Shown: in pieces, positions 1 to 64,000 of the stretch
Position numbering within the stretch: position 1 is the stretch's first letter
Layout: each line of letters begins with the position of its first letter
Assembly: GCA_964391455.1 (NCBI GenBank)
Contig: CAYMJQ010000002.1
Location: forward strand, 12,688-76,687
Length of the DNA: 64,000 bases
Reading direction: 5' to 3'
Origin: an uncultured Candidatus Saccharibacteria bacterium
GTDB taxonomy: Bacteria; Patescibacteriota; Minisyncoccia; Phycocordibacterales; DATDWN01
Notes under the pieces: generated by a model
Databases searched by the model: none
What the model was told of the DNA's origin: nothing
What the model saw: only the letters and a program-made list of their open reading frames with translations
Made by a program: the position numbers and the translations under genes

Positions 1-121
1 GGTGTGTACAAGTTACAAGTTCATAAAATTAAAGGTGTGTAAAGTAAACAATTCTTGTCGCTTTTGATTTTTATTTATTTATTAATTAAACTTTCAACTT
101 TATAACTTTATAACCAATATT

Positions 122-259
122 ATGTCTTTCACATACAAACCAAAAAAAAGAAAAAGATCAAAAACACATGGTTTTTTGACTAGAAGTAAGTCAAAAACAG
201 GCTCAAAAACACTTTTAAGAAGAAGAAGGAAAGGAAGAGCTAAACTATCTACTGTTTAA
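122..259 (+). CDS. rpmH: 50S ribosomal protein L34
   Basis: My translation is [45 protein letters not shown] (45 aa), a canonical L34 sequence. The ORF is below the track's length cutoff. It sits directly upstream of rnpA, as in the conserved rpmH-rnpA-yidC arrangement. Confidence 0.85.
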
Positions 260-290
260 TTATAAGGCTCTATAAAGCCGTATAAAATAA

Positions 291-632
291 ATGTTAAAAA
301 AAAACAGAAGAATACAGAGGTCGTATTTTAAAAAAATAATAACAGAATCAAAGAGGTATCACTCAACCTCTTTTGTTTTATATTTATCAAAAATAAACAA
401 CAATACCACTCCTAGTAAATTTTCTTTTTCTATATCAAAAAAAATACTTAAATCTGCTGTAAAAAGAAACAAACAAAGAAGAAGGGCTTATTCTGTTATA
501 AAAAATGATTTGGAAAAAATAAAACCCGGATTTTTTTGTTTTTTTGTTTTTAAAAAAGGATTTCATGAAAAATTTTCAGATTTAGAAAAAGATATTAAGG
601 GGTTACTTTCTTCATCTGGTGTGTTAATATAG
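291..632 (+). CDS. rnpA: RNase P protein component
   Basis: A 113-aa basic protein in the position between rpmH and yidC, with a K/R-rich pattern typical of RnpA. Confidence 0.8.
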   Translation: MLKKNRRIQRSYFKKIITESKRYHSTSFVLYLSKINNNTTPSKFSFSISKKILKSAVKRNKQRRRAYSVIKNDLEKIKPGFFCFFVFKKGFHEKFSDLEKDIKGLLSSSGVLI

Positions 633-637
633 TCATC

Positions 638-1357
638 ATGATTACAATATTTAACACACTTGTATCCGAACCTCTTTATAGCACTCTTATATTTTTAATA
701 AACAAAATGCCCTTTTTTGATGTGGGTGTTGTAATAATTATATTTACAATACTAACAAAAATAGTTCTATTACCTCTTTCAATAAAAGCATCAAAATCTC
801 AATTAGAGATGAAAAATGCTGAAAAAGACATAAATCTTATAAAAGAAAAATATAAAGATAGCCCAGAACAAGGTTTGAAAATAATGGATTATTACAAAGA
901 AAAAGGAATAAATCCATTTATAGCTATTTTTATTGTTTTTATACAAATTCCTATTCTTATAGGTCTTTATAGAGTGTTTTTAAATCTTCCAGAAATAAAA
1001 ACAGATTGGTTGTATGGTTTTATAGAAATACCGTCATCCATAAATATGTTGTTTTTAGGTTTAATAGATATATCAGAAAAAAGTATTGTGCTAGCTGTTT
1101 TGGTTGGTGTAACAACTTATTTACAAACAAGCTTGGCTACTTCTAAGTCCGGAGAAGAAAAACAAACAAATAAAGAGGGGGATTTTGCAAAAGCAATGTC
1201 TTTTCAAATGAAGTATTTTTTACCACCACTTATTGCTGTTATTATTTACAACGTATCTTCAGCGGTAGCACTATATCTTTTGGTAAGTAACATATTCTCT
1301 ATTGTTCAAGAGTATTATATAAAACAAAAATATCACAAATCTATTGCAGTTGTTTAG
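638..1357 (+). CDS. yidC: membrane protein insertase YidC/Oxa1 (short form)
   Basis: A 239-aa polytopic membrane protein following rnpA, with a conserved YidC core (…INPFIAIFIVFIQIPILIGLYRVF…). Confidence 0.85.
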   Translation: MITIFNTLVSEPLYSTLIFLINKMPFFDVGVVIIIFTILTKIVLLPLSIKASKSQLEMKNAEKDINLIKEKYKDSPEQGLKIMDYYKEKGINPFIAIFIVFIQIPILIGLYRVFLNLPEIKTDWLYGFIEIPSSINMLFLGLIDISEKSIVLAVLVGVTTYLQTSLATSKSGEEKQTNKEGDFAKAMSFQMKYFLPPLIAVIIYNVSSAVALYLLVSNIFSIVQEYYIKQKYHKSIAVV

Positions 1358-1358
1358 T

Positions 1359-2597
1359 TTATTTGGTCAAATCTAAGCTCCACAAAGATCCATCTCTTTT
1401 ATTTATAAACACTAAAAACTGTTCGTTTGTTGAAAGTATAGGTTTTATTACATCTATCGCTTCACCCCCCTCTGATTCAAGGTTTGAAATTATTTGGGAA
1501 GTTAAGTTTAGAGTATCAAATACCCAAACATCATCACTATATTGAACCAAACCTTTATACCAATTTGTTAGACTTCCACTCCTTATTACATCCCTAGGTA
1601 CTGCACAGTATATTATGTTTGTGTCTTCGTTACTCCAAACACATTTTTCTGGAAATGTTTCTGGGGTTAAGAGACTGTTTGTTTTCTGGTTGTTATCGTA
1701 TAAAAACATATTAAATTCTGATCCTTGTCTTAAATATAAAATCTTTGAAGCATTATTATTTACCAAAGAAGAAAGACCTTTTATGTTGCCTAGTATTTTT
1801 CTAAAAGAAGCGTTTGTTACATCCAAAAAATACAAGAACCCGTCAGTTCCCTCTTCTGGTTTTGTGTTTAGTGCAACAATTCTAGAGTTAACGTATTGAG
1901 AATTAAATTCTTTTACAGGAGAGTTAATTACTAGTATTCTGTTTCCACCACTAAAATTTGATGTGTACCCAATAGAACCATTTTGACTTTTCTCTATATA
2001 AAATACACTATTGTTAAAAACAGATAAATCATAAATGTTTGCCGGGAATGCTATTCCAGATACAGTATTTTCAGTAGTGGTGCTTATCTCTCCAAGTGTT
2101 ATAGAAAAAGTATCTACAGTTTCATCATCATCTTTCAAGTATCTTGCCATTATGGAATTTCCATTATTTCCCCAGACAGCATCATAAATTCTTGGTATTG
2201 TTGTATTAGATATCCTGCCTTGTCTTGGAGAGAACAATTCTACCTCAAATATGTGTCCGGTAGCTTTTTCTATATAACGAACTATCGTCCCTGCTCTTAT
2301 ATCCAAAACTCCTGCCCCAGCTACAGGTTCAGAAGATATTTTTCTCAGTCTTTTTTGGAAATCCGTATTTTCCTCTTCGTCTATTATTGGATTTTCTTCT
2401 GGAAAATTATTATTATCTATTAATCCACCATCTTCACCCCCGAATGGGAAAAAGTTTTTAAATACATTTGTGATACCCCCATCTGTTTGGGGATTTCTTG
2501 TTCTTGTAAAATAATACCCTATAAGTACAGCAAGTATTATGCTTAGTACAACAAATATTATAATGTAGGTTTTTTTTGACATGATTTTTAAGTGCAA
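1359..2597 (-). CDS. hypothetical N-terminally anchored exported protein, last gene of the T4SS-like operon
   Basis: A 412-aa protein with a single N-terminal TM helix followed by a Ser/Thr/Asn-rich extracytoplasmic domain. Its start overlaps the stop of the upstream gene (2588/2597), indicating translational coupling. Confidence 0.5.
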   Translation of the reverse strand: MHLKIMSKKTYIIIFVVLSIILAVLIGYYFTRTRNPQTDGGITNVFKNFFPFGGEDGGLIDNNNFPEENPIIDEEENTDFQKRLRKISSEPVAGAGVLDIRAGTIVRYIEKATGHIFEVELFSPRQGRISNTTIPRIYDAVWGNNGNSIMARYLKDDDETVDTFSITLGEISTTTENTVSGIAFPANIYDLSVFNNSVFYIEKSQNGSIGYTSNFSGGNRILVINSPVKEFNSQYVNSRIVALNTKPEEGTDGFLYFLDVTNASFRKILGNIKGLSSLVNNNASKILYLRQGSEFNMFLYDNNQKTNSLLTPETFPEKCVWSNEDTNIIYCAVPRDVIRSGSLTNWYKGLVQYSDDVWVFDTLNLTSQIISNLESEGGEAIDVIKPILSTNEQFLVFINKRDGSLWSLDLTK

Positions 2598-3553
2598 GAA
2601 TTAGGTGCATTTACCTGATAATTATATACTGAAAAATGAGGTGCTGTTATTCTCGGTCTACCTGTTTGTGGGTCAGGTCCTATAACACGTATCGGTCCCC
2701 TATATGGAACAAAAGGTGTACCATCAGGGTTTCTTCTCGGTGTTCTACCATCAATATTTACTGTACTTATTAGATTCCGACACTCTTCAAATGTTGCTAC
2801 TTCAAATACCGGATACATATTACTTTGTCTAGCTTTTTCATAAAAATTATTTAAACCAGAAGGAGATCTGTCTATCGGGTTTCCGTCAATACAAGTCCCA
2901 TTACTATGACAACCAGATTGGTGTTGTACCGTTTGATTATAACCACCTTCCGTTATATACCAAGTACCTTCCCCCATTAATGCGTGGAAATTTTGAAGAT
3001 TTTGCATCATTCCTGCTGATACCCCAGAGTGAGATGCTCTAAGAGCGGGTAATCCTGATCCAGCAAAAGGAACACATCCACCAGGGCACCCAGTCGGTGG
3101 TATAACAGGGATTACAGGTGAATCTGTCGGCTCGACAGTAGGTCTTTCTATAAGAATATTAAAGCTTAGTATCTGGGGGTTTATTGTATTAAGAATAACA
3201 TATGAACCTATCACCAAAAGCAATCCTAGAACCGCATTTTCTATGTATTCTCTTCCTTGTTGTTTGCCACTTAAAGCGTCAGATGTTGCATATAGAACAC
3301 CACCTAATGTAATAAAAATAAAAGCCAAAGCAACAGCAATTCCAACAGTTAAATTAAACGCTGCTGGCAGGTAGGTACTAAGGTTTGTTCTTCCGTTTTC
3401 AGCACCTATACCTGGAAGAGGTGCTATAACCTCATAATCTCTTGGTCCTGTTGGCTCTGTTTGTGCAAAAGAAAAAGAAAACAAACTAAAAAACAAAAAA
3501 ACAGCTATAAATATTTTTATAAAAAAACTTTTTTTTGTTAAATTATTTTTCAT
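2588..3553 (-). CDS. VirB2/TrbC-like pilin-type membrane hairpin fused to a Cys-rich C-terminal domain
   Basis: Signal peptide, then two hydrophobic helices separated by a short loop (…LPAAFNLTVGIAVALAFIFITLGG…GLLLVIGSYVILNTI…), as in the T4SS pilin architecture. A ~180-aa Cys/Gly/Pro-rich soluble domain follows. Confidence 0.45.
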   Translation of the reverse strand: MKNNLTKKSFFIKIFIAVFLFFSLFSFSFAQTEPTGPRDYEVIAPLPGIGAENGRTNLSTYLPAAFNLTVGIAVALAFIFITLGGVLYATSDALSGKQQGREYIENAVLGLLLVIGSYVILNTINPQILSFNILIERPTVEPTDSPVIPVIPPTGCPGGCVPFAGSGLPALRASHSGVSAGMMQNLQNFHALMGEGTWYITEGGYNQTVQHQSGCHSNGTCIDGNPIDRSPSGLNNFYEKARQSNMYPVFEVATFEECRNLISTVNIDGRTPRRNPDGTPFVPYRGPIRVIGPDPQTGRPRITAPHFSVYNYQVNAPNSCT

Positions 3554-4593
3554 TATCTTTTAAATGTTAAATTTACACTCCTTGTTGAAGATTGGAGTAG
3601 TTTTTCTAAATTTTCTATAGACAAAGATATGTTAGATGTTCCAGAAACCCCTTCTTGTTTTCTAAATGTCTGATTTCTGTCACCCTGAACAGAAACAGGA
3701 GTTCCGTTTATTAACCATTTGTAGAGCATGGACTGATCGTTGTTTTGGTTATCAAAAAAATAAGGAACAGCGTGTATTGATATTTCGTTGGAATTTCCAA
3801 AATCTTCTTCCGCAACTAAGGCTTTTTGAAACTGTATACCATAGACTGGGTCTTTTTTATAAAACTGTATTGTTGGTTCATTTGGTATTAGTGTAATATT
3901 TGCAAAACCTAAACCAGGTCCAGTTTGAGGTGTAACCTCAACAGATATATTGATATTTCTTGATATTAAAGGACTTTCAAATGTATAAACATTTTTACCG
4001 AATCCAGAAGCACTTTCAATAAAGGATCCGTTTCTTGTCCACCGGTAAATCATATTTCTAGGATTCATTTCTACACCATTTTCATTTCTTATGTGCGGTA
4101 TGGCTATTATTGATATTGTGTTTTGGTGTGAAAAAAGAGCTTTTCCTTTATAAAATGGTGGAACATAACCACTACTTTGCCATATTAAGTCTACACTTGT
4201 TGGGACAAAAGAATAGTTTTTTTCTATAACAGAGCCAGAGCTTCCAGTCGCTGTTATATCAAGATTTGTTCTCTCCCCTTCTCTCCCCATTGTGAAACTG
4301 AAATTTTTCTCACCAATACCACTTTTTATTACTCTTCCATTAACTCTCCAAGTAAAATTTAAAGAATCAACATCTAAGGAAAAACTTTTTGCGGTAACAT
4401 AAACAAGTTCATTTGCTTTTGGTATTTCCGGAACAAATTCAATGATTAAGTTTGTGTCCGAATTACTAAAAACTTGAGAATTTACCGTACTATTTAATCC
4501 AAAAAATAATACAGTTATTAGAAATAAAATAGAAAAATATCTCATGTTTATAATAATATCATAGTCTAAATTTTGTGTTTTTTTGTTATTCAC
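3553..4593 (-). CDS. secreted hypothetical protein (T4SS-locus)
   Basis: A 346-aa protein with an N-terminal signal/TM segment and a mostly beta-rich Asn/Ser/Thr composition. It overlaps its neighbours by 1 nt. Confidence 0.5.
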   Translation of the reverse strand: MNNKKTQNLDYDIIINMRYFSILFLITVLFFGLNSTVNSQVFSNSDTNLIIEFVPEIPKANELVYVTAKSFSLDVDSLNFTWRVNGRVIKSGIGEKNFSFTMGREGERTNLDITATGSSGSVIEKNYSFVPTSVDLIWQSSGYVPPFYKGKALFSHQNTISIIAIPHIRNENGVEMNPRNMIYRWTRNGSFIESASGFGKNVYTFESPLISRNINISVEVTPQTGPGLGFANITLIPNEPTIQFYKKDPVYGIQFQKALVAEEDFGNSNEISIHAVPYFFDNQNNDQSMLYKWLINGTPVSVQGDRNQTFRKQEGVSGTSNISLSIENLEKLLQSSTRSVNLTFKR

Positions 4594-4595
4594 AA

Positions 4596-4973
4596 TTAAT
4601 TCTTGATATTTTTTGTTGCCACATTAATTCCCTTTGCTAACAAAGGGTTTTTTTCTGCTAAATCTTTTACTCTGGTTGTTGCTATTAAGAAAACTACAGC
4701 TACGGTCCATCCTGGAAGTATGTTTATATAAGGTATGGTTTCAATTAACCAACCTAAACCTAAGGAACCTAGTCTTTTTAAGGTTATCATATTTATTCCA
4801 TACATATGGAACCATAACCAAAATGTCATAAATACAAAAAAACTTACAATAGCTGCAAGTATATTACCCACAAGTGGTATCCAACCCGTTAAAGCTTGAA
4901 GGGTGTCAAAAAATAACGCTGTAAGAGTCATCAAAAAACCCGTGCCGAATTTTATTTGTGTTTCCTTTTTCAT
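4596..4973 (-). CDS. small polytopic membrane protein (T4SS-locus)
   Basis: A 125-aa protein with 3-4 predicted TM helices, immediately downstream of the VirB4 ATPase gene. Confidence 0.5.
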   Translation of the reverse strand: MKKETQIKFGTGFLMTLTALFFDTLQALTGWIPLVGNILAAIVSFFVFMTFWLWFHMYGINMITLKRLGSLGLGWLIETIPYINILPGWTVAVVFLIATTRVKDLAEKNPLLAKGINVATKNIKN

Positions 4974-6785
4974 TTAACTACTATTTTCTAAATCTGCTCT
5001 AGCTCTTTTTATAGACAAAACCTGAGATGGGTCAGAGGTTATAATCTGGTCTTCGGTATAAGAAGCTATTATTTTTATAGCTACATGTTTTAGCCCAGCA
5101 AAGAATATCCCTTCCCCAACATCTGATTCTAGAAGAAGATATTTTTCTTCATCAGTAAGACTAAATACTTGTTGTAATTTATCTATTGCAGTCGGAGATT
5201 GTTTTAGAAGTATTTGTATTGATGAGTTCGTTACTATAGGAACTCCATATGGAGATTTCATAAAATCATCAACATCTTGGGTTATGGTCGCAAGACCCAA
5301 ATAATATTTTCTTCCTCTTTTTGCCAAAGAAAGCAAAAAAGATGCAGTGTCTTCGGATTTCATCATCCACCAAGCTTCATCTATAACCAAGAGTCTTTTC
5401 TTTAGTTTTTTTCTTATCATGTTCCATATATAGTGCATGATTATGTACATAGCTATAGGTTTTAATTCATCTTCCATGTCCCGCAGAGAGAAAACTATAA
5501 ACTTTTTATTGATATCAATATTACTAGGTCTGTTTATAAAACCAGCCCATGTTCCTCTGGTGTATTTTGTAAGTCTTTGTGCTAGAGAACTACCACCTTC
5601 CATACCAGATAAAACCAATTCAAAATCAGAAAGTAGAGGAGGCTCTATGTTTTCAAAATTTGAATCAGCCGTAATATCTTTCAAGGCGTAAGTTTCTGTT
5701 ATAGCTCTATCTATAATCGCATCTTCTTCTGGTGTAAGCCCACCCATCATTAGTCTAAACAAACCAACCAAATTTATAATATTTGATCTCAAAACACTTG
5801 CAAAAGATTCATCTTCTCCTGGTGTTGGTATTTCAAAAGGGTTTATGTGGTGTTCAGAGTTTAGAGAAATGTTAAAATATCTACCACCAACAGCTTCTGA
5901 TAAATATTCATATTCCCTTTCTGGGTCAATAACCATCACATCTGTATCAAACATCAGTGTTCTTAGTATCTCTAGTTTTGTTGCATAAGATTTCCCAGCA
6001 CCAGATTTTGCAAAAGTTATAGAGTTGTAGTTTTCCAGTGTAAACCTATCAAACAAAACCAGAGAAGAGTTGTGTCTGTTTATACCATAAAGTATTCCAT
6101 TATCTGAGGTCAGGTCAAATGATATAAATGGAAACAGTGAAGATAGTGGAGAAGAGTTTAATTTGCTGTAAACCTCTAGTCCGTCTGTAGCTATTGGTAT
6201 TGCTGCTTTGAAAGCTTGTTCTTGTTGGAAGAGTGCTGGCTTTAGATATACAAGTTTTGCTTCTAGAATAGATTTTATTTCCGATTCTACTTTATCTAGC
6301 TCATCACTTGTATTTGCATACATTGTTATATAAAGACCCACATCAAACAACCTTTCTTGTGCTTGTTGCAAGTTGTCTCTTAGATTTTCTAGGTCTTGAT
6401 ATGCGGTATCCAGCATAGGGTCTCTTACGAGCCCTTTGGCTTCTCTTGCGTTTATCTGACTTTGTACTTCAGCCACTTTCTTTTGAAAAGTTCTTAGAAC
6501 GTTTGCTGTATCTATTGGTTTTACAAAAATAGAAACATCAAAAATTTTATCTAGATTTATAATTGGCGCAAACCAACTATCTGAAAGATATCTTGGATAA
6601 GATATGACAAAAAAGCTTCTTAAAACTTTCTCTCCGAGGTTAATTTCCTTAGGTGATACTTTTAAAGCACTTGGAGCTATAACATCTTTTAATTCAAGAC
6701 TGCTTGAATCATATATTTCTTGAGGCAAGATTGTTGAAATCTCCCTTTCCTCTTTTTTTGTTTTTAAAAAATCAAATATTCCCAT
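4974..6785 (-). CDS. virB4: VirB4/TrbE/CagE-family T4SS ATPase, central and C-terminal ATPase part
   Basis: Walker A GAGKSY (…FAKSGAGKSYATK…) and the VirB4-type Walker B LLVIDEAWWMM. The 603-aa protein lacks the family's N-terminal domain, which is encoded by the upstream ORF. Confidence 0.8.
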   Translation of the reverse strand: MGIFDFLKTKKEEREISTILPQEIYDSSSLELKDVIAPSALKVSPKEINLGEKVLRSFFVISYPRYLSDSWFAPIINLDKIFDVSIFVKPIDTANVLRTFQKKVAEVQSQINAREAKGLVRDPMLDTAYQDLENLRDNLQQAQERLFDVGLYITMYANTSDELDKVESEIKSILEAKLVYLKPALFQQEQAFKAAIPIATDGLEVYSKLNSSPLSSLFPFISFDLTSDNGILYGINRHNSSLVLFDRFTLENYNSITFAKSGAGKSYATKLEILRTLMFDTDVMVIDPEREYEYLSEAVGGRYFNISLNSEHHINPFEIPTPGEDESFASVLRSNIINLVGLFRLMMGGLTPEEDAIIDRAITETYALKDITADSNFENIEPPLLSDFELVLSGMEGGSSLAQRLTKYTRGTWAGFINRPSNIDINKKFIVFSLRDMEDELKPIAMYIIMHYIWNMIRKKLKKRLLVIDEAWWMMKSEDTASFLLSLAKRGRKYYLGLATITQDVDDFMKSPYGVPIVTNSSIQILLKQSPTAIDKLQQVFSLTDEEKYLLLESDVGEGIFFAGLKHVAIKIIASYTEDQIITSDPSQVLSIKRARADLENSS

Positions 6786-6789
6786 ATTT

Positions 6790-7425
6790 TTATTGTGATT
6801 TTATTGGTTTTTCTGTTTCACCAGGATTGAATATTTTATAAAATAATTCTATAACCTCTTCTGTTCCAAGTCTTATAACTCTGATACCGCAACGAGAAAG
6901 ACCTTGTTCTACGACAGAAACCCTCTGTTCTAATTGAGTCCTGTTTTCTTCAAAAGTAGCTTCTTTTCTCATTTTTTCTTCTTCACTAGATGTTCTTTTG
7001 AAAAAAGAAGGTGTGCCACCCTTTATGTTTATAAGTGCTGGGTCATAAGGAACAACTATAAAAAAACTTTTTGTCATTATATTTGTAGTTTCTGTAAATT
7101 TTCTTATGAATTCTATATATTCTTTAGTTTGGATTTTCATTAAATCATTTACTTGTTCTTTGTATCTTTCTTCAAGTAGGGCTATGTAGGGCCTTATATC
7201 CAGTCTTCTTGACTGTATTGATATTTGCACGGGGAAATCAAGTGAATTTAAAAAATCTTGGAACTGTAGAATTATGGCCCTTCTTTCATCTTCAGATTTG
7301 AGACTAAAGTTTAGAGAAGATGTTAGGATAACAGCCCTCATGGTATCATCTTTTAAAATAGCGATACCGTCTCTGACTTCTTTTATCGGGACAAACTCTT
7401 GTGTACTTTTAGCATTTACCGCCAT
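6790..7425 (-). CDS. VirB4 N-terminal domain, encoded as a separate upstream cistron
   Basis: The 211-aa protein begins …EFVPIKEVRDGIAILKDDTMRAVILTSSLNFSLKSEDERRAIILQFQDFLNSL…, resembling the N-termini of Gram-positive VirB4 homologues (TraE/Orf16/PrgJ type). Its TAA stop is followed by 4 nt and then the ATG of the ATPase ORF. Confidence 0.6.
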   Translation of the reverse strand: MAVNAKSTQEFVPIKEVRDGIAILKDDTMRAVILTSSLNFSLKSEDERRAIILQFQDFLNSLDFPVQISIQSRRLDIRPYIALLEERYKEQVNDLMKIQTKEYIEFIRKFTETTNIMTKSFFIVVPYDPALINIKGGTPSFFKRTSSEEEKMRKEATFEENRTQLEQRVSVVEQGLSRCGIRVIRLGTEEVIELFYKIFNPGETEKPIKSQ

Positions 7426-7455
7426 AAAATTTATTATAACACAGTAAAATATAAT

Positions 7456-7890
7456 TTATTTTGTTTTTACACCACTTTTACTTGTTAAAGGATTTAAATT
7501 TTCATTTACATCCAATGACCAAGACATTTCTTTTAATTTACTATCAGAAAGTTTAGGAACGTATACTTGTTTTTGGCTTTTTATAACATCTTCTGTTTTT
7601 TGTATTTTTTTCTGTTCTTTTTTCCAAATATATAAATTTTGTTTGGTGTAAAAAACAAAAGCAGCTTCAAGAAAATCTATGAAAGGTTTGTTGTTTATTT
7701 TGTAAAATGCTAAAGCCAGTGATAGTGGGATTATTATTGCAATAATTAAAATACTTAATAGAAAAGGTAAATAATTGTATACAACAAAACACATGCCAAC
7801 ACCACCAGCTAAATAAACAAATTGTTTTATGGTGAAAGGTCCAACGATTTTGTCTTCTACATCTATAAATTGTGGGACTTGATATCGCAT
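7456..7890 (-). CDS. PrgI/VirB3-like small membrane protein
   Basis: The N-terminal motif MRYQVPQFIDVEDKIVGPFTIKQFVYLAGG is followed by two TM helices. This pattern and the position upstream of VirB4 match PrgI-family proteins. Confidence 0.55.
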   Translation of the reverse strand: MRYQVPQFIDVEDKIVGPFTIKQFVYLAGGVGMCFVVYNYLPFLLSILIIAIIIPLSLALAFYKINNKPFIDFLEAAFVFYTKQNLYIWKKEQKKIQKTEDVIKSQKQVYVPKLSDSKLKEMSWSLDVNENLNPLTSKSGVKTK

Positions 7891-7970
7891 GATTATAAAT
7901 TTTACAGTTTTTAGTTTCTGGTGACTAGTGGATATACAAAAACTAAAAATTAATTACTATATAAAAACAA

Positions 7971-8588
7971 TTATTCCAGCGGCTCTCTGTAAGGATCCTT
8001 TTCATATTTTTTAATTGATTCTGCGGAATTTGTTGTGGTGTTTAATTTTTTTTCTAATATAGGGTTTTGAATATTTGAACTTGCTTGTTGTCCATATCTA
8101 GGGACACCGATTGTTTGTTTGTCTAAAACTTCATTTTGAAATACTGGTTTTGGTACAGGATTAACTCTTAAAGGCTCATTTTCTTCTATCATAGGGAGGT
8201 TTTCAGGTTTTAACTCTAGCTGGGTACTAGAAGACATCAATTTTTCTTTGTTTTCGGTATTTTCTGATGAATTTTTTTCTAACCCTTCTTTTTCTATTTG
8301 TTTTAAAGCATGGTCAAACACTCTATTTTCTAAATCTTCCAAGATTTGTTCAGCAAGAAGTTTGGATATATTTAAGTCAGAAATCATATTTGATAAAAAA
8401 TTATTGGGTTTTTCTAGTCCAACTAAAATAAGTACAACAGAATCAGTCAAGTTGTTTGTTTGTTCTTCATTAAGTCCGTATTTTTTACATATTTCTATAA
8501 CTTTTTCTTCCCAATCACTATTAAAAACAAAATCTTTAATAGGCTTAGGTAGATTTTCTATGTAGTTATTGTATGTATTTTTGTCCAT
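7971..8588 (-). CDS. acidic hypothetical protein (T4SS-locus)
   Basis: A 205-aa Glu/Asn-rich protein with no TM segment, carried in the operon. Confidence 0.45.
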   Translation of the reverse strand: MDKNTYNNYIENLPKPIKDFVFNSDWEEKVIEICKKYGLNEEQTNNLTDSVVLILVGLEKPNNFLSNMISDLNISKLLAEQILEDLENRVFDHALKQIEKEGLEKNSSENTENKEKLMSSSTQLELKPENLPMIEENEPLRVNPVPKPVFQNEVLDKQTIGVPRYGQQASSNIQNPILEKKLNTTTNSAESIKKYEKDPYREPLE

Positions 8589-8591
8589 ATT

Positions 8592-10877
8592 TTATGTTGT
8601 TACTTTTGGTTCAGTAGGTTCCTCTGGTTTTTCTTCTGTTTTTTGATTTTTTTCCTCTTCCTCTTTTTTCCTTTGTTCTTCCATATATTCCCTTGTTGCT
8701 TCTTCGGCTTTCTCTTTTTTGCTTTTTTCTGTGGCTAAACCTCTTATTTTTCTTGCAATAACTCTTCTATCAGATGCATTGTTAGTTTGTTCGGTTTGTG
8801 AAAGTGCATACCCTCCACCTACAAAAGCCCCAGGTATTCCACCAACCACCCCACCTAAAACTGTGCCCCCAGTAATTTTTGCTAAAACTGAACCATATCT
8901 ATACATTACTCCACCATTTTCTATTCTATTTGCATAATCATTAACTCTTTCTTTGTATCTTTCTTTCAATTTTGACTCATTGTCCTTTCCTAATGCTGTA
9001 ATTTCTTCCAATCTTCTTCGTTCATCTGATTTGAAGTTAGAACGATTATTTTTAGCTTCCTCATATATTTTCTTTCGGTCTTCAATTGCCTTGTTTAGAT
9101 TTTCAATCTCAGATTTTCTTCTTAAGTCATCATTTCTAATATTATCCATTTCTGTTTGGATTCTCACTTTTTCTTCCTGGCTTTCTGTCCAGTCTAATTG
9201 TTTTTGTAATTCCTTTAGTTTTTTTCTATTTTCTTCTATTTTTTGATCATTTTCATTTTTTGCAGATACAGCTTGGTTTAGAAGTTTTTCTTTTTCTGTT
9301 GCGTCTTTTCCTTCTTCAGTTTGTTGCCATATTCTATTTTCTTCATTTATAAAGCCTTCAGAATTTAATTTTTCTTCAGCTTCTTTTGTTGCTTTGTCTT
9401 TTTTCTTTGCTTCTTCGATAACATCATCATTTACCTTATAATACTGTTTTACTTTTTCAGCTTCATCTTTTGCTCTTTGTTCTGTAATTGCTCTATAGTT
9501 TGTTTTTTTGGTGTCTACTTTTCCAAAATCACTTCCAAAACCAGTTGCTTTGGCAACTGTGCCAAAACTATCTGTGGCCCTTGCATCAAAAGAACTTGTT
9601 GCAAGTCTATTTGCAGCAGAAAGTTTTAATCTTGCTCTTATATCACCTTTAGCTGCTCTGTCTTTGAGATCTTCATCATTTGCTACATTACCACCCCATC
9701 TTCCAATTGTGCTTCTACCCAACCTTCCTGCCCCTCCCATAAACACTCCACCAGCATAACCACTAAACTTACTAGTTGCTGTTGCGATGTGTGTGGATCC
9801 TTTTTTGGACATGTTTGCCGATACTATAAGTGAAGCAATGGACAAACCTATAATTATGGTAAATTTAAATAATAAATTTATAAAACCTTCATTATTTGCT
9901 GGGTTTTCACTTATTACACCACCCCAATTACCCCCCACAGTTATAAAACCTGGGCTCGTAAAAATAGTCATTGATACAAGCATCATTAGCATAAAAACAG
10001 GTGGAAATATAAGCTGGCTATTCAAAGCATTCCACCATTGAGAAGCATAAGGTTTCATGAAATCCAAAGCTAATCCCATATACGCAACTGGAGAAAGAAC
10101 AAGTAAAACAAGTATTGCTAAGAATCTAACAATAAACATTACTGATATGGCGAGGAAAACAAAACAAAGAATTAGAAATAGAAATATACCTAAAAGAGGA
10201 ATAAATATTAAATTAATCCTACCCCCCGCAGAACTTACCATTCCTTCAAATGCGTTGTTTGAATAAAAAGAAGTTATTCCAACAGCTCTCATAAAAGGCA
10301 CAGTTAAACCACCTCTTATTTCGACGTTTCCAGCTGTAACATTTCCTCTGTCTATTATGGCTTCATACAAACCAACAGTAACCACGTTTGAAGCATCTAT
10401 AAGCACTTTTGTAAAAAATAGGCTGAAGTTTATAAGTATAGAAGCCAGAACTATGCCTATAATAAATCTTTTTATATATTCTCTACTTCCCTGACCAATT
10501 ATGAGTTTTATTGCTTCAAAAAGTAGTATGAATATAAAAGCAATATTCATTAGGTCTTTTAGTATTTTCCATGCTGTGTTTATTCCTGTGAGACTTTGTA
10601 AATTCTCTTTAATATCCAAAATTGAGTATTCAATAACAAAGTCAAGTAATAGGCCAAATATCATGAGCAATAAAGCCATGATTGTTAGAATTCCATAAAA
10701 TATAGAAGAGATTATTGCAGTAAGACAGTTCTGTACATTTGGAAACGGAGTTTGGAAACCATACCAAGTTTGTGGGGCACAACCATTTCCTAGACTGAAA
10801 AAAGCATCAGCTGTAAAAGGTGTAAACACACCCACAAACAGAATTAGTATTAGTATGTAAGGAAAAAACCTTCTCAT
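8592..10877 (-). CDS. VirB6/TrbL-like polytopic membrane protein with long K/E-rich coiled-coil C-terminal extension
   Basis: A 761-aa protein with a signal peptide, at least six TM helices, Gly-rich segments, a ~250-aa Lys/Glu coiled-coil region and a C-terminal Gly-zipper helix. Confidence 0.5.
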   Translation of the reverse strand: MRRFFPYILILILFVGVFTPFTADAFFSLGNGCAPQTWYGFQTPFPNVQNCLTAIISSIFYGILTIMALLLMIFGLLLDFVIEYSILDIKENLQSLTGINTAWKILKDLMNIAFIFILLFEAIKLIIGQGSREYIKRFIIGIVLASILINFSLFFTKVLIDASNVVTVGLYEAIIDRGNVTAGNVEIRGGLTVPFMRAVGITSFYSNNAFEGMVSSAGGRINLIFIPLLGIFLFLILCFVFLAISVMFIVRFLAILVLLVLSPVAYMGLALDFMKPYASQWWNALNSQLIFPPVFMLMMLVSMTIFTSPGFITVGGNWGGVISENPANNEGFINLLFKFTIIIGLSIASLIVSANMSKKGSTHIATATSKFSGYAGGVFMGGAGRLGRSTIGRWGGNVANDEDLKDRAAKGDIRARLKLSAANRLATSSFDARATDSFGTVAKATGFGSDFGKVDTKKTNYRAITEQRAKDEAEKVKQYYKVNDDVIEEAKKKDKATKEAEEKLNSEGFINEENRIWQQTEEGKDATEKEKLLNQAVSAKNENDQKIEENRKKLKELQKQLDWTESQEEKVRIQTEMDNIRNDDLRRKSEIENLNKAIEDRKKIYEEAKNNRSNFKSDERRRLEEITALGKDNESKLKERYKERVNDYANRIENGGVMYRYGSVLAKITGGTVLGGVVGGIPGAFVGGGYALSQTEQTNNASDRRVIARKIRGLATEKSKKEKAEEATREYMEEQRKKEEEEKNQKTEEKPEEPTEPKVTT

Positions 10878-10882
10878 TATGA

Positions 10883-12574
10883 TTATATTGGTCTAAATAT
10901 TGCCCAAACAGAACCATCAGCAGATACGATTCCAGAACAAGTTGGCTGTGTTCCAAATACCGCACAAGCTCCACCCCAACCAACAAAAGTGTGACCTATG
11001 CCTGGTGTTGCTGATATAGACTGGTGTGATCCTCTAGGATAGACTTTTGATATTGTTGTTGAAGCCATAGTAACTGAATTCAACTCATCTACTCCGTCGC
11101 TCAATGATCCTACACCTGAAACAGTAAATGTAACTGTGTATGTTCCAACACCTGGAAGAGGTGTTGGTGGTGCTGGGTTTTCGTGTCCGGCTGGGTTTCT
11201 GTTACAAGCACACTCAACCAACCAACCCCAACCACCTTCTGCTATAGAGTATTCACCGTCCGGACCTTCATTTCCAACAGCACCAATCATTACATCTACA
11301 ATCATTCCATTACCAAAATTAAACTTATCTAATCTTATTGGGTGTTCCATTAATTCTCCTCCAAATCTACTACTAATTATCGGAGCTGCTTGTCGCATAC
11401 CGTAATTAGAAGCGGGATAACCATTTAATACAGATAAAACAGCACTACTACTTACTGTTGTACAATCTACGTTTGGATCTGGTGTGTATGCTGGACAATG
11501 ACCACCACTTCCTCCACCAGCTCCTAGTGGCCAAGGAGGAAGACCTCCAACTGTTCCTGGGGTGCTTCTGCAGTTTGCTTGTCCACCATCTCCACCCCCA
11601 CCCCCACCATCTGGGTCACCACCATCTCCACCACTTCCACCTGTTGCTGTACAGTTTATGGATGGAGCCGTTGCTGTGATCCGGTAATTTGTTATTGGTT
11701 GTTGTTCATCTCTTAAACTATTAGTAAAAACTCTTCCGGAAGCATCTCTTTCACTTGAAGTAAATAAACTTCCAGCGCCCCCAACTATTTTTTCTACCAA
11801 TTGTGTAAGCAAGGCAGTAACTATTTCATTGAATTCATCAGCTGCATTTAATCTTTCCCAACTTGAACCAAGACTTCTTGATAATTGATCGTTTATAAGG
11901 ACCCCAGGGGTGGTTGTTATTTCTTCTTGAGTACATATTGTTTGTTGAGATATTGGATCAATCACCTCTGCGCCTCTAGGACATCTTTTTACGTTTAGAA
12001 AACCACCACTTAAATCTAATTCTCTTTGTCTTGTGGCTTGAGCTGCACTTATTCTCATAGATAAAGTGTTTTGGGCTTCGAGGTATGCTCCATAAGGGTT
12101 GTTTTGAGAGTTTTGAGTTAATTCAAACCATCCCTGCCAACCACCCTGAGAGAAATCTCTGGTAAAAGCCTCATAATTATTTCTAAGTATATCTAGTGTA
12201 CAGGTGTAATTCGTGGTGTCTGGGTTTATATAATTTTTAACCAAAGCCAGTCTTACTTGGGCGTTAAACGGTGCACATAATTGATTTACTCCTGCTTGAG
12301 ATAAGAAAGCGGAAGCAGTTTCGTCTCCTATATCTAAGAAAAATTGTCTAGGATTCTGTACATATAGAGGGTTTCCTTTAAAACCAGAGTTGATCCAGTT
12401 TACTGTTGTGGCGGTAAGTCTTTTTAATGCTATGGCTGAAACTTGGTAAGCAACTCCATCAAGGGCGAATTCTTTTAAATTTTGAGCAATATCTACATAC
12501 TGTGCGTTGGTTTTTACTGGAGAAGATAATGATAATAGTGATGCCATTATCATTATTAATAAAGTTTTTTTCAT
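10883..12574 (-). CDS. secreted Gly/Cys-rich protein (T4SS-locus)
   Basis: A 563-aa protein with a signal peptide. It has a poly-Gly/Asp tract (GGSGGDGGDPDGGGGGGDGG) and many Cys in the C-terminal half. Confidence 0.5.
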   Translation of the reverse strand: MKKTLLIMIMASLLSLSSPVKTNAQYVDIAQNLKEFALDGVAYQVSAIALKRLTATTVNWINSGFKGNPLYVQNPRQFFLDIGDETASAFLSQAGVNQLCAPFNAQVRLALVKNYINPDTTNYTCTLDILRNNYEAFTRDFSQGGWQGWFELTQNSQNNPYGAYLEAQNTLSMRISAAQATRQRELDLSGGFLNVKRCPRGAEVIDPISQQTICTQEEITTTPGVLINDQLSRSLGSSWERLNAADEFNEIVTALLTQLVEKIVGGAGSLFTSSERDASGRVFTNSLRDEQQPITNYRITATAPSINCTATGGSGGDGGDPDGGGGGGDGGQANCRSTPGTVGGLPPWPLGAGGGSGGHCPAYTPDPNVDCTTVSSSAVLSVLNGYPASNYGMRQAAPIISSRFGGELMEHPIRLDKFNFGNGMIVDVMIGAVGNEGPDGEYSIAEGGWGWLVECACNRNPAGHENPAPPTPLPGVGTYTVTFTVSGVGSLSDGVDELNSVTMASTTISKVYPRGSHQSISATPGIGHTFVGWGGACAVFGTQPTCSGIVSADGSVWAIFRPI

Positions 12575-12681
12575 AAAATAATTATCTTAGAATACGTTTA
12601 TGTATAATTTACATAGTAATTATACATTATTATATTAGATATATATTCAAAAAAAAAGAAATTATGTTGAAAACTAATTTT

Positions 12682-13497
12682 TTAAGCGTTCCTTATCAGA
12701 AAGTCATTCATTTTAGTTAGTATGTTTATAAAAATAGATGAATTTTGGGTGTAATTACCAAATGCATCAAAAAGTCTTATAGGGTCATCTAATCCAATCT
12801 TCATATTTTCTAAATTAAACAATATTGCAGAGGATATATTTAATAACTCTAAGTGTACAGAAATAGCTTTTTCAGGCACCTCCATGTTCAGTAGATATTT
12901 TATAGTTGATTTGTTGATTGTAATTACAGAGTCAAGTTTCTTTAATTCTTCCTTATTTTCTGTACTTACAGCATTTGCAAATACTAAAATAGGATCATCA
13001 TAGATACTATAGTATATAGGTTGTATTGCTTCGTTTACACCCTCTTTGTATCTTTTCATTGTTTCAGAATCTGATTTTGTTGTAACTTTTAGGTTTTGTC
13101 TTATGTATGTTACTGGTTTTTGGTTGTATTCAGGAGAAGAAAGGGTTTTGGCCGCTATTTCAAAAGCTTTTTCTTCGGTGATTTGTTCGCCATTTCTAAC
13201 AGTTAGTAAATATTGAGATAGGAAATCTCTAGAAAGTTGATCTGTTAATGTCGCTCCTTCAGTTTCAGTTAAGTCCAAAGTTAGGTTTTGAAATGGGGTT
13301 TTTTGTTCAACAGTACTTAGAATTTTTTTCCAATCAACATCGGAGTTTTCTTTTGTTTGTATTGCAGGCATCAATGTTCCACCATCATCGTTTTTTATAG
13401 TAATTTTTTCATTATTTAAATTTTTATTAGACAACCAAACAGAAACAACTAGACCTAAACATAATATAAAAGTAGCTATAATTTTATTATTAGGCAT
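12682..13497 (-). CDS. N-terminally anchored hypothetical protein
   Basis: A 271-aa protein with one N-terminal TM helix and no recognised domain. It is the first gene downstream of the UbiA-fusion gene and may mark the operon start. Confidence 0.45.
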   Translation of the reverse strand: MPNNKIIATFILCLGLVVSVWLSNKNLNNEKITIKNDDGGTLMPAIQTKENSDVDWKKILSTVEQKTPFQNLTLDLTETEGATLTDQLSRDFLSQYLLTVRNGEQITEEKAFEIAAKTLSSPEYNQKPVTYIRQNLKVTTKSDSETMKRYKEGVNEAIQPIYYSIYDDPILVFANAVSTENKEELKKLDSVITINKSTIKYLLNMEVPEKAISVHLELLNISSAILFNLENMKIGLDDPIRLFDAFGNYTQNSSIFINILTKMNDFLIRNA

Positions 13498-13529
13498 TTT
13501 ATAAATCTTAACATGTTTTATTACTTGAT

Positions 13530-15182
13530 TTATAACAAGTTATAAACACCAGCCATGAAGTAAATCAAAATATAAGAAATAGCGATTCCTGCTAACAAAA
13601 AAAATCTTAATGTGAATATGTGTTTTTCTACATAAGGTTTTTTGGTTATAAGTCTATAGCCTATTATTGATGCGGGGATACATATGATATATAGCAGATA
13701 AAAAGATAAAAATAACGGTATTAAAAGAATACTTAAGCTGAACATAATTGCTACTATTTTTATTCCATTTTTCGGGAACATTGTTGGGATTGTCATTATT
13801 CCGTTTTGTTTATCACCCTCAATGTCTTTTATATCTTTAAAGTTTATAGCTAGTGTTACCATGATTATTATTCCAAGACTTAAAAGTATCGGAAATACAT
13901 ATATTTCTTTATATACAGACACAAAAAAGAATCCAGCTAAAATAGTAGAAAGACAAGCAACTGAAATAAGAAAGGAAGGAATCAAAGGGAATCTTCTAAG
14001 TCTAAGTGGTGGTGCTGAATATATATAAGAACAAAAGAAGTAAATTAGTGCCATAAAAAACGGATAAAATCCGGCCAAAAAAGCTCCCAAAAGACCTATA
14101 AATAACCAGATATTGCTAATATCCAACATTTCTTTTTTGGTTAAATCTTCTTTTACAAGAGGTCTATTTTTGTTTGAAATTTTGTCTATATCTACATCAT
14201 TTATATCGTTTAGATGTACTGCATGCATCCATAATGCTATCCAAGCTATTGTTATGGATAAAATTCCAAATATATCTATAAAAACAAATTTATTCCCTAA
14301 ACCATTTATATAAGCAAATCCAATTCCAGAGAAAAGAGATGCTGTATAAAAATTTACTCTTTCTAGTCTTATGTTTTTTATTACTGATAAAAATTTGTTT
14401 TTATTTATATTCCAAAGTATTAAAATAGATATGAATATAGATATTAAAAACAATATTTGTGAAACAAATTTTGCAAAACCTATTTCTATAAATCTCTCTC
14501 TTGTTACGGAGCCCAGACCCTCTCTTAGTGAATTGTGTGAGATTGTCGATTCTAAGATTATTTTTTCTAAAAATAAGACTATTTCAATACTTTGTGCTGG
14601 TGGGTTTTTTATGTGACTTATCGTGTATATAAGTCCTGGTATGGTTGCCATCAAAAAGACAAATAAATATATAAAAAACATGCTTAATAAACTTGTTTTT
14701 ATATTTTTACTTTCTCTCCATATCAAATATCCAATAACCAATATAGATATGGCTATACCTACCCTAATTCCTAGTGTTGCTCCGGAATATATGTTTGGTC
14801 CGAAAAAAGTTAGAAAATTTAAAATTAAATCTTTTCCACTACTAAAAATGTATAACATTTTTAAACCTTTTCCATTACTTATGACTATATCTATAATTGG
14901 GGCTAACCAAATAAGAGGTAATCCAAACAGAATGATTTTAGAAGCGTTTACATAATCTTTTGTAAAATATCCAAAAATAAAAATAGTTCCCAGTGTTACT
15001 GACAAGAAAAATAAACCAACATGTGTTATTGCATAAGAATCTGTGTGTATTATTCCAGATAAAGTAGGACTAGACAGACCTTCTAAGAGAAGTCTGACAA
15101 ATAAAATTCCAATAAAGCCCATAACCCAAGAAGTTAATGTAATCTCTTGTTTTTTTATGGTTGATATTAATGTATCTATCAT
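13530..15182 (-). CDS. UbiA-family prenyltransferase fused to an N-terminal polytopic membrane domain
   Basis: A 550-aa, all-membrane protein. The C-terminal half carries both UbiA Asp-rich motifs (NDINDVDID and DIKDIEGD). The N-terminal ~280 aa is an extra domain of at least seven TM helices. Confidence 0.6.
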   Translation of the reverse strand: MIDTLISTIKKQEITLTSWVMGFIGILFVRLLLEGLSSPTLSGIIHTDSYAITHVGLFFLSVTLGTIFIFGYFTKDYVNASKIILFGLPLIWLAPIIDIVISNGKGLKMLYIFSSGKDLILNFLTFFGPNIYSGATLGIRVGIAISILVIGYLIWRESKNIKTSLLSMFFIYLFVFLMATIPGLIYTISHIKNPPAQSIEIVLFLEKIILESTISHNSLREGLGSVTRERFIEIGFAKFVSQILFLISIFISILILWNINKNKFLSVIKNIRLERVNFYTASLFSGIGFAYINGLGNKFVFIDIFGILSITIAWIALWMHAVHLNDINDVDIDKISNKNRPLVKEDLTKKEMLDISNIWLFIGLLGAFLAGFYPFFMALIYFFCSYIYSAPPLRLRRFPLIPSFLISVACLSTILAGFFFVSVYKEIYVFPILLSLGIIIMVTLAINFKDIKDIEGDKQNGIMTIPTMFPKNGIKIVAIMFSLSILLIPLFLSFYLLYIICIPASIIGYRLITKKPYVEKHIFTLRFFLLAGIAISYILIYFMAGVYNLL

Positions 15183-15189
15183 AGATTAA

Positions 15190-15975
15190 TTATACTAGGT
15201 TTTTTGTTATTTCTATCCATAAAGACATAGGTAAATCTTCAGCTCTTATCTTTGGATTTATTTTTAATTTATTAAAAACATTTTGTGCTTTTTCTTTTCC
15301 AAAAACAGAAGATATATTAGAAAACAATTGTTTTCTTTTGTGAGCAAACCCAGCATGAATTATTTGGAAAAAATTTTTTTCATCTATTTCTCTAAACTTA
15401 TTTTTTGAGATATTATCAATTTTTATTACAGCGGAGTCTACTTTTGGTGGTGGGCTAAAGGCGCCTCTTGGAACCTTTTTTATTATTTTAGGGTTTCCAA
15501 ATATTTTTACCGACAAAGACAAAAGACTTTCTTTTCCGTTTTTAGCCATAATTCTTTCAGCAACCTCTTTTTGCACCATAAGAATCATTTCTTTTGGTTG
15601 AAGATTTGTATCTAAAAATTTTCTTATTATTGACCCTGTTATGTAATATGGAATATTGGCTATAACTTTATATTTTTTAGTACCTAAATTTTTTTCTGAT
15701 ATTTCAAACTCCAGAATATCTTTTTGTATTATTTTTAGTTTTTTATTTTTAATATAATTTTCAAATTTTTTTTCTAATAAAGGTATAAGTCTGTGGTCTT
15801 TTTCTACAAGCAAAACATTATCTGATATTTTTAGTATTTCTTCGGTTAAAAATCCTTCACCTGGTCCTATTTCTAGTATAAGCTCATCTTTTTCTGGTTT
15901 ACCAGAAAGAACAACATCTTTTGCAATTGTTTTTGATTTAAGAAAATTTTGGCCAAGAGATTTTTTTTTAAACAT
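15190..15975 (-). CDS. rsmA: 16S rRNA (adenine1518/1519-N6)-dimethyltransferase
   Basis: KsgA family, with the N-terminal LGQNFL motif and a Rossmann-fold core. Confidence 0.85.
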   Translation of the reverse strand: MFKKKSLGQNFLKSKTIAKDVVLSGKPEKDELILEIGPGEGFLTEEILKISDNVLLVEKDHRLIPLLEKKFENYIKNKKLKIIQKDILEFEISEKNLGTKKYKVIANIPYYITGSIIRKFLDTNLQPKEMILMVQKEVAERIMAKNGKESLLSLSVKIFGNPKIIKKVPRGAFSPPPKVDSAVIKIDNISKNKFREIDEKNFFQIIHAGFAHKRKQLFSNISSVFGKEKAQNVFNKLKINPKIRAEDLPMSLWIEITKNLV

Positions 15976-15979
15976 AAAT

Positions 15980-17995
15980 TTAAAAATCTATACTAAATAA
16001 CGGAGATCTATTGCTGGATATTTCAGAATTTTCAGTTTGTAAATATTGTGAAGGTATATCTTCTAAAAATTCTGATGGAGAATTTATTTCCATATTCCCA
16101 AATATAGTACGTACTTTGGCATGGGTCAAATAAAGTTTTTTGCCAGCTCTTGTTATTGCCACATAAAACAACCTCCTTTCTTCCTCCGCGTCTTCTCCAG
16201 TTTTTTTGTTTCTATCCATTCTGTTGTGTGGAAATAGATCTGCTTCAAGACCACAAACAAAAACATATTGGAATTCTAGACCTTTAGAAGAGTGTACTGT
16301 CATTAATTTTACTCCATTTTTTTTGCCATCCAAAGAATCTTGATCTGATGCTAGTGCCGAATCAGTCAAGAAATTCTCTATACCAACTTCTTTATCATAA
16401 GAATCATATGATGTGGCCATAGTCACAAGTTCCATTATGTTCTCTAGTCTCTCGGTGTCCTCCTCTAAGCCTGTTTTATAGAAATCCTCCATACCAGAGT
16501 TTTTTATTATATATTTTATTGCTACAGAAGGAGGTTCTTTTAATAAAACATTCTTAAAATCACTTAACATTTTTCTAAAATTATTTATTTTTATCTGCAT
16601 GTTTACAGGCAATTCACCTTCTTTTCCTTGGAGTATTTTTTGTAAAGTTGTCTTTCCTATGCCTCTTGTCGGAACATTTATGATTCTTGCAAAATCACTA
16701 AGAGAGCTTTCATTTAAAGATGCTTTTATATAACTCAAACAATCTTTAATCTCTTTTCTTTCAAAAAATTTTGTTCCAAGCATTTGATACGGAACTGTAT
16801 TTGCAAGAAAAGCTTCTTCTAAAACACGAGATTGGAAGTTTGCTCTATATAAAACAGCTATTTCTTCTGGATTAACCCCGCTTTCTATAATTTCTTTTGA
16901 TTTATTAGCTATAAAATACGCTTCATCTATTTCACTTCTTCCTTCAAACAGACTTATTTTTTCACCGACTTCATTTAGTGTAAATAATTTTTTAGGAATT
17001 CTAAAATTATTTTTTTCTATTATTTTGTTTGCTACATCAAGAATATTTTTTGTAGATCTATAGTTTTGTTCTAGAAAAAATGTTTTTACCTCTGGAAAAA
17101 CTTTTTCAAAATGAAGCATATTTTTGATTTCAGCACCTCTCCAACTATAAATATTTTGATCTGTATCTCCTACAACACAAATATTTCTGTGTTTCTCTAC
17201 TAATAATTCTACTATGTTGTTTTGGACTTTATTTGTATCTTGGTATTCATCTACATGAACATACAAAAATCTTTTCTGATATTTACTCAATATATCAGGG
17301 TATTTTTTAAGAAGTTTTAAAGTTTTTAATAGTAAGTCATCAAAATCCAGTCCAGATTCTTTTTTTAACACTTCTTCATATTTTGACCATACTTTTTTTA
17401 CTAATTCTGAAGTTTGGTCATAAGACCCTCTTTCTAGATATTCACTTAAATTTACTCCCCTACTTTTTTCATTAGAAATAATATGACTTATTTTATCTAA
17501 ATGGTCTTTTGGTTCCAATCCAAGGTTTGATATTGCCTCTTTTATTACTTTTTTGGAATCTGATTTGTCAAAAATATTAAAATGTCTTGGGAGTTTTAGT
17601 AATTCTGCATTTTCTTTGATTATTTGTACGCCAAGGGAGTGAAAGGTGCTAACAAAAGGCAGTTTTTTTTGTGTTCCTAATAATATTGAGTTTTGTTTTA
17701 ACAAATCAACAACTCTTTCTTTCATTTCTCTCGCTGCTTTGTTGGTAAATGTTATAGCTAATATATTTTCTGGTTTTATACCACCAGCTATTATGTGTAG
17801 TATTCGGTGGGTGATAGTCTTGGTTTTTCCTGCTCCAGCTCCAGCCACTATTAAAACTGGACCATCTACTGTCATAACTGCATTTTTTTGTTCAGAATTA
17901 AGGGTTTTTAGATAATCCATTATTTTTAAATGAGGAATTTTGTTTTCTATTAAGATTTGATTATAGCATTTGTCTAAAACTCCATTTTGTATCAT
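15980..17995 (-). CDS. pcrA: UvrD/PcrA-family ATP-dependent DNA helicase
   Basis: Motif I VAGAGAGKTKTITHR, a 671-aa length and a typical SF1 helicase motif series. Confidence 0.85.
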   Translation of the reverse strand: MIQNGVLDKCYNQILIENKIPHLKIMDYLKTLNSEQKNAVMTVDGPVLIVAGAGAGKTKTITHRILHIIAGGIKPENILAITFTNKAAREMKERVVDLLKQNSILLGTQKKLPFVSTFHSLGVQIIKENAELLKLPRHFNIFDKSDSKKVIKEAISNLGLEPKDHLDKISHIISNEKSRGVNLSEYLERGSYDQTSELVKKVWSKYEEVLKKESGLDFDDLLLKTLKLLKKYPDILSKYQKRFLYVHVDEYQDTNKVQNNIVELLVEKHRNICVVGDTDQNIYSWRGAEIKNMLHFEKVFPEVKTFFLEQNYRSTKNILDVANKIIEKNNFRIPKKLFTLNEVGEKISLFEGRSEIDEAYFIANKSKEIIESGVNPEEIAVLYRANFQSRVLEEAFLANTVPYQMLGTKFFERKEIKDCLSYIKASLNESSLSDFARIINVPTRGIGKTTLQKILQGKEGELPVNMQIKINNFRKMLSDFKNVLLKEPPSVAIKYIIKNSGMEDFYKTGLEEDTERLENIMELVTMATSYDSYDKEVGIENFLTDSALASDQDSLDGKKNGVKLMTVHSSKGLEFQYVFVCGLEADLFPHNRMDRNKKTGEDAEEERRLFYVAITRAGKKLYLTHAKVRTIFGNMEINSPSEFLEDIPSQYLQTENSEISSNRSPLFSIDF

Positions 17996-18019
17996 GTTAA
18001 CAACTTCTATTGACCGGTT

Positions 18020-18048
18020 TTAGGTACTATATATAATGGATAGGTACG
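18020..18048 (+). promoter_or_regulatory. sigma70-like promoter (TTGACC-16-TATAAT) for the LysM-M23 gene
   Basis: The sequence reads ttgaccggttttaggtactatatataat. Confidence 0.4.
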
Positions 18049-18055
18049 GTAATGG

Positions 18056-19231
18056 TTGAAAAATAATACGGCTCAACAAAGCCATATTTATTTACAGAGT
18101 TTCAGAATTTGTATTAAATTTAAGACTATTTTGGGGTCTAAACATGATCCAGATTCTATTTCGGGTCTTAAAAGCATCGTTGCCATATTTGTAAATAAAG
18201 TAGGCAAGATGGGATCTAGAGAGAATTTGGTGACAATATTTTACACTCTTGTTATAAATCCAGCTATTTTGTTGGGGGTGGTTATACCTTTGCAAGCATC
18301 AGCTTGTGGGATTTTTGATTTGAGGTCTTGTTTTTCTGGGGGCAATAGGGTTCAGGCAGAGGAAATTGTGTCTATGAATTCTCAAAATATAGCTTTGTTA
18401 CAAGCAACCCTTTCTCCCCTTCAAGGTATTTCTACTACAACAGATGAGATTGCCATAGTTAATGATGTTTTTATTTCTCCAGAAAATCAAAGATTTGCTG
18501 AAGATATAAAGACTATAGAAGATGAACAAATCAGTGTTTATGAAGTTAGAAGTGGAGATACGTTACCTTTAATTGCAAAAATGTTTGGAGTTTCTGTTAA
18601 TACTATAAAATGGGGTAACGATTTGAAAAGTGATAAAATAATACCCGGACAAGTGTTGGTTATATTGCCAATTTCTGGAGTTCAACACGTTGTTAAATCA
18701 GGAGACACTCTTCAAGGTATAGCGAAAAAACATAAAGGTGATTTAGATGAGATATTGCAGTACAACAATTTAACGCTTTCATCAAAACTTTCAATAGGTG
18801 ATGTTATTATAGTTCCAAATGGAGAGATTGTGTCTCATACCCCCACAACAAGAACTTCTGTAACAATAAGTCAAAGCACTCCTGCTTATAGTGGTTACTA
18901 TATAAGACCTATTGTTGGGGGAATAAAAACACAAGGAATTCATGGGAAAAATGCTATAGACCTAGCTTCTTACTATGGAGCTAATATATTAGCTTCTGCT
19001 TCTGGAGAAGTTATTATTGCTAGAACTGGATGGAATGGTGGTTATGGTACTTATGTTGTTATAAAACACGGAAACGGTACACAAACACTTTATGCTCATA
19101 TGAGTTCGTTAAATGTTGGTGTTGGAAGTAAAGTTTCTCAAGGTCAAGTTATAGGTAAAATGGGTAGTACAGGGAGAAGTACTGGTACACATTTACACTT
19201 TGAGATTCGTGGTGCCCGAAATCCTTTCTAA
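18056..19231 (+). CDS. LysM-LysM-M23 family peptidoglycan metalloendopeptidase
   Basis: Two LysM repeats (…SGDTLPLIAKMFGVSVNTIKWGN…, …SGDTLQGIAKKHKGDLDEILQYNN…) and a C-terminal M23 domain (HLHFEIR). The track start is a TTG. A more plausible start is the ATG at 18209 (MGSRENLV…), which carries a signal-like segment. Confidence 0.75.
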   Translation: MKNNTAQQSHIYLQSFRICIKFKTILGSKHDPDSISGLKSIVAIFVNKVGKMGSRENLVTIFYTLVINPAILLGVVIPLQASACGIFDLRSCFSGGNRVQAEEIVSMNSQNIALLQATLSPLQGISTTTDEIAIVNDVFISPENQRFAEDIKTIEDEQISVYEVRSGDTLPLIAKMFGVSVNTIKWGNDLKSDKIIPGQVLVILPISGVQHVVKSGDTLQGIAKKHKGDLDEILQYNNLTLSSKLSIGDVIIVPNGEIVSHTPTTRTSVTISQSTPAYSGYYIRPIVGGIKTQGIHGKNAIDLASYYGANILASASGEVIIARTGWNGGYGTYVVIKHGNGTQTLYAHMSSLNVGVGSKVSQGQVIGKMGSTGRSTGTHLHFEIRGARNPF

Positions 19232-19266
19232 AAATTTTACTAACAACTAACAACTAAAAACTACCC

Positions 19267-20814
19267 CTAGTATTTCTTCGGTCTATATTGCAGTGCTTCC
19301 AACAAATGTCTTTCTAGGATTTTTTCTGATTCATCTAAGTCAGCTATAGTCTGAGCAAGTTTTATCACTCTATGGTAAGAACGAGCAGATAGATCGAGTT
19401 TTTTTGCAGATTCGTTTAAAAGTTTTTTTGTTCTTTCTTCCAATTGAATAGTTTTTACTAAATCTTTTGAAGAAAGTTCAGCGTTTGTTTTTATTTTTAG
19501 GTTTTTGAATCGATTTGCTTGTTTTTCTCTAGCTTTTTCTATTCTAGGTTTTATTTTTTCTGTTCCCTCGTGAAATTCTCTTCCTTCAGTTAATTTTTCA
19601 TATTCAACTTTACTTACCTCTACCCACATATCTATTCTATCCATTATTGGTCCAGAGAGTTTTCTTTTGTATTTTTCTATAGCAATAGCTGAACAAACAC
19701 ATTCTTTGCCTTTTGTTCCTAAATTACCACAAGGACAGGGATTCATGGTCGCTACCAAAATAAAATGAGCCGGATAACAAACACTTCCCTTGGCCCTAGA
19801 TATTGTAACAACTCTATCTTCTAGCGGTTGTCTTAATGACTCTATTACTTTTTTATCAAATTCTGGGAATTCATCTAGGAACAAAACTCCTTTGTGAGCA
19901 AGGGTTACTTCTCCTGGCTTTAGATTTGTTCCTCCTCCGACCAAAGAAACATAAGAAGCTGTATGGTGAGGAGATCTAAAAGGGGCTTCATTTATTATCC
20001 CATTTTTTAACATGCCTCCAATTGAGTAAATTGATGTTACTTCCAGCTTTTCATCAAAAGACAAATCTGGAAGTAGTTGCGAAAATGCTTTTGCGAGCAT
20101 GGTTTTTCCTGTGCCAGGCGGTCCATACATTATTATGTTGTGCCCACCAGCTGCAGCAATCTCTAACCCTCTTTTTGCTGACTCTTGTCCTTTTATATCT
20201 GCAAAATCTATGTCAATTTCTTTTTTGGGTTCATCTTTTTTATCTTTTATGTATACTTTTATTGTTTCTTTTTTAAGATTTTCGTTGTCTGAATCTTTTG
20301 TATTTATATGTTTTATTATTTCAAGTAAAGAGTTTGCTCCAAATATTTTTATTCCCTCTATGTTTGAGGCTTCCTCGGCATTTTCAATGGGTAAAAATAC
20401 TTCTTTAAACCCATCTTTTTTTGCTTGTTGCACTATTGGCAGAACTCCATTAACAGGTCTTAATTTCCCATCAAGAGAAAGTTCTCCTACAAAAATTTTA
20501 TTTTCTGTATCAGCTTCTACTTCTTCTGAAGCTATTAAATAAGCTATAGCTATGGGTAAATCAAAAAACGGACCTTCTTTTTTGATGTGGGCTGGGGCTA
20601 AAGAAACCACAACTTTCTGATTTTTATTTTTTGGTGATTTCCAACCAGAGTTTTTTATAGCTGAAGAAACTCTTTCTTTGGATTCATCTACAGATTTATC
20701 ACCAAGGCCTACTATTGAAAATGAGTGTAGTCCCCTAGATATATCTACTTCCAAATCTATTATTTGTGCGGATAGAAGGGATGTCTGTGCGGAATATATT
20801 TTTGATACGGCCAT
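19267..20814 (-). CDS. comM: YifB/ComM-family Mg-chelatase-like AAA+ ATPase
   Basis: The motif GPPGTGKTMLAKAF, a C-terminal Mg-chelatase ChlI-like domain and the characteristic 515-aa size. Confidence 0.85.
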   Translation of the reverse strand: MAVSKIYSAQTSLLSAQIIDLEVDISRGLHSFSIVGLGDKSVDESKERVSSAIKNSGWKSPKNKNQKVVVSLAPAHIKKEGPFFDLPIAIAYLIASEEVEADTENKIFVGELSLDGKLRPVNGVLPIVQQAKKDGFKEVFLPIENAEEASNIEGIKIFGANSLLEIIKHINTKDSDNENLKKETIKVYIKDKKDEPKKEIDIDFADIKGQESAKRGLEIAAAGGHNIIMYGPPGTGKTMLAKAFSQLLPDLSFDEKLEVTSIYSIGGMLKNGIINEAPFRSPHHTASYVSLVGGGTNLKPGEVTLAHKGVLFLDEFPEFDKKVIESLRQPLEDRVVTISRAKGSVCYPAHFILVATMNPCPCGNLGTKGKECVCSAIAIEKYKRKLSGPIMDRIDMWVEVSKVEYEKLTEGREFHEGTEKIKPRIEKAREKQANRFKNLKIKTNAELSSKDLVKTIQLEERTKKLLNESAKKLDLSARSYHRVIKLAQTIADLDESEKILERHLLEALQYRPKKY

Positions 20815-20862
20815 TAACCGTTACTCTACTCCTAAGACTTTAATTTGCAAGTCTTTAAAAAA

Positions 20863-21222
20863 TTAAGACATATGAGCTATACAAGTAACAGCTGCAGGAT
20901 TTGCATCTAGTCTATTATCTTCTATTTCGTTTCCACAAACTTCACATACACCGTATTTTTCTTCTTTTATTCTTTCTAGAGCATGATTTACTTCATGGAG
21001 TCTTGTTTCTAGATTTTCTAATACGGCATTGTTATTTTCGTATTGTTCTATACTATCAGCCACATCTAACTCATCTGCCTCATCTACAACCCCTTCCTCT
21101 TTTGTGGCCTGCCAATCACCAACTTCATCAGGGTTTCTTCTCCCAAGTGTTTCAAGTTGTTTTTCTAATTCAGCCACTTCTTTTTCTAGTAAATTTTTGT
21201 AATGTTCAGCGTCTTTTTTCAT
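20863..21222 (-). CDS. DksA/TraR-family C4 zinc-finger protein
   Basis: An N-terminal coiled coil and a C-terminal CxxC-17-CxxH zinc finger (CEVCGNEIEDNRLDANPAAVTCIAH). Confidence 0.6.
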   Translation of the reverse strand: MKKDAEHYKNLLEKEVAELEKQLETLGRRNPDEVGDWQATKEEGVVDEADELDVADSIEQYENNNAVLENLETRLHEVNHALERIKEEKYGVCEVCGNEIEDNRLDANPAAVTCIAHMS

Positions 21223-21262
21223 TTCTTTATTGTATCAGAGATATTTCTACTCGCAATCAGTA

Positions 21263-22162
21263 CTATTTTACTTGTCTGTTTAACACTATTTTACCAGCTA
21301 TAGCTGATAGGATACCTTCATTTCTGGTTATAACTAGAGTTTGTCTATCTATAAATGAATATAAAACAAGAGGATTTCCATTTTTATCTTTCAGTATTCT
21401 CATATCTCTATTTTTTGCTGTTTCATCTATGAAAACATTAGATGATTCATCAAAGTTCTCGTTTAAAATGTCAAAAAATCCATCTAAATCGTATGCCATA
21501 TCACTTTCCCACTTTAACATTCCCGAATAAGCTAAAGGAAAATCATCTACAGTAAGTATTATGAAGGTTTCATTTGTATCAAATGAATATATTCCCAACA
21601 TATAATCTTTTCCAAAAGATCTTTGAAGTGAAGGAAGCATATTTGGTCCAATTATGCTTACTACTTTTTCAATACTCCCCTCTTGTTTTTCGGAAGAAGT
21701 GTTTATATAAAGAACCGAATTTACAGTGCTACCCCAAGATTGTTTATTTTCGGTAATTAGATTTATTAGGTTTTCTCTGTTTAATTCAGTATCAGAAATA
21801 TTTCTCTCATCAGAAAAAGTTACAAGAGTTTTTGGATTTTGATTTATGTTTATACCATCATTTGGGTTTATTATATACAGTGCTAAAAAAGAAATTATTC
21901 CCAATAATATAAAGGTGGTTCCAAGCACTAGATATGTTTTATTTTTTACTTCAGATTTTTTTTGTAAATCTGCGATTTCTGGTCGCTCTATTTTTCTTTT
22001 TTGTTCCGAAACCAATACAGTTGTGGCTGAATATTTATTTTTTGAAATAGCTTCTTGAACATCACCTTGGAAGGTTCTCAAAGATTTTATAGGAACTCTC
22101 TCGTTCTTAAGAGTCTCTTTTTGTTCTTCGTTGTTTGTTTTTTGATTTTGTTCAGGATTCAT
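21263..22162 (-). CDS. hypothetical single-pass membrane protein
   Basis: A 299-aa protein with one TM helix near residue 80 and no recognised domain. Confidence 0.45.
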   Translation of the reverse strand: MNPEQNQKTNNEEQKETLKNERVPIKSLRTFQGDVQEAISKNKYSATTVLVSEQKRKIERPEIADLQKKSEVKNKTYLVLGTTFILLGIISFLALYIINPNDGININQNPKTLVTFSDERNISDTELNRENLINLITENKQSWGSTVNSVLYINTSSEKQEGSIEKVVSIIGPNMLPSLQRSFGKDYMLGIYSFDTNETFIILTVDDFPLAYSGMLKWESDMAYDLDGFFDILNENFDESSNVFIDETAKNRDMRILKDKNGNPLVLYSFIDRQTLVITRNEGILSAIAGKIVLNRQVK

Positions 22163-22223
22163 TTAGTTGTATACCAAATTTAATCTGCGAATTAATTGTA
22201 ACAAAATCTTTACTAATTAAAAA

Positions 22224-22769
22224 CTATTTTTTTGTATTTTTTCTATTTCTTTTATTGTTTCCGTAACCTAAAAGATATTTACTCGGGTTGTTATCTAGAT
22301 CCATGAAGTCATCACAGACTTCTATGAGTTTACTAGAAGAAGATTTCCCAAAAGAAACTGCTTCTACTTGGCAACCTTCATTTACTTTTAAGTACTCAAC
22401 CAGAGGGACAAAATCGCCGTCTCCAGTAACCAGAATTATTGCATCAAGTTTCGGGGCTAGTTTTATAGCATCTACAGCTAGGCCAACATCCCAATCTGCC
22501 TTTTTTGCGCCACCAGAAAATATTTGTAAATTTTTTGTTTTTGTCTCAATACCCATTTTTTCTAATGCATCAAAAAAATTTTTTTCATCTCCGGCTTCTG
22601 TAGTAATAACATAAGCAACAGCTCTTATAAGTTGCCTTCCGGCTAAACTATCTTTAACTACTTCCCCAAAATTTACTCTTGTATTATAAATATTTTTCGC
22701 TGAGTGGTATAAATTTTGGGTATCAATAAATACACCAACTCTTTGATCTTTGTGTTTAATGACTGACAT
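22224..22769 (-). CDS. NYN/LabA-like domain protein
   Basis: The N-terminus GVFIDTQNLYHSAKN…, a conserved Asp pattern typical of NYN nucleases, and a 181-aa length. Confidence 0.6.
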   Translation of the reverse strand: MSVIKHKDQRVGVFIDTQNLYHSAKNIYNTRVNFGEVVKDSLAGRQLIRAVAYVITTEAGDEKNFFDALEKMGIETKTKNLQIFSGGAKKADWDVGLAVDAIKLAPKLDAIILVTGDGDFVPLVEYLKVNEGCQVEAVSFGKSSSSKLIEVCDDFMDLDNNPSKYLLGYGNNKRNRKNTKK

Positions 22770-22841
22770 TTGTATGTAATTTAATATTAAAAATATAAAA
22801 ACTTCTAACTAATTTTATCTTATTTAAAATCTAATGCCACT

Positions 22842-22870
22842 AAAAACAAAAACAACCTTACGGTTGCTTT
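22842..22870 (-). terminator. intrinsic terminator of rpsO
   Basis: On the minus strand, a caacc-gtaa-ggttg hairpin is followed by tttttgttttt. Confidence 0.5.
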
Positions 22871-22876
22871 CAAGAG

Positions 22877-23143
22877 TTATTTTTTAAGACCTAATTTTTT
22901 AGTAAGAGAACCGTATCTTTTCGGGTTTTTCTTCTCTAGGTATTTTAAATGTTTTTTTCTATCTGCAACCATTTGCAACAAACCTCTTCTAGAATGGTTA
23001 TCTTTTGTGTTTTTCTTTAAGTGAGAAGTTAATTCATCTATTCTTTTAGACAAAATAGCTACTTGGACTTCTGGAGAGCCGGTATCTTTTTCATGTACCT
23101 GGACTTCTTTTATAACCCTTGTTTTCTTTGTTTTTGTAAGCAT
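22877..23143 (-). CDS. rpsO: 30S ribosomal protein S15
   Basis: An 88-aa protein reading …GSPEVQVAILSKRIDELTSHLKKNTKDNHSRRGLLQMVADRKKHLKYL…, a canonical S15 sequence. Confidence 0.9.
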   Translation of the reverse strand: MLTKTKKTRVIKEVQVHEKDTGSPEVQVAILSKRIDELTSHLKKNTKDNHSRRGLLQMVADRKKHLKYLEKKNPKRYGSLTKKLGLKK

Positions 23144-23226
23144 TGTCCTACAAGGATATCATAAAAGCTTGATATTTGCAAGCTCTTAGAGGAAGTGTCT
23201 TAAGTCTCAAGTTATACTCTTATATA

Positions 23227-23255
23227 TTGACAAAATACATTTTTAGGTGTATAAT
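23227..23255 (+). promoter_or_regulatory. consensus sigma70 promoter TTGACA-17-TATAAT driving the GC-rich mini-gene
   Basis: The sequence ttgacaaaatacatttttaggtgtataat is followed by the SD aggaggtg (23263-23270). Confidence 0.55.
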
Positions 23256-23274
23256 TTACGTTAGGAGGTGCCAA

Positions 23275-23511
23275 ATGGCACAGGTGCAGCAGCTCGTTTT
23301 CGCCATCATGGTTATGTTTGTGGTGGCGACTGGGATTTCCGTCATGATTGGCGGGCTTCCCTTGGCTGGTCGACTCTGGAGGTCGGCCAGCAACCTGATC
23401 CGCCGACAGGTGGTCAGGTCTCTCGGATGGCTCTGGCGGAACTACCGCCGGGAAATCATTGGGTTCTGGGTGGGTGTTGCCACCACCCTGTTCGTTTTTG
23501 GACGCTTCTAG
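23275..23511 (+). CDS. GC-rich foreign-looking small membrane protein (78 aa, two TM helices, Arg-rich loop)
   Basis: An ATG lies 5 nt after the AGGAGGTG SD. The product is MAQVQQLVFAIMVMFVVATGISVMIGGLPLAGRLWRSASNLIRRQVVRSLGWLWRNYRREIIGFWVGVATTLFVFGRF. GC content is far above the flanks. A hairpin plus T-run overlaps the stop codon. The overlapping track ORF 23268..23543 is an alternative frame of the same GC-rich block. Confidence 0.5.
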   Translation: MAQVQQLVFAIMVMFVVATGISVMIGGLPLAGRLWRSASNLIRRQVVRSLGWLWRNYRREIIGFWVGVATTLFVFGRF

Positions 23512-23543
23512 AAATTTTAGGAGCGTTCTTTTTTATATCTTGA

Positions 23544-23582
23544 AAAATATTTTGCGATTATTTTAGTTTCGCAAAATATTTT
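23544..23582. promoter_or_regulatory. 14-bp perfect inverted repeat (AAAATATTTTGCGA…TCGCAAAATATTTT) upstream of xerC, candidate operator
   Basis: The repeat is visible in the sequence. Nearby TGCGACA-like repeats and an extended -10 (tgtgttataat) lie at about 23638. Confidence 0.35.
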
Positions 23583-23685
23583 CAGATTATGCGACAAGTA
23601 ATCTTGTTTGTATAACCTATATTGTGCGACATTGTGTTATAATTTCATCTAACAACTATAAAATGATAACTAGAAACTTTACCTC

Positions 23686-24615
23686 ATGGCTTCACTAAAA
23701 CAACTTAAACAACAATTTTTAGAATATGTTGAGATAGAAAGAGGTCGTTCTGTGAAAACAATAGAGAATTACGACCATTACCTATCGGTTTTTCTTGAAT
23801 TTTTAAAAAAAGATAAGCCTGAAGACATAACAGATGAAAATGTAAGGATGTTTCGTCTCTGGCTTAACCGTCGTCCTGTTGGTAAACATGGTCAAACAGT
23901 AACCAGAAAGACTCAGAACTATTATCTCATTGCCCTAAGGGCATTTTTGAAGTATCTAGCTAGGCAAGAGATAAAAACAATGCCAGCAGAAAGAATAGAG
24001 TTGGCGAAAACAACTGAAAGGTCTTTGGATTTAATAACCCAAGAAGAATTAAATAGGATTTTAGAGGCGCCCAATGGAAATGATGAAAAATCTTTAAGAG
24101 ATAAGGCTATACTAGAGCTTCTTTTTTCTACAGGTCTTCGTGTGTCGGAGCTATGTTCCCTACCTCGTGATATAAATCTTCGTTCGGATGAGCTTTCTGT
24201 GAAAGGTAAGGGTGGAAAAATAAGGGTAGTATTTTTATCAGAAGAAGCCAAAAGGTGTGTAAAAAATTATTTAGACAAAAGAAAAGATATGAACGACGGC
24301 CTTTTTGTGAGAATAAATCAAGATTTAGATAAAAAAGGTTCTAAAACAACAACAATAGATAAAAAAAATAATCTAGATAGAAGGTCTATAGAAAGAATAG
24401 TCAGGCATTACGCGATAAAAGCTGGTGTGTCTAAAAAAGTTACTCCTCATACATTAAGACATTTGTTTGCAACAGATTTACTTTCTAACGGAGCTGATTT
24501 GCGTTCAGTACAAGCACTTTTGGGTCACTCAAGTATTTCTACAACTCAAATATATACACATGTCACAGATAAACACCTGCGTGAAGTTCACAAAAAATTC
24601 CATAAAAAAAGTTAA
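23686..24615 (+). CDS. xerC: tyrosine site-specific recombinase XerC/XerD family
   Basis: The C-terminal catalytic motif HTLRHLFATDLL…LLGHSSISTTQIYTHV and an N-terminal SAM-like domain. Confidence 0.85.
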   Translation: MASLKQLKQQFLEYVEIERGRSVKTIENYDHYLSVFLEFLKKDKPEDITDENVRMFRLWLNRRPVGKHGQTVTRKTQNYYLIALRAFLKYLARQEIKTMPAERIELAKTTERSLDLITQEELNRILEAPNGNDEKSLRDKAILELLFSTGLRVSELCSLPRDINLRSDELSVKGKGGKIRVVFLSEEAKRCVKNYLDKRKDMNDGLFVRINQDLDKKGSKTTTIDKKNNLDRRSIERIVRHYAIKAGVSKKVTPHTLRHLFATDLLSNGADLRSVQALLGHSSISTTQIYTHVTDKHLREVHKKFHKKS

Positions 24616-24635
24616 TTTATGATAGTATTGTTTTT

Positions 24636-25430
24636 ATGAAAATAATCTCTTGGAATGTTAATGGAATACGCGCTGTACATAAAAAGGGTTTACTAGTTCC
24701 TTTTGTTGAAAAATACAAACCAGATATTCTGTGTTTACAAGAAACCAAAGCACAAAAAGATCAAAGTGAGGTAGATTTACCAGAATACAAGGAGTATTGG
24801 AATTCTGCAGAGAAAAAAGGTTATAGTGGTACAGCAATTTTTACAAAAGAAGAACCTTTGTCTGTTTTAATTAATTTTCCAGATAAAATAGCTAAAAAAT
24901 ATAAATTTTCTGATAAGTATGGTGATACCAACACAGAAGGTAGAATAATTTGTGCAGAATATAAAAAATTTTATTTAGTTACTGTTTATACCCCTAACGC
25001 AAAAGATGACTTAACTCGTATACCGATGAGACACAAGTCATGGGACCCAGCTTTTTTAGAATATATGAAGGAATTAGAAAAAGATAAGCCCGTTATGTTT
25101 TGTGGAGATTTAAATGTGGCTCATACAGAAGATGATTTAGCTAGACCGAAAGAAAACATAGGTAAAAAAGGTTTTACAAGTGAAGAAAGAGAAGGAATAC
25201 AAAAGTATATTGACGCTGGTTTTGTGGATACCCTAAGATTATTTAAAAAAGGAAATGGTTTTTATACATGGTGGAGTCATTTTGGTGGAGCCCGAGCTAG
25301 GAATGTGGGCTGGAGAATAGACTATATTTTTGTAAGTAAAAAGTTGAAGGAAAAAGTTAAGAAAGCAGATATCCATCCGGACATACTTGGCTCTGATCAT
25401 TGTCCAGTATCAATTGAAATTGAATTTTAG
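24636..25430 (+). CDS. xth: exodeoxyribonuclease III
   Basis: MKIISWNVNGIRA… and other EEP-family AP-endonuclease motifs in a 264-aa protein. Confidence 0.9.
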   Translation: MKIISWNVNGIRAVHKKGLLVPFVEKYKPDILCLQETKAQKDQSEVDLPEYKEYWNSAEKKGYSGTAIFTKEEPLSVLINFPDKIAKKYKFSDKYGDTNTEGRIICAEYKKFYLVTVYTPNAKDDLTRIPMRHKSWDPAFLEYMKELEKDKPVMFCGDLNVAHTEDDLARPKENIGKKGFTSEEREGIQKYIDAGFVDTLRLFKKGNGFYTWWSHFGGARARNVGWRIDYIFVSKKLKEKVKKADIHPDILGSDHCPVSIEIEF

Positions 25431-25554
25431 TTATCCACAATATTTTTATAAAATGTCCTTTACATATTTTTATAAAAGACATAAACTTATTTCAGAACGC
25501 AGATTAAATGTCCGATACAATAAACCCTGTATTGGATTGACGTTCTGTAATAGT

Positions 25555-25785
25555 TCTTTTTTTTGGGAATCGGCCGAATTCCTCTCTTTTAGAAGACCCC
25601 CTGGTCTTCCCTGGGAAAGAGTGTAAACGAGCTCCTCACTATCTACTATATTTTTTTGAGCATTCGTTACTACCCCCTGCCCTAGTAAGTACTGGGTGGC
25701 CCTTCTCCAAACTACGCACATTTGTGCGCCCAACAGTCCCTAGATTTGCCTTCGTGAGATGGCTCTCTAATTGGGGCTGTTTTTT
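25555..25785. ncRNA. candidate structured small RNA in a GC-elevated convergent intergenic region (identity unresolved)
   Basis: A ~230-bp block is clearly richer in G+C than its surroundings. It lies between the 3' ends of xth and cca and has several local hairpins. Only spurious ORFs cover it. Confidence 0.25.
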
Positions 25786-27250
25786 ATTGTACGTAATGTT
25801 TTTTTCTAATTTTCTTTATTTCTATTTCATCCACTTCTTCCTTTATCATTTTCCCCTTTTCTCCTAATTCCCTTAATTTATTTTCTGGTAATTCCAACAT
25901 TTCTAAAGCTCTTTTTTCCATATATTCATCTGTGTTTTTACTAGGGTCCTCTAATACTTCTTCAAGAAGTGCGTGTAAAACAAAACCAACTTTCGGTCCA
26001 GGAGGAATTTTGCCTATTTCTATAATTTTTTTACCATCAATATTAAGCATTCCTACAGAAATCGGGTCACGGAGAGCTTCTTCAATCATTGAATGATATT
26101 TTCTGAGACGATAGGGGTCTTCTTTGGGTCTACCAGCTCCTATACGATCGCATATGCGTAGATTCATTAAATCCCATATATTTTCTCGTCCAACATTTAC
26201 AATCATTCTACGGACCGCAGAGAGCGTAATTTGCTCTGTGTCAGAGAAAAACATATGCCAGCGTATCATGGAAACAACTTTATCAATGATTTTTGTAGGA
26301 TATTTTAAATTTTCAAGAATTTTTTTAGTTTTTCTTGCTCCAAGAACTTCATGGCCAAAGAAAGTCCATTTTTTATTTTTCCCACCACCTCTTCTTGTTT
26401 CTGGTTTAGAAATATCATGAAAAAGTGCAGAAAGCCTTATTTCTAAAGGGTAATTTTTATCAGCTGAATGCTGTAGTGATCTAAGTAAGTGCTCCCAAAC
26501 ATCATAAGCATGTACTCCCCCTTGTTCCACCCCTACGGTTTCTAGTAGTTCAGGTGAAATATACTCTAGTAAGTTAAGTTTTTTAAGCATCAAAAGTCCC
26601 TTCATTGGGTTATCTGACATTACTATTCTAGTGAATTCATCTCTTATTCTTTCCTTTGATATATTTTTTAACAAAGATGAGCTTTCTAACATAGCTTTTT
26701 CAGTTTCTGGATGAATTTCAAAACTTAACTCAACAGAAAGTCTAATTCCCCTAATTATTCTAAGTCCATCTTCATTAAATCTTGATACAGGATCTCCTAC
26801 AGTTCTTATTAATTTGTCTTTTAAATCTTTTTCTCCACCATAAAGGTCAATAAATTCATTTTTAGATGTCGAATAGGCTAACGCATTCACAGTGAAATCT
26901 CTCCTTTTTAGGTCATCTTCTATTTTTTGGCTAAAAATAACGTTATTAGGATGCCTATTATCCAAATACTCCCCTTCTAATCTATACGGAGTTACCTCTA
27001 CCACTTTCAATGTTTCTTTTTCTACATTTTCATTTACAACTCCTACTGTACCAAAGGTATTTTCATAAAAAGTATTTGGGAACGAGGCTATTATCTGTTC
27101 TGGATTAGCATTTGTTGTTATATCCCAATCCTTCGGTTCCCTATCAAGCATAAGATCTCTCACGCAACCACCAACAAGAAAAGCTTCAAAGCCTTCTTTT
27201 TCTAGTTTTTTCGTTATGTTAGTTATTTCTTTTGGAATATTTAGTTTCAT
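25784..27250 (-). CDS. cca: CCA-adding tRNA nucleotidyltransferase / poly(A) polymerase family with HD domain
   Basis: An N-terminal GGCVRDLMLDREPKDWDITT nucleotidyltransferase head and a C-terminal HD domain. Confidence 0.8.
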   Translation of the reverse strand: MKLNIPKEITNITKKLEKEGFEAFLVGGCVRDLMLDREPKDWDITTNANPEQIIASFPNTFYENTFGTVGVVNENVEKETLKVVEVTPYRLEGEYLDNRHPNNVIFSQKIEDDLKRRDFTVNALAYSTSKNEFIDLYGGEKDLKDKLIRTVGDPVSRFNEDGLRIIRGIRLSVELSFEIHPETEKAMLESSSLLKNISKERIRDEFTRIVMSDNPMKGLLMLKKLNLLEYISPELLETVGVEQGGVHAYDVWEHLLRSLQHSADKNYPLEIRLSALFHDISKPETRRGGGKNKKWTFFGHEVLGARKTKKILENLKYPTKIIDKVVSMIRWHMFFSDTEQITLSAVRRMIVNVGRENIWDLMNLRICDRIGAGRPKEDPYRLRKYHSMIEEALRDPISVGMLNIDGKKIIEIGKIPPGPKVGFVLHALLEEVLEDPSKNTDEYMEKRALEMLELPENKLRELGEKGKMIKEEVDEIEIKKIRKKHYVQ

Positions 27251-27263
27251 CTAAATAAAATTG

Positions 27264-27335
27264 TGCTCTCGGTAGGAATCGAACCCACATCCACGGTTCC
27301 GAAGACCGGTACTCTATCCATTGAGCTACGAGAGC
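27264..27335 (-). tRNA. tRNA-Arg (anticodon UCG)
   Basis: I folded a cloverleaf by hand on the minus strand, read as gctctcg-ta-gctc…ccggt-cttcgga-accgt…gtggg-ttcgatt-cctac-cgagagc-a. It is 72 nt with one C-U mismatch at the top of the anticodon stem. Confidence 0.75.
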
Positions 27336-27369
27336 TTATTAATAATAACATGAAAAAGACAAAATTTTG

Positions 27370-27440
27370 TGCGGTCAGGGGTAATCGAAACCCCGACTGC
27401 TCCTTGGCAAGGAGCTGTTATACCACTTAACCATGACCGC
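27370..27440 (-). tRNA. tRNA-Gly (anticodon GCC)
   Basis: On the minus strand: gcggtca…gctcc-ttgccaa-ggagc…ggggt-ttcgatt-acccc-tgaccgc-a. It is 71 nt. Confidence 0.85.
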
Positions 27441-27679
27441 ATTATTTGATATTTACTATCATATAACAATTATTATAAAAATAAAAGCTTTTAATTTATC
27501 AGACAAAATTTTGTTCAATTGTGGATAACTCTGGGGACATGTGTATTAAAGACAAGTCTTTGACTATTGTCAAATTTAAGGACCTTATAGTACATATTTT
27601 TATTATATGGCTTAAAATAAGTCTATTTTTCAATAGACATGGCTATTAAAGGTCTGTTCTTTACGTTTTTTATAAAAGT

Positions 27680-27748
27680 TTCACGTGAAATATATAAAAT
27701 AGTTACATATGTAACAAATATTTATTTAGAATTGGTTACATATGTAAC
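27680..27748. promoter_or_regulatory. operator-like cluster: TTTCACGTGAAA palindrome plus two copies of the perfect 14-bp palindrome GTTACATATGTAAC
   Basis: The exact palindromes sit at 27680-27691, 27702-27715 and 27735-27748. Each 14-mer is followed by (A/C)AATATTTA. All lie upstream of the 27788 gene. Confidence 0.45.
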
Positions 27749-27787
27749 CAATATTTACTTATTTTAATATAGGAGTATATTTTCTTT

Positions 27788-28228
27788 ATGTTTAATAAAA
27801 AATTTCACAAAGAACCTACAGATAAACAGAAAATTGGCCAGATGGGAGAAGATATTGCCTGTAATTATCTTGAAAATAAAGGTTATAAAATAGTCGAGAG
27901 AAATTATCTAAAAAAGTGGGGAGAGATTGATATAGTTTCCAAAAAAAGCAATATAATTCATTTTGTTGAGGTAAAAGCAGTTACTAGGAATTTTGACAGT
28001 GTTACACATGTAACAAATAACGGTAATTATAAACATAATGACTCTTATAATCCCGAAGACAATATGCACCCTTGGAAACTCAAGAGGTTAACCAGAACAA
28101 TACAGTCATATTTGCTGGATAGAAGTGTTTCAGATGAAACAGAGTGGCAGTTTGATCTAGTTACTGTGTATATAGATTTAGATAAAGGACTTAATAGGGT
28201 AGAGGTTCTTGAAGACATTGTCCTATAA
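27788..28228 (+). CDS. YraN/UPF0102-like endonuclease-fold protein
   Basis: …GEDIACNYLENKGYKIVERNYLKKWGEIDIVSKKSNIIHFVEVKA… matches the YraN family pattern. The protein is longer (146 aa) with a C-terminal extension. Confidence 0.55.
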   Translation: MFNKKFHKEPTDKQKIGQMGEDIACNYLENKGYKIVERNYLKKWGEIDIVSKKSNIIHFVEVKAVTRNFDSVTHVTNNGNYKHNDSYNPEDNMHPWKLKRLTRTIQSYLLDRSVSDETEWQFDLVTVYIDLDKGLNRVEVLEDIVL

Positions 28229-28255
28229 TTCGAACTATTTCTTTGTGGTTCGAAA

Positions 28256-28645
28256 TTGTATAATTTAGATATGAAGGAATGTCGTTATTGTAAAAATAAA
28301 TATCCTGAGTCACATTTTGGAGTAGCACTCACCACTAAAGATAAAATTTATTATAGACATAAGTGTAAGTTTTGTTATCAAGAAACAAAAAAGAAGCTTC
28401 GAAGAAAGAATCAAGATTGGTTTCTTAATTTTAAGAAAAAGGGAAGGTGTAAATTATGTGGTAATAGTGATTATAGAGTTCTAGAGTTTCATCATTTATA
28501 TGAGAAGGATAAAGATTTTTCAATTGCTTATATGAGGAATAATAGTTTTAGTTTGGATAAAATGAGGCAAGAAATAAAAAAGTGTGCTATATTATGTGCT
28601 AATTGTCACAGGATTACACATTGGGAGAAAAACAGTTGGCAATAA
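28256..28645 (+). CDS. HNH endonuclease
   Basis: A Cys-rich 129-aa protein with the motifs EFHH…N…CANCHRITH. Confidence 0.65.
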   Translation: MYNLDMKECRYCKNKYPESHFGVALTTKDKIYYRHKCKFCYQETKKKLRRKNQDWFLNFKKKGRCKLCGNSDYRVLEFHHLYEKDKDFSIAYMRNNSFSLDKMRQEIKKCAILCANCHRITHWEKNSWQ

Positions 28646-28646
28646 A

Positions 28647-28718
28647 CGGAGTGTAGTGAAACGGCTATCATACCTGTTTTGGGAACAGGCGATCCGAGTT
28701 CGAATCTCGGCACTCCGA
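28647..28718 (+). tRNA. tRNA-Pro (anticodon UGG)
   Basis: cggagtg-ta-gtga…cctgt-tttggga-acagg-cgat-ccgag-ttcgaat-ctcgg-cactccg-a. It is 72 nt with a C1:G72 pair. It starts 2 nt after the HNH stop. Confidence 0.85.
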
Positions 28719-28783
28719 CAAGAGTTTTATGATAAACCGCCGACCTCACAAAGTGAGATTCGGCGGTTTGGTGGTAAGGTGTG

Positions 28784-28906
28784 CTAGGTGACTATCCCAG
28801 CATACCATTTTCCGGTTCGTCGCTTCCTGTTTGCAAATCGGTTTTTCCACTTGGCGTACTGAACGCCAGCGAAAAAAGCGATTACAAAAAGAACAATTTC
28901 TGTCAT
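28784..28906 (-). CDS. GC-rich 40-aa hydrophobic peptide with basic tail (type I toxin-like), SD-preceded
   Basis: My minus-strand translation is MTEIVLFVIAFFAGVQYAKWKNRFANRKRRTGKWYAGIVT. It is preceded by GGAGGG and 5 nt. It lies in a GC-rich structured block right after tRNA-Pro. Confidence 0.4.
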   Translation of the reverse strand: MTEIVLFVIAFFAGVQYAKWKNRFANRKRRTGKWYAGIVT

Positions 28907-28970
28907 TTTTCCCTCCATAAAAAATAGTACAACATATACTTTTTTTGTCAAAATATGTTATATTTCTAAA

Positions 28971-29267
28971 ATGCCGTTTATAAAAAATACAGAAAATTTT
29001 ATTTGTGAGAAGTGCGGTAATGAAGTAGTGGGGGATGGTTATACTAATCATTGCCCAGAATGTTTGTGGTCCAAACATGTAGATATTTATCCAGGGGATA
29101 GATTAAATACTTGTAAGGGTATGATGGAGCCGGTTGGAATAGAGAAGAAGGGGAGAGAATATAATATTTTACATAAATGCACCAAATGTGGTTTTGAGAA
29201 AACAAATAAGGCAAATAAAAATGATAATTTTCAAATGATAATTCAAGTCTCAGCTAATCCTAAATAA
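28971..29267 (+). CDS. small zinc-ribbon protein (CxxC…HCPEC…CTKC; RNHCP-like)
   Basis: A 98-aa protein with four Cys pairs. 'TNHCPECLW' resembles RNHCP-type ribbons. Confidence 0.45.
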   Translation: MPFIKNTENFICEKCGNEVVGDGYTNHCPECLWSKHVDIYPGDRLNTCKGMMEPVGIEKKGREYNILHKCTKCGFEKTNKANKNDNFQMIIQVSANPK

Positions 29268-29269
29268 AA

Positions 29270-30400
29270 TTATTTGATTAATTCATCAATTATCATTTTT
29301 GATAGTTCAGCTCCTTTTGTGTTTTGAAAGTTTTTTGCAAATTGTTCATGGTTTAGGTTTAAAAAACTTATCAAATCTAAAGATATTTCTTTTTGTAAGG
29401 ATCGGTTTATATATGGAGTTGTGATAGCATTCAAGTTTCTGGTACTAGTGGTTTCTCCATTTGAACTCGTGGTTATTATTCCAATAAGTAAAGAATTTTT
29501 ATCTACAACAAGCCCACCAGAAGAACCTTTTTGTGAGACTACAGTTCCTCCAACAGAGATTACATCAATAGTCTCTTCTTTAAAAGTAAATACATCTTGA
29601 ATATTAGTTATACTACTTACAATATTTAAATCTCTAAGTATTGATAGTCCTCCTAAAAATCCAGCAGGGTAGGAGGCGAGTAAGACCGGTTCTCCAATTT
29701 TAATATTTTCTCTAATACTCGGTTGTATATAAGGGATTGTTTCGTTTTTTGTAGGATTTAAAGTTTCTGTGATTCTTATAAACGCAAAATCATCTTTGCC
29801 TGTGCCTTGAGGGTCTTTGTCTTTTAATATCGCTTTATTTTCTTCTACCCAGTTTGGAGATATGTATACAAGTTCTAAATTGTATTTTGGGTATGCGGGA
29901 CTTCCTGTTCTACCTATACATTTTAGATAGTCCTTTTCTCCAAAATCTTTTAACAAAAAGTATTGTGCTATGTGTGCGTTGGTTAGGATTAAACCTTGTG
30001 AATTTATCAATACACCCGTGCCAGATATAGGGGATAGATCATTGTATTTTGTTGTACATAAAATATTTATTGTTGTTTTTCTAGCCTCAGTATTTATTTT
30101 TTCAAAATCTGGTAATGGTTCTGGTTCTATTTTGACTGGGATTTCTATTTTTTCTTCAATTTTTATTTCGGTTTTTGTTTCTGTTTTATTTGTATTTGTT
30201 TCTAAGTTTGGTCTTGGTACCAGGTTTGTTTCTTTTTCTGTGTTTTTAGTTGTTGTTGCCTTTGTTTCTACAACCGGTTCACTTATTGAAGTTTCTTTTT
30301 CTGGTGCTACATAAACAGGATCATTTGGAGACGTGTTGAATAATTGCCCAATGAATATTATCGGGGCGAATATGATAGAAATTATTGTCTTAATTAACAT
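29270..30400 (-). CDS. membrane-anchored trypsin-like (S1) serine protease
   Basis: An N-terminal TM helix, a Thr/Glu/Lys-rich linker, then a chymotrypsin fold (…TNAHIAQY…, …GSSGGLVVD…). No PDZ domain is visible. Confidence 0.7.
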   Translation of the reverse strand: MLIKTIISIIFAPIIFIGQLFNTSPNDPVYVAPEKETSISEPVVETKATTTKNTEKETNLVPRPNLETNTNKTETKTEIKIEEKIEIPVKIEPEPLPDFEKINTEARKTTINILCTTKYNDLSPISGTGVLINSQGLILTNAHIAQYFLLKDFGEKDYLKCIGRTGSPAYPKYNLELVYISPNWVEENKAILKDKDPQGTGKDDFAFIRITETLNPTKNETIPYIQPSIRENIKIGEPVLLASYPAGFLGGLSILRDLNIVSSITNIQDVFTFKEETIDVISVGGTVVSQKGSSGGLVVDKNSLLIGIITTSSNGETTSTRNLNAITTPYINRSLQKEISLDLISFLNLNHEQFAKNFQNTKGAELSKMIIDELIK

Positions 30401-30470
30401 TTTATGATTATAACATTAAGAAAAAAATAATTGCTGTAAACTGTTTTCTTTGGTAAGATACTCTTTAATT

Positions 30471-30541
30471 GCGGGATTAGTTTAGTGGTAGAATGACTGC
30501 CTTCCAAGCAGTATACACCAGTTCGATTCTGGTATCCCGCA
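30471..30541 (+). tRNA. tRNA-Gly (anticodon UCC)
   Basis: gcgggat-ta-gttt-agtggta-gaat-g-actgc-cttccaa-gcagt-atac-accag-ttcgatt-ctggt-atcccgc-a. It is 71 nt and very similar to bacterial tRNA-Gly(UCC). Confidence 0.85.
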
Positions 30542-30735
30542 CAAAATAAAATCCCCGAATGGGGATTTTATGTTGAGGATACCAGAATCGAACTAGATAG
30601 AGTTCGGGAAAGAAAGTCTTTCCCGTGGAGGAAGGCAACGAGCGGAGCGAGTGTTGGAAAACCGAGGGTTTCCAAGGAGTGAGATATCTGGTATCCCGCA
30701 CACGAGAAGCCCGAAAGGGCTTTTTATTGTGTGTG
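30542..30735. repeat. tRNA-Gly 3'-end-derived direct and inverted repeats framing a GC-rich structured element, with flanking terminator hairpins
   Basis: The 15-nt direct repeat ctggtatcccgcaca occurs at the tRNA 3' end and again at about 30684. An inverted near-copy of the T-arm and acceptor (gaggataccagaatcgaact) lies at about 30574. Hairpin plus T-run terminators sit at 30549-30572 and 30705-30730. Confidence 0.45.
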
Positions 30736-31273
30736 GAATAAGCAAAACATTGTTTTGCGTCCAGAATCGAAAGACGGAGCGGGTACCAGTTCAGCAGAAC
30801 TGGTCGTGAGTCGAGGTTGTTCTCTACAGTTTCATTTATTGTGTTATAATTTGGTAATTGTGAATACAATTACCTCCGGTCAAAAGTTTTTTTATAATTT
30901 AATTGCTAATGTAGTTTTTCTACTGCATTTATTTCTGGTTTTGGTGGTTTGTATTGGTTGGGCTTTTCCTTCTTTGTTTTATCTATTTTTATTTCTACTT
31001 TCAATAACAGCTCTTTCTGAAATTTTTCTAGGATATTGTATTTTAACTAAGTGGGAATTTAGTTTAAGAAAAAAAATTGATCCAAGTAGACAATTTGATA
31101 CATCATGCATATTTCATTATGGTAGAGCCATGTTCGGATTAGGACCAAGGGTTCCAACTAATAAAAAAGAAGCCGGATTTTTCAAAAAGTATTCATCACT
31201 TCTAGTGTTACTACTACCTTTATTAGGAGCTATTCTGGTTAAGTTTGGGCCAGGGACTTTACAAAATTTTTGA
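30731..31273 (+). CDS. small polytopic membrane protein resembling DUF2784 (C-x-LT-x-WE motif); N-terminus uncertain
   Basis: The C-terminal two-thirds (…LHLFLVLVVCIGWAF…SEIFLGYCILTKWEFSLRKK…) looks like a real membrane protein. The track start overlaps the tRNA-derived element, so the true start is probably an internal GTG or TTG (30806 or 30860). An extended -10 tgtgttataat lies at about 30841. Confidence 0.4.
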   Translation: MWNKQNIVLRPESKDGAGTSSAELVVSRGCSLQFHLLCYNLVIVNTITSGQKFFYNLIANVVFLLHLFLVLVVCIGWAFPSLFYLFLFLLSITALSEIFLGYCILTKWEFSLRKKIDPSRQFDTSCIFHYGRAMFGLGPRVPTNKKEAGFFKKYSSLLVLLLPLLGAILVKFGPGTLQNF

Positions 31274-31284
31274 TAGGAGTAATA

Positions 31285-31452
31285 TTTAACACGGAGGTTC
31301 ATCGGGGTCTAGCCACTGTGCTCAAGTCCACGCTAAGTGAAAACTGGTCCGGATTTTCCGGATAAAGGACCACAATAAATGTGGACTCGCGGTGCACTTG
31401 CACCCCAAAGAACACCGGCTGAGAGTTGCTTCGGCAGCTCTCAGCCTTTTAT
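31285..31452 (+). ncRNA. candidate structured RNA / elaborate 3'UTR ending in a UUCG-loop terminator
   Basis: A GC-elevated block with nested stems (agtccac…gtggact enclosing ggtccgg…ggacc). It ends in the ggctgagagttgc-ttcg-gcagctctcagcc hairpin plus T-run (31417-31452). A second, bidirectional terminator follows. Confidence 0.25.
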
Positions 31453-31457
31453 ATTAT

Positions 31458-31487
31458 CAAAAAACACCTTGTTACAAGGTGTTTTTT
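31458..31487. terminator. bidirectional intrinsic terminator (A-run, hairpin aacaccttg/caaggtgtt, T-run) ending hup
   Basis: The sequence aaaaaacaccttgttacaaggtgttttttg is visible. Confidence 0.55.
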
Positions 31488-31534
31488 GATTTCTTCTAGA
31501 AAAAATCAGACATCTGTGTCAGATTTAAGAACTT

Positions 31535-31807
31535 TTACTTAACGGCTTCTTTAAGAGCCTTAGCTGCTCTAAACTTAGGAACTTTCATCGCAGGAACAGA
31601 GATTGTTTCTCCTGTTCTTGGGTTTCTTGCTTGTCTTGCAGCTCTTGTCTTTGTTGAAAAGATTCCAAGACCGGCTATAGATACCTCACCACCTTTTTTA
31701 AGGGTGTTTACTATAGAATCTATTACTAAATCCACTACTTCTTCAGCTTGGACCTTTGTACTGCCCAATTTTTCATGTACCGCATCCACAATACCTGCTT
31801 TATTCAT
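31535..31807 (-). CDS. hup: DNA-binding protein HU
   Basis: A 90-aa canonical HU fold sequence (…GFGTFSTKTRAARQARNPRTGE…). Confidence 0.9.
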   Translation of the reverse strand: MNKAGIVDAVHEKLGSTKVQAEEVVDLVIDSIVNTLKKGGEVSIAGLGIFSTKTRAARQARNPRTGETISVPAMKVPKFRAAKALKEAVK

Positions 31808-32051
31808 AGTTTTTTGTAATTATTAAACCTACTAATAATCCACTATCTACTAGTAAATAGTATACAGTAAGGACTTTTTAGGGCAATACCTTGACACATT
31901 ACCAAAAAACTTGCAGAAAATTACCTTATACTAGGTTGATAAAATTATTTTAGATACTAGGCGCTGGAGATTTTACGATTGAGCCTTACAAATAGTAAGG
32001 TGAATGAGTAAAATTGAACAGCAACAACGTAGATGAAATGATTTTGGTAAC

Positions 32052-33581
32052 CTAGCGTGCGAACTCGATGGTGCGTGACTCACGTATTACACTAACTTTT
32101 ATCTCACCAGGGTATTTTAATTCAGATTCTATTTTTACAGCAATATCCCTCGCCATTTTTTTTGCTTCTAAATCAGTTACTTCAGTTGGAGTTACAAATA
32201 TTCTTATTTCTCTTCCAGCTTGAAGGGCGTATGATTTTTCTACTCCTTTAAATGAATTTGCCACTGCTTCCAAATCTTTTAATCTCTTTAGATAGTTTTC
32301 TATACTATCTCTTCTTGCACCAGGTCTTCCTCCAGATATTGCATCTGCTGATTGAACTATTATTGATTCTATAGTTTCATAAGGGTATTCTTCGTGGTGT
32401 GCTTGCATTGCTTTTATAATACTTTCATCAGTTCCAAATTTTTGTAAGATTTTTCTACCTATTTCTACGTGAGTTCCAGCAACTTCATGATCTAATGCTT
32501 TTCCAATGTCATGCACCAAAGCTCCTGCTTTAGCCACTTGAACGTTGGCTCCTATTTCTTCAGCCAACATTCCAGCTATGTGAGCCATTTCTATTGAATG
32601 GGCCAACACATTTTGTCCGTAACTTGTTCTAAAGTGTAGTCTTCCCAATATAGAAATAACTTTTGGATCAAGACCTAAAACTCCAGTCTCATATACAGCT
32701 TCTTCTCCTTTTTGTTTGATTATTTTGTTTATTTCTTCTTCAGAAGCTTTTACCATGTCTTCTATTTTTGCTGGTTGTATTCTTCCATCAGTAATAAGTT
32801 TTTCTAAGGCGAGTTTAGCTACTTGTCTTCTGACTGGGTCAAAAGAAGATATGGTTATAGAGCCAGGTGTGTCATCCACAATGACTTCTACTCCAGTGCA
32901 TCTTTCAAATGCTTTTATATTTCTACCTTCTTTACCTATGATTTTTCCTTTAATCTCGTCGTTTGGAATGCTTACTGTAGTTGTGAGCATGTCTGAAGTT
33001 ACAGAATTAGAAAGTCTTTGTATTGAAGTTGCTAGAATTTCTTTAGCTTTTTCTTCTATTTTTTCATTTCCGGAAGCTTCCAGCTTTCTCATTTTAACCA
33101 AAATATCTTCTTCAGACTCTTTTTCAACTATTTTTAATATTTCTTCTTTTGCTTGTTCCTTGGTTAAATTAGCTATTTTTTGTAGTTCTTCTTTTTTCTC
33201 TTGTTCAATTTTTTCTGCATTTTCACGTATTTGCTTGATTTCTTGAATTTTTTTCTTAACCTCTTCAACCTCAGAATCTAAATCTCCTTGACGTTTTAAA
33301 AGAAGCTCGTCTTTTTTGATAAGCCTTTCTTCATTTTTTCTTACATCTTCTTCTTTCTGCTTTATTTCTGCTCTTGCTGTCGTTATTATTTCTTCTGCTT
33401 TTTTCTCTGCTTCTTCTATTATTTTTTGTTCTTTATCCTTGGCAACCAACATCATTTGCTGGATGTCTAGTTCCATAGAACCCTTTTTGCTTTTTGCGAC
33501 TAAAATACGCAAATAATAACCAATCACCATTGATGTGAGTGATGCGGCGCCTAACAATAGGCCTAATTTTTCTAATGACAT
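32052..33581 (-). CDS. rny: ribonuclease Y
   Basis: An N-terminal TM helix, a coiled coil, a KH domain and an HD domain (…LAHSIEMAHIAGMLAEEIG…HDIGK…). Confidence 0.85.
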   Translation of the reverse strand: MSLEKLGLLLGAASLTSMVIGYYLRILVAKSKKGSMELDIQQMMLVAKDKEQKIIEEAEKKAEEIITTARAEIKQKEEDVRKNEERLIKKDELLLKRQGDLDSEVEEVKKKIQEIKQIRENAEKIEQEKKEELQKIANLTKEQAKEEILKIVEKESEEDILVKMRKLEASGNEKIEEKAKEILATSIQRLSNSVTSDMLTTTVSIPNDEIKGKIIGKEGRNIKAFERCTGVEVIVDDTPGSITISSFDPVRRQVAKLALEKLITDGRIQPAKIEDMVKASEEEINKIIKQKGEEAVYETGVLGLDPKVISILGRLHFRTSYGQNVLAHSIEMAHIAGMLAEEIGANVQVAKAGALVHDIGKALDHEVAGTHVEIGRKILQKFGTDESIIKAMQAHHEEYPYETIESIIVQSADAISGGRPGARRDSIENYLKRLKDLEAVANSFKGVEKSYALQAGREIRIFVTPTEVTDLEAKKMARDIAVKIESELKYPGEIKVSVIRESRTIEFAR

Positions 33582-33802
33582 TTTTTCGGAACCCCCTTTT
33601 TCTGCTTCTCGAGACTTTTATAGAATACTTTCAATATTTATTATTTGGAAATACTTTAAAATTTTCAATTTGTGTTTCAGAGTTTCAGTAAATAATCAGA
33701 ATAAATCAAGAAAAGACAAAAACTAACGGTTATTTAATTAATTTAAGTAATACTCGTACTATATAAGAAACAGGGGAATAAGTCAAAAATGTATTAACGA
33801 AG

Positions 33803-34378
33803 TTAGTTTAGGACTTTGTCTATAATACCGTACTTTTTTGCTTCATCAGCCGTCATGTAGAAATCTCTATCTCCATCTTTTTCTATTTTTGAAAAAGGTT
33901 GACCTGTGTTTTTAGACAGTATTTTGTATAAGTTTTCTCTCATTCTGATTATATTTTTAGCCCCAATTTCAATATCAGAAGCTTGTCCCTCAAGGCCTCT
34001 TAGTAGTGGTTGGTGAATCATAACCTCAGCGTTTGGCAAAGAAAATCTTTTTCCTTTTTTACCAGCCGATAAGATTACAGCTCCCATAGATGCGGCTACC
34101 CCAACACAGACGGTGGAAACATCATTTTTTATGTAATTCATTGTATCTACAATAGCTAACCCCGCCGTAACTGATCCACCAGGAGAGTTTATGTAAAAAG
34201 AAATGTCTTTTTTCGGGTCTTCGGATTGAAGAAATAGCATTTGGGCAATAATAAGGTTAGCTACATGGTCATCTATTGGACCATCTAGGAAAATAATATT
34301 ATCTCTAAGTAGTCGAGAGAATATGTCGTACGCTCTTTCGCCAAATTGTGATTTTTCTATTACGGTTGGTATAAGCAT
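33803..34378 (-). CDS. clpP: ATP-dependent Clp protease proteolytic subunit
   Basis: …[19 protein letters not shown]…[12 protein letters not shown]… with the Ser-His-Asp catalytic triad context. Confidence 0.9.
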
Positions 34379-34462
34379 TTTTTATAAAATTAATTTGTTT
34401 TATGAGTATACCAGAAAGTGCATTTTTGTAAAATTGTGGTATAGTTTCATAAAACAAATTTT

Positions 34463-35164
34463 ATGCGAGTTCATAGATTTTATACAAGCACTCCTATAAC
34501 CTTAAAGAAATTTGATATCACCGATCGAGATATGATTCATCAGTGGAAATCAGTTTTTCGTTACAACGTGGGTTCACAAGTAATATTATTTGATGGTTCT
34601 GGCGTTGATTACCTGTGCATGATCACTTCGCTCAGAAATCTTGGAGCAACTTTAGAAGTAATTGAAAATAAAGAAGTCGGTATGAATAGAAATAATGTGT
34701 ATCTGTGTATGGCATTAGTTAAAAAAGATAATTTTGAATTAATAGCACAAAAAGTTACTGAGATAGGTGTCACACACATTGTTCCAATACTTTGTGAAAG
34801 AAGTGAAAAAAGAAAATTAAATATGGATAGGTTAAACAAAATAATTTTAGAAAGTTCAGAGCAGTCAGGCAGGGGAGATATTCCAACTATTCATGAAGTT
34901 ATGAAAATAGAAGAAGTTTTTAAAAAGGGAATATTACCACAAGAAAAAATAGTTTTGCATCCAGAGGGGGATGCGCTTAAAAAATATCTAAGTGGGTTAC
35001 ATGAAACTAAATCATTTGCTGTTTTTGTTGGTCCAGAAGGCGGTTTTAGTCCAAAAGAAATAGAGTTATTGAAATCCTATAATGTTCCAGCAATTTCTCT
35101 AGGCTCCCAGATACTTCGTGCTGAAACTGCAGCCATAGCAATATCTAGTTTGTTGATTTTATAA
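34463..35164 (+). CDS. rsmE: 16S rRNA (uracil1498-N3)-methyltransferase RsmE
   Basis: The N-terminus RVHRFY and a C-terminal SPOUT knot motif; 233 aa. Confidence 0.75.
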   Translation: MRVHRFYTSTPITLKKFDITDRDMIHQWKSVFRYNVGSQVILFDGSGVDYLCMITSLRNLGATLEVIENKEVGMNRNNVYLCMALVKKDNFELIAQKVTEIGVTHIVPILCERSEKRKLNMDRLNKIILESSEQSGRGDIPTIHEVMKIEEVFKKGILPQEKIVLHPEGDALKKYLSGLHETKSFAVFVGPEGGFSPKEIELLKSYNVPAISLGSQILRAETAAIAISSLLIL

Positions 35165-35264
35165 AATCTCGTCGAGCACATATCTTTTTTTGACCTAGGA
35201 CAAAGCGAAATCTCCGCAGGAGAGATTGAGCAGTCTAAAAAATTGTATGTGTGAGAAAGAGGTT

Positions 35265-36359
35265 TTATTTTTGTTTTTCTAAAAACTGGAATACTAGTTC
35301 ATTCGTAAGAAAAGTTTCTACATACATTCTTACTCTGAATCTATCTGCATCTTTATGGTGAGAGAGAATATGTTCCATTTCTCTTTTTATATCTTCTTCT
35401 TTTGATGCGATTTTTTCTTTCTTTGCAATTTCATTTAAAATTATTTGAGATTTTGCTCTTTTTGTTGCAGGTTCTTTCCATTCTAATCTAATATCTTCCT
35501 CTGTTTTCTTTATATGTTTTAAGTAATCTTCATAAGAGATACCACTTTTTGCTATATCATCCTTAAATTGGGCAAGCATTTTTTCCATCTCACCATCTAC
35601 AATTATTTTAGGTATATCTATTTTTGAATCTTCTATGATTTTTTCTAGAATTTTAGTTCTTCTTTTATCTTTCTCTTTTAGTTCTTTTTCTTTTGCAAGG
35701 TTTTCTTTTATTTTAGATTTCATATCTTCTAGGTTTTCAAAATTACCTAGCATTTTTGCGAAATCATCATTGACTTCTGGTAAGTCGCTGTCTTCTATTT
35801 TCCTGTGATTATGTTCTACACCTCCTCCCGCTTCAGCGTGAACTTTTTCATGAGCTAGATTATGTCTTATGGTTTCAATTACCTCTTGTATTTCTTTATC
35901 AAGCACCTCTACAGTTTCTTTTTTTTCAGAGAGTTGCTTTTTTGCAATATCTTTATAATTAGCTAATTCTATATCTGGCATTAAATAGGTTTTGATTTTA
36001 AATTCCATATCTGAACCTAATCCTATTTTAGTTATAGTTATTTCTGGTCTGCCTATAGCATCTATGTTGTGTTCTTCCAAAATGTTCGGATACTCTTCTG
36101 TAAGAGCAATCTCTGCCGCTTCTTCAAGTAAAGAGCCTTCTCCAATCTTTTGCGCTACCAAAGAATCAGGAGCATTTCCTTTTCTAAATCCAGGAAGTTC
36201 AACTGATTCTTTCAGTTTTTTGAGAGCCTTTTCCCTCATTAAACTCATTTTTTCAGCTGTTATCGTCCCTAATATTTCTAATTCTCTTTCTGGTAGGTGA
36301 TTTAGTTTTATATTTTTATAGTTTTTAGACATATTCAAAGAGTCTATATTATAAGGCAT
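35265..36359 (-). CDS. tig: trigger factor-like chaperone lacking the PPIase domain
   Basis: The ribosome-binding signature GFRKGNAP (compare GFRKGKVP) lies in the N-domain. A C-terminal helical arm domain is present and no FKBP domain is evident. The true start may be the internal ATG (MSKNYKN…). Confidence 0.65.
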   Translation of the reverse strand: MPYNIDSLNMSKNYKNIKLNHLPERELEILGTITAEKMSLMREKALKKLKESVELPGFRKGNAPDSLVAQKIGEGSLLEEAAEIALTEEYPNILEEHNIDAIGRPEITITKIGLGSDMEFKIKTYLMPDIELANYKDIAKKQLSEKKETVEVLDKEIQEVIETIRHNLAHEKVHAEAGGGVEHNHRKIEDSDLPEVNDDFAKMLGNFENLEDMKSKIKENLAKEKELKEKDKRRTKILEKIIEDSKIDIPKIIVDGEMEKMLAQFKDDIAKSGISYEDYLKHIKKTEEDIRLEWKEPATKRAKSQIILNEIAKKEKIASKEEDIKREMEHILSHHKDADRFRVRMYVETFLTNELVFQFLEKQK

Positions 36360-36422
36360 ATTTTGGCAATATTAAAAAATTGCCTATAAAGGCAATTTTT
36401 TAATTTGAACTGAAAATTTATT

Positions 36423-36782
36423 TTACTGTAATTCTACTTCAAGTTCTGCCCCTAGTCCGTCTAGGTCTGTACTCTGTAAATCTGCTTCTATTGAATTCAG
36501 GTCATCAGAAGAATCTACATTTAGTATAGAATTTATTTCAGAGTCGTTGCTTTCTTGTATATCTTGGGTTTCTGTTAGTGTTTGTTCCTGTCTCATTTTT
36601 GCTTCATCTATTCTTTTTCCCCAAAAATATAATCCACCTAGTATTATTACAGCTATTACTATTATTGTTCCAATTATAGATCCTATAGAAGATTTGTTTT
36701 CATTTAGGCCATTGTTTTGAAAGTTACCCATAGTTGAGTTGTTTAAAGGAGACATATTATTCATATCATTATTTGGTTGCAT
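36423..36782 (-). CDS. small single-pass membrane protein
   Basis: A 119-aa protein with a central TM helix and an acidic C-terminus. Confidence 0.4.
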   Translation of the reverse strand: MQPNNDMNNMSPLNNSTMGNFQNNGLNENKSSIGSIIGTIIVIAVIILGGLYFWGKRIDEAKMRQEQTLTETQDIQESNDSEINSILNVDSSDDLNSIEADLQSTDLDGLGAELEVELQ

Positions 36783-36808
36783 ATTTTCGTTTATATTATT
36801 TTTTAATT

Positions 36809-37546
36809 TTAATTGGTTTTTGTTGTTGTAGACAATCCTTTAAGACTAGATATAGCATTCACTAGAGATCTATGAGATGTTTTTAGATAATCTTGAATCA
36901 TACCAACTTCACTTCTCATTTTTGTCATAGTTTCTAGTTTTATTGCACCAGTTGTTGTTGAAATATTTTGCATTCCCAAAGCAGTTGTGTTTCTTAAAGA
37001 AGTCAATGAATTTCTAGCTTTTTGAATGTTAGATTTAGCATCTGATACATATCTTTCTGCTTCTGTGGTGTTTCCACCGTCTTCTTTGATTTTATCCATT
37101 CTAGACTCTATTCTTTCGATTATTTTTTCTTGTCTTTGTATAGTAGCTTGAATTCTGTCTAGCATTTTAACAAACAATCTATTTAATTGTTCTCTTGCGT
37201 TAGCAATTCTGTTTTCTGAGCTAGTGCCCATTTGAGACTTTCTTTCTATCAAGTCTTCCTTTTTTTGTTGAGAGGATGTCTCTAATTTTTTGTTTAATTC
37301 TTGAACCTGTGCTCTTTTTGTTTCTGTGTTGTTTAAGTTATTTAACTTTTCATTTTTTTGCCTCTCTAACTCTTCTAGTTTTGCTCTTTTTTGCTCCATC
37401 AATTCTGGAGAAACTTGTTGTTGTTTTACAGGTCTATTAACAGAGTTTTCTGGATTTTTTGTATTACTAACATCTTGACCATACACAGCAGTAGACATTG
37501 TCAGTGTCATGGCCATTATAGATGCATTTAAGATAAATTTTTTCAT
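36809..37546 (-). CDS. secreted coiled-coil protein
   Basis: A 245-aa protein with a signal peptide and Gln/Glu/Lys-rich heptad repeats. Confidence 0.45.
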   Translation of the reverse strand: MKKFILNASIMAMTLTMSTAVYGQDVSNTKNPENSVNRPVKQQQVSPELMEQKRAKLEELERQKNEKLNNLNNTETKRAQVQELNKKLETSSQQKKEDLIERKSQMGTSSENRIANAREQLNRLFVKMLDRIQATIQRQEKIIERIESRMDKIKEDGGNTTEAERYVSDAKSNIQKARNSLTSLRNTTALGMQNISTTTGAIKLETMTKMRSEVGMIQDYLKTSHRSLVNAISSLKGLSTTTKTN

Positions 37547-37655
37547 AATTAATTGAATTTTGATTTTTTGTTTTATTAAATGACTAACTTGTTAATTATA
37601 CAACAAATACAACAAAACCCCATCTTGTAATACACAAGGTGGGGTTTTGTAATTT

Positions 37656-38171
37656 TTAAGACTTTTTATAGTTTTCTAGTGCTTTTTTGAAAGCTTGCAT
37701 TGCCTTATCTTTTCCTTCTATTCCATTTATTTCAACCACTTTATTTTGAAGATTTTTATATGTAGTAAAGAAATGCTCAATTTCCTTAAGTGTGTGTTTA
37801 TTTAGGTCTTTTAAATCATTAATATCGTCAAACCTAGGATCTTTTACTGGTACGGCAATTATTTTTGCATCAGATTCTCCATCATCTACCATATTTACTA
37901 TTGCTACAGGTCTTACTTTAACTAGAACTCCAGGGAAAAGAGGGTAAGTTGTTAGAACAAGAACATCTAATGGATCGCCATCATCCCACAAAGTTTGAGG
38001 CACAAAACCATAGTCAAAAGGGTAATCTTGAGTGGTGTACATAGCTCTGTCTAACATTATAAGCCCTGTTTCTTTGTCTATTTCGTATTTATTCTTACTG
38101 CCTTTATTGATTTCTATAATTACATTTATTTTTTCAGCTGTACCCGGATCTATTTCCTTTATTAAATTCAT
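37656..38171 (-). CDS. ppa: inorganic pyrophosphatase
   Basis: DPLDVLVL and other family I PPase motifs; 171 aa. Confidence 0.9.
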   Translation of the reverse strand: MNLIKEIDPGTAEKINVIIEINKGSKNKYEIDKETGLIMLDRAMYTTQDYPFDYGFVPQTLWDDGDPLDVLVLTTYPLFPGVLVKVRPVAIVNMVDDGESDAKIIAVPVKDPRFDDINDLKDLNKHTLKEIEHFFTTYKNLQNKVVEINGIEGKDKAMQAFKKALENYKKS

Positions 38172-38202
38172 ATTATATTAAAGTTAATTTTCTTAGCTTT
38201 TC

Positions 38203-38285
38203 CAAATTTGGTCAATCTCATCTTCTAAATTTTTAAAATATTCGTTGCCTTACTACCTGTAAGGCTTCTTACATTTTAAAAACTT
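38203..38285. repeat. dispersed ~85-bp intergenic repeat, copy B (contains hairpin gccttac…gtaaggc)
   Basis: It aligns along its length with 46964-47046 (caaatttgg…ttcgt.gccttactac.tgtaag…attttaaaa). Confidence 0.55.
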
Positions 38286-38345
38286 ATAAGTGATTTTGTC
38301 TCAAATTATGAAAAAGATTCTTTTAATCTAATAATACTAACACAA

Positions 38346-39509
38346 TTATTCAATAACAATTTCAGGTTCTGTTTCATTTTTCTTGTCTTCTTCTGATTTC
38401 CCAGTAGATTGGATATCAATTTTCCAACCTGTAAGTTTGGCAGCAAGACGTACATTTTGACCACCCTTACCTATAGCAAGAGATTGTTGGTCTTCAGATA
38501 CACTTACAGTTGCTTGTTTTTCTTCTTCATTTATTTTTACATCAAGGATTTTTGCTGGAGATAGTGCGTCTTCAATAAATTTCTTAGAGTCTTCAGACCA
38601 CTCTATTATGTCTATTTTTTCACCTCCTAGTTCTGACATAACAGTAGAAACACGAACACCACGTTGACCAACCATTGATCCAACTGGGTCTATGTGTGAA
38701 TCGGTCGAAGATACTGCTATTTTAGTCCTTGACCCTGCTTCTCTTGCAATAGATTTTATTACTACTGTTCCATTAACAATTTCTGGAGTTTCAGCTTCAA
38801 AAAGTTTTTCTAAAAATTTAGGGTGTGAACGTGAAAGTCTTAGAAATACTCCTTTCCCAGATTCTTCTACTCTATATAAGTAAGCCCTAACTCTTTCTCC
38901 CTGACCAAATCTCTCTCCAGGAATTTGTTCTTCATAAGGAAGAAGTCCAGTTGCTCGTCCCATATCAATAAATATATTACCTCTTTCTATTCTTTGAACT
39001 GTTCCAGTAACAATTTCTCCCTCTTTTTCACCATACTGAGATATTATAGAGACTTTTTCCGCTTCTCTTATTTTTTGCATAATAACTTGTTTTGCTGTTT
39101 GAGCTGCGATTCTGCTGTAGTCATCTTGTGCTTCAAGAGGGAAAATCATTTCCTCTCCGAGAGTAACATTTTTTTTGATTCTTCTGGCATCGTCTATCAT
39201 TATATGGTGTTCTGGATTAAATAAATCTACAGTAGGTTGTGTATCTTCTGCTGAAGGGTCAAATTCCGGCAAATCTTCTTCGTTCATAACAACAGTAGTA
39301 TCATCAACCACTTTTTTGACCTGAAACATCTCTGTTTTTCCAGAGTTCATATCGAATTTTGCTCTTATTATTTGTCCTTTTTTACCGTATTCTTTTTTGT
39401 ATGCTGTAGCTAGTGCAAGCTCAATAGCCTCGATTATTTTTTCTCGAGGGATACCTCTCTCTTCTTCTAGTTGAGTTAGGACACTACCTATTACTTTTAA
39501 GTCAATCAT
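38346..39509 (-). CDS. nusA: transcription termination/antitermination factor NusA
   Basis: An N-terminal domain, an S1 domain and two KH domains with a characteristic sequence; 387 aa. Confidence 0.9.
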   Translation of the reverse strand: MIDLKVIGSVLTQLEEERGIPREKIIEAIELALATAYKKEYGKKGQIIRAKFDMNSGKTEMFQVKKVVDDTTVVMNEEDLPEFDPSAEDTQPTVDLFNPEHHIMIDDARRIKKNVTLGEEMIFPLEAQDDYSRIAAQTAKQVIMQKIREAEKVSIISQYGEKEGEIVTGTVQRIERGNIFIDMGRATGLLPYEEQIPGERFGQGERVRAYLYRVEESGKGVFLRLSRSHPKFLEKLFEAETPEIVNGTVVIKSIAREAGSRTKIAVSSTDSHIDPVGSMVGQRGVRVSTVMSELGGEKIDIIEWSEDSKKFIEDALSPAKILDVKINEEEKQATVSVSEDQQSLAIGKGGQNVRLAAKLTGWKIDIQSTGKSEEDKKNETEPEIVIE

Positions 39510-39817
39510 ATTATTTTTGAAAGTTTTTTGAATTAATTTTTAATTTTTTTCTTAAAAAAATGGCCCGCCCTGTGGCGAACTTCAATAAAATAATAATACA
39601 CCCTATGTATAATTTTGTCAATCGAAGCTTTGCCTCAGATTATATGTAAGTCTCTGGCGGTAATACTAAAAAATTTTTATTTATGAAATCTTTTACACAT
39701 TTTTGGAGCGTTACAAAAAAAATTTTGATATAATATTATGAAAGAATGGTGATAAAATCATAACTAATATTGAATTATACAAAATGTAGTAATTCATAAT
39801 TCTTTATTCAACCCATT

Positions 39818-41572
39818 ATGCACATAGAAGAATCACAGTTAAAAAATTTTATTTTGGATTCTGGTCTTGTTTCAAAGACAGATGTAGAGTCTGCTGAAAA
39901 AGAAGCAAAAGAAAACAATAGTAATATAGGAAAGATTCTTGTAAACAAAGGCAAACTTACAGAGGACGATCTTCGTCGTATGCAGGCATATATATTAGGT
40001 ATACCTTTTGTTGATTTAAAAAAAGAAAAATTACCTTTTGATGTCCTTTCTTTAATACCAGAACCAATTGCTAGAAACCATAATATAGTTGCTTTTAAAA
40101 AAAGCGATTCCGCTCTGGAGGTTGCCATGCTTGATACAGAAGATTTGACCGCTATTGATTTTGTAAAAAAGAAGACTGGTTTGAAAATTCTACCTAGACT
40201 GACCGATGATGATTCAATGAAGAGCGCTATTTTGCAGTATCAAAAAAGCCTTAAAGCTGAATTCGGAGATCTTATTGCGGAAGATGTGAGTAATATAAAA
40301 AATATTCCAAATGGAGATGGAGACGTTGATTTAAATGAACAAGACTTGAAGAAAATGGCAGATGATGTGCCAATGATAAGAATAGTTGATACCTTACTTA
40401 AACACGCTATTATTCAAAACGCTTCAGATATACACATAGAACCACAAGAAAAAGAACTTTTGATTAGATATAGAATTGATGGACTTTTGCATGACGCAAT
40501 GATTTTGCCTAAAAATATGGCACCTAGTGTTGTTGCTCGTATAAAAGTATTGTCTTCTCTTAAACTCGATGAAAAAAGACTTCCGCAAGATGGAAGATTT
40601 AAAATAGATTCAGATGGTGAAAAGGTTTCTTTTCGTGTTTCAACGCTACCAACTTATTATGGTGAAAAAATCGTGATGAGACTTTTACGTGAAAATGTAT
40701 CCGGATTTACTTTGGAATCTCTGGCCTTTCATGGTGAAGGTTTGGATAGGATACATAAAGCGGTTAAATCTACTACGGGGATGATTTTAACTACTGGTCC
40801 GACTGGTTCTGGAAAGACAACAACTCTTTATACTGTATTAGATATTCTAAATACTCCAGATGTAAATATATCTACCATTGAGGATCCTATTGAATATCAA
40901 ATGAAAAGAGTTAATCAAACTCAAGTTAGGCCAGAGATAGGTTTCACTTTTGCTTCTGGGCTTAGGACTTTAGTTAGGCAAGACCCAGATATTATCATGG
41001 TCGGTGAAATTCGTGATGGCGAAACAGCTTCACTTGCGGTTAACGCTGCACTTACTGGTCACGTAGTTCTTTCTACACTTCACACCAACTCAGCTGCAGG
41101 TGCTATACCCAGACTTATAGATATGAAAGTAGAACCTTTTCTTTTGGTGTCTACTATAAATATAATTATTGGACAAAGATTGGTAAGAAAATTAACAGAC
41201 CAAAAGGAAAAATATAATTTAACTAAAGCAGAAATAGACACTTTGGGTAAATCAATAAATCTAGATAAGGTTTTGGATGCCTTAAAATCAGAAAAGATAA
41301 TAGGTAAAAGTGATAAATGGGAAGACATATCTTTTTATCGTCCAAAAACAGGTGTTAATCCAGAGGAATGTTTTTCTGGAAGATCTGGTATTCACGAAAT
41401 ACTTAAAGTTTCTCCAGCTATCAAAGAAGCAATATTAAAATCTGGAACAACAGATGATATTCAAAAAATTGCTGAACAAGAAGGTATGTTAACAATGATG
41501 GAAGATGGAATTTTTCAAGCGGTGCAAGGGTATACCACCATCGAAGAAGTCTTACGTGTTATATCGGAATAA
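39818..41572 (+). CDS. pilB: type IV pilus / T2SS assembly ATPase (GspE/PilB family)
   Basis: The Walker A GPTGSGKTTTLY, the Asp and His boxes, an N-terminal GSPII_E_N-like domain, and a tetracysteine replaced region. Confidence 0.85.
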   Translation: MHIEESQLKNFILDSGLVSKTDVESAEKEAKENNSNIGKILVNKGKLTEDDLRRMQAYILGIPFVDLKKEKLPFDVLSLIPEPIARNHNIVAFKKSDSALEVAMLDTEDLTAIDFVKKKTGLKILPRLTDDDSMKSAILQYQKSLKAEFGDLIAEDVSNIKNIPNGDGDVDLNEQDLKKMADDVPMIRIVDTLLKHAIIQNASDIHIEPQEKELLIRYRIDGLLHDAMILPKNMAPSVVARIKVLSSLKLDEKRLPQDGRFKIDSDGEKVSFRVSTLPTYYGEKIVMRLLRENVSGFTLESLAFHGEGLDRIHKAVKSTTGMILTTGPTGSGKTTTLYTVLDILNTPDVNISTIEDPIEYQMKRVNQTQVRPEIGFTFASGLRTLVRQDPDIIMVGEIRDGETASLAVNAALTGHVVLSTLHTNSAAGAIPRLIDMKVEPFLLVSTINIIIGQRLVRKLTDQKEKYNLTKAEIDTLGKSINLDKVLDALKSEKIIGKSDKWEDISFYRPKTGVNPEECFSGRSGIHEILKVSPAIKEAILKSGTTDDIQKIAEQEGMLTMMEDGIFQAVQGYTTIEEVLRVISE

Positions 41573-41585
41573 TTCCAAATTCGGT

Positions 41586-41650
41586 GAATTTCTTGTTCCC
41601 AAATTAAAAATACTTACTCACAATTTTATTTTAAAACTATAAACTATTTA
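41586..41650. repeat. dispersed intergenic repeat, shorter copy C
   Basis: ccaaattcggtgaatttcttgttcccaa…attttaaaact matches the ends and left arm of copies A and B. Confidence 0.45.
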
Positions 41651-41724
41651 TTTTTATTTTGATAGAATGTATATAGTATGATTTTTTTTCTAACACTAAA
41701 AACTAGAAACTAACAATTGTTTAT

Positions 41725-42936
41725 ATGTTGTTTCATTACAAAATTTTAAATAAAGAAGGGAAGGTTGTGGAAGGTGAAATGGAAGCAAAGGATAAATTTG
41801 CCCTATATCATAGTCTTAAACAAGATGGCTCTACGGTTGTTTCAGCCAATGAAATAAAAGATAAAAAGGCAATAGAAATTCCATTTCTGGGAGCTTTGTT
41901 TGATAAGGTAAAAACAAGGGATAAAATAGTTTTTGCAAAAAATTTGGCAAAAATGACCGAAGCAGGTTTGCCGATTACCCGAGCACTTTCTATCTTAGAG
42001 CGTCAAGCAAAAGGCCAATTCAAAAAAGTTCTTGTCGGAATTAGTGATTCTATAAACAAAGGAAATACTTTAAGTGATTCCATGAAAGCTTATCCAAAAG
42101 TGTTTTCTACACTTTTTGTATCAATGGTTAAGGCTGGAGAAGAGTCTGGTAATCTATCTGTTTCATTGCAAAATGTTGGCGAGCAAATGGATAAATCATA
42201 TCAACTAACTAAAAAAGTTAGAGGAGCAATGATGTATCCGGCTGTAATCATTTCTCTTATGATTGTAATCGGTGTTCTAATGATGATTTACATGGTGCCA
42301 ACTCTTACCTCTACTTTTATCGGTCTTGGCGTAGAATTGCCATTATCAACTAGGATTATTATTTGGATTAGTGATTTTTTGAAATCCTATATTGTTTTTA
42401 TGGCTGTTGGACTTTTAATTTTTTCTTTTTTTGCCCTTTGGTGGTTAAGAACACAGAAAGGACAAAGATTGTTGGATTTTGTTTTTTTGCATATACCGGT
42501 GGTAAAAAATATTGTTAAACAAGTTAATTCTGCAAGAACAGCAAGAACATTATCTTCTCTTCTTTCGTCTGGGGTTGATATTGTGTTGGCAATAGGTATA
42601 ACAAGAGACGTTATACAGAATTCTTACTACAAAGAAGTTTTGTTAGAAATTCAAAACATAATCCAAAAAGGAGAACCAATATCAACTGTTTTTGCTGAAA
42701 ACAGTAATTTATACCCTCTTTTTGTAAGTGAAATGGTTTCAGTTGGTGAAGAGACCGGTAAAATAGGTGAGATGCTTTTGGGTATAGCAGTTTACTATGA
42801 AGATGAAGTAGATCAAAAAACTAAAGATTTATCATCAATCATAGAACCTGTAATTATGATTTTTATAGGTGTTGGAGTTGGATTTTTTGCGATTTCGATG
42901 CTTGGACCGACTTACTCTCTGGCAGACGCCCTTTAA
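41725..42936 (+). CDS. pilC: type IV pilus / T2SS inner-membrane platform protein (GspF/PilC family)
   Basis: Two T2SS_F repeats and 3 TM helices; 403 aa. Confidence 0.8.
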   Translation: MLFHYKILNKEGKVVEGEMEAKDKFALYHSLKQDGSTVVSANEIKDKKAIEIPFLGALFDKVKTRDKIVFAKNLAKMTEAGLPITRALSILERQAKGQFKKVLVGISDSINKGNTLSDSMKAYPKVFSTLFVSMVKAGEESGNLSVSLQNVGEQMDKSYQLTKKVRGAMMYPAVIISLMIVIGVLMMIYMVPTLTSTFIGLGVELPLSTRIIIWISDFLKSYIVFMAVGLLIFSFFALWWLRTQKGQRLLDFVFLHIPVVKNIVKQVNSARTARTLSSLLSSGVDIVLAIGITRDVIQNSYYKEVLLEIQNIIQKGEPISTVFAENSNLYPLFVSEMVSVGEETGKIGEMLLGIAVYYEDEVDQKTKDLSSIIEPVIMIFIGVGVGFFAISMLGPTYSLADAL

Positions 42937-43072
42937 AAACAAAATAAAATTTCCTCATCTGCGTTGTTGCAGTTCAGTTTTGCTCGCTTGTCGTATTTTT
43001 ATACGGCTCGCTCTCAAAACATCCTGCGCCCTAGCGTTTGAAGTAATTTAATTTGTTTTTGATACAAGAAAA

Positions 43073-44878
43073 ATGAATAAGATAAATTTAAAACAGAATA
43101 GTAAAAAGGGGTTCTCACTTGTTGAACTTTTGGTGGGGGTAACAGTTTTTACTTTGATAAGCGTTTCTGTTTATACAAGTTATATAAGTATTTTTGATGT
43201 AGTAAAAGTAAGTAGAAGTAGACTCGAAGCTGTAGACTTAGCAAATGAGCAGTTTGAGATAATAAGAAATCTTCCTTATGCTGATGTTGGTGTTTACGGC
43301 AGTATTCCTAGTGGAGTATTGGTTTATGAAAAAAATTTATCTAAAAGTTCAAATATTTTTAATATAAGAACTACAGTAAGAAATATTGATGATCCTTTTG
43401 ATGGTACTTTAGGAGGTACTCCAAATGATCTTTCACCTGCTGATTATAAATTAGTTGAACTAGAGATAAATTGTTCTACTTGTGTAAATTTTATTCCTAT
43501 GTTCTTTACTACTCGTGTTGCTCCGAGAAATCTTGAAACAGCATCTACAAACGGAGCATTATTTATTAGAGTTTTTGATGCAAACGGTAATCCAGTTCAA
43601 GGAGCTAATGTTCGTGTCGAAAATAATCAAACCATACCTTCTATTTTGATTGAAGATGTGACTAATGCTAATGGCATGCTACAAATAGTAGATGCACCTC
43701 CGGGCGTTAATGCTTATGATATTACAGTAACAAAAAGTGGGTACTCGTCTGATAGGACCCATCGCATTGATGTATCTAATCCAAATCCAAGTAAACCACC
43801 AGCTACTGTGTTATTACAACAAGTTACTCAAATTTCTTTTGTTATAGATAGGGTTAGTACTTTTAATGTAAGCTCGGTAACTCAAACTTGCACCCCAATT
43901 CCTTCGTTTGATTTTAACTTAAGAGGAAGTAAGTTGATCGGTTCTTCTCCTGATGTGTTGAAGTACAACGAAAACAAAATTACTAACGGTTCAGGGTCTT
44001 TGAATATAAATAATCTTGAATGGGATTCTTATGTATTTAGCGGTATAGATAGCGCTTATGATGTTATAGGTTGGAATCCAATTTCTCCTATAAATTTAAT
44101 TCCAGATAGTAATCAAACAGTTCAGTTGGTTGTCGCTCCGAAAGACCCGAATACTTTGGTTGTTATAGTTACTGACGGGGCGACAGGCCTGCCTTTATCT
44201 GATGTATCTGTTGAATTATCCAGATCTGGTTTTACTACAGTTACCAAATCTACAGGTCAAGGTTTTATAAATCAAACAGACTGGTCTTCTGGTTCGGGAC
44301 AAGCAACTTCAACAATACTTAATATGTATTATTCGTCAGATGGAAACATTGAAAATAATAATCCAGCAGGCGAATTATCATTAAGGCAAGTTTTTGGAGA
44401 GTATGTTGGTTCTGGAATTCTGGAATCTTCTTCGTTTGATGTAGGCTCTCTAAGTAATTTTCAAAAGATATACTGGACCCCTATAGATCAGCCGATACAA
44501 TCAGGTGATCCTAACGTTCGTTTTCAAATCGCGACCAATGATGATGGTGGCATCTGGCAGTTCACTGGTCCGGATGGAACAAGCGGTTCTTATTACACAA
44601 CTACAAATCAAAATATTCACAGTATAAATAATGCTAAAAGATATTTAAGATATAAATTATTTTTAGATACAATCTCAACTTCTACTTCTCCTAATATAAG
44701 TGACGTATCTTTTACTTTTACTTCTTTATGTACACCTCCAGGACAAGTGAGTTTTTCAGGCTTATCAGATGGAGTTTATAATTTAAATTTATCTAAATCT
44801 GGTTATACGACCACCGATATATCAGTTAACATCAATTCTCCTTGGCAGAGCCAAAGTGTGATTTTATTACCTAATTAA
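43073..44878 (+). CDS. large prepilin-type protein (N-terminal cleavage/methylation motif) with beta-rich extracellular domains
   Basis: KKGFSLVELLVGVTVFTLISV matches the class III signal G^FSLVE. The protein is 601 aa. Confidence 0.6.
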   Translation: MNKINLKQNSKKGFSLVELLVGVTVFTLISVSVYTSYISIFDVVKVSRSRLEAVDLANEQFEIIRNLPYADVGVYGSIPSGVLVYEKNLSKSSNIFNIRTTVRNIDDPFDGTLGGTPNDLSPADYKLVELEINCSTCVNFIPMFFTTRVAPRNLETASTNGALFIRVFDANGNPVQGANVRVENNQTIPSILIEDVTNANGMLQIVDAPPGVNAYDITVTKSGYSSDRTHRIDVSNPNPSKPPATVLLQQVTQISFVIDRVSTFNVSSVTQTCTPIPSFDFNLRGSKLIGSSPDVLKYNENKITNGSGSLNINNLEWDSYVFSGIDSAYDVIGWNPISPINLIPDSNQTVQLVVAPKDPNTLVVIVTDGATGLPLSDVSVELSRSGFTTVTKSTGQGFINQTDWSSGSGQATSTILNMYYSSDGNIENNNPAGELSLRQVFGEYVGSGILESSSFDVGSLSNFQKIYWTPIDQPIQSGDPNVRFQIATNDDGGIWQFTGPDGTSGSYYTTTNQNIHSINNAKRYLRYKLFLDTISTSTSPNISDVSFTFTSLCTPPGQVSFSGLSDGVYNLNLSKSGYTTTDISVNINSPWQSQSVILLPN

Positions 44879-44879
44879 T

Positions 44880-45494
44880 ATGAAATATAAAGATTTAAAA
44901 AAAGGGTTTACTATAGCAGAATTCATTATAAGTATAACAATTCTTTCCTTTTTAGCGGTTACAGTTAACACTTTTCAAAAAGATGTTTTTTCACTCAGTT
45001 TAAATTTACAAAGCAGTTTGAACGCTCAGCTAGAAGCTAGGCATTTGGTAAAAACAATGGTTTCAGAACTTAGAAGAACAACTAATTCTGCTTTAGGTTC
45101 TTATCCTATTGAACTAGCTTCCTCAACAGGGATTACTTTTTATAGCGACATTGACAATAACGGTTCTATTGAAAGAGTAAGATATTATTTACATAACACT
45201 ACAATAAGAAAGGGGGTTGTGACTCCAACAGGTAATCCACCTGTTTATAATCTAGGTAACGAAGTTACTACAACACTTTTAAATTATGTTATTGCAAGTT
45301 CTACTTTACCAATTTTCCAATATTATGATTCAAATTATTCTGGCACTACATCACCATTAAGTTTTCCTATAGATATATCCACAATAAGATTGATAAAAAT
45401 TACTGTTATAATTGATACAGATCCGAATAGATCTCCGGTTCCAATAATCACAACTTCTCAAGTGAGCCTTAGAAACCTTAAAGATAATTATTAA
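44880..45494 (+). CDS. prepilin-type minor pilin / pseudopilin
   Basis: KKGFTIAEFIISITILSFLAV is a prepilin motif; 204 aa. Confidence 0.6.
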   Translation: MKYKDLKKGFTIAEFIISITILSFLAVTVNTFQKDVFSLSLNLQSSLNAQLEARHLVKTMVSELRRTTNSALGSYPIELASSTGITFYSDIDNNGSIERVRYYLHNTTIRKGVVTPTGNPPVYNLGNEVTTTLLNYVIASSTLPIFQYYDSNYSGTTSPLSFPIDISTIRLIKITVIIDTDPNRSPVPIITTSQVSLRNLKDNY

Positions 45495-46957
45495 TGAAAT
45501 TTTTTTATACTAAAAAAAATAAAGGTAGTCTGATGATACAAGCTATAGTTTTTGGTTCTATAGCTGTTGTTATGATAGGTGCTTTAATAAGTTGGGCTGG
45601 AGTAAATATAAAAGCAGGGAAGGTTTCAATGTATAGAGAGCAGGCACTGCAGATTGCTGAGGCGGGGGTAGATTATTATAGATGGCATTTGGCACATGCA
45701 CCTAATGATTTTCAAGATGGTACAGGACTCCCTGGTCCATATATTCATGATTTTCACAATAAAGATGGAATAAAAATAGGTGAATATTCTCTGGAAATAA
45801 TACCACCACCAGTTGGTTCTACATTGGTGGTGATAAGGTCTACTGGGACAATAATAGAAGATCCTACAGTATCTAGAACAATTGAGACAAGATTGGCTAT
45901 ACCTTCTTTGGCTAGGTACGCAATAGCTTCTAATAGTGATATTCGTTTTGGAGAAGGAACAGAGGTTTTTGGTCCTATACATTCAAATGGTGGAATAAGA
46001 TTTGATGGTATTGCTCATAATTTAGTTACAAGTTCTAGAGAGGATTATAATGATCCAGATCATACAGGTGGAAATGAGTTTGGTGTTCATACTCATGTTA
46101 ACCCTCCTCCGGGTAGTGGTGTAAATAATACATTTCGTCCAAATGAAGCTCCACCTAACACAATTCCAAGTCGTCCAGATGTTTTTGTTGCTGGTAGACT
46201 TTTTCCGGTGCCAGCTATTGATTTTTTAGGTTTTACGACTGATTTGGCACAAATAAAATCAGACGCTCAATCAAGTGGTAGATATTTTGGTTCTTCAGGA
46301 GCACTTGGTTACAGAATTCTTCTAAGAACAGATGATACTTTTGATTTGTATAGGGTTAATCAATTAACCTCTGCGGGAGGAAGTTGTACAGAAACAACAA
46401 CAGGTTGGGGAACTTGGAGTATAAGAACTACCGGAGGTTCTCAAACATTTTTGGCAAACTATGCTATACCAGCAAACGGATTAATCTTTGTAGAGGATCA
46501 TGTTTGGGTTGAGGGACAAATAAATTCTGCCAGAGTAACTATAGCTGCGGGAAGATTTCCAGATAATGCTACAACTAGACCAAACATTATGGTTAATAAT
46601 AATCTTTTATATACGAATTATGATGGTCAGGACGTTATTTCTCTTATTGCTCAAGGAAATATTAATACTGGCTTATCTAGTGCAAATAATCTTCGAGTAG
46701 ACGCGGCTTTGGTAGCTCAAAACGGTAGAGTTGGTAGGTACTATTACTCATCTAGTTGTGGTACGGGTTATACCAGAAATTCTATTACTTTGTATGGAAT
46801 GATCGCAAGTAATCAAAGGTATGGTTTTGCTTATACAGATGGAACAGGTTATAGCCAAAGAGACATTATATATGATGCAAACTTGCTTTATGCTCCACCT
46901 CCTTCATTTCCTCTAACTTCTGACCAATACCAGATCGTCTCCTGGAAAGAACTGTAG
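45494..46957 (+). CDS. pilus-associated protein with hydrophobic N-terminus (PilX/tip-like?)
   Basis: A 487-aa protein whose N-terminal helix follows the basic MKFFYTKKNKGS. It is overlap-coupled to the upstream pilin gene. Confidence 0.45.
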   Translation: MKFFYTKKNKGSLMIQAIVFGSIAVVMIGALISWAGVNIKAGKVSMYREQALQIAEAGVDYYRWHLAHAPNDFQDGTGLPGPYIHDFHNKDGIKIGEYSLEIIPPPVGSTLVVIRSTGTIIEDPTVSRTIETRLAIPSLARYAIASNSDIRFGEGTEVFGPIHSNGGIRFDGIAHNLVTSSREDYNDPDHTGGNEFGVHTHVNPPPGSGVNNTFRPNEAPPNTIPSRPDVFVAGRLFPVPAIDFLGFTTDLAQIKSDAQSSGRYFGSSGALGYRILLRTDDTFDLYRVNQLTSAGGSCTETTTGWGTWSIRTTGGSQTFLANYAIPANGLIFVEDHVWVEGQINSARVTIAAGRFPDNATTRPNIMVNNNLLYTNYDGQDVISLIAQGNINTGLSSANNLRVDAALVAQNGRVGRYYYSSSCGTGYTRNSITLYGMIASNQRYGFAYTDGTGYSQRDIIYDANLLYAPPPSFPLTSDQYQIVSWKEL

Positions 46958-46963
46958 AACTTT

Positions 46964-47046
46964 CAAATTTGGCGAAATTCTCGTTCTCAAGTTTCAAAAT
47001 GTTCGTCACCTTACTACTTGTAAGTTTCCTCATATTTTAAAACTCT
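46964..47046. repeat. dispersed ~85-bp intergenic repeat, copy A
   Basis: It directly follows the pilus operon stop. It contains the hairpin ccttactacttgtaagg and ends in attttaaaactc. Confidence 0.55.
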
Positions 47047-47124
47047 CAATATCGGATTTCATTCAAATTATGAAATTTCCAGAAACCAAATTGACTTTTC
47101 AGTAATTTAGTAGAATTTGGTACA

Positions 47125-47892
47125 ATGTTTGGTATGAAAAAACAGAAAAAACTGATTGTGGGGAATTGGAAAATGAATCCAATAGATGAGTATAATGCTA
47201 GAGATATCGTAAAGAAAGTTAAAAGGGCGAGTGAAAAATTAAAAAAATCTCAAGTTATTATTTGTCCTCCACATTTATATTTACCTCTTTTTACAAAAAC
47301 TAAAAGTAAAAATTTTTTATTGGGCAGTCAAAACGCACATTATGAAGTTTCAGGGTCTTTTACTGGAGAAGTGAGTTTTTCTATGTTGTATCAATTTGGT
47401 GTTCGTTTTGTAATAGTTGGACATTCGGAAAGAAGAAAAATGGGTGAGACAGATGAAGTCGTAAACAGAAAAGTTAAATCAATAGTAAATTCAGGCATGT
47501 CTGCGATTGTTTGTGTTGGTGAAAGCATCAGAGATCACAATGGTGATTATTTGGAGTTTATTAAGAAACAAATAAAAGAAGCCTTAAATGATGTTCCTAA
47601 AAAGATTTTAAATCAAATAGTCATAGCTTATGAGCCAATCTGGGCCATAGGAGCTAGAGAAGCTATGTCATCCAGAGATTTACATGAGATGTCTATATTT
47701 ATAAAAAAAGTTCTTAATGATACTTTCGGTTCTTATTCGGAAGATGTGAGAATTATATATGGTGGTTCTGTAGATAGTGTAAACGCAGATACTTTAGTAA
47801 AAGAAGGTAATGTTTCAGGACTTCTTGTTGGTAGACAAAGTCTCACACCAAAAGATTTTATACAAATTATAAATTCAGTTGATAATTTATAA
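47125..47892 (+). CDS. tpiA: triosephosphate isomerase
   Basis: The motifs GNWKMN, VIVGHSERR and AYEPIWAIG. Confidence 0.9.
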   Translation: MFGMKKQKKLIVGNWKMNPIDEYNARDIVKKVKRASEKLKKSQVIICPPHLYLPLFTKTKSKNFLLGSQNAHYEVSGSFTGEVSFSMLYQFGVRFVIVGHSERRKMGETDEVVNRKVKSIVNSGMSAIVCVGESIRDHNGDYLEFIKKQIKEALNDVPKKILNQIVIAYEPIWAIGAREAMSSRDLHEMSIFIKKVLNDTFGSYSEDVRIIYGGSVDSVNADTLVKEGNVSGLLVGRQSLTPKDFIQIINSVDNL

Positions 47893-47943
47893 ATTATCAG
47901 TAACTAAAACTTATATTATATAGTATTAATTATAAAATAATTT

Positions 47944-49080
47944 ATGAAATATCTCAGTGATTTAACAGAAAAAGATTTGAAAGGTAAGTATGTATTATTA
48001 AGACTTGATTTAAATGTTCCAATTATAAATGGAGAAGTTACAGATACATTTAGATTAGATAGGGTTATAGAAACAATTGATTTTTTAAGACAAAATAAAG
48101 CCAGAACGATCATCATTTCTCATATAGAAAGTGGTGATAAAACTCTTGTTCCTGTCTGGCACTACTTAAACGGGTTTTTCCCATTAGAATTTTCACCTAC
48201 ATATTTTACAGCAGAAGCTATTGATAAGATTTCAAAACTTGAAGACAAAGGAGTGATACTTTTTGAAAATCTTAGAGTAAATCAAGGGGAGAAAGAAAAT
48301 GATGAAGAATTTGCTAAAAAGTTAAGTCAGATGGCAGAGATTTATGTTAATGATGCTTTTGCAGTTTCTCACAGAAAGCACGCCTCTATTGTGGGGGTTT
48401 CAAAATTTTTACCTTCATATGCGGGATTACTTTTAAAACAAGAAATTGAACATTTGGGAAAAGCTTTTAATCCAGAGCATCCATTTTTATTTGTACTTGG
48501 TGGCGCAAAGTTTGAAACCAAAATGCCTCTTATTAAAAAATTTTTAGATAAAGCAAATAAAATTTTTTTGGCAGGGGCTTTAGCAAATAATATTTTCAAA
48601 GAGAGAGGTTTAGAATTGGGGACATCTTTGGTTTCGGAAACTAAAGCAGATCTTGGTGAGCTATCTAATAATGATAAAGTCATTACTCCAATAGATGTAA
48701 CAGTCACCAACTCAAAAGGTGAGGTGTTAAATAGAAAAACAAATGAAATAAAAAATGATGAGTGTATAGTTGATATAGGCACTGAAACCATAAAACAATT
48801 AGAAAATATTTTAAATGGTACAAAAACTATTTTATGGAATGGTCCTTTGGGTAACTATGAATTAGGTTTTCAGGATAAAACAGAAGTTTTGGCAAAGATG
48901 GTGGCTGATTTAACAAAAAAAGAAGGAATAACTTCTATAGTGGGTGGTGGAGACACTATTGCTTCTATAAACAAACTTGGTCTAAATAATGATTTTACTT
49001 TTATTTCCACTGGTGGAGGAGCGATGTTGGATTACTTGGTCAATGAGACTCTCCCTGGAATTGATGTTTTAAATAAGTAG
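47944..49080 (+). CDS. pgk: phosphoglycerate kinase
   Basis: A PGK fold sequence reading …RLDLNVP…GGGA…; 378 aa. Confidence 0.9.
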   Translation: MKYLSDLTEKDLKGKYVLLRLDLNVPIINGEVTDTFRLDRVIETIDFLRQNKARTIIISHIESGDKTLVPVWHYLNGFFPLEFSPTYFTAEAIDKISKLEDKGVILFENLRVNQGEKENDEEFAKKLSQMAEIYVNDAFAVSHRKHASIVGVSKFLPSYAGLLLKQEIEHLGKAFNPEHPFLFVLGGAKFETKMPLIKKFLDKANKIFLAGALANNIFKERGLELGTSLVSETKADLGELSNNDKVITPIDVTVTNSKGEVLNRKTNEIKNDECIVDIGTETIKQLENILNGTKTILWNGPLGNYELGFQDKTEVLAKMVADLTKKEGITSIVGGGDTIASINKLGLNNDFTFISTGGGAMLDYLVNETLPGIDVLNK

Positions 49081-49174
49081 GTTATTGATTTATTTATATT
49101 TTACTTTATAGTTGTGGAAGGGTTCTTTGACTACCACCTGCCTGTGGCAGACTGGTAATTGTTAGGAGACTGCC

Positions 49175-49780
49175 ATGAGCACCTCATTTCGTCAGGTAGT
49201 GAAGATTGCGAATACTCTGGAAGAGAAAGGGCTAACACCCGAACTCATCCAGTCTGAGCTTTTGGGTAGGGGAATTCTCGCAGATATCGCCGAGGCGGTG
49301 GTTCTTGGAACTGTGCCTAATCGCCGAGAGTTTCAGAAGTTTCTCGGAATTTTACCACCCCCTATTCCTCTCCTCGTCGACTACACGATGAGCCTCACCA
49401 AGATGATCTCAGCAGGAAAGTACGACCGTAAGAACTCAAACGTGAATAACAAGAACTTTCCCCGCACCAAGTCGGGGAAGTTCACGGTGGAGGTAGAGCT
49501 TCTACAAATATATCGGCAAACCTATTCGGAGAGCGTTCTCGTCGAGATGTTGAAACTCGGTTTCCGTCCGGCGACTCTGGAAGAACTCCTCTCATTCGGA
49601 GTCACAAACCCAGAAGTTCAGAGAGAGTTCCCTGTGGTTGCTCTCGGATCATCCTGTGTTCTGGATGGCGTTCGCCACGTTCCGTACCTAAGTGGGGACA
49701 ATTTGGAGCGCGACCTTGACCTGGACTGGTTCGCCAGCTGCTGGGGTCGCGGTTATCAGTTCCTCGTCGTTCGCAAGTGA
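49175..49780 (+). CDS. GC-rich foreign-looking hypothetical protein (201 aa)
   Basis: It is preceded by an AGGAG SD 6 nt before the ATG and a palindrome ctgccTGTggcag. Its composition is strongly GC-shifted. A UUCG-tetraloop hairpin (cctcgagtgg-ttcg-ccactcgagg) follows the stop. I recognise no domain. Confidence 0.5.
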   Translation: MSTSFRQVVKIANTLEEKGLTPELIQSELLGRGILADIAEAVVLGTVPNRREFQKFLGILPPPIPLLVDYTMSLTKMISAGKYDRKNSNVNNKNFPRTKSGKFTVEVELLQIYRQTYSESVLVEMLKLGFRPATLEELLSFGVTNPEVQREFPVVALGSSCVLDGVRHVPYLSGDNLERDLDLDWFASCWGRGYQFLVVRK

Positions 49781-49884
49781 TCTTTTGACCTTTGTTTCTG
49801 TGACTGTACTCTGTGCCTTGTCACTTAGACACTTGGTCCCTCCTCGAGTGGTTCGCCACTCGAGGAGTTATTGTATACAAAAAG

Positions 49885-50247
49885 TTATATCAAACTTTCT
49901 TTGAGTAGTTTTAGATTTGTTTCAAAATCTTTTGGGGTTCCAGAAACTTCTTTGTTTGGGAATACCCAGATGTGAGCGTGGGGAACTTCGTCACCAACTA
50001 TTTTAGAAAGTATCCAATCAGTGTTAAAAGCTTTTTGTTGGGCTAAAGCTATTTTTTTTGCCACTTCAAAATATTCTCCAGCATTTTCTACATCCCAAAC
50101 CCATCTTTTGTGCTCTTTGGGTATGACTTGGGTATGCCCAGGAGATTGGGGATTTATATCTAAAAAAGCTAGATATTTATCATCCTCATACACCCTATAA
50201 CAAGGTATCTCTCCCTTAACTATTTTGCAAAATATACAGTTGTTCAT
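49885..50247 (-). CDS. HIT-family (histidine triad) nucleotide hydrolase
   Basis: An N-terminal CxxC and the HIT motif HAHIWVFP; 120 aa. Confidence 0.8.
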   Translation of the reverse strand: MNNCIFCKIVKGEIPCYRVYEDDKYLAFLDINPQSPGHTQVIPKEHKRWVWDVENAGEYFEVAKKIALAQQKAFNTDWILSKIVGDEVPHAHIWVFPNKEVSGTPKDFETNLKLLKESLI

Positions 50248-50347
50248 AGATATTATTTTAACATAGACTCAAACTTTCTCATCCTACTACGATATATCGT
50301 AGTAGGATGAGAAGTGTTTCTAGTTGTGTGGGACGTGGTAGAATTAC

Positions 50348-52090
50348 TTGATGTCAAAAAAATACTCAGTTAGAGAGAATATTCCAGAAAAGATAGATAA
50401 AATATTTGAAGTACATTCTCCACTTGTGCGCTCATTACTGTATGCACGAGGTATAGAAGATTTAGAAACTGCAAACGCTTTTCTAAATCCTGATTACGAA
50501 AAACATCTTCACGATCCATTTCTGTTAAAAGATATGGATAAAGTGGTGGTTAGAATTTTAAAAGCAATTAAAGATGGAGAGAGAATAGGGATTTTCTCTG
50601 ACTATGATGCAGATGGTATACCTGGTGCAGTTGCGTTACACGATTTTTTTAAAAAAATTGGTTACACAAATTTTACAAATTATATACCACTTAGAAATGA
50701 AGAAGGTTTTGGATTAAATAACGATGCAGTAGAAATATTAAGTAAGGATGGTGTAAATCTACTCATTACTATCGACTGTGGTATTACAGATGTTTCTCAA
50801 GTAGATCTTGCAAATAAATTAGGAATAGATGTGATAATTACCGATCATCATATTCCAGGGAAAAAACTTCCAAAGGCTTTTGGAATAATTAATCCAAAGC
50901 AAAAAAAATGTGAGTATCCAGAGAAAATGCTCTGTGGTAGCGGTGTGATTTTCAAGGTTATTCAAGCTCTCATAAAAAAAGGAAAAGAAGATGGTGTGTT
51001 TGAATGGAAAGAGGGTCAGGAGAAATGGTTTTTAGATATGGTGGGGTTAGCTACACTTTCTGATATGGTCCCTCTTTTAGGAGAGAATAGAGTACTATCT
51101 TACTATGGGATGAAAGTAATACAAAAAAGTCCTAGAGCGGGTCTACAGAAACTTTTTTCACTACTTAAAATAAATCAAAATAAAGTTACCGAGGACGATA
51201 TCGCTTTTATGATAACTCCACGTATTAATGCAGCAAGCAGAATGGGTGTACCTTTAGATGCATTTAAACTTTTATCAACCATAGATGAGGTTGAGGCTGG
51301 AGTATTTGCAGAACACTTAAATAATAAAAATGATGAGAGAAAGGGTGTGGTAGGTAGTATGATACGAGAAATAAAAAAAAGGCTGGACGAACGCGAGGAA
51401 GATATGCGACATGTGTTTGTGTTTGGAAATCCAGAATGGAAACCAAGTCTGTTGGGGCTTGTCGCTAATAGTTTTTCAGATGAGCATAATAGACCTGTAT
51501 TTTTCTGGGGAAGAAATGGTGAGAGTGGAGAGGAGGGGCTAATAAAGGGTTCATGTCGAAGTGGCGGTGATACAGACATCGTAAAACTTATGGAAAGATG
51601 CAAAGATATTTTTGTAGACTTCGGTGGACATAAGGGTGCTGGAGGGTTTTCAATACTTCAAGAGAATGTACATCATTTAGAAGAAAGACTAAACGAAGCT
51701 TTTCATGAATTAGAGGCCGAAGGTTTTTTAACATCAGAGGCGATAGCTACGGTAGATAAAAAACTATCACTAGATGATGTGAATTGGGATACATACAGTA
51801 GTGTAGAAAAGTTTGCTCCTTTTGGACTAGATAACCCCAAACCACTTTTTCTTTTTGATGATGTTTTACTGCATGGAGTTAAACTTTTTGGCAAGGAGAA
51901 AAATCATTTAGAACTTAAACTCAAAAATTCTCAAAATAAAGATGTGAATGCAATGGCATTTTTCAAAACTGATCTAAGTTTCGATAGGCCGTTAAATGTA
52001 GGGGATAAAATAAACCTTGTAGCCACACTAGAAAAATCAGAGTTTCGGAATTTTCCAGAGTTAAGATTGCGAATAGTGGATATATTCTAA
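50348..52090 (+). CDS. recJ: single-stranded-DNA-specific exonuclease RecJ (DHH/DHHA1)
   Basis: DHH motifs (FSDYDADG, ITDHH), a DHHA1 domain with GGH, and a C-terminal OB-like domain; 580 aa. Confidence 0.8.
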   Translation: MMSKKYSVRENIPEKIDKIFEVHSPLVRSLLYARGIEDLETANAFLNPDYEKHLHDPFLLKDMDKVVVRILKAIKDGERIGIFSDYDADGIPGAVALHDFFKKIGYTNFTNYIPLRNEEGFGLNNDAVEILSKDGVNLLITIDCGITDVSQVDLANKLGIDVIITDHHIPGKKLPKAFGIINPKQKKCEYPEKMLCGSGVIFKVIQALIKKGKEDGVFEWKEGQEKWFLDMVGLATLSDMVPLLGENRVLSYYGMKVIQKSPRAGLQKLFSLLKINQNKVTEDDIAFMITPRINAASRMGVPLDAFKLLSTIDEVEAGVFAEHLNNKNDERKGVVGSMIREIKKRLDEREEDMRHVFVFGNPEWKPSLLGLVANSFSDEHNRPVFFWGRNGESGEEGLIKGSCRSGGDTDIVKLMERCKDIFVDFGGHKGAGGFSILQENVHHLEERLNEAFHELEAEGFLTSEAIATVDKKLSLDDVNWDTYSSVEKFAPFGLDNPKPLFLFDDVLLHGVKLFGKEKNHLELKLKNSQNKDVNAMAFFKTDLSFDRPLNVGDKINLVATLEKSEFRNFPELRLRIVDIF

Positions 52091-52093
52091 CAC

Positions 52094-52122
52094 TTGACAA
52101 AAAAAATGCTTAGTATATAATT
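52094..52122 (+). promoter_or_regulatory. consensus sigma70 promoter TTGACA-16-TATAAT
   Basis: The sequence reads ttgacaaaaaaaatgcttagtatataat. Confidence 0.5.
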
Positions 52123-52128
52123 GTGTTT

Positions 52129-52221
52129 GAACGAGCATCCCCAAGGGGCACTGCTCGGAACGTAAGACAATTAAGTATCGGGTACTACCCCGGGCCCCTA
52201 AAAAGGCCCGGGTTTCTCTTT
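52129..52221 (+). ncRNA. candidate ~90-nt small RNA (or attenuator leader of rnhA)
   Basis: It runs from the consensus promoter to a GC-clamped terminator, cccgggcc-cctaaaaa-ggcccggg plus tttctcttt. It has internal stems (cgagca…tgctcg, cccc-aa-gggg). No ORF or SD is present. Confidence 0.35.
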
Positions 52222-52249
52222 GCAAAAATATATTTGTTATACTAATTAA

Positions 52250-52921
52250 ATGATAAAAATTTTTACTGATGGTTCATCTCGCGGTAATCCTGGTCCTGGG
52301 GGGTGGGGAGCAATACTTGTTATGGAAGATAGGGTTCTTGAACTTGGTGGAAGAGAAGATGACACTACAAATAACCGTATGGAACTTACTGCAGTTTTAG
52401 AGTCACTTAAACAGGCAACTGATCCTAATATAGAAATATTTACAGACTCTGCATATGTTCTAAATGGCGCCACTCGCTGGGTTAAAGGTTGGGTTAAAAA
52501 TAATTGGAAGACAAGCACCAAAGACGATGTGTTAAACAAGGATTTGTGGGAAAGTCTAGTTTCTCTTACAGAACACAAAAATATTTCTTGGAATCTAGTT
52601 AAGGGTCATGCGGGACATGCAGGTAACGAAAGATGTGATGTTATTGCAACTTCTTTTGCTGACAATAATCCCACAGTTTTATATAAAGGTAGTAGAGAAC
52701 GTTATGGAGTTGCTATAAACAATGTTGCAACTACCGGGCTACCTGAAAGCAAAAGCAAATCCAAGGCTTACTCGTATGTAAGTATGGTGGATGGAGAAAT
52801 ACAAATTCACAAAACTTGGGATGAATGTAAAGAAAGGGTAAATGGTAAAAGTGGCGCACGTTTTAAAAAATCTACTTCACCACAAAATGAGGAAGAGATA
52901 ATAGAGGAGTTTTCAAATTAG
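52250..52921 (+). CDS. rnhA: ribonuclease HI with C-terminal extension
   Basis: MIKIFTDGSSRGNPGPGGWGAIL plus the DEDD catalytic pattern, and an ~80-aa extra C-terminal tail. Confidence 0.85.
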   Translation: MIKIFTDGSSRGNPGPGGWGAILVMEDRVLELGGREDDTTNNRMELTAVLESLKQATDPNIEIFTDSAYVLNGATRWVKGWVKNNWKTSTKDDVLNKDLWESLVSLTEHKNISWNLVKGHAGHAGNERCDVIATSFADNNPTVLYKGSRERYGVAINNVATTGLPESKSKSKAYSYVSMVDGEIQIHKTWDECKERVNGKSGARFKKSTSPQNEEEIIEEFSN

Positions 52922-53054
52922 TATTTTTAGATTTCGCGAGTAATTAGAAAACAACTAAAAAATTATAGTTCAACAAAATTTAAGAAATACTAATTTGAAG
53001 ACTTTAAGATTGGGAAGTGTTTGCAATATTGTTAAAAAGGAATAGAGTGGGGGC

Positions 53055-54536
53055 ATGATTTTATCAGCCACATTTGGCTTCATCTTAGGTATTGCCAGTG
53101 CTTCATTTTTCTATTTTGATTTCTGGTCTATTTTAGCTTTGTTTTTAGGTGGTTTCATTTCTTTTTCTTTTTATTATTTCAGAAGCAATGTTTCAAGAGA
53201 AAAATTTTGGATATTTACTTTATTTTTTGTGTTTTTTATTTTAGGTGTTTTCAGAATAAATGTTTCAGATCTTTATTCTGAATCAAAATTAAAAGATTTT
53301 GATTCCAAGAAAATTATTGTTTCAGGTGTTATAGTTTCTGAACCAGACATCAGGGATAACAACACAAAATATACTATTGAGGTGCAAAAAATTTTTCCAT
53401 CAGGAGACAACAATTTAGATATTAGATTGGTTACAACTGAAAAAATATTAGTTACACTTCCTCTTTATCCAAAATTTAATTATGGAGACGAAATAAAAGT
53501 AAATGTTTCACTACAAAAACCAAAGTTAATAGAAAATGAAGATGGAAGGATTTTTAATTATGAAGGTTACTTGAGGGTGAGAGGTATTTGGTACACTTCA
53601 AATTATTCTACAGCAGAACCCCTATCTTCTGGTAATGGAAACATTATTAAACATTGGTTATTCAAAACCAAAAACATTTTCACAAATTCTATTGAAAATG
53701 TTTTACCACAACCTGAATCCAGTTTGCTTGGTGGATTGTTACTTGGCTCAAAACAAAGTTTGGGAAAAGATCTATTAAATGATTTTCAAAGAACAGGAAT
53801 TTCTCATATTGTTGTTTTGTCTGGTTACAACATTGCAATAGTTGCTGATAGCATAATTAATTTTTTTAAATTTTTACCAAAAAATATATCTTTCGGTTTT
53901 GGTACTGTGGGAATAATTTTATTTACAATTTTATCTGGTTCTGGGTCTTCCGGAGTGCGTGCATCTATTATGGTTTTGATTGCTTTGTTTGCAAAACATA
54001 GCAATAGAGATTATAAGTCAGATAGAATTTTAGGTTTCACAATTTTTGCAATGCTTTTGTATAACCCTCTTCTTTTGATATTTGATCCATCTTTCCAACT
54101 TTCTATTTTGGCAACAATAGGAATTATTTTTGTTTCTCCGGTGCTGGAAAAATATTTTAAAAATATTCCAGAGAAATTTGGTATGAGAGAAATATTTTCT
54201 ACCACTATAGCTACTCAAATAACTGTTCTACCCCTGCTTATATATAGTACAGGTATAGTTTCATTTGTTTCACTGCCTGTTAATGTTTTGATTTTGGGAA
54301 CAATACCAATAACTATGTTTTTCGGGTTTATTACCGGATTACTTGGTTTATTTTCTATGTATCTTGCTTTTGTACCAGCCTTTTTTACATACGTGCTTTT
54401 ATGGTATCAACTAAAAATAGTTGCCATAGGAAGTAGTGTTTCATTTGGTGTGATTAGTTTACCAGCTTTTTCTTCTGTGTTTTTATTTTTTATTTATATT
54501 TTGTTATTTTGGTTATTTTATAAAATTAAAAATTAA
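53055..54536 (+). CDS. comEC: ComEC/Rec2 N-terminal part (DUF4131 + competence channel domain)
   Basis: A polytopic protein with the ComEC core motifs SGYNIAIVADSI and ISHIVVLSG. It lacks the metallo-beta-lactamase domain. Confidence 0.75.
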   Translation: MILSATFGFILGIASASFFYFDFWSILALFLGGFISFSFYYFRSNVSREKFWIFTLFFVFFILGVFRINVSDLYSESKLKDFDSKKIIVSGVIVSEPDIRDNNTKYTIEVQKIFPSGDNNLDIRLVTTEKILVTLPLYPKFNYGDEIKVNVSLQKPKLIENEDGRIFNYEGYLRVRGIWYTSNYSTAEPLSSGNGNIIKHWLFKTKNIFTNSIENVLPQPESSLLGGLLLGSKQSLGKDLLNDFQRTGISHIVVLSGYNIAIVADSIINFFKFLPKNISFGFGTVGIILFTILSGSGSSGVRASIMVLIALFAKHSNRDYKSDRILGFTIFAMLLYNPLLLIFDPSFQLSILATIGIIFVSPVLEKYFKNIPEKFGMREIFSTTIATQITVLPLLIYSTGIVSFVSLPVNVLILGTIPITMFFGFITGLLGLFSMYLAFVPAFFTYVLLWYQLKIVAIGSSVSFGVISLPAFSSVFLFFIYILLFWLFYKIKN

Positions 54537-54541
54537 TTTTA

Positions 54542-55132
54542 TTACGCGTTATTAAATCTATCCTCAACTTTTTTCCAATTTAGATTTGTAAAAAAATCTT
54601 CTACATATTGTTTTTTACCACTTGGCTCATAGTCAGACACAAAAGAGTGTTCCCACATATCTAATGCAAGTATTGGAGTACAGTTTTGCAACTGTCCTAA
54701 ATGTTGTTCATCAACCCAAGAAGTTAGAAGTTTATTCTCTTTTTTGTCTAACCAAAGCATTGCCCAACCAACACCTCTTGTTAATGCAATAGTTTTAAAG
54801 TATTTAAGAAAGTTATCCAGGGTTCCATAATTTTCTTCCAATGCTTTTTTAAGCCCTTCATCTGAAAGTTCTTTCGGTCCATCTGACAGAGAATCAAAAT
54901 ATATTTCATGATTTCTCATACCATTATATTCAAAAGAAAATCTTCTATTTAATTCTCCAATCAGATAAATATTTTTTTCTACATCTTCCATAAAAAGTTC
55001 ATACAATTTCTGATTTACAAGGTTGGCATTTTTTACATACCCGGAATACAGTTTTAAATGTTCTTCTATGTTTTTTGTTGAAATGCCTTTAAGTTCCCCA
55101 ATATTAAATTTTTTTTCTTCAAATTGTGCCAT
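54542..55132 (-). CDS. sodA: Fe/Mn superoxide dismutase
   Basis: The motif DMWEHSFV…Y (compare DVWEHAYY) and metal-ligand His positions in the N-domain. Confidence 0.85.
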   Translation of the reverse strand: MAQFEEKKFNIGELKGISTKNIEEHLKLYSGYVKNANLVNQKLYELFMEDVEKNIYLIGELNRRFSFEYNGMRNHEIYFDSLSDGPKELSDEGLKKALEENYGTLDNFLKYFKTIALTRGVGWAMLWLDKKENKLLTSWVDEQHLGQLQNCTPILALDMWEHSFVSDYEPSGKKQYVEDFFTNLNWKKVEDRFNNA

Positions 55133-55154
55133 AGTTTATGTTTAAATTTATAAA

Positions 55155-56096
55155 TTGAAATTAGTATGTATACTATACCACATGGATGGAGTCGTGTTAC
55201 AAAGAAAAAATAAGCTCAAGAAGTACTTAATCATAGGTTTTTTTATTCTCAGTCTTTTTTTACTTTGGTCTATTTTTTTAGATAAAAAAGATAATTTATT
55301 AAAATTTTCTATGTTAGATGTTGGACAGGGAGATGCGTTATTTATAGAATCGCCAACAAAAGTTCAGGTGTTAGTAGATGGTGGCCCGGGAAATAATTTA
55401 TCAAGACAGATTTCAAAAGTTATACCTTGGCATGACCGACACATAGATATATTAGTTGTTACAAACCCAGATAGAGATCATTATGAAGGTTTTATAAAAC
55501 TTTTAGATAAGTATTCTGTAGGACTTTTAATAGAACCTGGTGTTATTAAAAATGATCCAGTTTACGAAGTCTTTAAAAATAAAATTAAAGATAAAAATAT
55601 TGAAACTGTTTTAGCTCGTAGAGGACAGGTCATAGATATAGGTGACGGGGCCTATTTACAAGTTCTATTTCCAGATAGAAATGTCTCACAAGTATCTCCT
55701 AATATGGGTTCAATAGTAATGAAACTTTTTTATAAAAATACAAATGTGATATTGCAAGGTGATTCCTTATCTAATATTGAAAATTATTTATTAGAAATAG
55801 ATGGAGATTATTTAAAAAGTGATATTTTAAAAGTAGGACATCATGGTTCAAAAACAAGTAGTATCGAGAATTATGTAGCAAAAGTTAATCCAGATTTTGC
55901 TCTGGTTTCCGCTGGAGAAAATAATCCGCACGGACATCCACATAAAGAAGTTATAGACATTTTTTCTAATTTAGGGATTCCTGTTTATAGTACTTGCAAT
56001 AATGGCAATATAAATTTTAAATCAGATGGAGAAAAATTTACTTTAAAAAACAAAAAAATAAAACAAGCTATTGTTGGTTGCAAAACAAATATTTGA
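55155..56096 (+). CDS. ComEC-type metallo-beta-lactamase domain protein (separate cistron, N-terminal TM helix)
   Basis: …MLDVGQGDALFIE…VDGGP…TNPDRDH… with a C-terminal HHGS motif. It resembles a ComEC C-terminal domain. Confidence 0.65.
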   Translation: MKLVCILYHMDGVVLQRKNKLKKYLIIGFFILSLFLLWSIFLDKKDNLLKFSMLDVGQGDALFIESPTKVQVLVDGGPGNNLSRQISKVIPWHDRHIDILVVTNPDRDHYEGFIKLLDKYSVGLLIEPGVIKNDPVYEVFKNKIKDKNIETVLARRGQVIDIGDGAYLQVLFPDRNVSQVSPNMGSIVMKLFYKNTNVILQGDSLSNIENYLLEIDGDYLKSDILKVGHHGSKTSSIENYVAKVNPDFALVSAGENNPHGHPHKEVIDIFSNLGIPVYSTCNNGNINFKSDGEKFTLKNKKIKQAIVGCKTNI

Positions 56097-56136
56097 CATT
56101 TTTATAAAAGATATTAACATTTTTTTTGGAGGTAAG

Positions 56137-56334
56137 ATGAAGCACACCCTTCTTTGGGTTCGTGGTGGGGCGGAGGAAGTGGAACTTCCTTTTTCCGCTT
56201 CTCCGAGTGACGCGATGCCTCTGGCGAGGCGTCATGTTGAGAACTTGTCGCAGTCGACGGTGCCTTTGTCGAACTTCCGGCTTCGGATGCCGGATGGTCG
56301 CGAGGTGCCGATCGACCCCAAGAAGAAGCACTAG
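56137..56334 (+). CDS. GC-rich foreign-looking small protein (65 aa)
   Basis: A GGAGG SD 4 nt upstream. The product is MKHTLLWVRGGAEEVELPFSASPSDAMPLARRHVENLSQSTVPLSNFRLRMPDGREVPIDPKKKH. A perfect terminator follows. Confidence 0.4.
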   Translation: MKHTLLWVRGGAEEVELPFSASPSDAMPLARRHVENLSQSTVPLSNFRLRMPDGREVPIDPKKKH

Positions 56335-56350
56335 TACCAACTAGTGTAAA

Positions 56351-56388
56351 CAGCCAAATCCTGAAAACCAGGATTTGGCTGTTTTTTC
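56351..56388 (+). terminator. perfect intrinsic terminator
   Basis: The sequence cagccaaatcctg-aaaac-caggatttggctg is followed by tttttt. Confidence 0.7.
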
Positions 56389-56422
56389 TTTTTTTGTGTT
56401 ATATTGTTTTCCGGAGGATTTT

Positions 56423-56626
56423 ATGAGGGAAAATTGTTACGAGCTTCGCTGGCGGGTTGGTCAGGAGAAGATAAAGACGGGGTTTATGAATTTTTTTGGG
56501 GAGAAAGAAAAAGTTCTTCCTGAGGCAAGGGAAGTCGCCCAGAGGATTCATGGAAGAAATCCACTCATGAAGGATTTCTCTCTTCGAGGACCATGGGGAG
56601 AGGAAACTCCGATTTCTGTAAGCTAG
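56423..56626 (+). CDS. GC-shifted small protein (67 aa), second cistron of the cassette
   Basis: A GGAGGA SD 6 nt upstream. The product is MRENCYELRWRVGQEKIKTGFMNFFGEKEKVLPEAREVAQRIHGRNPLMKDFSLRGPWGEETPISVS. Confidence 0.4.
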   Translation: MRENCYELRWRVGQEKIKTGFMNFFGEKEKVLPEAREVAQRIHGRNPLMKDFSLRGPWGEETPISVS

Positions 56627-56632
56627 CTTTAG

Positions 56633-56671
56633 AAAACGACCGGACCATTTGTGTGGTTCCGGTCGTTTTTT
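56633..56671 (+). terminator. perfect intrinsic terminator
   Basis: The sequence aaaacgaccggaacc…ggttccggtcg is followed by ttttttc. Confidence 0.7.
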
Positions 56672-56692
56672 CATAGGTGATGTGTATTTTTA

Positions 56693-56727
56693 ATTTGGAA
56701 ACCAGTAGTTCGCCAAATTTGAGAATT
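56693..56727. repeat. partial inverted copy (D) of the dispersed repeat left arm
   Basis: ttcgccaaatttg is the reverse complement of the caaatttggcgaa start of copy A, and it sits next to aatttggaaacc. Confidence 0.35.
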
Positions 56728-56970
56728 CTATATTAACCCTGCTTTTTTTAGGGTTGCATAGGCTCCGTTTTTCTGAATAGTCTTTATTGCTTCAGTAGAA
56801 ACAGTTAAAGTTATAGATTTTTTAAGTTCAGGTATGTAAATTCTCTTTTTTTGTAGGTTTGGGTAGCGTCTTTTAACACCAGTAGGATTAAACTGGGTTG
56901 CACGTGTTCTGTTTGAGTACCCACCTCCTAATTGAGATGACTTTCCTGTTATGTCACATACTTTTGCCAT
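56728..56970 (-). CDS. rpmB: 50S ribosomal protein L28
   Basis: MAKVCDITGKSSQLGGGYSNRTRATQFNPTGVKRRY… is a canonical L28 sequence. I chose the start at the MAKVCD methionine (56970), not the track's upstream ATG. Confidence 0.8.
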   Translation of the reverse strand: MAKVCDITGKSSQLGGGYSNRTRATQFNPTGVKRRYPNLQKKRIYIPELKKSITLTVSTEAIKTIQKNGAYATLKKAGLI

Positions 56971-57017
56971 AGTGTCGAATATGTTAGCATACATATATTA
57001 AAAAGCAAATTAAATAA

Positions 57018-57626
57018 ATGAATCTGGATTTTATATTTCAAATAGCAATACTTATATTTTCTGTTGTTGTTCATGAGTTTTCTCATGGCTATGCCGCTTA
57101 TAGACTAGGAGATAATACAGCTAAATATGCTGGCAGATTAAACCTAAATCCAATAAATCACTTAGAGCTTTTTGGTTCTTTTTTGTTACCAGCAATGTCT
57201 TATTTATTGGGGGGTTTTATTATTGGTTGGGCAAAACCAGTTCCTTTTAATCCTTATAATTTAAGGAATCAGAGATGGGGCGAGGCAATTGTTGCGTTTG
57301 CTGGTCCACTATCTAATATTCTAATAGCTTTATTTTTCGGAATTCTTATAAGATTAAGTATACTTTCTTCATTGGGTGAATCTTTTCTATATATAGGAAC
57401 AGTTATTGTATTTATAAATTTGATTTTAGCCGTGTTTAACCTTATGCCGATACCGCCTCTAGATGGTTCCAAGATACTTTTCTCTGTTTTGCCTTACAAT
57501 ATGGGCTATGTTAGAAATTGGATGGAACAAAACGGTATATTTATTCTTATTTTCTTCATATTTTTTATGTGGAGATTTATAATACCTTTGGTTGGTTGGG
57601 CTTTTGGTATGATAACTGGGCTTTAA
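57018..57626 (+). CDS. small membrane zinc metalloprotease (site-2 protease/M50-like)
   Basis: HEFSHGYAAY (the HExxH motif) lies inside a TM helix. The protein is 202 aa with 5-6 TM segments. Confidence 0.6.
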   Translation: MNLDFIFQIAILIFSVVVHEFSHGYAAYRLGDNTAKYAGRLNLNPINHLELFGSFLLPAMSYLLGGFIIGWAKPVPFNPYNLRNQRWGEAIVAFAGPLSNILIALFFGILIRLSILSSLGESFLYIGTVIVFINLILAVFNLMPIPPLDGSKILFSVLPYNMGYVRNWMEQNGIFILIFFIFFMWRFIIPLVGWAFGMITGL

Positions 57627-57691
57627 TATTTGCTAGTCATAAGTAGTTGCAATATTATCAAATATATATTAGAGTAACCCTTACGTATATT

Positions 57692-58108
57692 ATGTCGACA
57701 ATAAATCAGTTGGTTAAAAGAAAAAGAAAGAATGTTAAAACAAAGCCAAAAGCTGTGGCTCTTACTCGTGGTTTTAATACTCTTAAAAATAGACCTGTAT
57801 TTTATCCTTCTTCTTTTAAAAGAGGTGTTTGCACAAAAGTAACAACAAAGACTCCTAAAAAACCTAACTCTGCTATTAGAAAAATTGCAAGAGTAAGACT
57901 TTCAAATGGTATGGAGGTTACTGCTTATATTCCAGGTATGGGGCACGGCTTACAGGAACACTCAGTGGTACTACTGAGAGGTGGAAAGGTAAAGGATGTC
58001 GGTATTCGTTACACTATAGTTAGAGGAGTTCTTGATGCTACTGGTGTAGAAAAAAGAATGAAAGGAAGGTCTCGATATGGTGCTAAAAGACCAAAAGCAG
58101 GTAAATAA
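57692..58108 (+). CDS. rpsL: 30S ribosomal protein S12
   Basis: [13 protein letters not shown]…, with the conserved PNSA(I/L)RK motif. I chose the start at the MSTINQ methionine, not the track's upstream ATG. Confidence 0.9.
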
Positions 58109-58120
58109 ATTTAAATAAAA

Positions 58121-58588
58121 ATGAGAAGAAAAGTTACAAACAGAAATATAGTGGGCAAGGATTTGGAATTCAACTCTGAAAAAGTTGGAAAGTTTATTAA
58201 CTATGTAATGTGGAGAGGTCAAAAAGAAACTGCAAGAGGCATTGTTTATGGTGCTTTTGAAAAAATAAAAGAAAAAACAGGTTCTGATCCTATGGAAGTT
58301 TTTGATACAGCTTTGAAGAATTCAGGCCCTCTAACTGAAGTTAGATCAAGAAGAGTTGGTGGTGCAAACTATCAAATACCTAGAGAAGTAAGACCAGAAA
58401 GAAGATCTTTTCTTGCTATGAAGTGGATAATAGGGGCAGCGAGAGAAGGTAAGGGAGCTTCTATGACTGATAGATTAGCTGATGAAATAATACTAGCTTC
58501 AAAAAACGAAGGTAAGGCAGTTAAGAAAAGAGAAGATACTCACAAGATGGCAGAGGCGAATAAGGCCTTCGCTCACTTCGCCTGGTAG
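58121..58588 (+). CDS. rpsG: 30S ribosomal protein S7
   Basis: [11 protein letters not shown]…[24 protein letters not shown]-like sequence; 155 aa. Confidence 0.9.
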   Translation: [155 protein letters not shown]

Positions 58589-58760
58589 TTTTTACTGTCT
58601 TTTTGCCGTACTCCTTTGTCGCAAACTCCGCTCGTTCTCGCGGAGTATTTTTATACACCTTGGTCACGATGCTCGTTTGCTTCGCGGATTACCGCAAAAA
58701 TCCTAGTAAAAACAAATCTTTACTTTTTTATTTTTTTTGGTAGTTTTCTTTTAGGAGGTG

Positions 58761-59114
58761 ATGATGAAAACCGAAATTGCAAGATTGCTTGAAGAAAAAA
58801 GGGTAGAGCGAGGGGAAACCAAAGGGGAGTTTAGTAAGTTCCTGGGTTTTTCTGTCTCTATGTATGATCAAGTTTTGAATGGCACAAGAACTCTGCCCAA
58901 GAAATACTCAGTTCGTGTGTCCGAAGTCATCAATATCCCGGCTGATCGAGTTATGTTTCTTTCAAAACTCGGTAGAAGGGCTTTGTTGTCTGACCATGAA
59001 ATTACGGGTGATGAGCTAAGGTATCTTGCTGGCATCGCAGATGCTGCAGGGTCTCCTGTCCGACTTTCTTTGCTTCTTGAACATCTGGAACATTATCCCA
59101 AAAGAACCACATGA
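58761..59114 (+). CDS. GC-shifted XRE-like helix-turn-helix protein inserted between rpsG and fusA
   Basis: An AGGAGGTG SD. The start is MMKTEIARLLEEKRVERGETKGEFSKFLGFSVSMYDQVLNGTRTLP…, with a predicted HTH at residues ~20-45. A terminator lies upstream (58636-58665) and downstream (59101-59134). Confidence 0.5.
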   Translation: MMKTEIARLLEEKRVERGETKGEFSKFLGFSVSMYDQVLNGTRTLPKKYSVRVSEVINIPADRVMFLSKLGRRALLSDHEITGDELRYLAGIADAAGSPVRLSLLLEHLEHYPKRTT

Positions 59115-59134
59115 ATATTGTGTGGTTCTTTTCG
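59101..59134 (+). terminator. intrinsic terminator
   Basis: The sequence aagaaccaca-tgaatat-tgtggttctt is followed by ttcgttt. Confidence 0.6.
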
Positions 59135-59228
59135 TTTGCTCAAAAGTGATTTTTGGTATATAGTTTTCGTTGAATTAGCCAAACGGCTTTTTTCTTTACT
59201 TTAGCAAAATTAACAATTAAAAATTATT

Positions 59229-61370
59229 ATGAATCGGGATTATACATTGGATAAAGTTAGAAACTTTGGAATCATTGCTCACATTGATGCTGGCAAGACA
59301 ACAACCTCTGAAAGAGTTCTTTTCTATACAGGAATGACTCACAAAATAGGTGAGGTGCATGAAGGAGAGACAGTTACAGATTGGATGGAACAAGAAAGAG
59401 AAAGAGGTATCACTATTACTGCTGCCGCTATTACTTGTTTCTGGAATCCTACATATATGCCAAAGGGGGCAAAACCAGAATACCGTTTTAATATTATTGA
59501 TACTCCTGGTCACATAGACTTTACAGCTGAAGTAAAGAGAAGTTTGAGAGTTCTAGACGGTGCGGTTGTGGTTTTTGATGGTGTTGCTGGAGTAGAGCCA
59601 CAATCAGAAACAAACTGGAGATATGCAGATGATGGAAATGTACCAAGAATTTGTTTTATAAATAAACTAGATAGAACGGGGGCGTCTTTTGAAAGATCAT
59701 ATGCTTCTATTTTAGACAGACTTACAAAAAATGCAGTTAGAGTCCAGATCCCTATTGGTCTTGAAGATAAATTTGAAGGAGTTATTGACCTTTTGAAAAT
59801 GAAGGCTTTCTACTTTGAGGGGAATATGGGTATGAATATTAAAGAGGATGAAATCCCAGCAGAATACTTAGATGAAGCTAAAAAATATAGAGCAGAGCTT
59901 GTTGAAAAAATAGTTGAGCATGATGATGAGCTTATGACAGCTTATCTTGACGGAAAAGAACCTTCACTAGAAGATATGAAAAAAACTCTAAGAAAGGCGA
60001 CTTTGGCGGTTAAACTAGTTCCGGTTTTTGCTGGTTCAGCTTTAAAAAACAAGGGAGTTCAATTGGTTTTGGATGGTGTGGTAGATTACTTGCCTTCACC
60101 TATAGATATTCCTCCTGTTCACGGTGTTGATCCAAAAACAAATGAAGAAATATATAGAAAATCTTCTGATACAGAACCATTTGCAGCTCTTGCTTTCAAA
60201 CTTCAAAACGATCCATTCGTAGGACAGCTCACTTTCTTTAGAGTTTATTCTGGGACTATTGAGGCTGGTACATATGTATATAACGCTACTACTGGCGAGA
60301 AAGAGCGTCTAGGAAGAATTGTAAGACTCCAAGCTGATAAAAGAGAAGAGGTTAAAAAAGTTTTTGCTGGTGAGATTGCTGCAGCTGTAGGTTTAAAATC
60401 TGCTAAAACATCTCACACTTTATGTGATGAAAATAATCCTATAATTCTCGATCCTATTAAATTCGTTGCTCCTGTGGTTTCTTTGCGTGTTGAACCAAAA
60501 ACAAAAGCAGACCAAGAGAAAATGGGTATGGCTCTTAAAAAACTTTCTGATGAAGATCCAACTTTCGTTATTTCTTCAAACAATGAAACAGGAGAATCTA
60601 TAATTTCTGGTATGGGTGAACTTCATCTTGAAATTATGGTTGATCGTATGAAAAGAGAATTTGGTGTAGATGTAAATGTAGGCAAGCCTCAGGTTGCTTA
60701 TAGAGAAACTATTTTGGGTGAAGCTGAGGCAGAACATAAATACATAAAACAAACTGGTGGTAAGGGACAATATGGTCACGTAAAACTTACAATCAAACCA
60801 ATGCAACCTTTAGTGGAGGGTGAAAAGATTCCAAAAAATGTTAAGAGATATGAGGATTTTGAATTTATCGACAATATTAAAGGAGGTGTTATCCCACAAG
60901 AATTTATACCTGCTGTTGAGAAGGGAGTTTATGAAGCAATGGAGAGAGGGATTGTTGCTGGTTACAAAATGGTAAATGTTTCTTGCGATTTAACTTTTGG
61001 TTCATACCATGATGTCGACTCATCTGAAATCGCTTACAAAATTGCAGCATCTCAAGCTTTTCAAGAGGCTGCCAAAAAAGCTAGACCTGTTATCTTAGAG
61101 CCTATTATGAAAGTTGAAGCAATAATGCCAGAACAATTCATGGGTGATGTTACAGGTTCACTATCTGGAAAGAGAGGGCAAATAGAAGGGATGGCAGAAA
61201 GAGGAATGCTTAGAGTTATTCATGCAAAAGTTCCACTGTCTGAAATGTTTGGTTATACAACAGATATTCGTTCTATGACACAAGGAAGAGGAAGTGTGCA
61301 AATGGAGTTTGATCATTATGAAGTGGTACCACCAAACGTTGAGAAGCAAATTGTAGAAAGTAGAAAATAA
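59229..61370 (+). CDS. fusA: translation elongation factor G
   Basis: [15 protein letters not shown]…, the DTPGHIDF motif, the full five-domain architecture and a 713-aa length. Confidence 0.95.
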
Positions 61371-61373
61371 AAA

Positions 61374-61407
61374 ACAAAACCTCACAAAAGTGAGGTTTTG
61401 TTTTTTT
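61374..61407 (+). terminator. intrinsic terminator after fusA
   Basis: The sequence aaaacctcac-aaaa-gtgaggtttt is followed by gttttttt. Confidence 0.65.
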
Positions 61408-61476
61408 ATTCACATTTTATCCAGATATTTCTATAAATTATTTGATAGTAATTCTTCTACAAGATATAATGTATCT

Positions 61477-64000
61477 ATGAGTATTTCTACTTCTGAAAGT
61501 AATTTTCTAAATACTGATAAAAAAAACACAGGAACTTCTAATCAAGATTTTATTGATTTACCATTGAATATTCCTGATGATAAAAGTAAGGGTTATGTTG
61601 GCTATCTTGATATTTTACATAGACAACTAGATGATGAAGAAAAAAGAAAATTAGATAATAAACCTAGTCCTGTTGAAAGTGTTTCTGGAGATCAAGGTAA
61701 TCCGGAAAATAAAAATGATTTAGATTTGGAAGGTGGAGTTGTAGAAGCAATGAATGAAGGAAATTTTGATCTTGCGCTGGATTTAGTAAATAAAATAGAA
61801 AGTGAAGAAGTGTTACATAGGGTAGTAGAAAAAGTAGTAGAACAACTTGTAAAAGAGAAAGAATTTTCTGTTGCAAAAAAGTTTCTTCGAACAATTCACA
61901 ATATGGATTTTTATAATCAACAACTCAGTATTGTTTTAGAAAATCAAAGAGTTTATTTGGATCAAGGAAATGATGGATCTGCAGAAGCTGTTTCAGGTGA
62001 TGATGAAGAAGTTGCAAATAAGGTTGAAATAAAAAAACCAGAACAAGTTGAAAATAAAATAGAACCAGATTTAAAAACAGAAGTCATTTCTGATGATGAT
62101 TATGAAAATTTTGTAAAAACAGGTGATGTTCCGGGTGATGTACTTGTAAATATTGCAAATAGAATAGCAAACACGGGGTCAATTACAGATAGAGAAAGAG
62201 CCATATATGAAATTTATGGAGAGAAAATCGAACAATTACTTAGAAACAGAAAGGGAGAATCTACTCCGGATGATGAAGTTCTGGATAGCTCCATTAATTC
62301 AGCAAGTGGTTTAGAAAACCCTCCAGAGCAAGAAAAAATAAAATTAAATCCAGATGAATCTAGTTCAGGTATTCAAGATATAAAAGATGCAACAATAGCT
62401 CCTGCTCCAGAAAATATTCCTAATTCAAATGAAGAAATCGATGCAAACCTTGAAAAAGCTAGAAGCGAATACGCCAATCAGTTGGTTATTTGGAAAAATA
62501 GTATAAGAGAAAAAAAGAGTAAATTCAGAAAAGTTTTGCAAGATTTGGGTGTAGATAAGCAACTCCCACCAGAAGAAGAACCAGTTGAACTAGTTGAAGC
62601 GAGAAGACTCTATATAGAAGCAAAAAAGGCAAAAAACAAAGACTTAATTGGAGTTATTTTTGATGTGCCTAATCAAAGTCAAAAGCCTTTAGGTATTGCT
62701 GTAGAAGAAATGAATTCTAAAAAAGAACAACTCCTATCTTCTATAGAGTCTGAAAATTCAGAATTAGAAAAAAGATTGATGGAGAATATTCCTCCTCTAG
62801 AAAGAGGTATTTTGGGTAAGGCCTTTGATAAATGGAGAGCGATGCCTCGCTATCAGAGAATAGCTATAAGCTCCAGTCTTGCTTTTACTGCTGGTCTTGC
62901 TTCAGGTCTTGGTTTAGGAAGTGCAGCTGTATATGGAGGTATGAGGGCTGGTAGGGCGGTAGCTGGGGCGGTTTTGTCACAAGGCGCTGGTAAAACACTC
63001 GATACTTTTTATGGCAAGAAAAATAGAGATAACAAAGACCAAGTTTTTGAAAATTATGCAAAACAAATAAATTTGGATAATTTCGAACAGAAAGAAAAAG
63101 AAATGATGGCTTTTCTTGACAAACAAAAAGATGAAAGAAAAAGACAAATATTAAAAAAAGGCTTGGTAATGGCTGCTGTTGCTGGAGCAAGTAATTTGGG
63201 TGTTGGGGGTGGAGGAGGGACAGATATTCCTGATAACATAAATCCAACTCCAGGTGTATCTGGGTCAATAGGCAATACTGTTGAAAACACTGGTGTGACT
63301 TCTGATTTGATGGAAAAACCAGAAGTACTAGACGCAAAATCTAATCTAGATAATTTAGTGGAATCGAAATCTCCCGTTTTAAATGAATCACCTGGTATTT
63401 TAGAGACAAAAGTAGAACTTTCTTCTAAAGGTTTTATTCAGGATATGCATAATTTGAAAGCAAATATTTTAGCAGAATACGGTGGAGAGCCTCCAGAGAC
63501 TTTAAATCAAATAATGAATAAAACTCCTATTGAACTTGCAAAAGCTTTTCATTTTTATGATCCAGAAACAAATGCTACTGGATTAGGTTTTAAGGGTGAG
63601 TCTATTGGTTTGGATAGCACAGGTAATGTTTACTATGAACATTTAGATGGTACGAAGCAAATTATTTTCGATGCAAAAACCGGAGAATTTCACCATTTTG
63701 ATGGTGAAATGGTTGTGAAAAATGCTCCAGATGTACAGTTATACCCAAATGGAAAAATTGGTGATGATATAACTCCTGTAAATTTTGAGAAAAACCCTTC
63801 ATTAGAAGATCCATTTTCTGTAAACAGATCAAATGTTAGTTTTATACCACAAGATGTAGTAAGTCAGACCGATTTACCAGAGAAAGTTAATATTTCTTAT
63901 GAAGAGCCTTTGGTAACAAACACAGATCTTCGCCCAGAAGAAGTTTTGATGAATACTGAATCAGTATTGAAGGAGGCAAGTGTTCCACCTTTGCGCCATA
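61477..64000 (+). CDS. very large hypothetical protein (>840 aa, runs off window end), acidic and low-complexity with two Gly/Ala-rich hydrophobic segments
   Basis: Reading this frame from the ATG at 61477 to the window end, I found no stop codon. It is not in the ORF track because it is open-ended. It contains …SSLAFTAGLASGLGLGSAAVYGGMRAGRAVAGAVL… and …GLVMAAVAGASNLGVGGGGG…. Confidence 0.5.
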   Translation, partial: MSISTSESNFLNTDKKNTGTSNQDFIDLPLNIPDDKSKGYVGYLDILHRQLDDEEKRKLDNKPSPVESVSGDQGNPENKNDLDLEGGVVEAMNEGNFDLALDLVNKIESEEVLHRVVEKVVEQLVKEKEFSVAKKFLRTIHNMDFYNQQLSIVLENQRVYLDQGNDGSAEAVSGDDEEVANKVEIKKPEQVENKIEPDLKTEVISDDDYENFVKTGDVPGDVLVNIANRIANTGSITDRERAIYEIYGEKIEQLLRNRKGESTPDDEVLDSSINSASGLENPPEQEKIKLNPDESSSGIQDIKDATIAPAPENIPNSNEEIDANLEKARSEYANQLVIWKNSIREKKSKFRKVLQDLGVDKQLPPEEEPVELVEARRLYIEAKKAKNKDLIGVIFDVPNQSQKPLGIAVEEMNSKKEQLLSSIESENSELEKRLMENIPPLERGILGKAFDKWRAMPRYQRIAISSSLAFTAGLASGLGLGSAAVYGGMRAGRAVAGAVLSQGAGKTLDTFYGKKNRDNKDQVFENYAKQINLDNFEQKEKEMMAFLDKQKDERKRQILKKGLVMAAVAGASNLGVGGGGGTDIPDNINPTPGVSGSIGNTVENTGVTSDLMEKPEVLDAKSNLDNLVESKSPVLNESPGILETKVELSSKGFIQDMHNLKANILAEYGGEPPETLNQIMNKTPIELAKAFHFYDPETNATGLGFKGESIGLDSTGNVYYEHLDGTKQIIFDAKTGEFHHFDGEMVVKNAPDVQLYPNGKIGDDITPVNFEKNPSLEDPFSVNRSNVSFIPQDVVSQTDLPEKVNISYEEPLVTNTDLRPEEVLMNTESVLKEASVPPLRH

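Follow-up and report, generated by a model that had tools for sequence, protein, structure and literature searches.

What is encoded by the GC-rich block between rpsO and xerC? In the window (the whole stretch of 64,000 nucleotides that we analyzed), this block has a GC content of 0.58, versus 0.33 for the window as a whole. In AT-rich genomes, GC-rich islands with a promoter and a terminator are also a classic sign of structured RNAs. An earlier note, made from the DNA sequence alone, described the block as a cassette that had been inserted between the two genes and that encodes a holin- or toxin-like protein of 78 amino acids with two membrane helices. We consider it quite probable that the locus is a conserved resident gene for a previously unannotated small membrane-hairpin protein, and that it has its own expression signals. 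The gene is divergent from rpsO and runs in the same direction as xerC. Its neighborhood in the window comprises rpsO, a NYN-domain gene, xerC, and an exonuclease III-like gene.

Inspection of the DNA at 23227–23540 found every feature that the earlier note had listed, at the positions given in Table 1. The promoter had been called a textbook one, and its two hexamers do match the consensus at every position. The 64-kb window contains two such perfect sites, where 0.23 would be expected from shuffled sequences. (Sites that match at 11 or more of the 12 positions are not enriched in the window.) The Shine-Dalgarno sequence, AGGAGGTG, and the ATG are also as described, but the spacer between them is 4 nt (ccaa) rather than 5 nt, which is a trivial correction. 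The transcript probably starts near 23262, with a leader of only ~13 nt that would begin at the Shine-Dalgarno sequence. Given the distances between the -10 hexamer and the Shine-Dalgarno sequence, leaders should be short (~13–20 nt) among the family's members. At the other end of the gene, the reported overlap of the stop codon by a hairpin and TTTTTT was borne out: the 5' arm of the terminator is formed by the last codons of the ORF (G-R-F-stop). From the consensus sigma-70 promoter to the intrinsic terminator, the locus would be a self-contained monocistronic gene of ~275 nt.

Table 1. Features of the small membrane protein locus, in window coordinates.
Feature	Start	End	Strand	Details
Sigma-70-type promoter	23227	23255	+	-35 TTGACA at 23227–23232, 17-nt spacer, -10 TATAAT at 23250–23255; 12/12 match to consensus
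Shine-Dalgarno sequence, AGGAGGTG	23263	23270	+	4 nt 5' of the ATG at 23275; read directly from the sequence
Start-codon hairpin, GUGCC-AAAU-GGCAC	23268	23281	+	A and U of the AUG in the loop, G paired; local fold -8.3 kcal/mol
Overlapping 91-aa GTG frame	23268	23543	+	Annotated in the public record; judged non-coding
ORF for the small membrane protein	23275	23511	+	78 codons and a stop; TAG at 23509–23511
Putative TM1	23293	23364	+	~L7 to L30; ends in the family's GG(P/L)P motif; from hydropathy and alignment A3
Arg/Trp-rich amphipathic loop	23371	23454	+	R33 to E60; net charge +8; maximum hydrophobic moment 0.70
Putative TM2	23455	23502	+	I61 to G76; conserved IIGFxxGVxxTLfxxG; followed by 2 residues (R-F)
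Intrinsic terminator	23500	23534	+	Hairpin at 23500–23528, then TTTTTT at 23529–23534; from a terminator scan

The promoter, Shine-Dalgarno sequence, and terminator that the earlier note assigned to this gene are all conserved. The motif TTGAC[AT]-17-TAnnnT is kept upstream of the orthologues, GGAG(G) lies at the same distance from the start codon in all of them, and a terminator built from the last codons is also found in L014, L011, L012, L002, and L019. Indeed, all of the family's members carry this compact set of signals (promoter motif, GGAG(G), ATG, and last-codon terminator). Because the orthologues keep the promoter motif, the GGAG(G), the ATG, and the terminator arm at the stop codon, we think that these signals are beyond chance; this is the strongest evidence for them. 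Hairpins with the geometry of the one at the start codon, but with stems that differ in sequence, are present at 5 of the 11 related starts, as compared to 6% of all ATGs. We have moderate confidence in this recurrence, which has few independent events behind it.

Two frames are open across the GC block, as the earlier note pointed out, and both are confirmed: a 78-aa frame, which extends to 111 aa from an upstream TTG, and an overlapping 91-aa frame that begins with GTG. The earlier note annotated the frame that is anchored by the Shine-Dalgarno sequence, and the ORF in that frame does encode the protein that it quoted. The public gene call is the other frame: the 91-aa frame is what appears in the NCBI record, on a contig of 89.7 kb, and in Logan record SRR15237806 (L001). 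This choice of frame is why we could not retrieve a record for the 78-aa product by exact look-up. Homologues that align end to end, and the substitutions between them, bear out the choice of the 78-aa frame. The two orthologues that are closest to each other, L014 and L020 (86% identical), have 7, 6, and 20 differences at codon positions 1, 2, and 3, respectively. In the 78-aa frame, dN/dS is 0.18. In the other two frames, omega is 2.2 and 2.5, and one of these alternative frames contains a stop. As judged from this comparison, the data show that the 78-aa ORF is translated and under purifying selection.

Could the 91-aa frame be the real gene instead? It is open throughout the GC block, and the gene caller picked it in both the NCBI and the Logan records. 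However, the 91-aa protein is a singleton cluster without relatives, it has no match in Pfam and a low-complexity look, and its GTG start falls within the Shine-Dalgarno sequence. The GC content at its three codon positions is 0.67, 0.54, and 0.41, so that the third position is the lowest, versus 0.57, 0.44, and 0.73 for the 78-aa frame. Furthermore, the frame with an omega of 2.5 in L014 and L020 is the one that is equivalent to the 91-aa frame. It is extremely unlikely that the 91-aa frame is the real gene, and by this evidence the public annotation carries the wrong frame for this locus. Alternatively, the locus might function through a structured non-coding RNA; the ORF would then be incidental, because GC-rich sequence lacks stop codons. 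The presence of both a promoter and a terminator would fit, as would the two open frames. The plus strand of the ORF also folds more stably than dinucleotide shuffles (z = -5.7, or z = -6.35 with the flanks) and than synonymous-codon shuffles (z = -5.35). But a non-coding RNA would not account for the conservation of the protein, for the 7/6/20 pattern and the low dN/dS, or for the order GC3 > GC1 > GC2, which is as in coding sequence. Nor is the fold itself conserved: for half of the orthologues, folding is no more stable than in shuffled sequences, the hairpins of the window copy are weakly or marginally retained in orthologues, and a consensus fold computed from the ten sequences together scores at chance level (z = -0.2). 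Rfam gave no gathering-level match, and at E <= 1 it gave just two chance-level hits, both outside the ORF. The structured RNA, which the fold z-score had raised as a candidate, was rejected on the codon pattern and on the tests of the orthologue folds and the consensus fold; these largely refute it, and we view it as very improbable. Across the family, the mean z versus synonymous-codon shuffles is -1.69 (p = 0.016, for members that are not fully independent). There is a tendency to extra mRNA stability in the family, without a shared fold.

The 78-aa protein belongs to a small family. An exhaustive HMMER search (phmmer) among 1.84 billion representatives found seven full-length homologues of 75–98 amino acids that align end to end (E = 1.8e-16 to 9e-4; the best match is 54% identical). 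A profile search found 12 homologues. A word-indexed homology search with the single 78-aa sequence found no match, and the exhaustive HMMER search alone succeeded. The family alignment that we defined in this analysis (A3) has 14 members, and the family comprises ~15 sequences in total. Because the family is this tiny, statistics of conservation are thin. Length and motifs are conserved across A3, and G20 and W54 are invariant. The window protein has all of the family's features: TM1, a G-G-P-P-type turn, a basic loop, the motif (R)W-x-W-R-N-Y-R-x-x-I-I-G-F, TM2, and a C-terminal G-R-(F/L).

Searches of Pfam, NCBIfam, PHROGs, PADLOC, and PDB sequences found no significant family for the small membrane protein. 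Neither phage records (searched with tblastn) nor a scan of viral contigs gave a match to it. When we scanned 185,579 species-representative genomes from GTDB, the single match was in a metagenome-assembled genome of Candidatus Zambryskibacteria (Parcubacteria, CPR), using a pattern from 6 sequences that is narrow and misses members of the W-A-W-Q-G-Y type. A search of the literature on Zambryskibacteria, on small membrane proteins and GC content in CPR bacteria, and on DUF2273 found nothing relevant. Two Pfam families do have some likeness to this one. DUF2273 (PF10031), a small integral membrane protein family, shares a C-terminal segment of the form Y-R-x-x-I-I-G-x-x-x-G-hydrophobic and has weak matches to 4 of the 14 members (best E = 0.004). 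However, these matches are below Pfam's threshold and cover the C-terminal third only, and for the window protein itself none was obtained at E <= 1. They do not show homology to DUF2273. Similarly, the C-terminal tail anchor of ferlins (PF16165) has an aromatic and basic juxtamembrane motif, R-W-x-W-R, followed by a helix, and it weakly matches 9 of the 14 members (best E = 0.007). But this is a eukaryotic family and the matches are below threshold; the likeness is at the level of the motif and is most likely convergent. By these comparisons, this is a rare family of small membrane proteins, hitherto unannotated and ordinary in kind.

The earlier note's description of two hydrophobic helices that flank an Arg-rich loop agrees with hydropathy, which gives two hydrophobic segments and a loop with a strong net positive charge (Table 1). 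The last part of the loop is the conserved motif W-x-W-R-N-Y-R-R-E. Across the family, the loop has 27–40 residues, its hydrophobic moment reaches 0.87, and its net charge is +5 to +14 in 12 of the 14 members. Our topology is based on hydropathy and the positive-inside rule: by that rule, the loop would be cytoplasmic and both ends of the protein would face outward. AlphaFold2, run with the 14-sequence alignment, gave a single helix of 73 residues (pLDDT 78, pTM 0.36); this model is not informative and speaks neither for nor against a hairpin. We infer a helical hairpin in the cytoplasmic membrane, with TM1, then an Arg/Trp amphipathic helix of 28 residues on the cytoplasmic face of the membrane, and then TM2, which would run to the C-terminus. 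The conserved working part would be the C-terminal module R-W-A-W-R-N-Y-R-x-x-I-I-G-F-x-x-G-V-x-x-T-L-Y-F-x-G-R, while TM1 and the beginning of the loop would be variable and swapped between lineages.

The claim that the gene was inserted between rpsO and xerC does not hold up. Among the family members with retrievable context, seven independent ones have the order rpsO-gene-xerC (L006-L010, L011, L012/L013, L014, L020, and L021, plus the window itself). In several of these loci, the same NYN, DksA/TraR, and ComM/Mg-chelatase-like genes lie beyond rpsO. The flanking proteins of the orthologous loci are 71–83% identical to those of the window. Between L014 and L020, dS is 0.42 for the small membrane protein gene and for rpsO alike. 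Because seven homologues share the gap and the synonymous distance equals that of rpsO, these comparisons show that the gene has long resided in the rpsO-xerC gap and was not newly inserted there. This location is the usual one for the family, with three exceptions: L002 follows alaS, L004 is in a cluster of small ORFs, and L019 is between clpB and an IS transposase.

We also considered that the gene might be a recently acquired foreign cassette, of the integron type or the Xer/dif-module type, beside a tyrosine recombinase gene. This would explain the GC-rich island. Like such cassettes and modules, the gene is small, looks foreign in composition (besides its GC content, its codon usage is 6.8 standard deviations from that of host genes), and adjoins the gene for a Xer-type recombinase. 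Directly downstream are conserved TGTGCGACA-type motifs and a perfect 14-nt palindrome; members at three other kinds of locus, one of them next to the IS transposase, and an N-terminal part that is incongruent with the flanking genes would fit as well. However, an integron gene cassette is a promoterless ORF that is driven by the integron promoter Pc, whereas this gene has its own conserved promoter. A scan for inverted repeats found only the terminator and the palindrome, at 23544–23582, and no attC site or flanking pair of dif-like sites was apparent among the repeats and motifs. Motifs with TGCGA are downstream only (23544–23631), with none upstream of the promoter. As for repeats that bracket the unit (target duplications or recombination sites), we found only a 17-mer with 76% identity, which we judged to be chance, so the gene lacks a bracketing pair. 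The recombinase is Xer-type rather than IntI: its score against NCBIfam's integron integrase is 144.7 bits, versus a cut-off of 265, its best matches are XerD, XerC, and XerA, and the cut-off for XerA_Arch is the only one that it passes. A recent arrival also seems inconsistent with the occupancy of the same gap in seven lineages and with a dS that matches that of rpsO. And the high GC content is a trait of the family regardless of the host's GC content, not a mark of recent arrival. A recently acquired cassette is improbable; what the data support instead is recombination at a fixed locus, with segments of the gene passing from one lineage to another. (We also compared the 60-aa ORF upstream at L008, the small ORFs near L004, and the unit of the window labelled cassette 3; the comparison gave no support for homology.)

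The likeness to a holin or a toxin comes down to size and hydrophobicity. A holin, or a membrane-damaging peptide like the type I toxins that is checked by mRNA structure or by an antisense RNA, would fit the protein's size, its two hydrophobic helices, and its cationic amphipathic Arg/Trp segment, and also the very stable mRNA, with a hairpin over the start codon. The family's fast evolution, its rarity, and its several genomic contexts would fit too; more broadly, the strong promoter, the cationic amphipathic segment, the fast evolution, and the sporadic distribution are also what might be expected of a toxin-type protein or of one with a role in conflict. Class II holins and pinholins (such as S68 of phage 21) are similar in having 65–95 amino acids, two transmembrane helices, and strong expression signals of their own. 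But class II holins have a hydrophilic, highly charged C-terminal tail in the cytoplasm, with both ends inside. Here TM2 reaches the C-terminus, with only R-F after it, and the basic residues are in the 28-aa loop between the helices, which predicts the opposite orientation. The setting is among housekeeping genes and is conserved, there are no endolysin, spanin, or phage genes nearby, and PHROGs, phage records, and viral contigs gave no match. Type I toxins such as Hok, TisB, Fst, and BsrG are also small, hydrophobic, and cationic, with highly structured mRNAs, as in the window copy with its start-codon hairpin. However, they have one helix, fewer than about 60 amino acids, and a long inhibitory 5' UTR; here there are two predicted helices, 78 amino acids, and a leader of ~13 nt. 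The earlier note had suggested a search for an antisense promoter, and our computational scan found no promoter-like site on the minus strand within the gene. Nor would there be room for a partner RNA in the orthologues, because in four of them (L014, L020, L011, and L021) the gap between the gene and xerC is only 66–70 nt and is occupied by the terminator and the xerC promoter. Finally, the gene is present in one copy, keeps its synteny, and has been inherited vertically together with its neighbors, and it is under purifying selection with the dS of rpsO. We do not think that this is a lysis protein or a toxin; both are unlikely.

One unusual aspect of the gene is its N-terminal part, which is hypervariable, mosaic, and at odds with the relationships of the flanking genes. 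By their flanking genes, L011 and L021 are sisters (96% identity for RpsO, 83% for XerC, and a shared inverted operator-like motif) and the window is an outgroup. The types of TM1 and loop cut across this grouping: the window goes with L014 and L020, L008 with L021, L011 with L012, and L004 with L019. L021 combines an N-terminal part of the L008 type with a C-terminal part of the L011/L012 type. L011 and L021 are ~90% identical at the nucleotide level across the flanks and the terminator; the identity collapses, with indels, in the first two thirds of the ORF. These patterns, which are based on few independent events, suggest that lineages have swapped segments of the gene through recombination at a fixed locus.

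The codon usage is also unusual. At all ten loci, the GC3 of the gene (0.45–0.73) is above that of its neighbors (0.21–0.45), with an excess of ~0.1–0.5. In the window, a CAI-like index of the gene is 0.24, versus 0.70 ± 0.07 for host genes. Because the excess of GC3 persists across divergent lineages, with flanking proteins that are only 71–83% identical, something must be countering the host's mutation bias; simple mutation bias would hardly account for such an excess. Candidates for what maintains the GC-rich codon usage are selection for an mRNA that is stable, structured, or slowly translated, and GC-biased gene conversion at a recombining locus, which is a general hypothesis for bacteria (PMC4450053). 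Recombination at a fixed locus would imply that biased gene conversion could add to the excess of GC3, but a contribution of this kind is speculative. GC-rich codon usage is shared by two or more further small units of the window.

With low confidence, we suggest that the product is an accessory or structural membrane protein, constitutively transcribed, that acts via its interfacial cationic helix. We also considered a broader interpretation, in which the gene belongs to a class of lineage-specific genes for small proteins whose high GC content, deoptimized codons, and strongly folded mRNAs are actively maintained in AT-rich CPR genomes. This is based on three such units in the window and on homologues elsewhere that share the trait; we regard it as tentative and rather doubtful. 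If it is true, then for this family the hypervariable, recombining TM1 and loop, next to a C-terminal module that is conserved, would suggest a role in a biological conflict or in the recognition of a partner, such as immunity or exclusion, or contact between an episymbiont and its host cell. Behind the GC enrichment there would then be either selection that acts on the stability of the mRNA or the speed of translation, or a recombination hot spot with GC-biased gene conversion.

To our knowledge, the small proteins of CPR bacteria are almost entirely uncharacterized. Here we have a conserved family of small membrane proteins from Parcubacteria that has no entry in Pfam, NCBIfam, or PHROGs, and the public annotation of this genome has its gene in the wrong frame. 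It is not a new kind of system, but an ordinary-looking gene with an unusual composition, and the sole aspects that merit follow-up are its mosaic N-terminal part and a codon usage that stays GC-rich. The 237-nt ORF would be a compact test case of whether synonymous sites in very AT-rich, reduced genomes are shaped by selection for mRNA stability or translation speed or by biased gene conversion.

Both NCBI and Logan call a 91-aa GTG frame across the GC-rich gene that lies between rpsO and xerC, and the present analysis shows that this frame is non-coding. The 78-aa product of the true frame, a two-helix membrane protein, has no entry in a collection of 15 billion proteins.

One lineage carries an additional GC-rich ORF (60 aa, GC3 0.70) 5' of the family gene. 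At this locus, L008, which is syntenic with the window, the additional ORF is driven by the same promoter and SD module as the family gene. At its start codon the additional ORF has the hairpin GUGGC-UCAU-GCCAC, which a compensatory swap distinguishes from its counterpart in the window, GUGCC-AAAU-GGCAC. L008 also has a 76-aa ORF downstream, in convergent orientation.

The gap from the family gene's terminator to xerC contains, at 23544-23631, several short motifs. The first is a perfect 14-nt palindrome, AAAATATTTTGCGA-N11-TCGCAAAATATTTT, with two direct copies of (A/G)TGCGACA downstream of it. The motif TATTGTGCGACA is conserved exactly at every syntenic locus, although its orientation is inverted at two of them (L011 and L021). 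It could be an operator or a dif-like site bound by Xer. The xerC-like recombinase falls short of the NCBIfam cut-offs of both the bacterial XerC and the bacterial XerD models; the only model that it passes is archaeal XerA, with 235 bits where 220 are required. This hints that the Xer system of this lineage has a single recombinase.

Coordinates of the features discussed (in the window unless a locus is named)
Feature	Position	Detail
91-aa GTG frame	23268-23543	
Palindrome	23544-23582	
TATTGTGCGACA	23620-23631	immediately 5' of xerC -10
xerC-like recombinase gene	23686-24615	
Second GC-rich unit	49130-49870	ORF 49175-49780 (201-aa protein)
Third GC-rich unit	56100-56630	ORFs 56137-56334 and 56423-56626
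Moderately GC-rich stretch	25470-25800	
GC-rich stretch in an apparent minus-strand coding region	11440-11716	
Region with the 60-aa ORF	L008 60-300	
ExbD-domain gene	L002 2574-3050	

The ORF of the second GC-rich unit (GC 0.52, GC3 0.59) encodes a protein without a match in Pfam. It has 31 homologues, and the source record of one of them names Ca. Uhrbacteria. The homologous gene at L022 is likewise GC-rich (0.54, versus 0.38 for its host). A strong GC hairpin lies 3' of the window's ORF.

In the third unit, the first ORF (65 aa) has a promoter, GGAGG and a 16-bp terminator, and is uncalled in public records. Its mRNA folds more stably than codon shuffles do (z = -2.7). Directly after it comes a 67-aa paralogue with lower GC; the two share ...LRW.R.G.E... 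F.LR.P.G.E.PI.

Two other stretches are GC-rich. One, moderately so (GC of at most 0.53), lies between an exonuclease III-like gene and the gene for the CCA-adding enzyme; on either strand its ORFs are all short and overlap. Rfam gives no match to it at a threshold as loose as E ≤ 1, and it could be a further small gene or an RNA that has gone unrecognised. The other (GC up to 0.60, with CCACC/CCCCC runs) lies within an apparent long coding region on the minus strand and is probably a Gly-rich low-complexity segment.

Finally, the 193-kb contig L002, where one member of the family is encoded, has a further GC3 outlier, a gene with an ExbD domain (0.60, versus about 0.25-0.30 in its neighbours). 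Hence, the phenomenon of GC-rich genes is not restricted to orphan genes.

Follow-up and report, generated by a model that had tools for sequence, protein, structure and literature searches.

A locus-confined cluster of parS-family palindromes and a candidate DnaA-binding locus beside cca, tRNA genes and yraN in a patescibacterial chromosome

The interval that runs from tRNA-Arg and tRNA-Gly(GCC) to the gene for an RNHCP-domain protein, within the 64-kb stretch of DNA analysed here (the window), carries a nuclease gene of the YraN family, a small HNH endonuclease gene that abuts tRNA-Pro, a GC-rich block and a group of palindromes. Its genes and RNA features are the following.

27263-27335, minus strand: tRNA-Arg(TCG), a conserved neighbour of cca
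27369-27440, minus strand: tRNA-Gly(GCC), a conserved neighbour of cca
27788-28228, plus strand: yraN (UPF0102, PD-(D/E)xK nuclease; Pfam 8e-20, NCBIfam YraN 1e-27)
28229-28645, plus strand: HNH cassette, a short promoter-like leader and a 124-aa ORF (28271-28645)
28647-28719, plus strand: tRNA-Pro(TGG), conserved, and presumably what the HNH element targets or is anchored to
about 28720-28960, unstranded: strain-specific GC-rich block of about 250 bp, downstream of tRNA-Pro
28733-28770, unstranded: hairpin AAACCGCCGA...TCGGCGGTTT, placed as a bidirectional terminator
28784-28906, minus strand: orphan 40-aa ORF (MTEIVLFVIAFFAGVQYAKWKNRFANRKRRTGKWYAGIVT) inside the GC-rich block
28971-29267, plus strand: RNHCP-domain zinc-ribbon protein (Pfam 7e-29), conserved and syntenic

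An earlier note on this DNA had named YraN, HNH, RNHCP and the flanking tRNAs, and those gene calls are correct; every feature it named is present, at slightly shifted coordinates. The HNH gene does adjoin tRNA-Pro, although its stop codon ends 1 nt before the tRNA rather than 2, and the RNHCP gene exists but begins just past the end that had been set for the island. It is the interpretation of these genes as a defence or selfish island that we revise. Using cca as bait, we fetched 80 loci from relatives and located genes and tRNAs in them with tblastn and ARAGORN. The gene and tRNA order is common to this set down to 55% CCA identity, and about 65 Paceibacteria relatives keep cca, tRNA-Arg, tRNA-Gly(GCC), yraN, tRNA-Pro(TGG), RNHCP, a protease gene and tRNA-Gly(TCC). 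The tRNA-Arg and tRNA-Gly(GCC) genes occur in essentially all relatives, in varying orientation; where the upstream flank is long enough, nearly all relatives have yraN in synteny (66 loci analysed), and the RNHCP gene is syntenic in the window's clade. The tRNA-Gly to tRNA-Pro interval is thus conserved, which the earlier note had itself named as part of what would speak against an island, and because of this synteny the island reading of the whole interval falls. We conclude that the interval is core chromosome, lying between cca/tRNA-Arg/Gly and yraN/tRNA-Pro/RNHCP.

A horizontally acquired, tRNA-flanked mini-island in which YraN, the HNH protein, a toxin peptide and RNHCP act jointly is accordingly highly improbable. 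It would account for the nuclease-type domains, the sporadic HNH gene and the strain-specific GC-rich block, which sits in a tRNA-Pro to RNHCP gap that is a variable hot spot among relatives (11-1639 bp). Against it stand the class-wide synteny of YraN, RNHCP and all four tRNAs, the core role already known for YraN and the lack of homologues of the putative toxin peptide. Running PADLOC on the region returned no defence protein, only noise (best E about 0.01, 12-14 bits), and the interval holds neither an integrase ORF nor a tRNA-derived direct repeat. Rfam searches of 27200-31700 at gathering and permissive thresholds found tRNAs only. Strain variation is limited to two pieces, the HNH gene and the GC-rich block.

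The HNH gene is the one part of the interval that resembles a selfish element, and we therefore restrict the selfish reading to this cassette of about 420 bp and drop it for the rest. Its ORF matches the PHROG family phrog_2255 ("HNH endonuclease", 2e-31), the match to Pfam HNH being just 0.06, and encodes an N-terminal Cys4 zinc ribbon followed by an HNH motif. Residues C4, C7, C32, C35, C60, C63, H74, H75, C109, N111, C112, H113 and H117 are invariant, and the beta-beta-alpha-metal (HNH) catalytic core is intact. About 210 members of the family were found. The gene is sporadic, being present in the window and in three of the relatives' loci (L016, L019 and L051) and absent from sister loci such as L012. 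L019 is identical to L012 up to the yraN stop codon, past which it has the HNH gene and a divergent tRNA-Pro allele. Among 15 further contexts, phages included, the gene adjoins the 5' end of tRNA-Pro(TGG) in 14 and tRNA-Arg(TCT) in the fifteenth; phage S-CAM3 has the identical HNH/tRNA-Pro(TGG) arrangement, and the ORF often terminates within tRNA-Pro itself, at a TAG formed by nucleotides 8-10. In IMG/VR, 16 of 38 full-length relatives adjoin a tRNA, versus 2 of 42 generic HNH matches.

These features suggest that the gene is probably a free-standing, homing-endonuclease-like element, which would cut HNH-less alleles near tRNA-Pro(TGG) and then be copied in during repair. An immunity difference within tRNA-Pro was considered and rejected, since no change in the tRNA-Pro sequence consistently separates HNH-plus from HNH-minus alleles. 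Among the closest known parallels is T4 SegB, a free-standing homing endonuclease of the GIY-YIG type encoded between tRNA-Arg and tRNA-Ile (PMC2988022). Both are small stand-alone nuclease genes among or beside tRNA genes; like such phage genes, the present one is sporadic among close relatives, and flanking DNA appears to be replaced together with it, as in L019 with its different tRNA-Pro allele. Unlike SegB, it is an HNH enzyme, it occurs not just in phages but also in a bacterial chromosome, and it keeps a fixed place against the 5' end of tRNA-Pro(TGG). In phages, Patescibacteria and other bacteria alike, the family may target tRNA-Pro(UGG) at its 5' end; no description of such a tRNA-Pro(UGG) homing-endonuclease family was found in the literature searched.

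The GC-rich block that the earlier note had pointed out is present and strain-variable, with 43-50% GC at 28650-28880 against about 30% locally. Its hairpin is stable (-22.7 and -24 kcal/mol, z-scores -4.7 and -6.1) and the minus-strand RNA of the block is structured (z -4.7). The 40-aa ORF has a GGAGGG Shine-Dalgarno motif and a promoter-like site, TTGACA-16-TACTAT, and its product is hydrophobic with a basic tail. Neither block nor ORF has a DNA or protein counterpart in the 80 relatives (protein by tblastn), the peptide has no homologue among 5.8 billion proteins, and the block matches no phage DNA. We considered a type I toxin and set it aside: the ORF is hydrophobic, but it belongs to no homologue family and no antisense partner was identified. 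What stands behind the label "toxin-like" is thus a hydrophobic 40-aa ORF without a homologue, and nothing more. The block is an orphan insertion in the variable hot spot downstream of tRNA-Pro.

For yraN, a role other than defence is known. YraN has been described as a core transformation nuclease that partners with ComM and acts on the D-loop (bioRxiv 10.1101/2024.02.06.579203). The window protein scores 71.4 bits against PF02021 (cut-off 23.6) and matches several NCBIfam YraN models, the best at 1.4e-27 and all below their equivalog cut-offs; it keeps the EID...VEVK motif of the described family. A ComM-like gene lies at 19267-20814, 7 kb from yraN, and PilB, PilC and ComEC are also encoded in the window. 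The window protein differs from known YraN proteins by an insertion of about 30 aa and by two parS-family sites embedded in its coding sequence. We take yraN to encode a housekeeping nuclease acting on transformation D-loops. A -10-like TATATT stands 6 nt before the yraN ATG, and the gene is probably leaderless, its promoter being predicted from the alignment.

The palindromes upstream of and within yraN are the following.

27678-27691, unstranded: parS site GTTTCACGTGAAAT, with the core TTTCACGTGAAA at 27679-27690
27702-27715 and 27735-27748, unstranded: two perfect parS-like variant palindromes GTTACATATGTAAC, 33 bp apart
28001-28014, unstranded: in-ORF variant site GTTACACATGTAAC, one mismatch to GTTACATATGTAAC, inside yraN and encoding VTHVT
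28127-28140, unstranded: in-ORF parS-like site GTTTCAGATGAAAC, inside yraN and encoding VSDET

The earlier note had reported one copy of TTTCACGTGAAA and two perfect copies of GTTACATATGTAAC, and their abundance is indeed beyond chance: allowing one mismatch, TTTCACGTGAAA has two sites in 64 kb against 0.32 expected, and 0.37 sites are expected for GTTACATATGTAAC with up to two mismatches. All told, five parS-family sites (27678, 27702, 27735, 28001 and 28127) fall within 460 bp and none elsewhere in 64 kb, compared with 0.28 per 64 kb of shuffled sequence. Both perfect GTTACATATGTAAC copies lie within a direct repeat of about 32 bp, and the second extends to a 22-bp perfect palindrome. The fifth palindrome, GTTTCAGATGAAAC, had been missed previously, as had the perfect DnaA box at 27520-27528 described below.

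The universal parS consensus, bound by ParB, is TGTTNCACGTGAAACA (PMC7022226). The 16-mers AGTTTCACGTGAAATA at 27677-27692 and TGTTTCAGATGAAACA at 28126-28141 each match it at 14 of 16 positions, and by this comparison TTTCACGTGAAA corresponds to the core of the universal parS site and GTTACATATGTAAC to a parS-like variant. As in chromosomal parS/ParB (Spo0J) systems, the core is identical (GTTTCACGTGAAA), the copies are clustered within a few kb with some inside coding sequence, and the cluster sits in a region of GC-skew sign change. The differences are that a symmetric T-to-A change (GTTAC...GTAAC) and central CG-to-YR changes are present in three of the five sites of the window, the three GTTACAYRTGTAAC sites agreeing with parS at only 10-11 of 14 core positions; that this form is absent from the parS variants listed in PMC7022226; that the cluster lies at cca-tRNA-yraN and not at parAB; and that no ParB gene was found in the 64-kb window or in the relatives' loci up to 10 kb from cca. 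For this last point we used tblastn with Spo0J and Soj probes and a scan for the motif GERRxRA, and found neither ParB nor ParA in the window or in the 80 loci (up to 10 kb on either side of cca). The GTTAC...GTAAC form, which departs from parS at a symmetric arm position and at the centre, could be read by another protein.

Relatives show the same confinement. Of 201 family sites, 197 lie within 2 kb on either side of the cca start, with four in the remaining 900 kb or so. The 12-mer core is found upstream of yraN in 37 relatives and has 63 copies in 1.29 Mb, against about 0.15 expected as estimated from base composition; the perfect 16-mer parS is also present in relatives. A second site, homologous to GTTACATATGTAAC, follows parS and grades into parS-like forms, among them GTTTCATCTGAAAC and GTTTCAGGTGAAAC. 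Family sites occur within the yraN and cca coding sequences as well, and one clade has them downstream of cca and not upstream of yraN, so the sites are not tied to the yraN promoter. The position of the in-ORF site at 28001-28014 is conserved among relatives, and its type co-varies with that of the upstream intergenic site. Codons at the in-ORF sites use the majority codon in 94% of cases versus 65% elsewhere in yraN (p = 6.5e-6); the synonymous positions at both in-ORF sites are frozen.

Could the palindromes instead be operators, as the earlier note proposed in calling them sites for a dimeric repressor? That they are palindromic and predicted to bind protein still holds, but their match to parS and their extension into coding sequence are unlike a promoter operator. 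A dedicated dimeric transcription factor that represses yraN, for instance within a competence or DNA-damage regulon, with the likeness to parS coincidental or ancestral, strikes us as unlikely. It would fit several observations: in many relatives the variant palindrome is followed, some 17 nt downstream, by a conserved TATAAT that is itself 6-8 nt before the yraN ATG; in several, the yraN promoter has a -35 region that overlaps the variant site; the perfect copies are spaced by 33 bp, about three helical turns; no ParB gene was seen nearby; and in one locus (L045), where yraN has moved relative to cca, the DnaA-box block nevertheless precedes yraN by about 390 nt in the same orientation. It is opposed by the first palindrome, which is the exact universal parS core across at least 37 genomes, by the sites within yraN and cca and downstream of cca, and by the continuous grading of forms between parS and the variant. 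A search for further regulon members came back empty: apart from that of yraN, no promoter in 64 kb carries a site, those of comM, comEC and pilB among them, and there is therefore no regulon. Judged from their sequence and distribution, the palindromes behave like a centromere, clustered at one locus and reaching into coding sequence, and not like a promoter operator. A dif/Xer site was also rejected, the central spacer being 2-4 nt and not 6 and the skew polarity being of the origin type (negative to positive), as were LexA, NrdR, Rex, CodY and Fur boxes, which do not fit in arm sequence or spacing on an informal comparison of motifs.

Two conserved non-coding segments on either side of cca carry the following elements.

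25431-25783, plus strand: conserved xth-cca spacer that holds a perfect DnaA box, an inverted repeat and a stretch of 50% GC
25431-25439, plus strand: perfect DnaA box TTATCCACA, at the start of the spacer
27517-27568, plus strand: nearly invariant 50-nt block with DnaA boxes and the inverted repeat AAAGAC-AA-GTCTTT
27520-27528, plus strand: perfect DnaA box TGTGGATAA, within that block
27532-27540 and 27540-27548, plus strand: degenerate box-like 9-mers TGGGGACAT and TGTGTATTA, in the same block

The block, 150 bp upstream of the palindromes, is nearly invariant in an alignment of 17 relatives, and blastn finds it at 85-89% identity in distant ones. In the spacer, which is conserved in more than 20 relatives, the box is followed by the inverted repeat ATGTCCTTT...AAAGACAT and by a stretch of about 220 nt with 50% GC that folds well (z-scores -4.9 and -4.5); 25350-25850 matches no Rfam family at gathering or permissive thresholds, and the spacer may be the left half of an origin or a non-coding RNA of no known family. 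The two perfect boxes are the only ones in 64 kb. Across the 80 loci, 94 of 119 perfect boxes fall at these two positions, each in a fixed orientation, the background being that of chance: 59 of the 74 boxes oriented like that at 27520 are found between 0 and +2 kb from the cca start, and those oriented like that at 25431 accumulate just past the cca stop.

Somewhere between about 22 and 40 kb of the window, a range that includes the site cluster, GC skew passes from negative values to positive ones, and the conserved boxes on both sides of cca sit in this sign change; for this reason we regard the locus as a candidate oriC or DnaA-binding locus. In relatives, skew at third codon positions (GC3) flips at the locus whatever the gene strand, and with the central genes excluded 27 of 37 loci have a higher value of this skew on their right side (p = 3e-4); among the nearest relatives, this flip between the flanks is not seen. 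Raw cumulative skew, rejected as a measure because gene strand confounds it, reaches its minimum at the locus in no more than 17 of 32 cases, and in the window the minimum is at about 39.6 kb, 12 kb off the locus.

Bacterial origins with tandem DnaA boxes have been described as the basal unwinding system (PMC8287927). The present locus resembles them in that a perfect box is closely trailed by degenerate boxes in the same orientation, with AT-rich flanks, an adjacent parS cluster and a skew sign change in the zone, and it resembles split origins in having a second conserved box cluster beyond an intervening gene, which here is cca plus tRNAs. It differs in that the exact skew minimum is 12 kb away, that the locus does not adjoin dnaA and that no DnaA-trio can be called: reading both sides of the boxes by eye gave no convincing run of a trio or unwinding element next to a box. 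We did not find dnaA within the window, and a DnaA domain IV probe had its sole match, in window and loci together, in one relative (L050), about 8 kb from yraN.

A serious alternative, to which we give a little less than even odds, is that the block is not an origin but a DnaA-regulated promoter, of yraN or of a short transcript ending at the conserved AGACA...TGTCTGTTTTTT hairpin, and that the true oriC is elsewhere, at a distance from the parS cluster, perhaps near dnaA or at the nusA/pilB strand switch at about 39.6 kb. The block holds the -10-like motifs TATTAA and TAAAAT, with a conserved hairpin and T-run after it; the skew minimum and the gene-strand switch coincide at 39.6 kb; dnaA is not adjacent; and rnpA and yidC, classic neighbours of dnaA and oriC in the usual bacterial gene order, stand at the window start, 26 kb left of the locus. 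What the promoter does not explain is that two conserved perfect boxes face each other across cca in fixed orientation in most relatives and that the GC3 skew flips here across the lineage. The nusA/pilB spacer lacks a good DnaA box, and we rejected it as an origin.

Taken together, we favour an explanation in which the interval is core chromosome near, probably, the replication origin, with a parS cluster, a candidate oriC, a housekeeping yraN, a homing-type HNH gene and an orphan block, and we would place its probability at roughly 0.75. Sequence identity to parS, confinement of the sites to one locus, constraint at the DNA level, synteny and the association of the HNH gene with tRNA-Pro are shown by the analysis, whereas ParB binding, origin function and homing are inferred. 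According to this explanation, ParB dimers would load at the five parS-family sites and so mark the origin region for segregation, and bound ParB may dampen the adjacent, probably leaderless yraN promoter. A more ambitious reading is tentative, and we hold it to be well short of even odds: that cca-tRNA-yraN is the origin and centromere of the Paceibacteria, a class of the Candidate Phyla Radiation, apart from dnaA and split by cca with facing boxes, fused to a parS cluster of two types (GTTTC...GAAAC and GTTAC...GTAAC) that reaches into yraN. A paralogue of ParB, or a ParB with relaxed specificity, may then recognise the second palindrome type. Separately, the HNH gene may belong to a family homing on tRNA-Pro(UGG).

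Our literature search found no paper on origins or segregation sites in Patescibacteria, which are almost entirely uncultured. A conserved landmark of DnaA boxes and parS sites would help to orient and close metagenome-assembled genomes and would offer concrete targets for experiments on the binding of ParB and DnaA. In yraN, the frozen synonymous positions offer a clear example of a code for DNA binding superimposed on one for protein. Annotators should note that a nuclease, a tRNA and palindromes are insufficient to call a defence island. Finally, the link between the HNH gene and tRNA-Pro points to a small selfish element, one that would pass between phages and very different bacteria by using a universally conserved tRNA gene as its target.

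The elements that the earlier note had read from the sequence (tRNAs, palindromes, YraN, HNH and RNHCP genes, and a GC-rich stretch) are all present in the window, and that observation is confirmed. These features, together with transformation genes discussed below, are as follows, with tRNAs called by ARAGORN and Rfam.

19267-20814: ComM-like Mg-chelatase-family protein (ComM-like helicase)
27263-27335, minus strand: tRNA-Arg(TCG)
27369-27440, minus strand: tRNA-Gly(GCC)
27679-27690: palindrome TTTCACGTGAAA
27702-27715 and 27735-27748: palindrome GTTACATATGTAAC, both copies perfect
27788-28228: YraN/UPF0102 (Pfam, 8e-20)
28001-28014: one-mismatch copy of GTTACATATGTAAC
28271-28645: HNH protein, 124 aa, its ORF ending 1 nt short of tRNA-Pro
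28647-28719, plus strand: tRNA-Pro(TGG)
28971-29267: RNHCP (Pfam, 7e-29)
30471-30542, plus strand: tRNA-Gly(TCC)
39818-42936, 50348-52090 and 53055-54536, jointly: PilB and PilC with pseudopilins, RecJ and ComEC

The interpretation placed on them, a defence or selfish island under promoter operators, is largely wrong. We compared 80 loci from relatives, taken via the neighbouring CCA-adding enzyme gene (cca; protein identity 79% down to 52%) and drawn from Patescibacteria of the Paceibacteria/Parcubacteria, including Zambryskibacteria, Nomurabacteria and others. The order cca, tRNA-Arg(TCG)/tRNA-Gly(GCC), yraN, tRNA-Pro(TGG), tRNA-Gly(TCC) is kept in essentially all loci with enough flank (tblastn and ARAGORN), which argues against an island; RNHCP and a trypsin-like protease are likewise kept in the window's own clade (tblastn). 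PADLOC models, run on the region for defence proteins, returned noise only. The interval is conserved core chromosome, its only mobile or variable parts being the HNH gene and an orphan block beyond tRNA-Pro. The four tRNA genes (Arg-TCG, Gly-GCC, Pro-TGG and Gly-TCC) flip orientation among close relatives with their order constant (relatives' loci L003-L081, cca to RNHCP).

A recent preprint describes YraN as the endonuclease that works with ComM to resolve the D-loop of transformation (bioRxiv 10.1101/2024.02.06.579203). Given this role, and the ComM-like, PilB, PilC, ComEC and RecJ genes that, with the pseudopilins, lie scattered over the same 64 kb, yraN is a core gene of a genome equipped for DNA uptake. 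Both yraN and the HNH gene have a -10-like hexamer 6-8 nt 5' of the ATG (TATATT within 27765-27790 and TATAAT within 28255-28273, respectively), and an alignment of relatives holds no convincing Shine-Dalgarno motif for either; this suggests that their mRNAs may be leaderless.

The palindromes upstream of yraN are likely to have a different role from the one first proposed. Matches of this kind are expected only 0.3-0.4 times in dinucleotide-preserving shuffles of the window. The universal chromosomal parS, the loading site of ParB/Spo0J, is TGTTNCACGTGAAACA (review PMC7022226), and GTTTCACGTGAAA is its core. In 37 of the relatives' loci the 12-mer of the first palindrome precedes yraN, and their 1.29 Mb contain 63 copies of it, against about 0.15 predicted by our estimate from base composition; several relatives carry the perfect parS 16-mer. 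The second palindrome, whose two copies sit within a ~32-bp direct repeat and whose second copy is perfect over 22 bp, differs from parS by one symmetric arm change (GTTAC...GTAAC versus GTTTC...GAAAC) and altered central dinucleotides. At the equivalent position in more distant relatives, the site passes by degrees into degenerate parS of the usual kind, for example GTTTCATCTGAAAC, GTTTCAGGTGAAAC and GTTTTACATGAAAC. We read the second palindrome as a parS variant.

The distribution of the wider family speaks against a promoter operator. Scanning for GTTWC-N4-GWAAC gave five sites (27678, 27702, 27735, 28001 and 28127), all in 460 bp and two within the coding sequence of yraN; the other 63.5 kb of the window has none, and shuffles yield 0.28 per window. 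Among relatives, 197 of 201 family sites are no more than 2 kb from the cca start in either direction, with 4 in the remaining ~900 kb. Because they occur in the spacer, within yraN and within cca, and in one clade follow cca instead of preceding yraN, the sites are not tied to the yraN promoter. The ten in-ORF site codons of yraN match the majority codon in 94% of cases, versus 65% for the 96 comparable codons in the rest of the gene (Mann-Whitney p = 6.5e-6), and the residues encoded at 28001-28014 shift to preserve each clade's upstream palindrome type: the window's clade has VTHVT, encoded by GTTACACATGTAAC, and VTRET or VSRET is found elsewhere. The in-ORF sites are thus under selection at the DNA level, and the palindromes behave as a centromere-like cluster. 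No ParB or ParA was detected in the window or in the relatives' flanks, which extend as far as 10 kb from cca on each side.

The spacer that carries the first palindromes also contains a 50-nt block (27517-27568) that hardly varies among relatives. Within it, a perfect DnaA box, TGTGGATAA, precedes two degenerate 9-mers that resemble boxes; the equivalent in distant relatives reads TGTGGATAA-ACT-TGTGGATTA-TGTTTATAA. The only other perfect box in the 64 kb, TTATCCACA at 25431, starts a conserved 350-bp spacer beyond cca. Across the 80 loci, 94 of 119 perfect boxes occupy these two positions, with orientation fixed at each, and the remainder are at chance level. Together, the parS-family cluster and conserved DnaA boxes make this a candidate origin region. 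GC skew in the window passes from negative to positive at ~22-40 kb, the polarity of an origin, and third-codon-position skew in relatives flips at the locus regardless of gene strand. With the central genes removed, the right-hand flank has the higher third-position skew in 27 of 37 loci (p = 3e-4, without phylogenetic independence among loci), an effect not seen in the nearest relatives. Counting against a firm oriC call, the exact skew minimum falls at the nusA/pilB strand switch (~39.6 kb), and the left end of the window holds rnpA and yidC. No dnaA lies in the window, and no DnaA-trios were identifiable beside the boxes. Weighing these points, we put the probability that the locus is oriC itself at about 0.4-0.5, and place more confidence in the prediction of an origin-proximal DnaA- and ParB-binding locus.

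Several neighbouring features deserve mention. The spacer at 25431-25783, between convergent xth and cca, begins with its DnaA box and a ATGTCCTTT...AAAGACAT inverted repeat; the next ~220 nt, at 50% GC, fold well (z about -4.9 and -4.5). The spacer as a whole is kept in more than 20 relatives and has no Rfam match; it may belong to the origin or represent a new ncRNA. One relative (L050, 1438-1623) has a coding segment resembling DnaA domain IV at ~8 kb from yraN, with no dnaA in the other 79 loci or the window within the sequence examined. An XerC/D-type tyrosine recombinase gene (23686-24615) lies 3 kb from the DnaA-box/parS region; no dif-like site was recognised near it.

The HNH gene belongs to a family of ~210 unannotated proteins of ~120-130 aa, those with a named source being from Patescibacteria, and matches phage family phrog_2255 ("HNH endonuclease") over its full length (2e-31). 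In an alignment of the family, the N-terminal Cys4 ribbon is invariant and the HNH/Cys4 core intact. In 14 of 15 contexts besides the window (spanning the yraN locus, an rplS-tRNA cluster, a Tic22-containing genome, a RecQ context and a marine phage-like tRNA array), the ORF stops anywhere from 12 nt short of the tRNA-Pro(TGG) 5' end to 10 nt within the tRNA gene; the fifteenth adjoins tRNA-Arg(TCT). In Synechococcus phage S-CAM3, the gene annotated as an HNH endonuclease shows the same 10-nt overlap with tRNA-Pro-TGG, and in overlaps the TAG stop codon is formed by the tRNA's own nucleotides 8-10. In IMG/VR, a same-strand tRNA adjoins 16 of 38 full-length relatives versus 2 of 42 generic HNH hits. 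Distant members (31-38% identity) lie directly 5' of tRNA-Arg(TCG), between cca and tRNA-Gly, in three relatives (L066, L078 and L015), which, with the tRNA-Lys overlap of a Klebsiella phage homologue, suggests that there seem to be sub-families with different tRNA partners.

Two relatives, L012 and L019, are identical up to the yraN stop codon, past which L019 has the HNH cassette and another tRNA-Pro allele; carriers have a yraN-tRNA-Pro gap of ~420 nt, and most relatives in the window's clade that lack HNH have one of ~50-120 nt. Patchy occurrence, insertion at one fixed point of a universally conserved target and flanks replaced along with the gene form the pattern typical of a free-standing homing endonuclease, for which cleavage and homing would be predicted. 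The closest described analogue is SegB in the T4 tRNA region (PMC2988022). No consistent immunity difference in tRNA-Pro separates HNH-plus from HNH-minus alleles.

The ~250 bp after tRNA-Pro, at 43-50% GC versus ~30% in the region, have no counterpart in any relative examined; this gap ranges from 11 to 1639 bp among genomes and holds unrelated ORFs elsewhere. The block carries a strong hairpin that resembles a bidirectional terminator, and an ORF of 40 aa on the minus strand. This ORF has a promoter-like site and a good Shine-Dalgarno motif, and its peptide has a hydrophobic N-terminus and a basic tail. RNA from the minus strand of the block is more stably folded than expected by chance (z -4.7). 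A search of 5.8 billion proteins gave no homologue of the peptide, and the DNA has no phage match. The block is an orphan, and calling its product toxin-like was a guess. Further GC-rich non-coding stretches (46-54% GC) at 30543-30900 and 31300-31450 have no Rfam match; the first, after tRNA-Gly(TCC), is partially conserved in L026, L009, L012 and L008. A type IV secretion-like cluster on the minus strand (1359-12574), beside rnpA and yidC, encodes a VirB4/TraG-type P-loop ATPase split between two ORFs, PrgI-like and T4SS pilin-like proteins, and several large ORFs without a family match.

Although parS, DnaA boxes and free-standing homing endonucleases are all known classes, the variant form of the palindrome, the family sites within the yraN coding sequence and the fixed HNH-tRNA-Pro(UGG) junction common to phages and bacteria appear to be undescribed, and these details merit modest follow-up.

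Follow-up and report, generated by a model that had tools for sequence, protein, structure and literature searches.

The 64-kb stretch of DNA analysed here (the window) has a GC content of 33% and the hallmarks of a Parcubacteria/Patescibacteria chromosome, and the sequences most closely related to its genes carry the labels Candidatus Zambryskibacteria, Minisyncoccia or Parcubacteria. On the plus strand, a tRNA-Pro(tgg) gene (28647-28719) is followed directly by a block of 43-50% GC, in agreement with an initial annotation of this DNA that had described the block as GC-rich. Beyond the block lies a gene for an RNHCP zinc-ribbon protein (28971-29267; Pfam E = 7e-29), which has many relatives at 70-81% identity. 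On the other side of the tRNA, a gene for a phage-type HNH homing endonuclease (28256-28645; phrog_2255, E = 3e-32) ends with its stop codon 1 nt from tRNA-Pro. The syntenic order runs from the CCA-adding enzyme through tRNA-Arg, tRNA-Gly, YraN/UPF0102 and a variable stretch that includes tRNA-Pro to RNHCP, a trypsin-like protease, tRNA-Gly, DUF2784, HU and RNase Y. YraN/UPF0102 is a member of this conserved synteny in all relatives examined. The HNH gene is present in locus L102 and apparently in L027 and is missing from most relatives, so that HNH alone looks mobile.

The minus strand of the block carries a 40-codon ORF that runs from an ATG at 28906-28904 to a TAG at 28786-28784 and encodes MTEIVLFVIAFFAGVQYAKWKNRFANRKRRTGKWYAGIVT, exactly the peptide quoted in the initial annotation and here called type A. 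A Shine-Dalgarno sequence, GGAGGG (28911..28916, minus strand), precedes it as first described, at a distance of 4 nt (AAAA) and not the 5 nt originally given. Further upstream on the same strand, a consensus scan identified a sigma-70-type promoter with 10 of 12 consensus matches, consisting of the -35 hexamer TTGACA (28946..28951) and the -10 hexamer TACTAT (28924..28929) separated by a 16-nt spacer; the TTGACA is palindromic with a TTGTCA on the plus strand, which faces the RNHCP gene. Transcription would start near 28918-28917, and since the -10 hexamer ends 7 nt before the Shine-Dalgarno sequence, the leader would be only about 11 nt long. A strong promoter and an exposed Shine-Dalgarno sequence on so short a leader argue for free expression. 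The inverted repeat aaaccgccga/tcggcggttt (28734-28743 and 28760-28769), which the initial annotation had also recognized, is located 14 nt beyond the stop codon of the minus-strand ORF, and its distance from tRNA-Pro is 15 nt. It forms a terminator-like hairpin (28734..28769; 10+6 bp, -24 kcal/mol, z = -6.1). The tRNA-Pro gene, convergent with the peptide gene and outside it, has this hairpin in common with it, and its 3' trailer would enter the same structure. The hairpin received no score in a terminator scan because it is without a long U tract. The order of promoter, Shine-Dalgarno sequence, ORF and hairpin is canonical, as is their spacing. Two other starts were considered and rejected: that of a 55-aa TTG-start version of the ORF falls within the -35 hexamer, and a leaderless start at the ATG of ATGGAG is not the conserved one, as that ATG shares the frame of the ORF in the window and L006/L007 but not in L012, L092 and L094.

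ORFs of at least 40 aa occur in approximately 20% of simulated regions when no Shine-Dalgarno sequence is required, and in about 1.2% of Markov-1 simulated 241-nt regions of the same composition when one is, a suggestive figure that cannot by itself decide the matter in a scan of 64 kb. Direct queries with the peptide gave no candidate in a word-index search of a 5.8-billion-protein collection and 0 hits in a phmmer search of 1.84 billion representatives, indicating that the window ORF is not in protein collections; in L001, the one other contig carrying it, the ORF is not called. Scans of genome and metagenome contigs with the 55-aa TTG-extended ORF yielded no tblastn-confirmed relative, which reflects the exact 8-mers that these scans required, and the exact 3' half of tRNA-Pro had 0 hits in metagenome contigs. 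Homologues were reached only via synteny, local tblastn and a two-sequence profile. A tblastn search of the fetched loci with the peptide matched L012 (E = 1e-5; product MNMSVLAVAGIFFLIARAGYLEYKKSDAYRNRGRRRGKWYAGLVP), and the profile recovered P0121 (43 aa; in L092/L093) and P0122 (45 aa; in L094), both of which had been called as genes by independent pipelines. P0121 is directly divergent from RNHCP in L092/L093, as the peptide gene is in the window, and the same slot beside the RNHCP operon is occupied in three of the four loci (window, L012 and L092/L093), the fourth, L094, being a 993-nt contig without RNHCP context. The orthologues share 44-50% identity and belong to related Zambryskibacteria-like genomes, the only clade in which the type A peptide was found. 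There is one copy per locus, with no paralogue or tandem copy detected by tblastn in the window and 91 loci.

The type A family comprises only four distinct sequences in two subgroups. Its alignment has 17 invariant columns, the C-terminal GKWYAG.V among them, and the C-terminal motif GKWYAG[IL]V is invariant in the orthologues. Third-position changes prevail among the differences between orthologues. By the Nei-Gojobori method, dN/dS was 0.11-0.12 at dS 0.74-0.92 for L012 and L092 against L094, and 0.15 for L012 against L092. Between the window and L092, pS was 0.71 and pN 0.35, and four of the seven conserved GKWYAG.V codons differ synonymously only. The regulatory signals are conserved as well: the L092 and L094 promoters match the consensus at 11 of 12 positions with the same 16-nt spacer, the -10 hexamer at orthologous positions reads TATGAT or TATTAT, and promoter and terminator accompany the type A ORF despite a differing neighbour (an acetyltransferase gene in L012, a KGG cassette in L094). 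Since the peptide is conserved in other genomes under purifying selection, the ORF is more than a chance occurrence, and we are highly confident that the block holds a real, translated gene. The gene is missing or replaced in several sister genomes and is therefore accessory; such patchy presence also fits selfish or defence-type genes.

The initial annotation had described the peptide as a hydrophobic helix with a basic tail, and this holds: residues 4-15 of the window peptide form an apolar run, and its net charge is +7. AlphaFold2 predicted one long helix, with pLDDT values of approximately 85 for the first 20 residues and 58-67 for the tail, and this model adds little. The unbroken apolar run extends over only 12-14 residues, the 19-residue Kyte-Doolittle mean of about 1.3 (calculated by hand) is below the usual 1.6, and L012-type orthologues have an Arg within the apolar segment, making membrane insertion plausible rather than certain. 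We consider the type A product to be probably membrane-associated.

Among relatives, the interval between YraN and RNHCP contains an HNH, NUDIX or GNAT acetyltransferase gene, or nothing, and the position immediately divergent from the RNHCP operon is taken by one of several GC-rich small genes, each with a Shine-Dalgarno sequence and a hairpin. Besides type A, these include a basic, aromatic 31-aa peptide, type B, which reads MWNPFRKKKREDNRHPLWYRLYDLWFCGFHH in L007-L010, is the same minus one Lys codon in L006 and reads MWYPFKKKKDGDYRPPLWFRLYDFWFCGFHH in L102; type B is likewise conserved, with synonymous changes and an in-frame indel. L011/L013 and L014 carry KGG-repeat stress-type proteins of 68-72 aa (61-64% GC; Pfam KGG, E = 4e-10), and 119-131-aa ORFs are present in L018 and L019. 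The type A cassette of L094 has a KGG-type ORF, which matches the L013 protein (BLASTP E = 8e-14), immediately upstream of it in tandem. Homology between types A and B, frameshifted versions included, was rejected as not significant at the DNA or the protein level. The two types nevertheless share the promoter side, with TTGACA-16-TAnnAT followed by ATGGAG (L006/L007) or AGGAGG (L102), and the terminator stem ACCGCCAG...CTGGCGGTTAA (alignments A1 and A5). TTGACA is invariant across seven cassettes (alignments A1, A3 and A5), and ATGGAG is kept in all type A cassettes. Peptide type and tRNA-Pro orientation occur in all four combinations (window, A/+; L092, A/-; L102, B/+; L007, B/-). A rough neighbour-joining tree of RNHCP and the protease groups the window with type B genomes and places L012/L092 on a branch with genomes that have a KGG gene or an empty slot. 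Most simply, the ancestor carried type A, which type B replaced once and which underwent some losses; recombination in the shared flanks could also have swapped the cassettes repeatedly, given that the tree is without support values.

In addition, we examined the folding of the block. The window minus-strand RNA folds far better than shuffled sequences (z = -5.8) and the plus strand also beats shuffles (z = -4.6), in line with the nested hairpins of the initial annotation. The orthologous mRNAs adopt other, less exceptional folds (z = -3.3 and -1.4), and the 3' hairpin alone is common to all cassettes. The base of this stem, ACCGCC(A/G)(G/A)...(C/U)(U/C)GGCGGU, is similar throughout, and the upper stem varies yet stays paired. 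An exchange of two neighbouring stem pairs (G-C and A-U for A-U and G-C) separates the window from the other cassettes, indicating that the terminator stem is kept. The hairpin within the window coding region would be expected in part from its codons, U-rich codons for hydrophobic residues pairing with A-rich codons for Lys, Arg and Asn. Searches of Rfam, both at the gathering threshold and at E values up to 10, placed no family on the block and returned only the tRNA. SRP, 6S and RNase P RNA were accordingly rejected as identities of the block. The GC-rich hairpins are thus the terminator of the gene together with lineage-specific mRNA folding, and not a conserved RNA gene; the suggestion that they encode an antitoxin is not supported. 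Since RNA structure besides the terminator is unconserved, the coding sequence is the selected feature.

We also compared the peptide and its gene with known type I toxins. The criteria by which Fozo et al. 2010 (PMC2887945) nominate type I toxins call for a protein shorter than 70 aa that has 10 or more hydrophobic residues within a 15-residue stretch and ends in a polar, aromatic or charged C-terminus; the Ldr/Fst signature in that paper is a conserved Trp that directly follows the helix and precedes a charged cluster. By this rule 12 of the 15 residues at positions 4-18 of the window peptide are hydrophobic, and its A-K-W-K-N-R stretch places a Trp just past the helix, ahead of a charged cluster. 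That Trp is missing at the corresponding position in L012, P0121 and P0122, where an invariant Trp lies within the C-terminal GKWYAG instead. The peptide matched no type I toxin model (Hok, Fst, Ldr, TisB, Ibs and others in Pfam, NCBIfam and PADLOC) and had no functionally annotated match in PHROGs; only unrelated families, TOPRIM_C, CcoM and DUF6724, appeared below threshold (for Pfam DUF6724, P0121 had E = 0.009, below the cut-off, and the window peptide no match). A full-text literature search for 'type I toxin-antitoxin' together with 'Candidate Phyla Radiation' returned no paper. Like Fst/Ldr, Hok, TisB, Ibs, ShoB, ZorO, BsrG and TxpA, the peptide is shorter than 70 aa and carries aromatic and charged residues behind a single hydrophobic helix, and like their genes, its gene is accessory, taxonomically narrow and of a kind often missed by gene callers. 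It differs in having a short unstructured leader, an exposed Shine-Dalgarno sequence, a consensus promoter and a single copy, in lacking a detectable antisense or adjacent sRNA gene, and in that the conserved part of the peptide is the C-terminal GKWYAG[IL]V and not the helix.

These observations bear on two explanations that would give RNA a leading part. The block could be a non-coding structured RNA (a tRNA-Pro trailer, an sRNA or a cis-regulatory RNHCP leader) with a merely fortuitous ORF, for which its position as a GC-rich island in an AT-rich genome, the folding of both strands and the frequency of ORFs of this length in simulated regions could be cited; but orthologues keep the protein and not the structure, the dominance of third-position changes and the silence of Rfam point the same way, the window fold is partly accounted for by codon pairing, the plus strand is without a terminator-type U run, and the block is placed upstream of any RNHCP leader instead of forming part of one. 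We regard this explanation as extremely improbable. A toxin-antitoxin pair of type I, the reading of the initial annotation, would instead make the peptide a toxin that damages membranes, with its mRNA neutralised by a plus-strand cis-antisense RNA, either a dedicated sRNA or, as a possibility in this genome, the tRNA-Pro 3' trailer; the trailer would then share a bidirectional hairpin, as in the Fst RNAI/RNAII arrangement. Such a system would be in keeping with the peptide's agreement with the published protein criteria, its Ldr/Fst-like Trp and charged cluster, the patchy distribution of the gene, the terminator shared with a convergent tRNA in the window and the strong folding of the window mRNA. 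The proposed antisense RNA, however, found no counterpart: a scan of the window, L092 and L094 for sigma-70-type consensus promoters detected the sense promoter alone, with none on the opposite strand, and no stretch of more than 12 nt complementary to the block exists in the 64 kb. In the window, plus-strand transcription over the block could only be read-through from tRNA-Pro, but in L092/L093 this tRNA is on the strand of the peptide gene, so convergence with it is not a conserved feature; the tRNA also changes orientation relative to RNHCP in L007-L010, L014 and L028, which carry other cassettes. Furthermore, the post-helix Trp is absent from the orthologues, synonymous changes are spread along the ORF with no suppressed stretch longer than about 6 codons, and the folds are not conserved, no conserved one involving the Shine-Dalgarno sequence. 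The toxin mRNAs of hok, tisB, zorO and aapA1 are long and translation-blocked, the opposite of a consensus promoter with an approximately 11-nt leader and an exposed, strong Shine-Dalgarno sequence. The type I toxin reading is drawn from the composition of the peptide alone, which is insufficient for such a call, and we consider it quite unlikely.

A different question is where the gene came from. It may be a horizontally acquired, moron-like cassette, former cargo of a mobile element, sitting in a recombination hot spot by tRNA-Pro; this is an origin compatible with the small-protein reading favoured below, and we hold it to be possible, though on the unlikely side. Phage morons are independent promoter-gene-terminator units of atypical composition. 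The peptide gene resembles them in its own sigma-70 promoter and hairpin terminator, in a GC content unlike that of its neighbours and in its variable presence, and differs from them in lying in conserved chromosomal synteny rather than in a prophage and in having no phage relative that we could find. Its GC3 is atypical (0.45 for the window copy, 0.73-0.80 for the orthologues from genomes of 36-38% GC; large window ORFs have 0.215 +/- 0.064), the contents of the YraN-RNHCP slot vary from HNH, NUDIX and acetyltransferase genes to type B, KGG and 119-131-aa ORFs, and a phage-type HNH gene abuts the tRNA. The window also contains more units of the same style, with a Shine-Dalgarno sequence, a GC-rich orphan ORF and a hairpin, at 23275-23511 (78 aa), 49175-49780 (201 aa), 56137-56334 (65 aa) and 56423-56626 (67 aa), those at 23275 and 56137 having a consensus promoter; they too show moron-like architecture but a chromosomal context. 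Against a mobile origin, the high GC3 is kept across a dS of approximately 0.8, which is unlike an ameliorating foreign gene and speaks against simple recent import, the tree of flanking proteins can be reconciled with type A having descended vertically from a common ancestor and having undergone one replacement and some losses, and YraN and the flanks belong to the core synteny. There is no direct repeat of the tRNA-Pro 3' end within 27200-29400 and no integrase among the neighbouring ORFs (YraN, HNH, RNHCP and the protease). The initial idea that the locus is the remnant of an integrated element, based on the tRNA and the nearby HNH and YraN nucleases, is correspondingly weak. No type A relative was found in IMG/VR, and a viral origin was rejected: the pattern ACCGCCAG...CTGGCGGTTAA matches seven unrelated phage contigs as a generic terminator. 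An integron attC reading of the hairpin was likewise rejected. Sites of that kind measure at least about 57 nt and carry GTTRRRY/RYYYAAC boxes, which are missing from this hairpin of approximately 34 nt, and each unit here has its own promoter.

On balance, we favour the interpretation that the locus is a self-contained monocistronic small-protein gene whose product is probably a benign accessory or modulatory small membrane protein and not a repressed suicide toxin. A benign role is preferred to a toxic one because the tail motif rather than the helix is conserved and because expression is apparently unrestrained. The sigma-70-type promoter TTGACA-16-TACTAT would start an mRNA with a very short leader, the strong Shine-Dalgarno sequence would drive translation of the 40-aa protein, and the stable hairpin would end the transcript and, in this genome, also close that of the convergent tRNA-Pro. 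The product comprises an N-terminal hydrophobic helix (approximately residues 4-20), then a strongly basic stretch, then the conserved C-terminal motif. The helix may insert into the cytoplasmic membrane with an N-out/C-in topology, as predicted by the positive-inside rule, and the conserved GKWYAG[IL]V tail might then act at the inner membrane face by docking on the membrane or on a partner. Transcription start, termination, insertion, topology and any partner are all inferred, and the apolar run, the charge of +7 and the single predicted helix fit a small single-pass protein. In model bacteria, the small single-pass membrane proteins AcrZ, MgtS, CydX, KdpF and MgrB bind larger membrane proteins. 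Type A peptides would be like them in size (30-50 aa), in a single N-terminal helix, in a cytoplasmic basic tail and in having their own small transcription unit, and are unlike them in having no known homology to them, in their atypical composition, in being strain-variable and in being confined to a Zambryskibacteria-like clade.

The type A peptides belong to no described family in Pfam, NCBIfam, PADLOC, PHROGs or Rfam and constitute a new lineage-restricted small-protein family that annotation had missed. They add a family selected at the protein level to the CPR/Patescibacteria, whose small proteome is essentially unannotated. In addition, AT-rich Parcubacteria genomes carry several GC-rich, self-contained micro-genes, a pattern that merits systematic survey, as do the slot with unrelated peptides between the same promoter and terminator and the maintained GC-rich codon usage. 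A further, speculative reading, which we think unlikely, is that the slot is a fixed expression socket in which a conserved promoter and Shine-Dalgarno sequence on one side and a terminator stem on the other frame interchangeable, unrelated GC-rich micro-genes of Zambryskibacteria-like Parcubacteria, micro-genes whose high GC3 is actively maintained and whose peptides are membrane-active effectors. If the peptides were such effectors, this would bear on the dealings of these episymbionts with their hosts or phages. Effectors of this kind could be toxin-like or serve interactions with a host, a competitor or a phage, in genomes of 33-37% GC. The occupants of the slot comprise the helix-plus-basic type A peptide and the aromatic-basic type B 31-mer, with the KGG stress proteins alongside.

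In sister genomes, the slot between YraN/UPF0102 and the RNHCP (zinc-ribbon protein) gene that holds the type A gene, which encodes a 40-codon hydrophobic-basic peptide, is filled by an unrelated small gene, type B. Among the compared loci of related genomes, this gene was located on the minus strand in L007 (3839-3946), L006 (140-244) and L102 (about 1335-1430), and encodes a 31-aa peptide with the pattern MW.PF+KKK...PLW[YF]RLYD[LF]WFCGFHH. The promoter region and terminator stem framing type B are those that frame type A, and type B is conserved: its sequences carry synonymous substitutions as well as a codon indel that leaves the frame intact. The slot also holds genes for KGG-repeat (YciG/GsiB-like) stress proteins (Pfam KGG, E = 4e-10); the genes have a GC content of 61-64% compared to about 37-40% for the genomes. 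These lie on the minus strand in L011 (3705-3920, equivalent to L013 2202-2420) and L014 (1116-1322), and on the plus strand in L094 (about 440-660), where the KGG-repeat gene (BLASTP, E = 8e-14) is arranged in tandem directly upstream of a type A cassette.

Measured against the conserved flanks, the single tRNA-Pro gene points in different directions in closely related genomes (window 28647-28719; L007 3669-3742; L092 2151-2224; L014; L028), independently of which peptide cassette occupies the slot. A phage-type HNH endonuclease gene (28256-28645, plus strand) ends 1 nt before tRNA-Pro in the window; L102 likewise has HNH adjoining tRNA-Pro, L027 has a fragment of it in that place, and most relatives lack this arrangement. 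At the YraN/UPF0102 gene, the palindrome GTTACATATGTAAC occurs in three copies, two upstream of the gene and one within it (27702-27715, 27735-27748 and 28001-28014). Similar motifs, together with cacgtgaa, are again found upstream of YraN in relatives, and the palindrome may serve as an operator or in recombination. The sole consensus plus-strand promoter for the RNHCP gene (TTGTCA-16-TAAAAT, 28945-28973) has a -35 hexamer that is the palindromic partner of the type A -35. Since its -10 hexamer overlaps the annotated ATG, the RNHCP mRNA may lack a leader, or the start codon may be wrongly assigned; the situation in L012 and L007 looks much the same.

Elsewhere in the window, we found four more GC-rich orphan genes on the plus strand (23275-23511, 49175-49780, 56137-56334 and 56423-56626); their GC3 is 0.46-0.73, compared to 0.215 for the genome on average. 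None of the four matched a Pfam family; all have an SD and a hairpin terminator, and 23275-23511 and 56137-56334 additionally have a consensus promoter. The Arg-rich 78-aa product of 23275-23511 looks like a two-helix membrane protein.

Three GC-rich or structured blocks were also observed. A structured intergenic block of about 50% GC (31290-31470) separates a DUF2784-like ORF from the HU gene. Its sole Rfam match (minus strand, 31417-31536) scores 43 bits, far short of the gathering score of 100. A GC-rich block 3' of tRNA-Gly(tcc) (30545-30830), for which Rfam returned nothing credible, contains a second copy (30688-30703) of the tRNA 3' end tctggtatcccgcaca (30528-30543) and, near 30578-30596, its reverse complement; the block could have arisen as a duplicated att-like remnant, or could form a tRNA-like structure. 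Finally, upstream of an RNase H-like gene, a stretch at 52095-52235 comprises a consensus promoter (TTGACA-16-TATAAT) followed by about 110 nt of GC-rich, hairpin-rich sequence without an SD. It matched nothing in Rfam at E up to 1 and is a candidate sRNA or leader.

Follow-up and report, generated by a model that had tools for sequence, protein, structure and literature searches.

A candidate structured RNA behind the tRNA-Gly(UCC) gene of Paceibacteria-like CPR bacteria, with ends copied from the neighbouring tRNA

Elements with tyrosine integrases leave att duplications in the 3' ends of tRNA genes, and their integrase-less CIME relics show tandem accretion. Inverted duplications of the DUP-TRP/INV-DUP type, formed at quasipalindromes by template switching, leave sense-antisense-sense arrangements around hairpins. 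A third type of sequence found behind a tRNA acts as RNA: the 3' external transcribed spacer of the E. coli leuZ operon is cut from the tRNA transcript and sponges sRNAs. The locus described here shares features with each of these. It lies behind a tRNA-Gly(UCC) gene in a 64-kb bacterial chromosome segment, which is the whole stretch of DNA that was analysed and is called the window in the following. A preliminary description had read it as an integration scar in the tRNA 3' end or, alternatively, as a tRNA-derived MITE. Judged from sequence comparison among relatives, we hold it to be an evenly balanced proposition that the locus encodes a lineage-specific, tRNA-linked structured RNA on the + strand, probably made via terminator read-through, which would have arisen by duplication of the tRNA 3' end.

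The window has a GC content of ~33%, and ARAGORN found four tRNA genes in it. According to Pfam, the neighbours of the element are housekeeping genes for a trypsin-like protease, RNase Y, HU, ClpP, trigger factor, the CCA-adding enzyme and YraN. The nearest genomes are MAGs of uncultured CPR/Patescibacteria, whose records are labelled Saccharibacteria, Parcubacteria, Paceibacterota or Zambryskibacteria. Relatives were gathered with the adjacent protease as anchor, which gave five genome loci and further contigs from exact-protein matches, and a DNA-pattern scan of metagenomes yielded only one further locus (L006). In total, 18 distinct loci were compared, the window included, with four to eight distinct sequences per element subtype. 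The tRNA-Gly(UCC) gene adjoins the protease gene in all of them. A homologous structured element follows directly after the tRNA-Gly(UCC) terminator, on the tRNA strand, in 16 of the 18 loci, which belong to Paceibacteria-like CPR. The most distant relatives, L004 and L005, have no element, and an ASCH/DUF3850 ORF begins 1-4 nt past their tRNA. Downstream gene content differs between relatives.

The element is a non-coding module of 130-330 nt, found at one tRNA across genera, and occurs in interrelated layouts that are scattered over the protease tree. Layout A is present in the window, L002, L007-10, L022 and L023, and in an enlarged version in L016. Layout T2, in which the left arm is mostly deleted, comprises L003, L006, L011, L012-14, L015 and L017. 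Layout T3 (L001 and L018) has a left arm with an inserted hairpin, and layout B is represented by L024 and L025 as well as by a truncated copy in the window. Mosaics and relics are frequent: L015 is T2 in its 5' part and A in its 3' part, L024 combines B with an A relic and an additional tRNA-end copy, and L007 and L022 carry a 3' relic of the T2 hairpin behind A. The features of the window are listed in Table 1.

Table 1. Features of the tRNA-Gly(UCC) locus in the window, in order of position
Feature	Positions	Strand	Evidence and remarks
tRNA-Gly(UCC)	30471..30542	+	ARAGORN tRNA-Gly(tcc); Rfam RF00005, 71.4 bits; no encoded CCA; T-stem CCAG/CTGG
DR1, last 16 nt of tRNA plus trailer, TCTGGTATCCCGCACA	30528..30543	+	exact direct repeat with 30687-30702
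term1, intrinsic terminator AAAAUCCCC-GAAU-GGGGAUUUU	30546..30571	bidirectional	-16.6 kcal/mol on +, -16.2 on -; inverted repeats I1, I2
Left arm of A, reverse complement of T-loop, T-stem 3' strand and acceptor 3' strand	30574..30595	+	18 nt exact inverted match
P1 hairpin CGAACU-AGAUAG-AGUUCG	30589..30606	+	predicted fold; 3' strand is a direct copy of the T-stem/T-loop start
P2 hairpin GGAAAGA-AAG-UCUUUCC	30607..30623	+	predicted fold; invariant in four A-type loci
Purine-rich joining strand CGUGGAGGAAGGCA	30624..30637	+	alignment A2; AGGAAGGCA invariant in four A-type loci
P3 hairpin ACGAGC-GGA-GCGAGU with tandem G·A/A·G pairs	30638..30652	+	double changes at 4/6 pairs
P4 hairpin UUGGAAA-ACCGAGG-GUUUCCAA	30654..30675	+	compensatory change U-A to G-C in L024
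Conserved strand AAGGAGUGAGAUA, Shine-Dalgarno-like	30674..30686	+	window, L002, L003, L006, L007, L015, L016, L022
Right arm = DR2, direct copy of T-stem 3' strand, acceptor 3' strand and CA	30687..30702	+	3' strand of P0 (30687-30696)
term2, intrinsic terminator GAGAAGCCC-GAAA-GGGCUUUUU with outer CACAC/GUGUG extension	30704..30730	+ only	terminator scan; -16.2 kcal/mol on +
Element B, truncated second unit	30729..30812	+	repeats D5, I5; BLAST matches to L025 and L024; collinear alignment A4
B, inserted hairpin GCAAAAC-AUU-GUUUUGC	30742..30758		
B, T-stem/T-loop complement CCAGAATCGAA	30761..30771		
B, tandem-G·A hairpin GAC-G-GA-GCG...CGU-GA-GUC	30773..30812		
DUF2784 promoter (TCTACA, 16 nt, TGnTATAAT)	30823..30850	+	promoter scan; Pfam DUF2784; right limit, outside the element

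The tRNA-Gly(UCC) call of the preliminary description is borne out by ARAGORN and by the Rfam tRNA model. The direct repeat of the tRNA end is present as well; it comprises 16 rather than 15 nt, with 159 bp from start to start. If up to three mismatches are allowed, the 16-mer matches three times in the 64 kb, where 0.19 matches would be expected; no shuffle out of 100 gave as many, and the third match is the inverted copy. This inverted near-copy of T-arm and acceptor could also be confirmed: its arms (30520-30546 and 30568-30594) comprise 27 nt and are 85% complementary, and 18 nt within it (GGATACCAGAATCGAACT) are the exact reverse complement of the tRNA. That the minus strand begins with gcgggat, like the tRNA 5' acceptor strand, is true; however, this adds no independent information, as these letters simply complement the direct repeat. 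The element is indeed GC-rich (0.51 compared to ~0.33 for the window), and over its ~130 nt the predicted fold beats shuffles on both strands, with z of -3.8 on + and -5.0 on -. Its interior holds another trace of a tRNA: AGTGTTGGAAAACCGT.GGTTT repeats the anticodon arm of the alpha-type tRNA (tRNA positions 20-41) in inverted orientation, and a match as good was seen in 2-7 of 500 shuffles. On the + strand, the order is tRNA (sense), term1, antisense tRNA 3' part, sense 3' end and term2, and the antisense copy carries ~58 nt of extra hairpins at the place of the variable region.

Both flanking terminators of the preliminary description exist, and each combines a GC-rich hairpin with a U-run. 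The first, term1, forms the apex of a long palindrome (30520-30594) which is built by the tRNA 3' part and the left arm; the long hairpin 30516-30598 reaches -46.7 kcal/mol (z -10.5). A simple terminator scan missed term1, probably because its stem reaches into A/U tracts. On the minus strand, term2 gives -10.2 kcal/mol and lacks a U-run, and its location behind the right arm is as expected of the end of a + strand transcript. The promoter scan revealed no promoter between term1 and the left arm. Given this, and given that term1 seems to be a competent terminator, a + strand RNA would depend on read-through. In the minimum-energy fold of such a read-through transcript, the tRNA 5' acceptor strand pairs with DR2 and the tRNA 3' part is locked on the left arm, so that sense and antisense copies can compete. 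In vivo, however, the tRNA would probably fold first.

The predicted fold of element A is multi-branched, with P1, P2, P3 and P4 inside the outer helix P0 and the invariant purine-rich single strands AGGAAGGCA and CAAGGAGUGAGA between them. P0 pairs the antisense with the sense copy and equals the stacked T-stem and acceptor helix of the tRNA; its 5' strand (30577-30586) is supplied by the left arm, as is the 5' strand of P1 (30589-30594). The pair counts of the P1 helix give U-A in the window and C-G in relatives. At the position of P2, a different hairpin (GAGAG-GAUA-CUCUC) was found by eye in L016, and cmsearch gapped the P2 columns in L015, L016 and L024. The motif GGTCGGGAAAG is common to the P2 of A and the long P2 of the T2 type. 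P3 shows GC to AU on both sides in L007 and a fully Watson-Crick replacement in L022. The 5' strand of P4 (UUGGAAAAC) corresponds exactly, as reverse complement, to the anticodon loop and stem of the alpha-type tRNA-Gly and, being complementary to the anticodon loop, contains a GGA codon. The family's most conserved motif is the AAGGAGUGAGAUA strand, which spans from the last two P4 bases to the right arm.

Behind term2 follows the truncated element B, which comprises a left arm (GTGTGTGGAATA), the inserted hairpin, the T-stem/T-loop complement and the tandem-G·A hairpin, while the long P2 is missing. In the window, DR2, term2 and B line up in the same order as the tRNA 3' end, the terminator and B do in L025 and L024. 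Thus the window looks like their layout plus one extra unit of 159 bp, consisting of DR1, term1 and element A and bounded by the exact 16-nt repeats. To the right, the element is limited by the DUF2784 promoter, and in relatives an extended -10 likewise lies directly before the ATG of DUF2784. A role of the element as leader of DUF2784 was ruled out, as this gene has its own extended -10 promoter and appears leaderless. A small ORF was also considered and rejected: a frame is open from 30683 into the DUF2784 ORF, yet no start codon is conserved.

An argument for an RNA comes from the way in which the helices change between species. In alignment A2, which contains the four full A-type sequences and for which the helices P0-P4 were specified by us, 90.8% of the cells are paired, compared to 30-52% in slid controls. 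Double changes occur at 9 pairs, and none of 500 shuffles, which ignore phylogeny, reached this number. Alignment A5 extends this set by L015, L016 and L024 to seven sequences and was fitted to the covariance model; it shows double changes at 17 pairs, which again none of 500 shuffles reached, with an alignment that is model-fitted and shuffles that ignore phylogeny. The covariance model was used for L016 because its large insertion misaligns in MAFFT. Eight T2/B sequences were combined in alignment A3. Unguided, RNAalifold predicts 23 pairs for them, 12 of which show compensatory changes. The features predicted are the tandem-G·A hairpin (C-stem, bulged G, G·A/A·G pairs, stem) and the long P2 hairpin, and helices homologous to those of B in the window covary in this alignment. 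Of its cells, 97.8% pair, compared to 33-51% when slid, and 0 of 500 shuffles, again ignoring phylogeny, did as well. Helices are thus maintained by compensatory substitutions across species, as demanded of a structured non-coding RNA.

The same alignments point to a strand. A G·U wobble is kept in all eight T2/B sequences, and alignment A3 contains 13 cells with G·U or U·G and none with A·C. In the A-type P0, read in + orientation, 7 G·U cells stand against one A·C. This excess of G·U over A·C suggests that the molecule has the same polarity as the tRNA strand. Of the two observations, the T2/B wobble carries more weight, since P0 offers only a few events, some of them shared by descent. In addition, the A-type covariance model gave one match per locus, always on the tRNA strand, and none elsewhere in 167 kb searched on both strands. 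The preliminary description had named conservation of the arrangement in all relatives, with covariation, as the outcome that would speak for a functional RNA and against a scar. This is largely what we found: the arrangement is kept in 16 of the 18 loci, with strong covariation and strand-specific G·U pairs. Consequently, a structured RNA is favoured over a dead scar.

Sequence conservation gives a less simple picture. The A core of the window and that of L002 are 94-96% identical, with differences located in loops or compensated, and over the 36 nt of P4 and the strand behind it the window and L016 do not differ at all (100% identity). The tRNA genes, in contrast, are only 75% identical and the flanking protease ~60%. 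L016 has, on the other hand, replaced P2 and P3 wholesale. Such bimodal conservation might reflect either very strong constraint or recent exchange.

The ends of the element follow the neighbouring tRNA. Three T-stem variants occur: CCAG/CTGG in the window, GCGG/CCGC in most loci and GGGG/CCCC in L024 and L025. The tRNA-proximal left arm and the right arm bear the variant that matches the local tRNA in each case. In L002 and L022, the antisense match to the tRNA is perfect over 21 nt, and a T-loop difference (GACTCC vs GATTCC) is mirrored in the arms of five loci. L023, which has the same protease as L022 and a changed tRNA, shows the T-loop change in the tRNA and not in the arm. Arm-like pieces deeper in the arrays are non-cognate, for example CCAGAATCGAACC in L024, whose tRNA has GGGG, and CCCGGGATCGAACC in L017. 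The window itself has kept the alpha-type sequence in P4 despite the differing anticodon arm of its own tRNA.

Searches for known families gave a uniform result. Rfam covariance models (Rfam 15), run on the window, on the element at E up to 10 and on eight relatives, returned only tRNAs and chance hairpin matches far below the gathering scores. A riboswitch, ribozyme, sRNA, Y RNA or T-box was thus rejected, as no curated Rfam family matches. Neither ARAGORN nor the Rfam CL00001 models found a cloverleaf or tRNA-like domain on either strand of the element, even with E raised to 10. The covariance-model scan for tRNA-like structures suggested earlier recognised only the genuine tRNA, and a tRNA or tmRNA was therefore excluded for both strands. 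The element is absent from the Rfam catalogue searched and, if an RNA, looks like an uncatalogued family; the literature searched contained no description of such an element. GGA motifs had led us to consider a CsrA sponge, and no CsrA-like ORF was found in the window.

For mobile elements, neither an integrase nor a transposase was found at any of the 18 distinct loci by Pfam searches of the neighbours and of 20 further ORFs of the window. The sole tyrosine recombinase of the window is a Xer-type gene (23686-24615), which lies 6 kb away and outside the repeats and has no homologue in the fetched stretches of relatives. BLAST against phages matched only the tRNA and RNase Y, and pattern scans of viral contigs gave one chance match, located inside a coding region of L021. 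As no real counterpart appeared in either search, a phage origin was rejected. Neither BLAST nor the covariance model turned up a second copy of the element in the window (64 kb) or in the 167 kb of sequence from relatives. L025 and L024 possess tRNA end, terminator and B without the A unit, and L004 and L005 lack all units; however, these are different genera and not alleles. Both the inverted ends and the 16-nt repeat reproduce the tRNA next to them and vary as it varies.

Taken together, the likeliest of the readings, at about even odds, is a + strand structured RNA under purifying selection, closed by a helix that copies the T-stem/acceptor stack. The element may have originated when the tRNA 3' part was duplicated, in inverted and in direct orientation, around the terminator hairpin, either by template switching during replication or by recombination at the tRNA 3' end, with later exaptation. 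Polymerase from the tRNA promoter would pass term1, transcribe the element and halt at term2. The RNA would then fold with P0 closed, and its anti-tRNA strand of 18-21 nt would be masked by the tRNA-mimic partner. The conserved purine-rich strands (including AAGGAGUGAGA) and the tandem-G·A hairpin might form a putative binding surface for a protein or RNA partner. Given the complementarity of these masked strands to the 3' half of tRNA-Gly(UCC), the likeliest arena would be maturation, quality control or sequestration of this tRNA or of its 3' fragments.

Several observations limit this picture. The T2 subtype has mostly lost the left arm, so P0 is not essential in every member. Truncated relics and mosaics (B of the window, the 3' relics of L007 and L022, L015, L017 and L024) resemble decaying DNA. 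Template-switch 'correction' in DNA palindromes can mimic compensatory changes without selection at the RNA level, and recent transfer rather than constraint could explain why the A core is nearly identical in distant hosts.

Among the alternatives, an att-flanked, CIME-like integration relic deserves most attention, and we regard it as a possible, clearly tentative account. A site-specific element would have recombined into the T-loop/3' end of tRNA-Gly(UCC), bringing in DR1 and term1 and pushing the original DR2 and term2 downstream. Tandem accretion would give A and then B, and the folded core would be element-borne, acting as RNA or as single-stranded DNA. The part of the earlier scar reading that holds is that the repeats are tRNA-derived, that exact 16-nt repeats (17 nt in L006) bound the 159-bp unit and that the genes downstream of the tRNA vary. 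Moreover, the collinearity with L025/L024 amounts to a contrast of occupied and empty site, units and relics with non-cognate arm-like pieces form arrays in L024 and L017, the A core is far more alike between hosts than the tRNAs are, element types are patchy on the protease tree, and the duplicated terminator finds an explanation. What does not hold is the link to an integration machinery: apart from the Xer-like recombinase 6 kb off, the 18 loci contain no integrase or transposase. There is also no real copy on viral contigs and no second copy in the window or the loci searched. Furthermore, term1 and the arms are lineage-specific and only a core of ~100 nt is shared, a pattern not expected from a simple attP-carrying element, and a dead scar would not preserve helices by compensatory changes and a conserved G·U.

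A more specific function within the RNA reading would be that of a tRNA-specific riboregulator. Its masked strands, antisense to anticodon loop and T-arm/acceptor, may catch unfolded precursors or 3' halves of their own tRNA by strand exchange, or may couple read-through to tRNA folding. Co-evolution of the arms with the tRNA would then follow from their function, which would be to pair with it. On the sequences at hand we consider this unlikely.

Somewhat less probable still is that the locus merely records functionless palindrome dynamics, in which the terminator hairpin has grown by template switching and quasipalindrome correction keeps the arms matched. The sense-antisense-sense layout centred on hairpins would be expected, as would the fact that arms near the tRNA or DR2 match the local tRNA and distant pieces do not; the tRNA change in L023 would simply not yet have been copied to the arm. 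However, intragenomic correction cannot give 94-100% identity in P2, P4 and the 3' strand between hosts whose proteins are ~60% identical. The window P4 is alpha-type though its own anticodon arm differs, and a G·U kept in 8 of 8 sequences runs directly counter to what palindrome correction would yield.

Very doubtful is a convergent tRNA-Gly pseudogene or tRNA-like RNA on the minus strand, which would run from ~30702 to 30574, end at term1 and contain a ~58-nt insertion in the variable loop. The inverted copy does cover tRNA positions ~20-41 and 51-72 in the right order, term1 is bidirectional, and the minus-strand fold is slightly better against its own shuffles (z -4.95). Nevertheless, neither ARAGORN nor the Rfam tRNA/tmRNA models recognise anything there on either strand, even with E raised to 10. 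The P1 stem ties up the T-loop sequence, the 5' partner of the acceptor does not match, G·U pairs turn into A·C mismatches on the minus strand, and the promoter scan gave no minus-strand promoter. Finally, the tRNA-derived MITE of the preliminary description, i.e., a short non-autonomous transposon, can be set aside as barely conceivable: the terminal inverted repeats of 10-14 bp and the flanking direct repeat would suit it, but the reading fails because no copy exists beyond the locus in the 64-kb window or 167 kb of relatives, each locus holds a single copy at constant site and orientation, and the supposed terminal repeats change with the host tRNA.

As CPR genomes are tiny and hold little spare DNA, a module kept at one tRNA across genera likely does something. 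If it is an RNA, it would represent an uncatalogued family of unusual design, with ends templated on and co-varying with the neighbouring tRNA, and could point to tRNA-specific regulation or quality control under a minimal translation machinery. If it is a mobile mini-unit, recombination at tRNA 3' ends would shape CPR genomes without a linked integrase. On either reading, a duplicated tRNA end by itself is no proof of an integration scar.

Comparison with the described systems makes clear how far the likeness goes. With att/CIME relics, the locus shares a tRNA-end direct repeat that bounds an insert, an intact tRNA, a downstream tRNA end with terminator, tandem units and a variable locus. It differs from them in the lack of a nearby integrase, an insert of only 143 bp, an inverted att-like copy, an interior that evolves like RNA and the lack of a phage or plasmid counterpart. 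Like DUP-TRP/INV-DUP rearrangements, it shows sense-antisense-sense on hairpins and arms matched to the neighbouring template; however, this process covers the origin of the element and neither its conservation across species nor the conserved wobble.

Among RNAs, the leuZ 3' spacer likewise follows directly behind a tRNA on its strand and has no promoter of its own, and the element, too, would come from the tRNA transcript. In contrast to this short linear spacer, a full intrinsic terminator follows the tRNA, and the element is a multi-helix fold of tRNA-derived strands of 130-330 nt. T-box RNAs have in common with it segments complementary to the anticodon loop (UUGGAAA, with a GGA codon) and to the 3' region of one tRNA. 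Yet the element possesses neither a T-box sequence nor Stem I architecture, its complementary segments are masked in helices and, as DUF2784 has its own promoter, there is no regulated gene downstream. YrlA-type Y RNAs (PMC4201824) and the tRNA-like domain of tmRNA resemble it in the helix of 5' and 3' ends and in acceptor- and T-stem-like sequence. However, the element has no T-loop or D-arm mimic, its acceptor end is unconserved, and no Ro/Rsr or SmpB context was seen. What the element mimics is the sequence of the tRNA next to it and not the shape of tRNAs in general.

As judged from the sequences compared, the downstream side of tRNA-Gly(UCC) is a variable spot. Among the related CPR-bacterial stretches (L handles), the genes between the element, the folded unit 3' of this tRNA, and the HU gene vary: DUF2784 is found there in many loci, other ORFs occupy the place in L002 and L006, and L001 and L003 carry no gene at this position. 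In L016, L017, and L025, the interval contains long unannotated stretches of 260–370 nt each, which are apparently non-coding and match no Rfam family; at the end of those in L017 and L025, a CCCGCAC-like motif precedes a terminator.

Locations of features in the window and in related stretches (L handles)
Feature	Location	Strand	Remark
Three consecutive ORFs (412, 321 and 346 aa)	window 1359-4593	-	
Two ORFs	window 12682-13497; 21263-22162		
Xer-type tyrosine recombinase, 309 aa	window 23686-24615	+	
Open reading frame	window 30683-31273	+	from TGA at 30680 into DUF2784 ORF
Truncated second unit (B)	window 30729-30812		behind terminator term2
Candidate promoter-driven small RNA	window 31262-31452	+	between DUF2784 and HU
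nusA	window 38346-39509	-	
Possible replication origin	window ~39500-39800		
ORF	window 39818	+	on the other side of the orientation switch from nusA
Unknown 275-aa ORF and epimerase-like ORF	L002 2914-4649		between element and HU
ASCH/DUF3850 ORF	L004 ~4515-4765; L005 ~4285-4605	- (of the loci)	
YibE/F membrane protein	L006 6313-7428		between element and HU
Long unannotated stretches	L016 ~1218-1587; L017 ~1343-1632; L025 ~1405-1669		element to HU

The two relatives without the element, L004 and L005, possess an ASCH/DUF3850 ORF that begins 1–4 nt after tRNA-Gly(UCC). No terminator lies between the tRNA and this ORF in either stretch, and the ORF is apparently co-transcribed with the tRNA. 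The ASCH/DUF3850 domain has a PUA-like, RNA-binding fold.

Differences are also visible between two contigs with one and the same protease. While the protease protein is identical in contigs L022 and L023, the T-loop of tRNA-Gly reads GATTCC in the former and GACTCC in the latter, and the variable region and the left arm (the antisense copy of the tRNA 3' part) differ as well. Such unlike tRNA-Gly and left-arm sequences next to the same protease suggest that this locus turns over fast or recombines at the strain level.

In the window, unit B has a left arm into which a hairpin is inserted; it also includes a tandem-G·A hairpin and CCAGAATCGAA for a second time. In L025 and L024, the first unit is its homologue. 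Unit B falls outside the coordinates of the preliminary description. Furthermore, an open frame crosses the right arm, term2, and unit B before it enters the DUF2784 ORF. Since comparison with the relatives revealed no conserved start codon for this frame, and since DUF2784 starts in the relatives with an ATG just behind their own -10 element, the frame is probably coincidental.

The candidate small RNA possesses a promoter (TTTACA, 16 nt, TAATAT), downstream of which a long irregular hairpin of ~125 nt and a strong terminator follow (-73.2 kcal/mol, z -6.7). L012 to L014, L017, and L025 share the promoter as well as the position, and the candidate has no Rfam match.

Besides the tRNA locus, the window shows a cumulative GC skew minimum where gene orientation flips from mostly minus on the left to mostly plus on the right, between nusA and the ORF at 39818. 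This region may be the replication origin, in which case replication would meet tRNA-Gly(UCC) and the element head-on. The three consecutive ORFs gave no Pfam match (E up to 1e-5), nor did the two further ORFs listed. The Xer-type gene is located 6 kb from tRNA-Gly(UCC), with an Exo_endo_phos nuclease gene following it, and its product scores above the XerA cut-off and under the XerC and XerD equivalog cut-offs.
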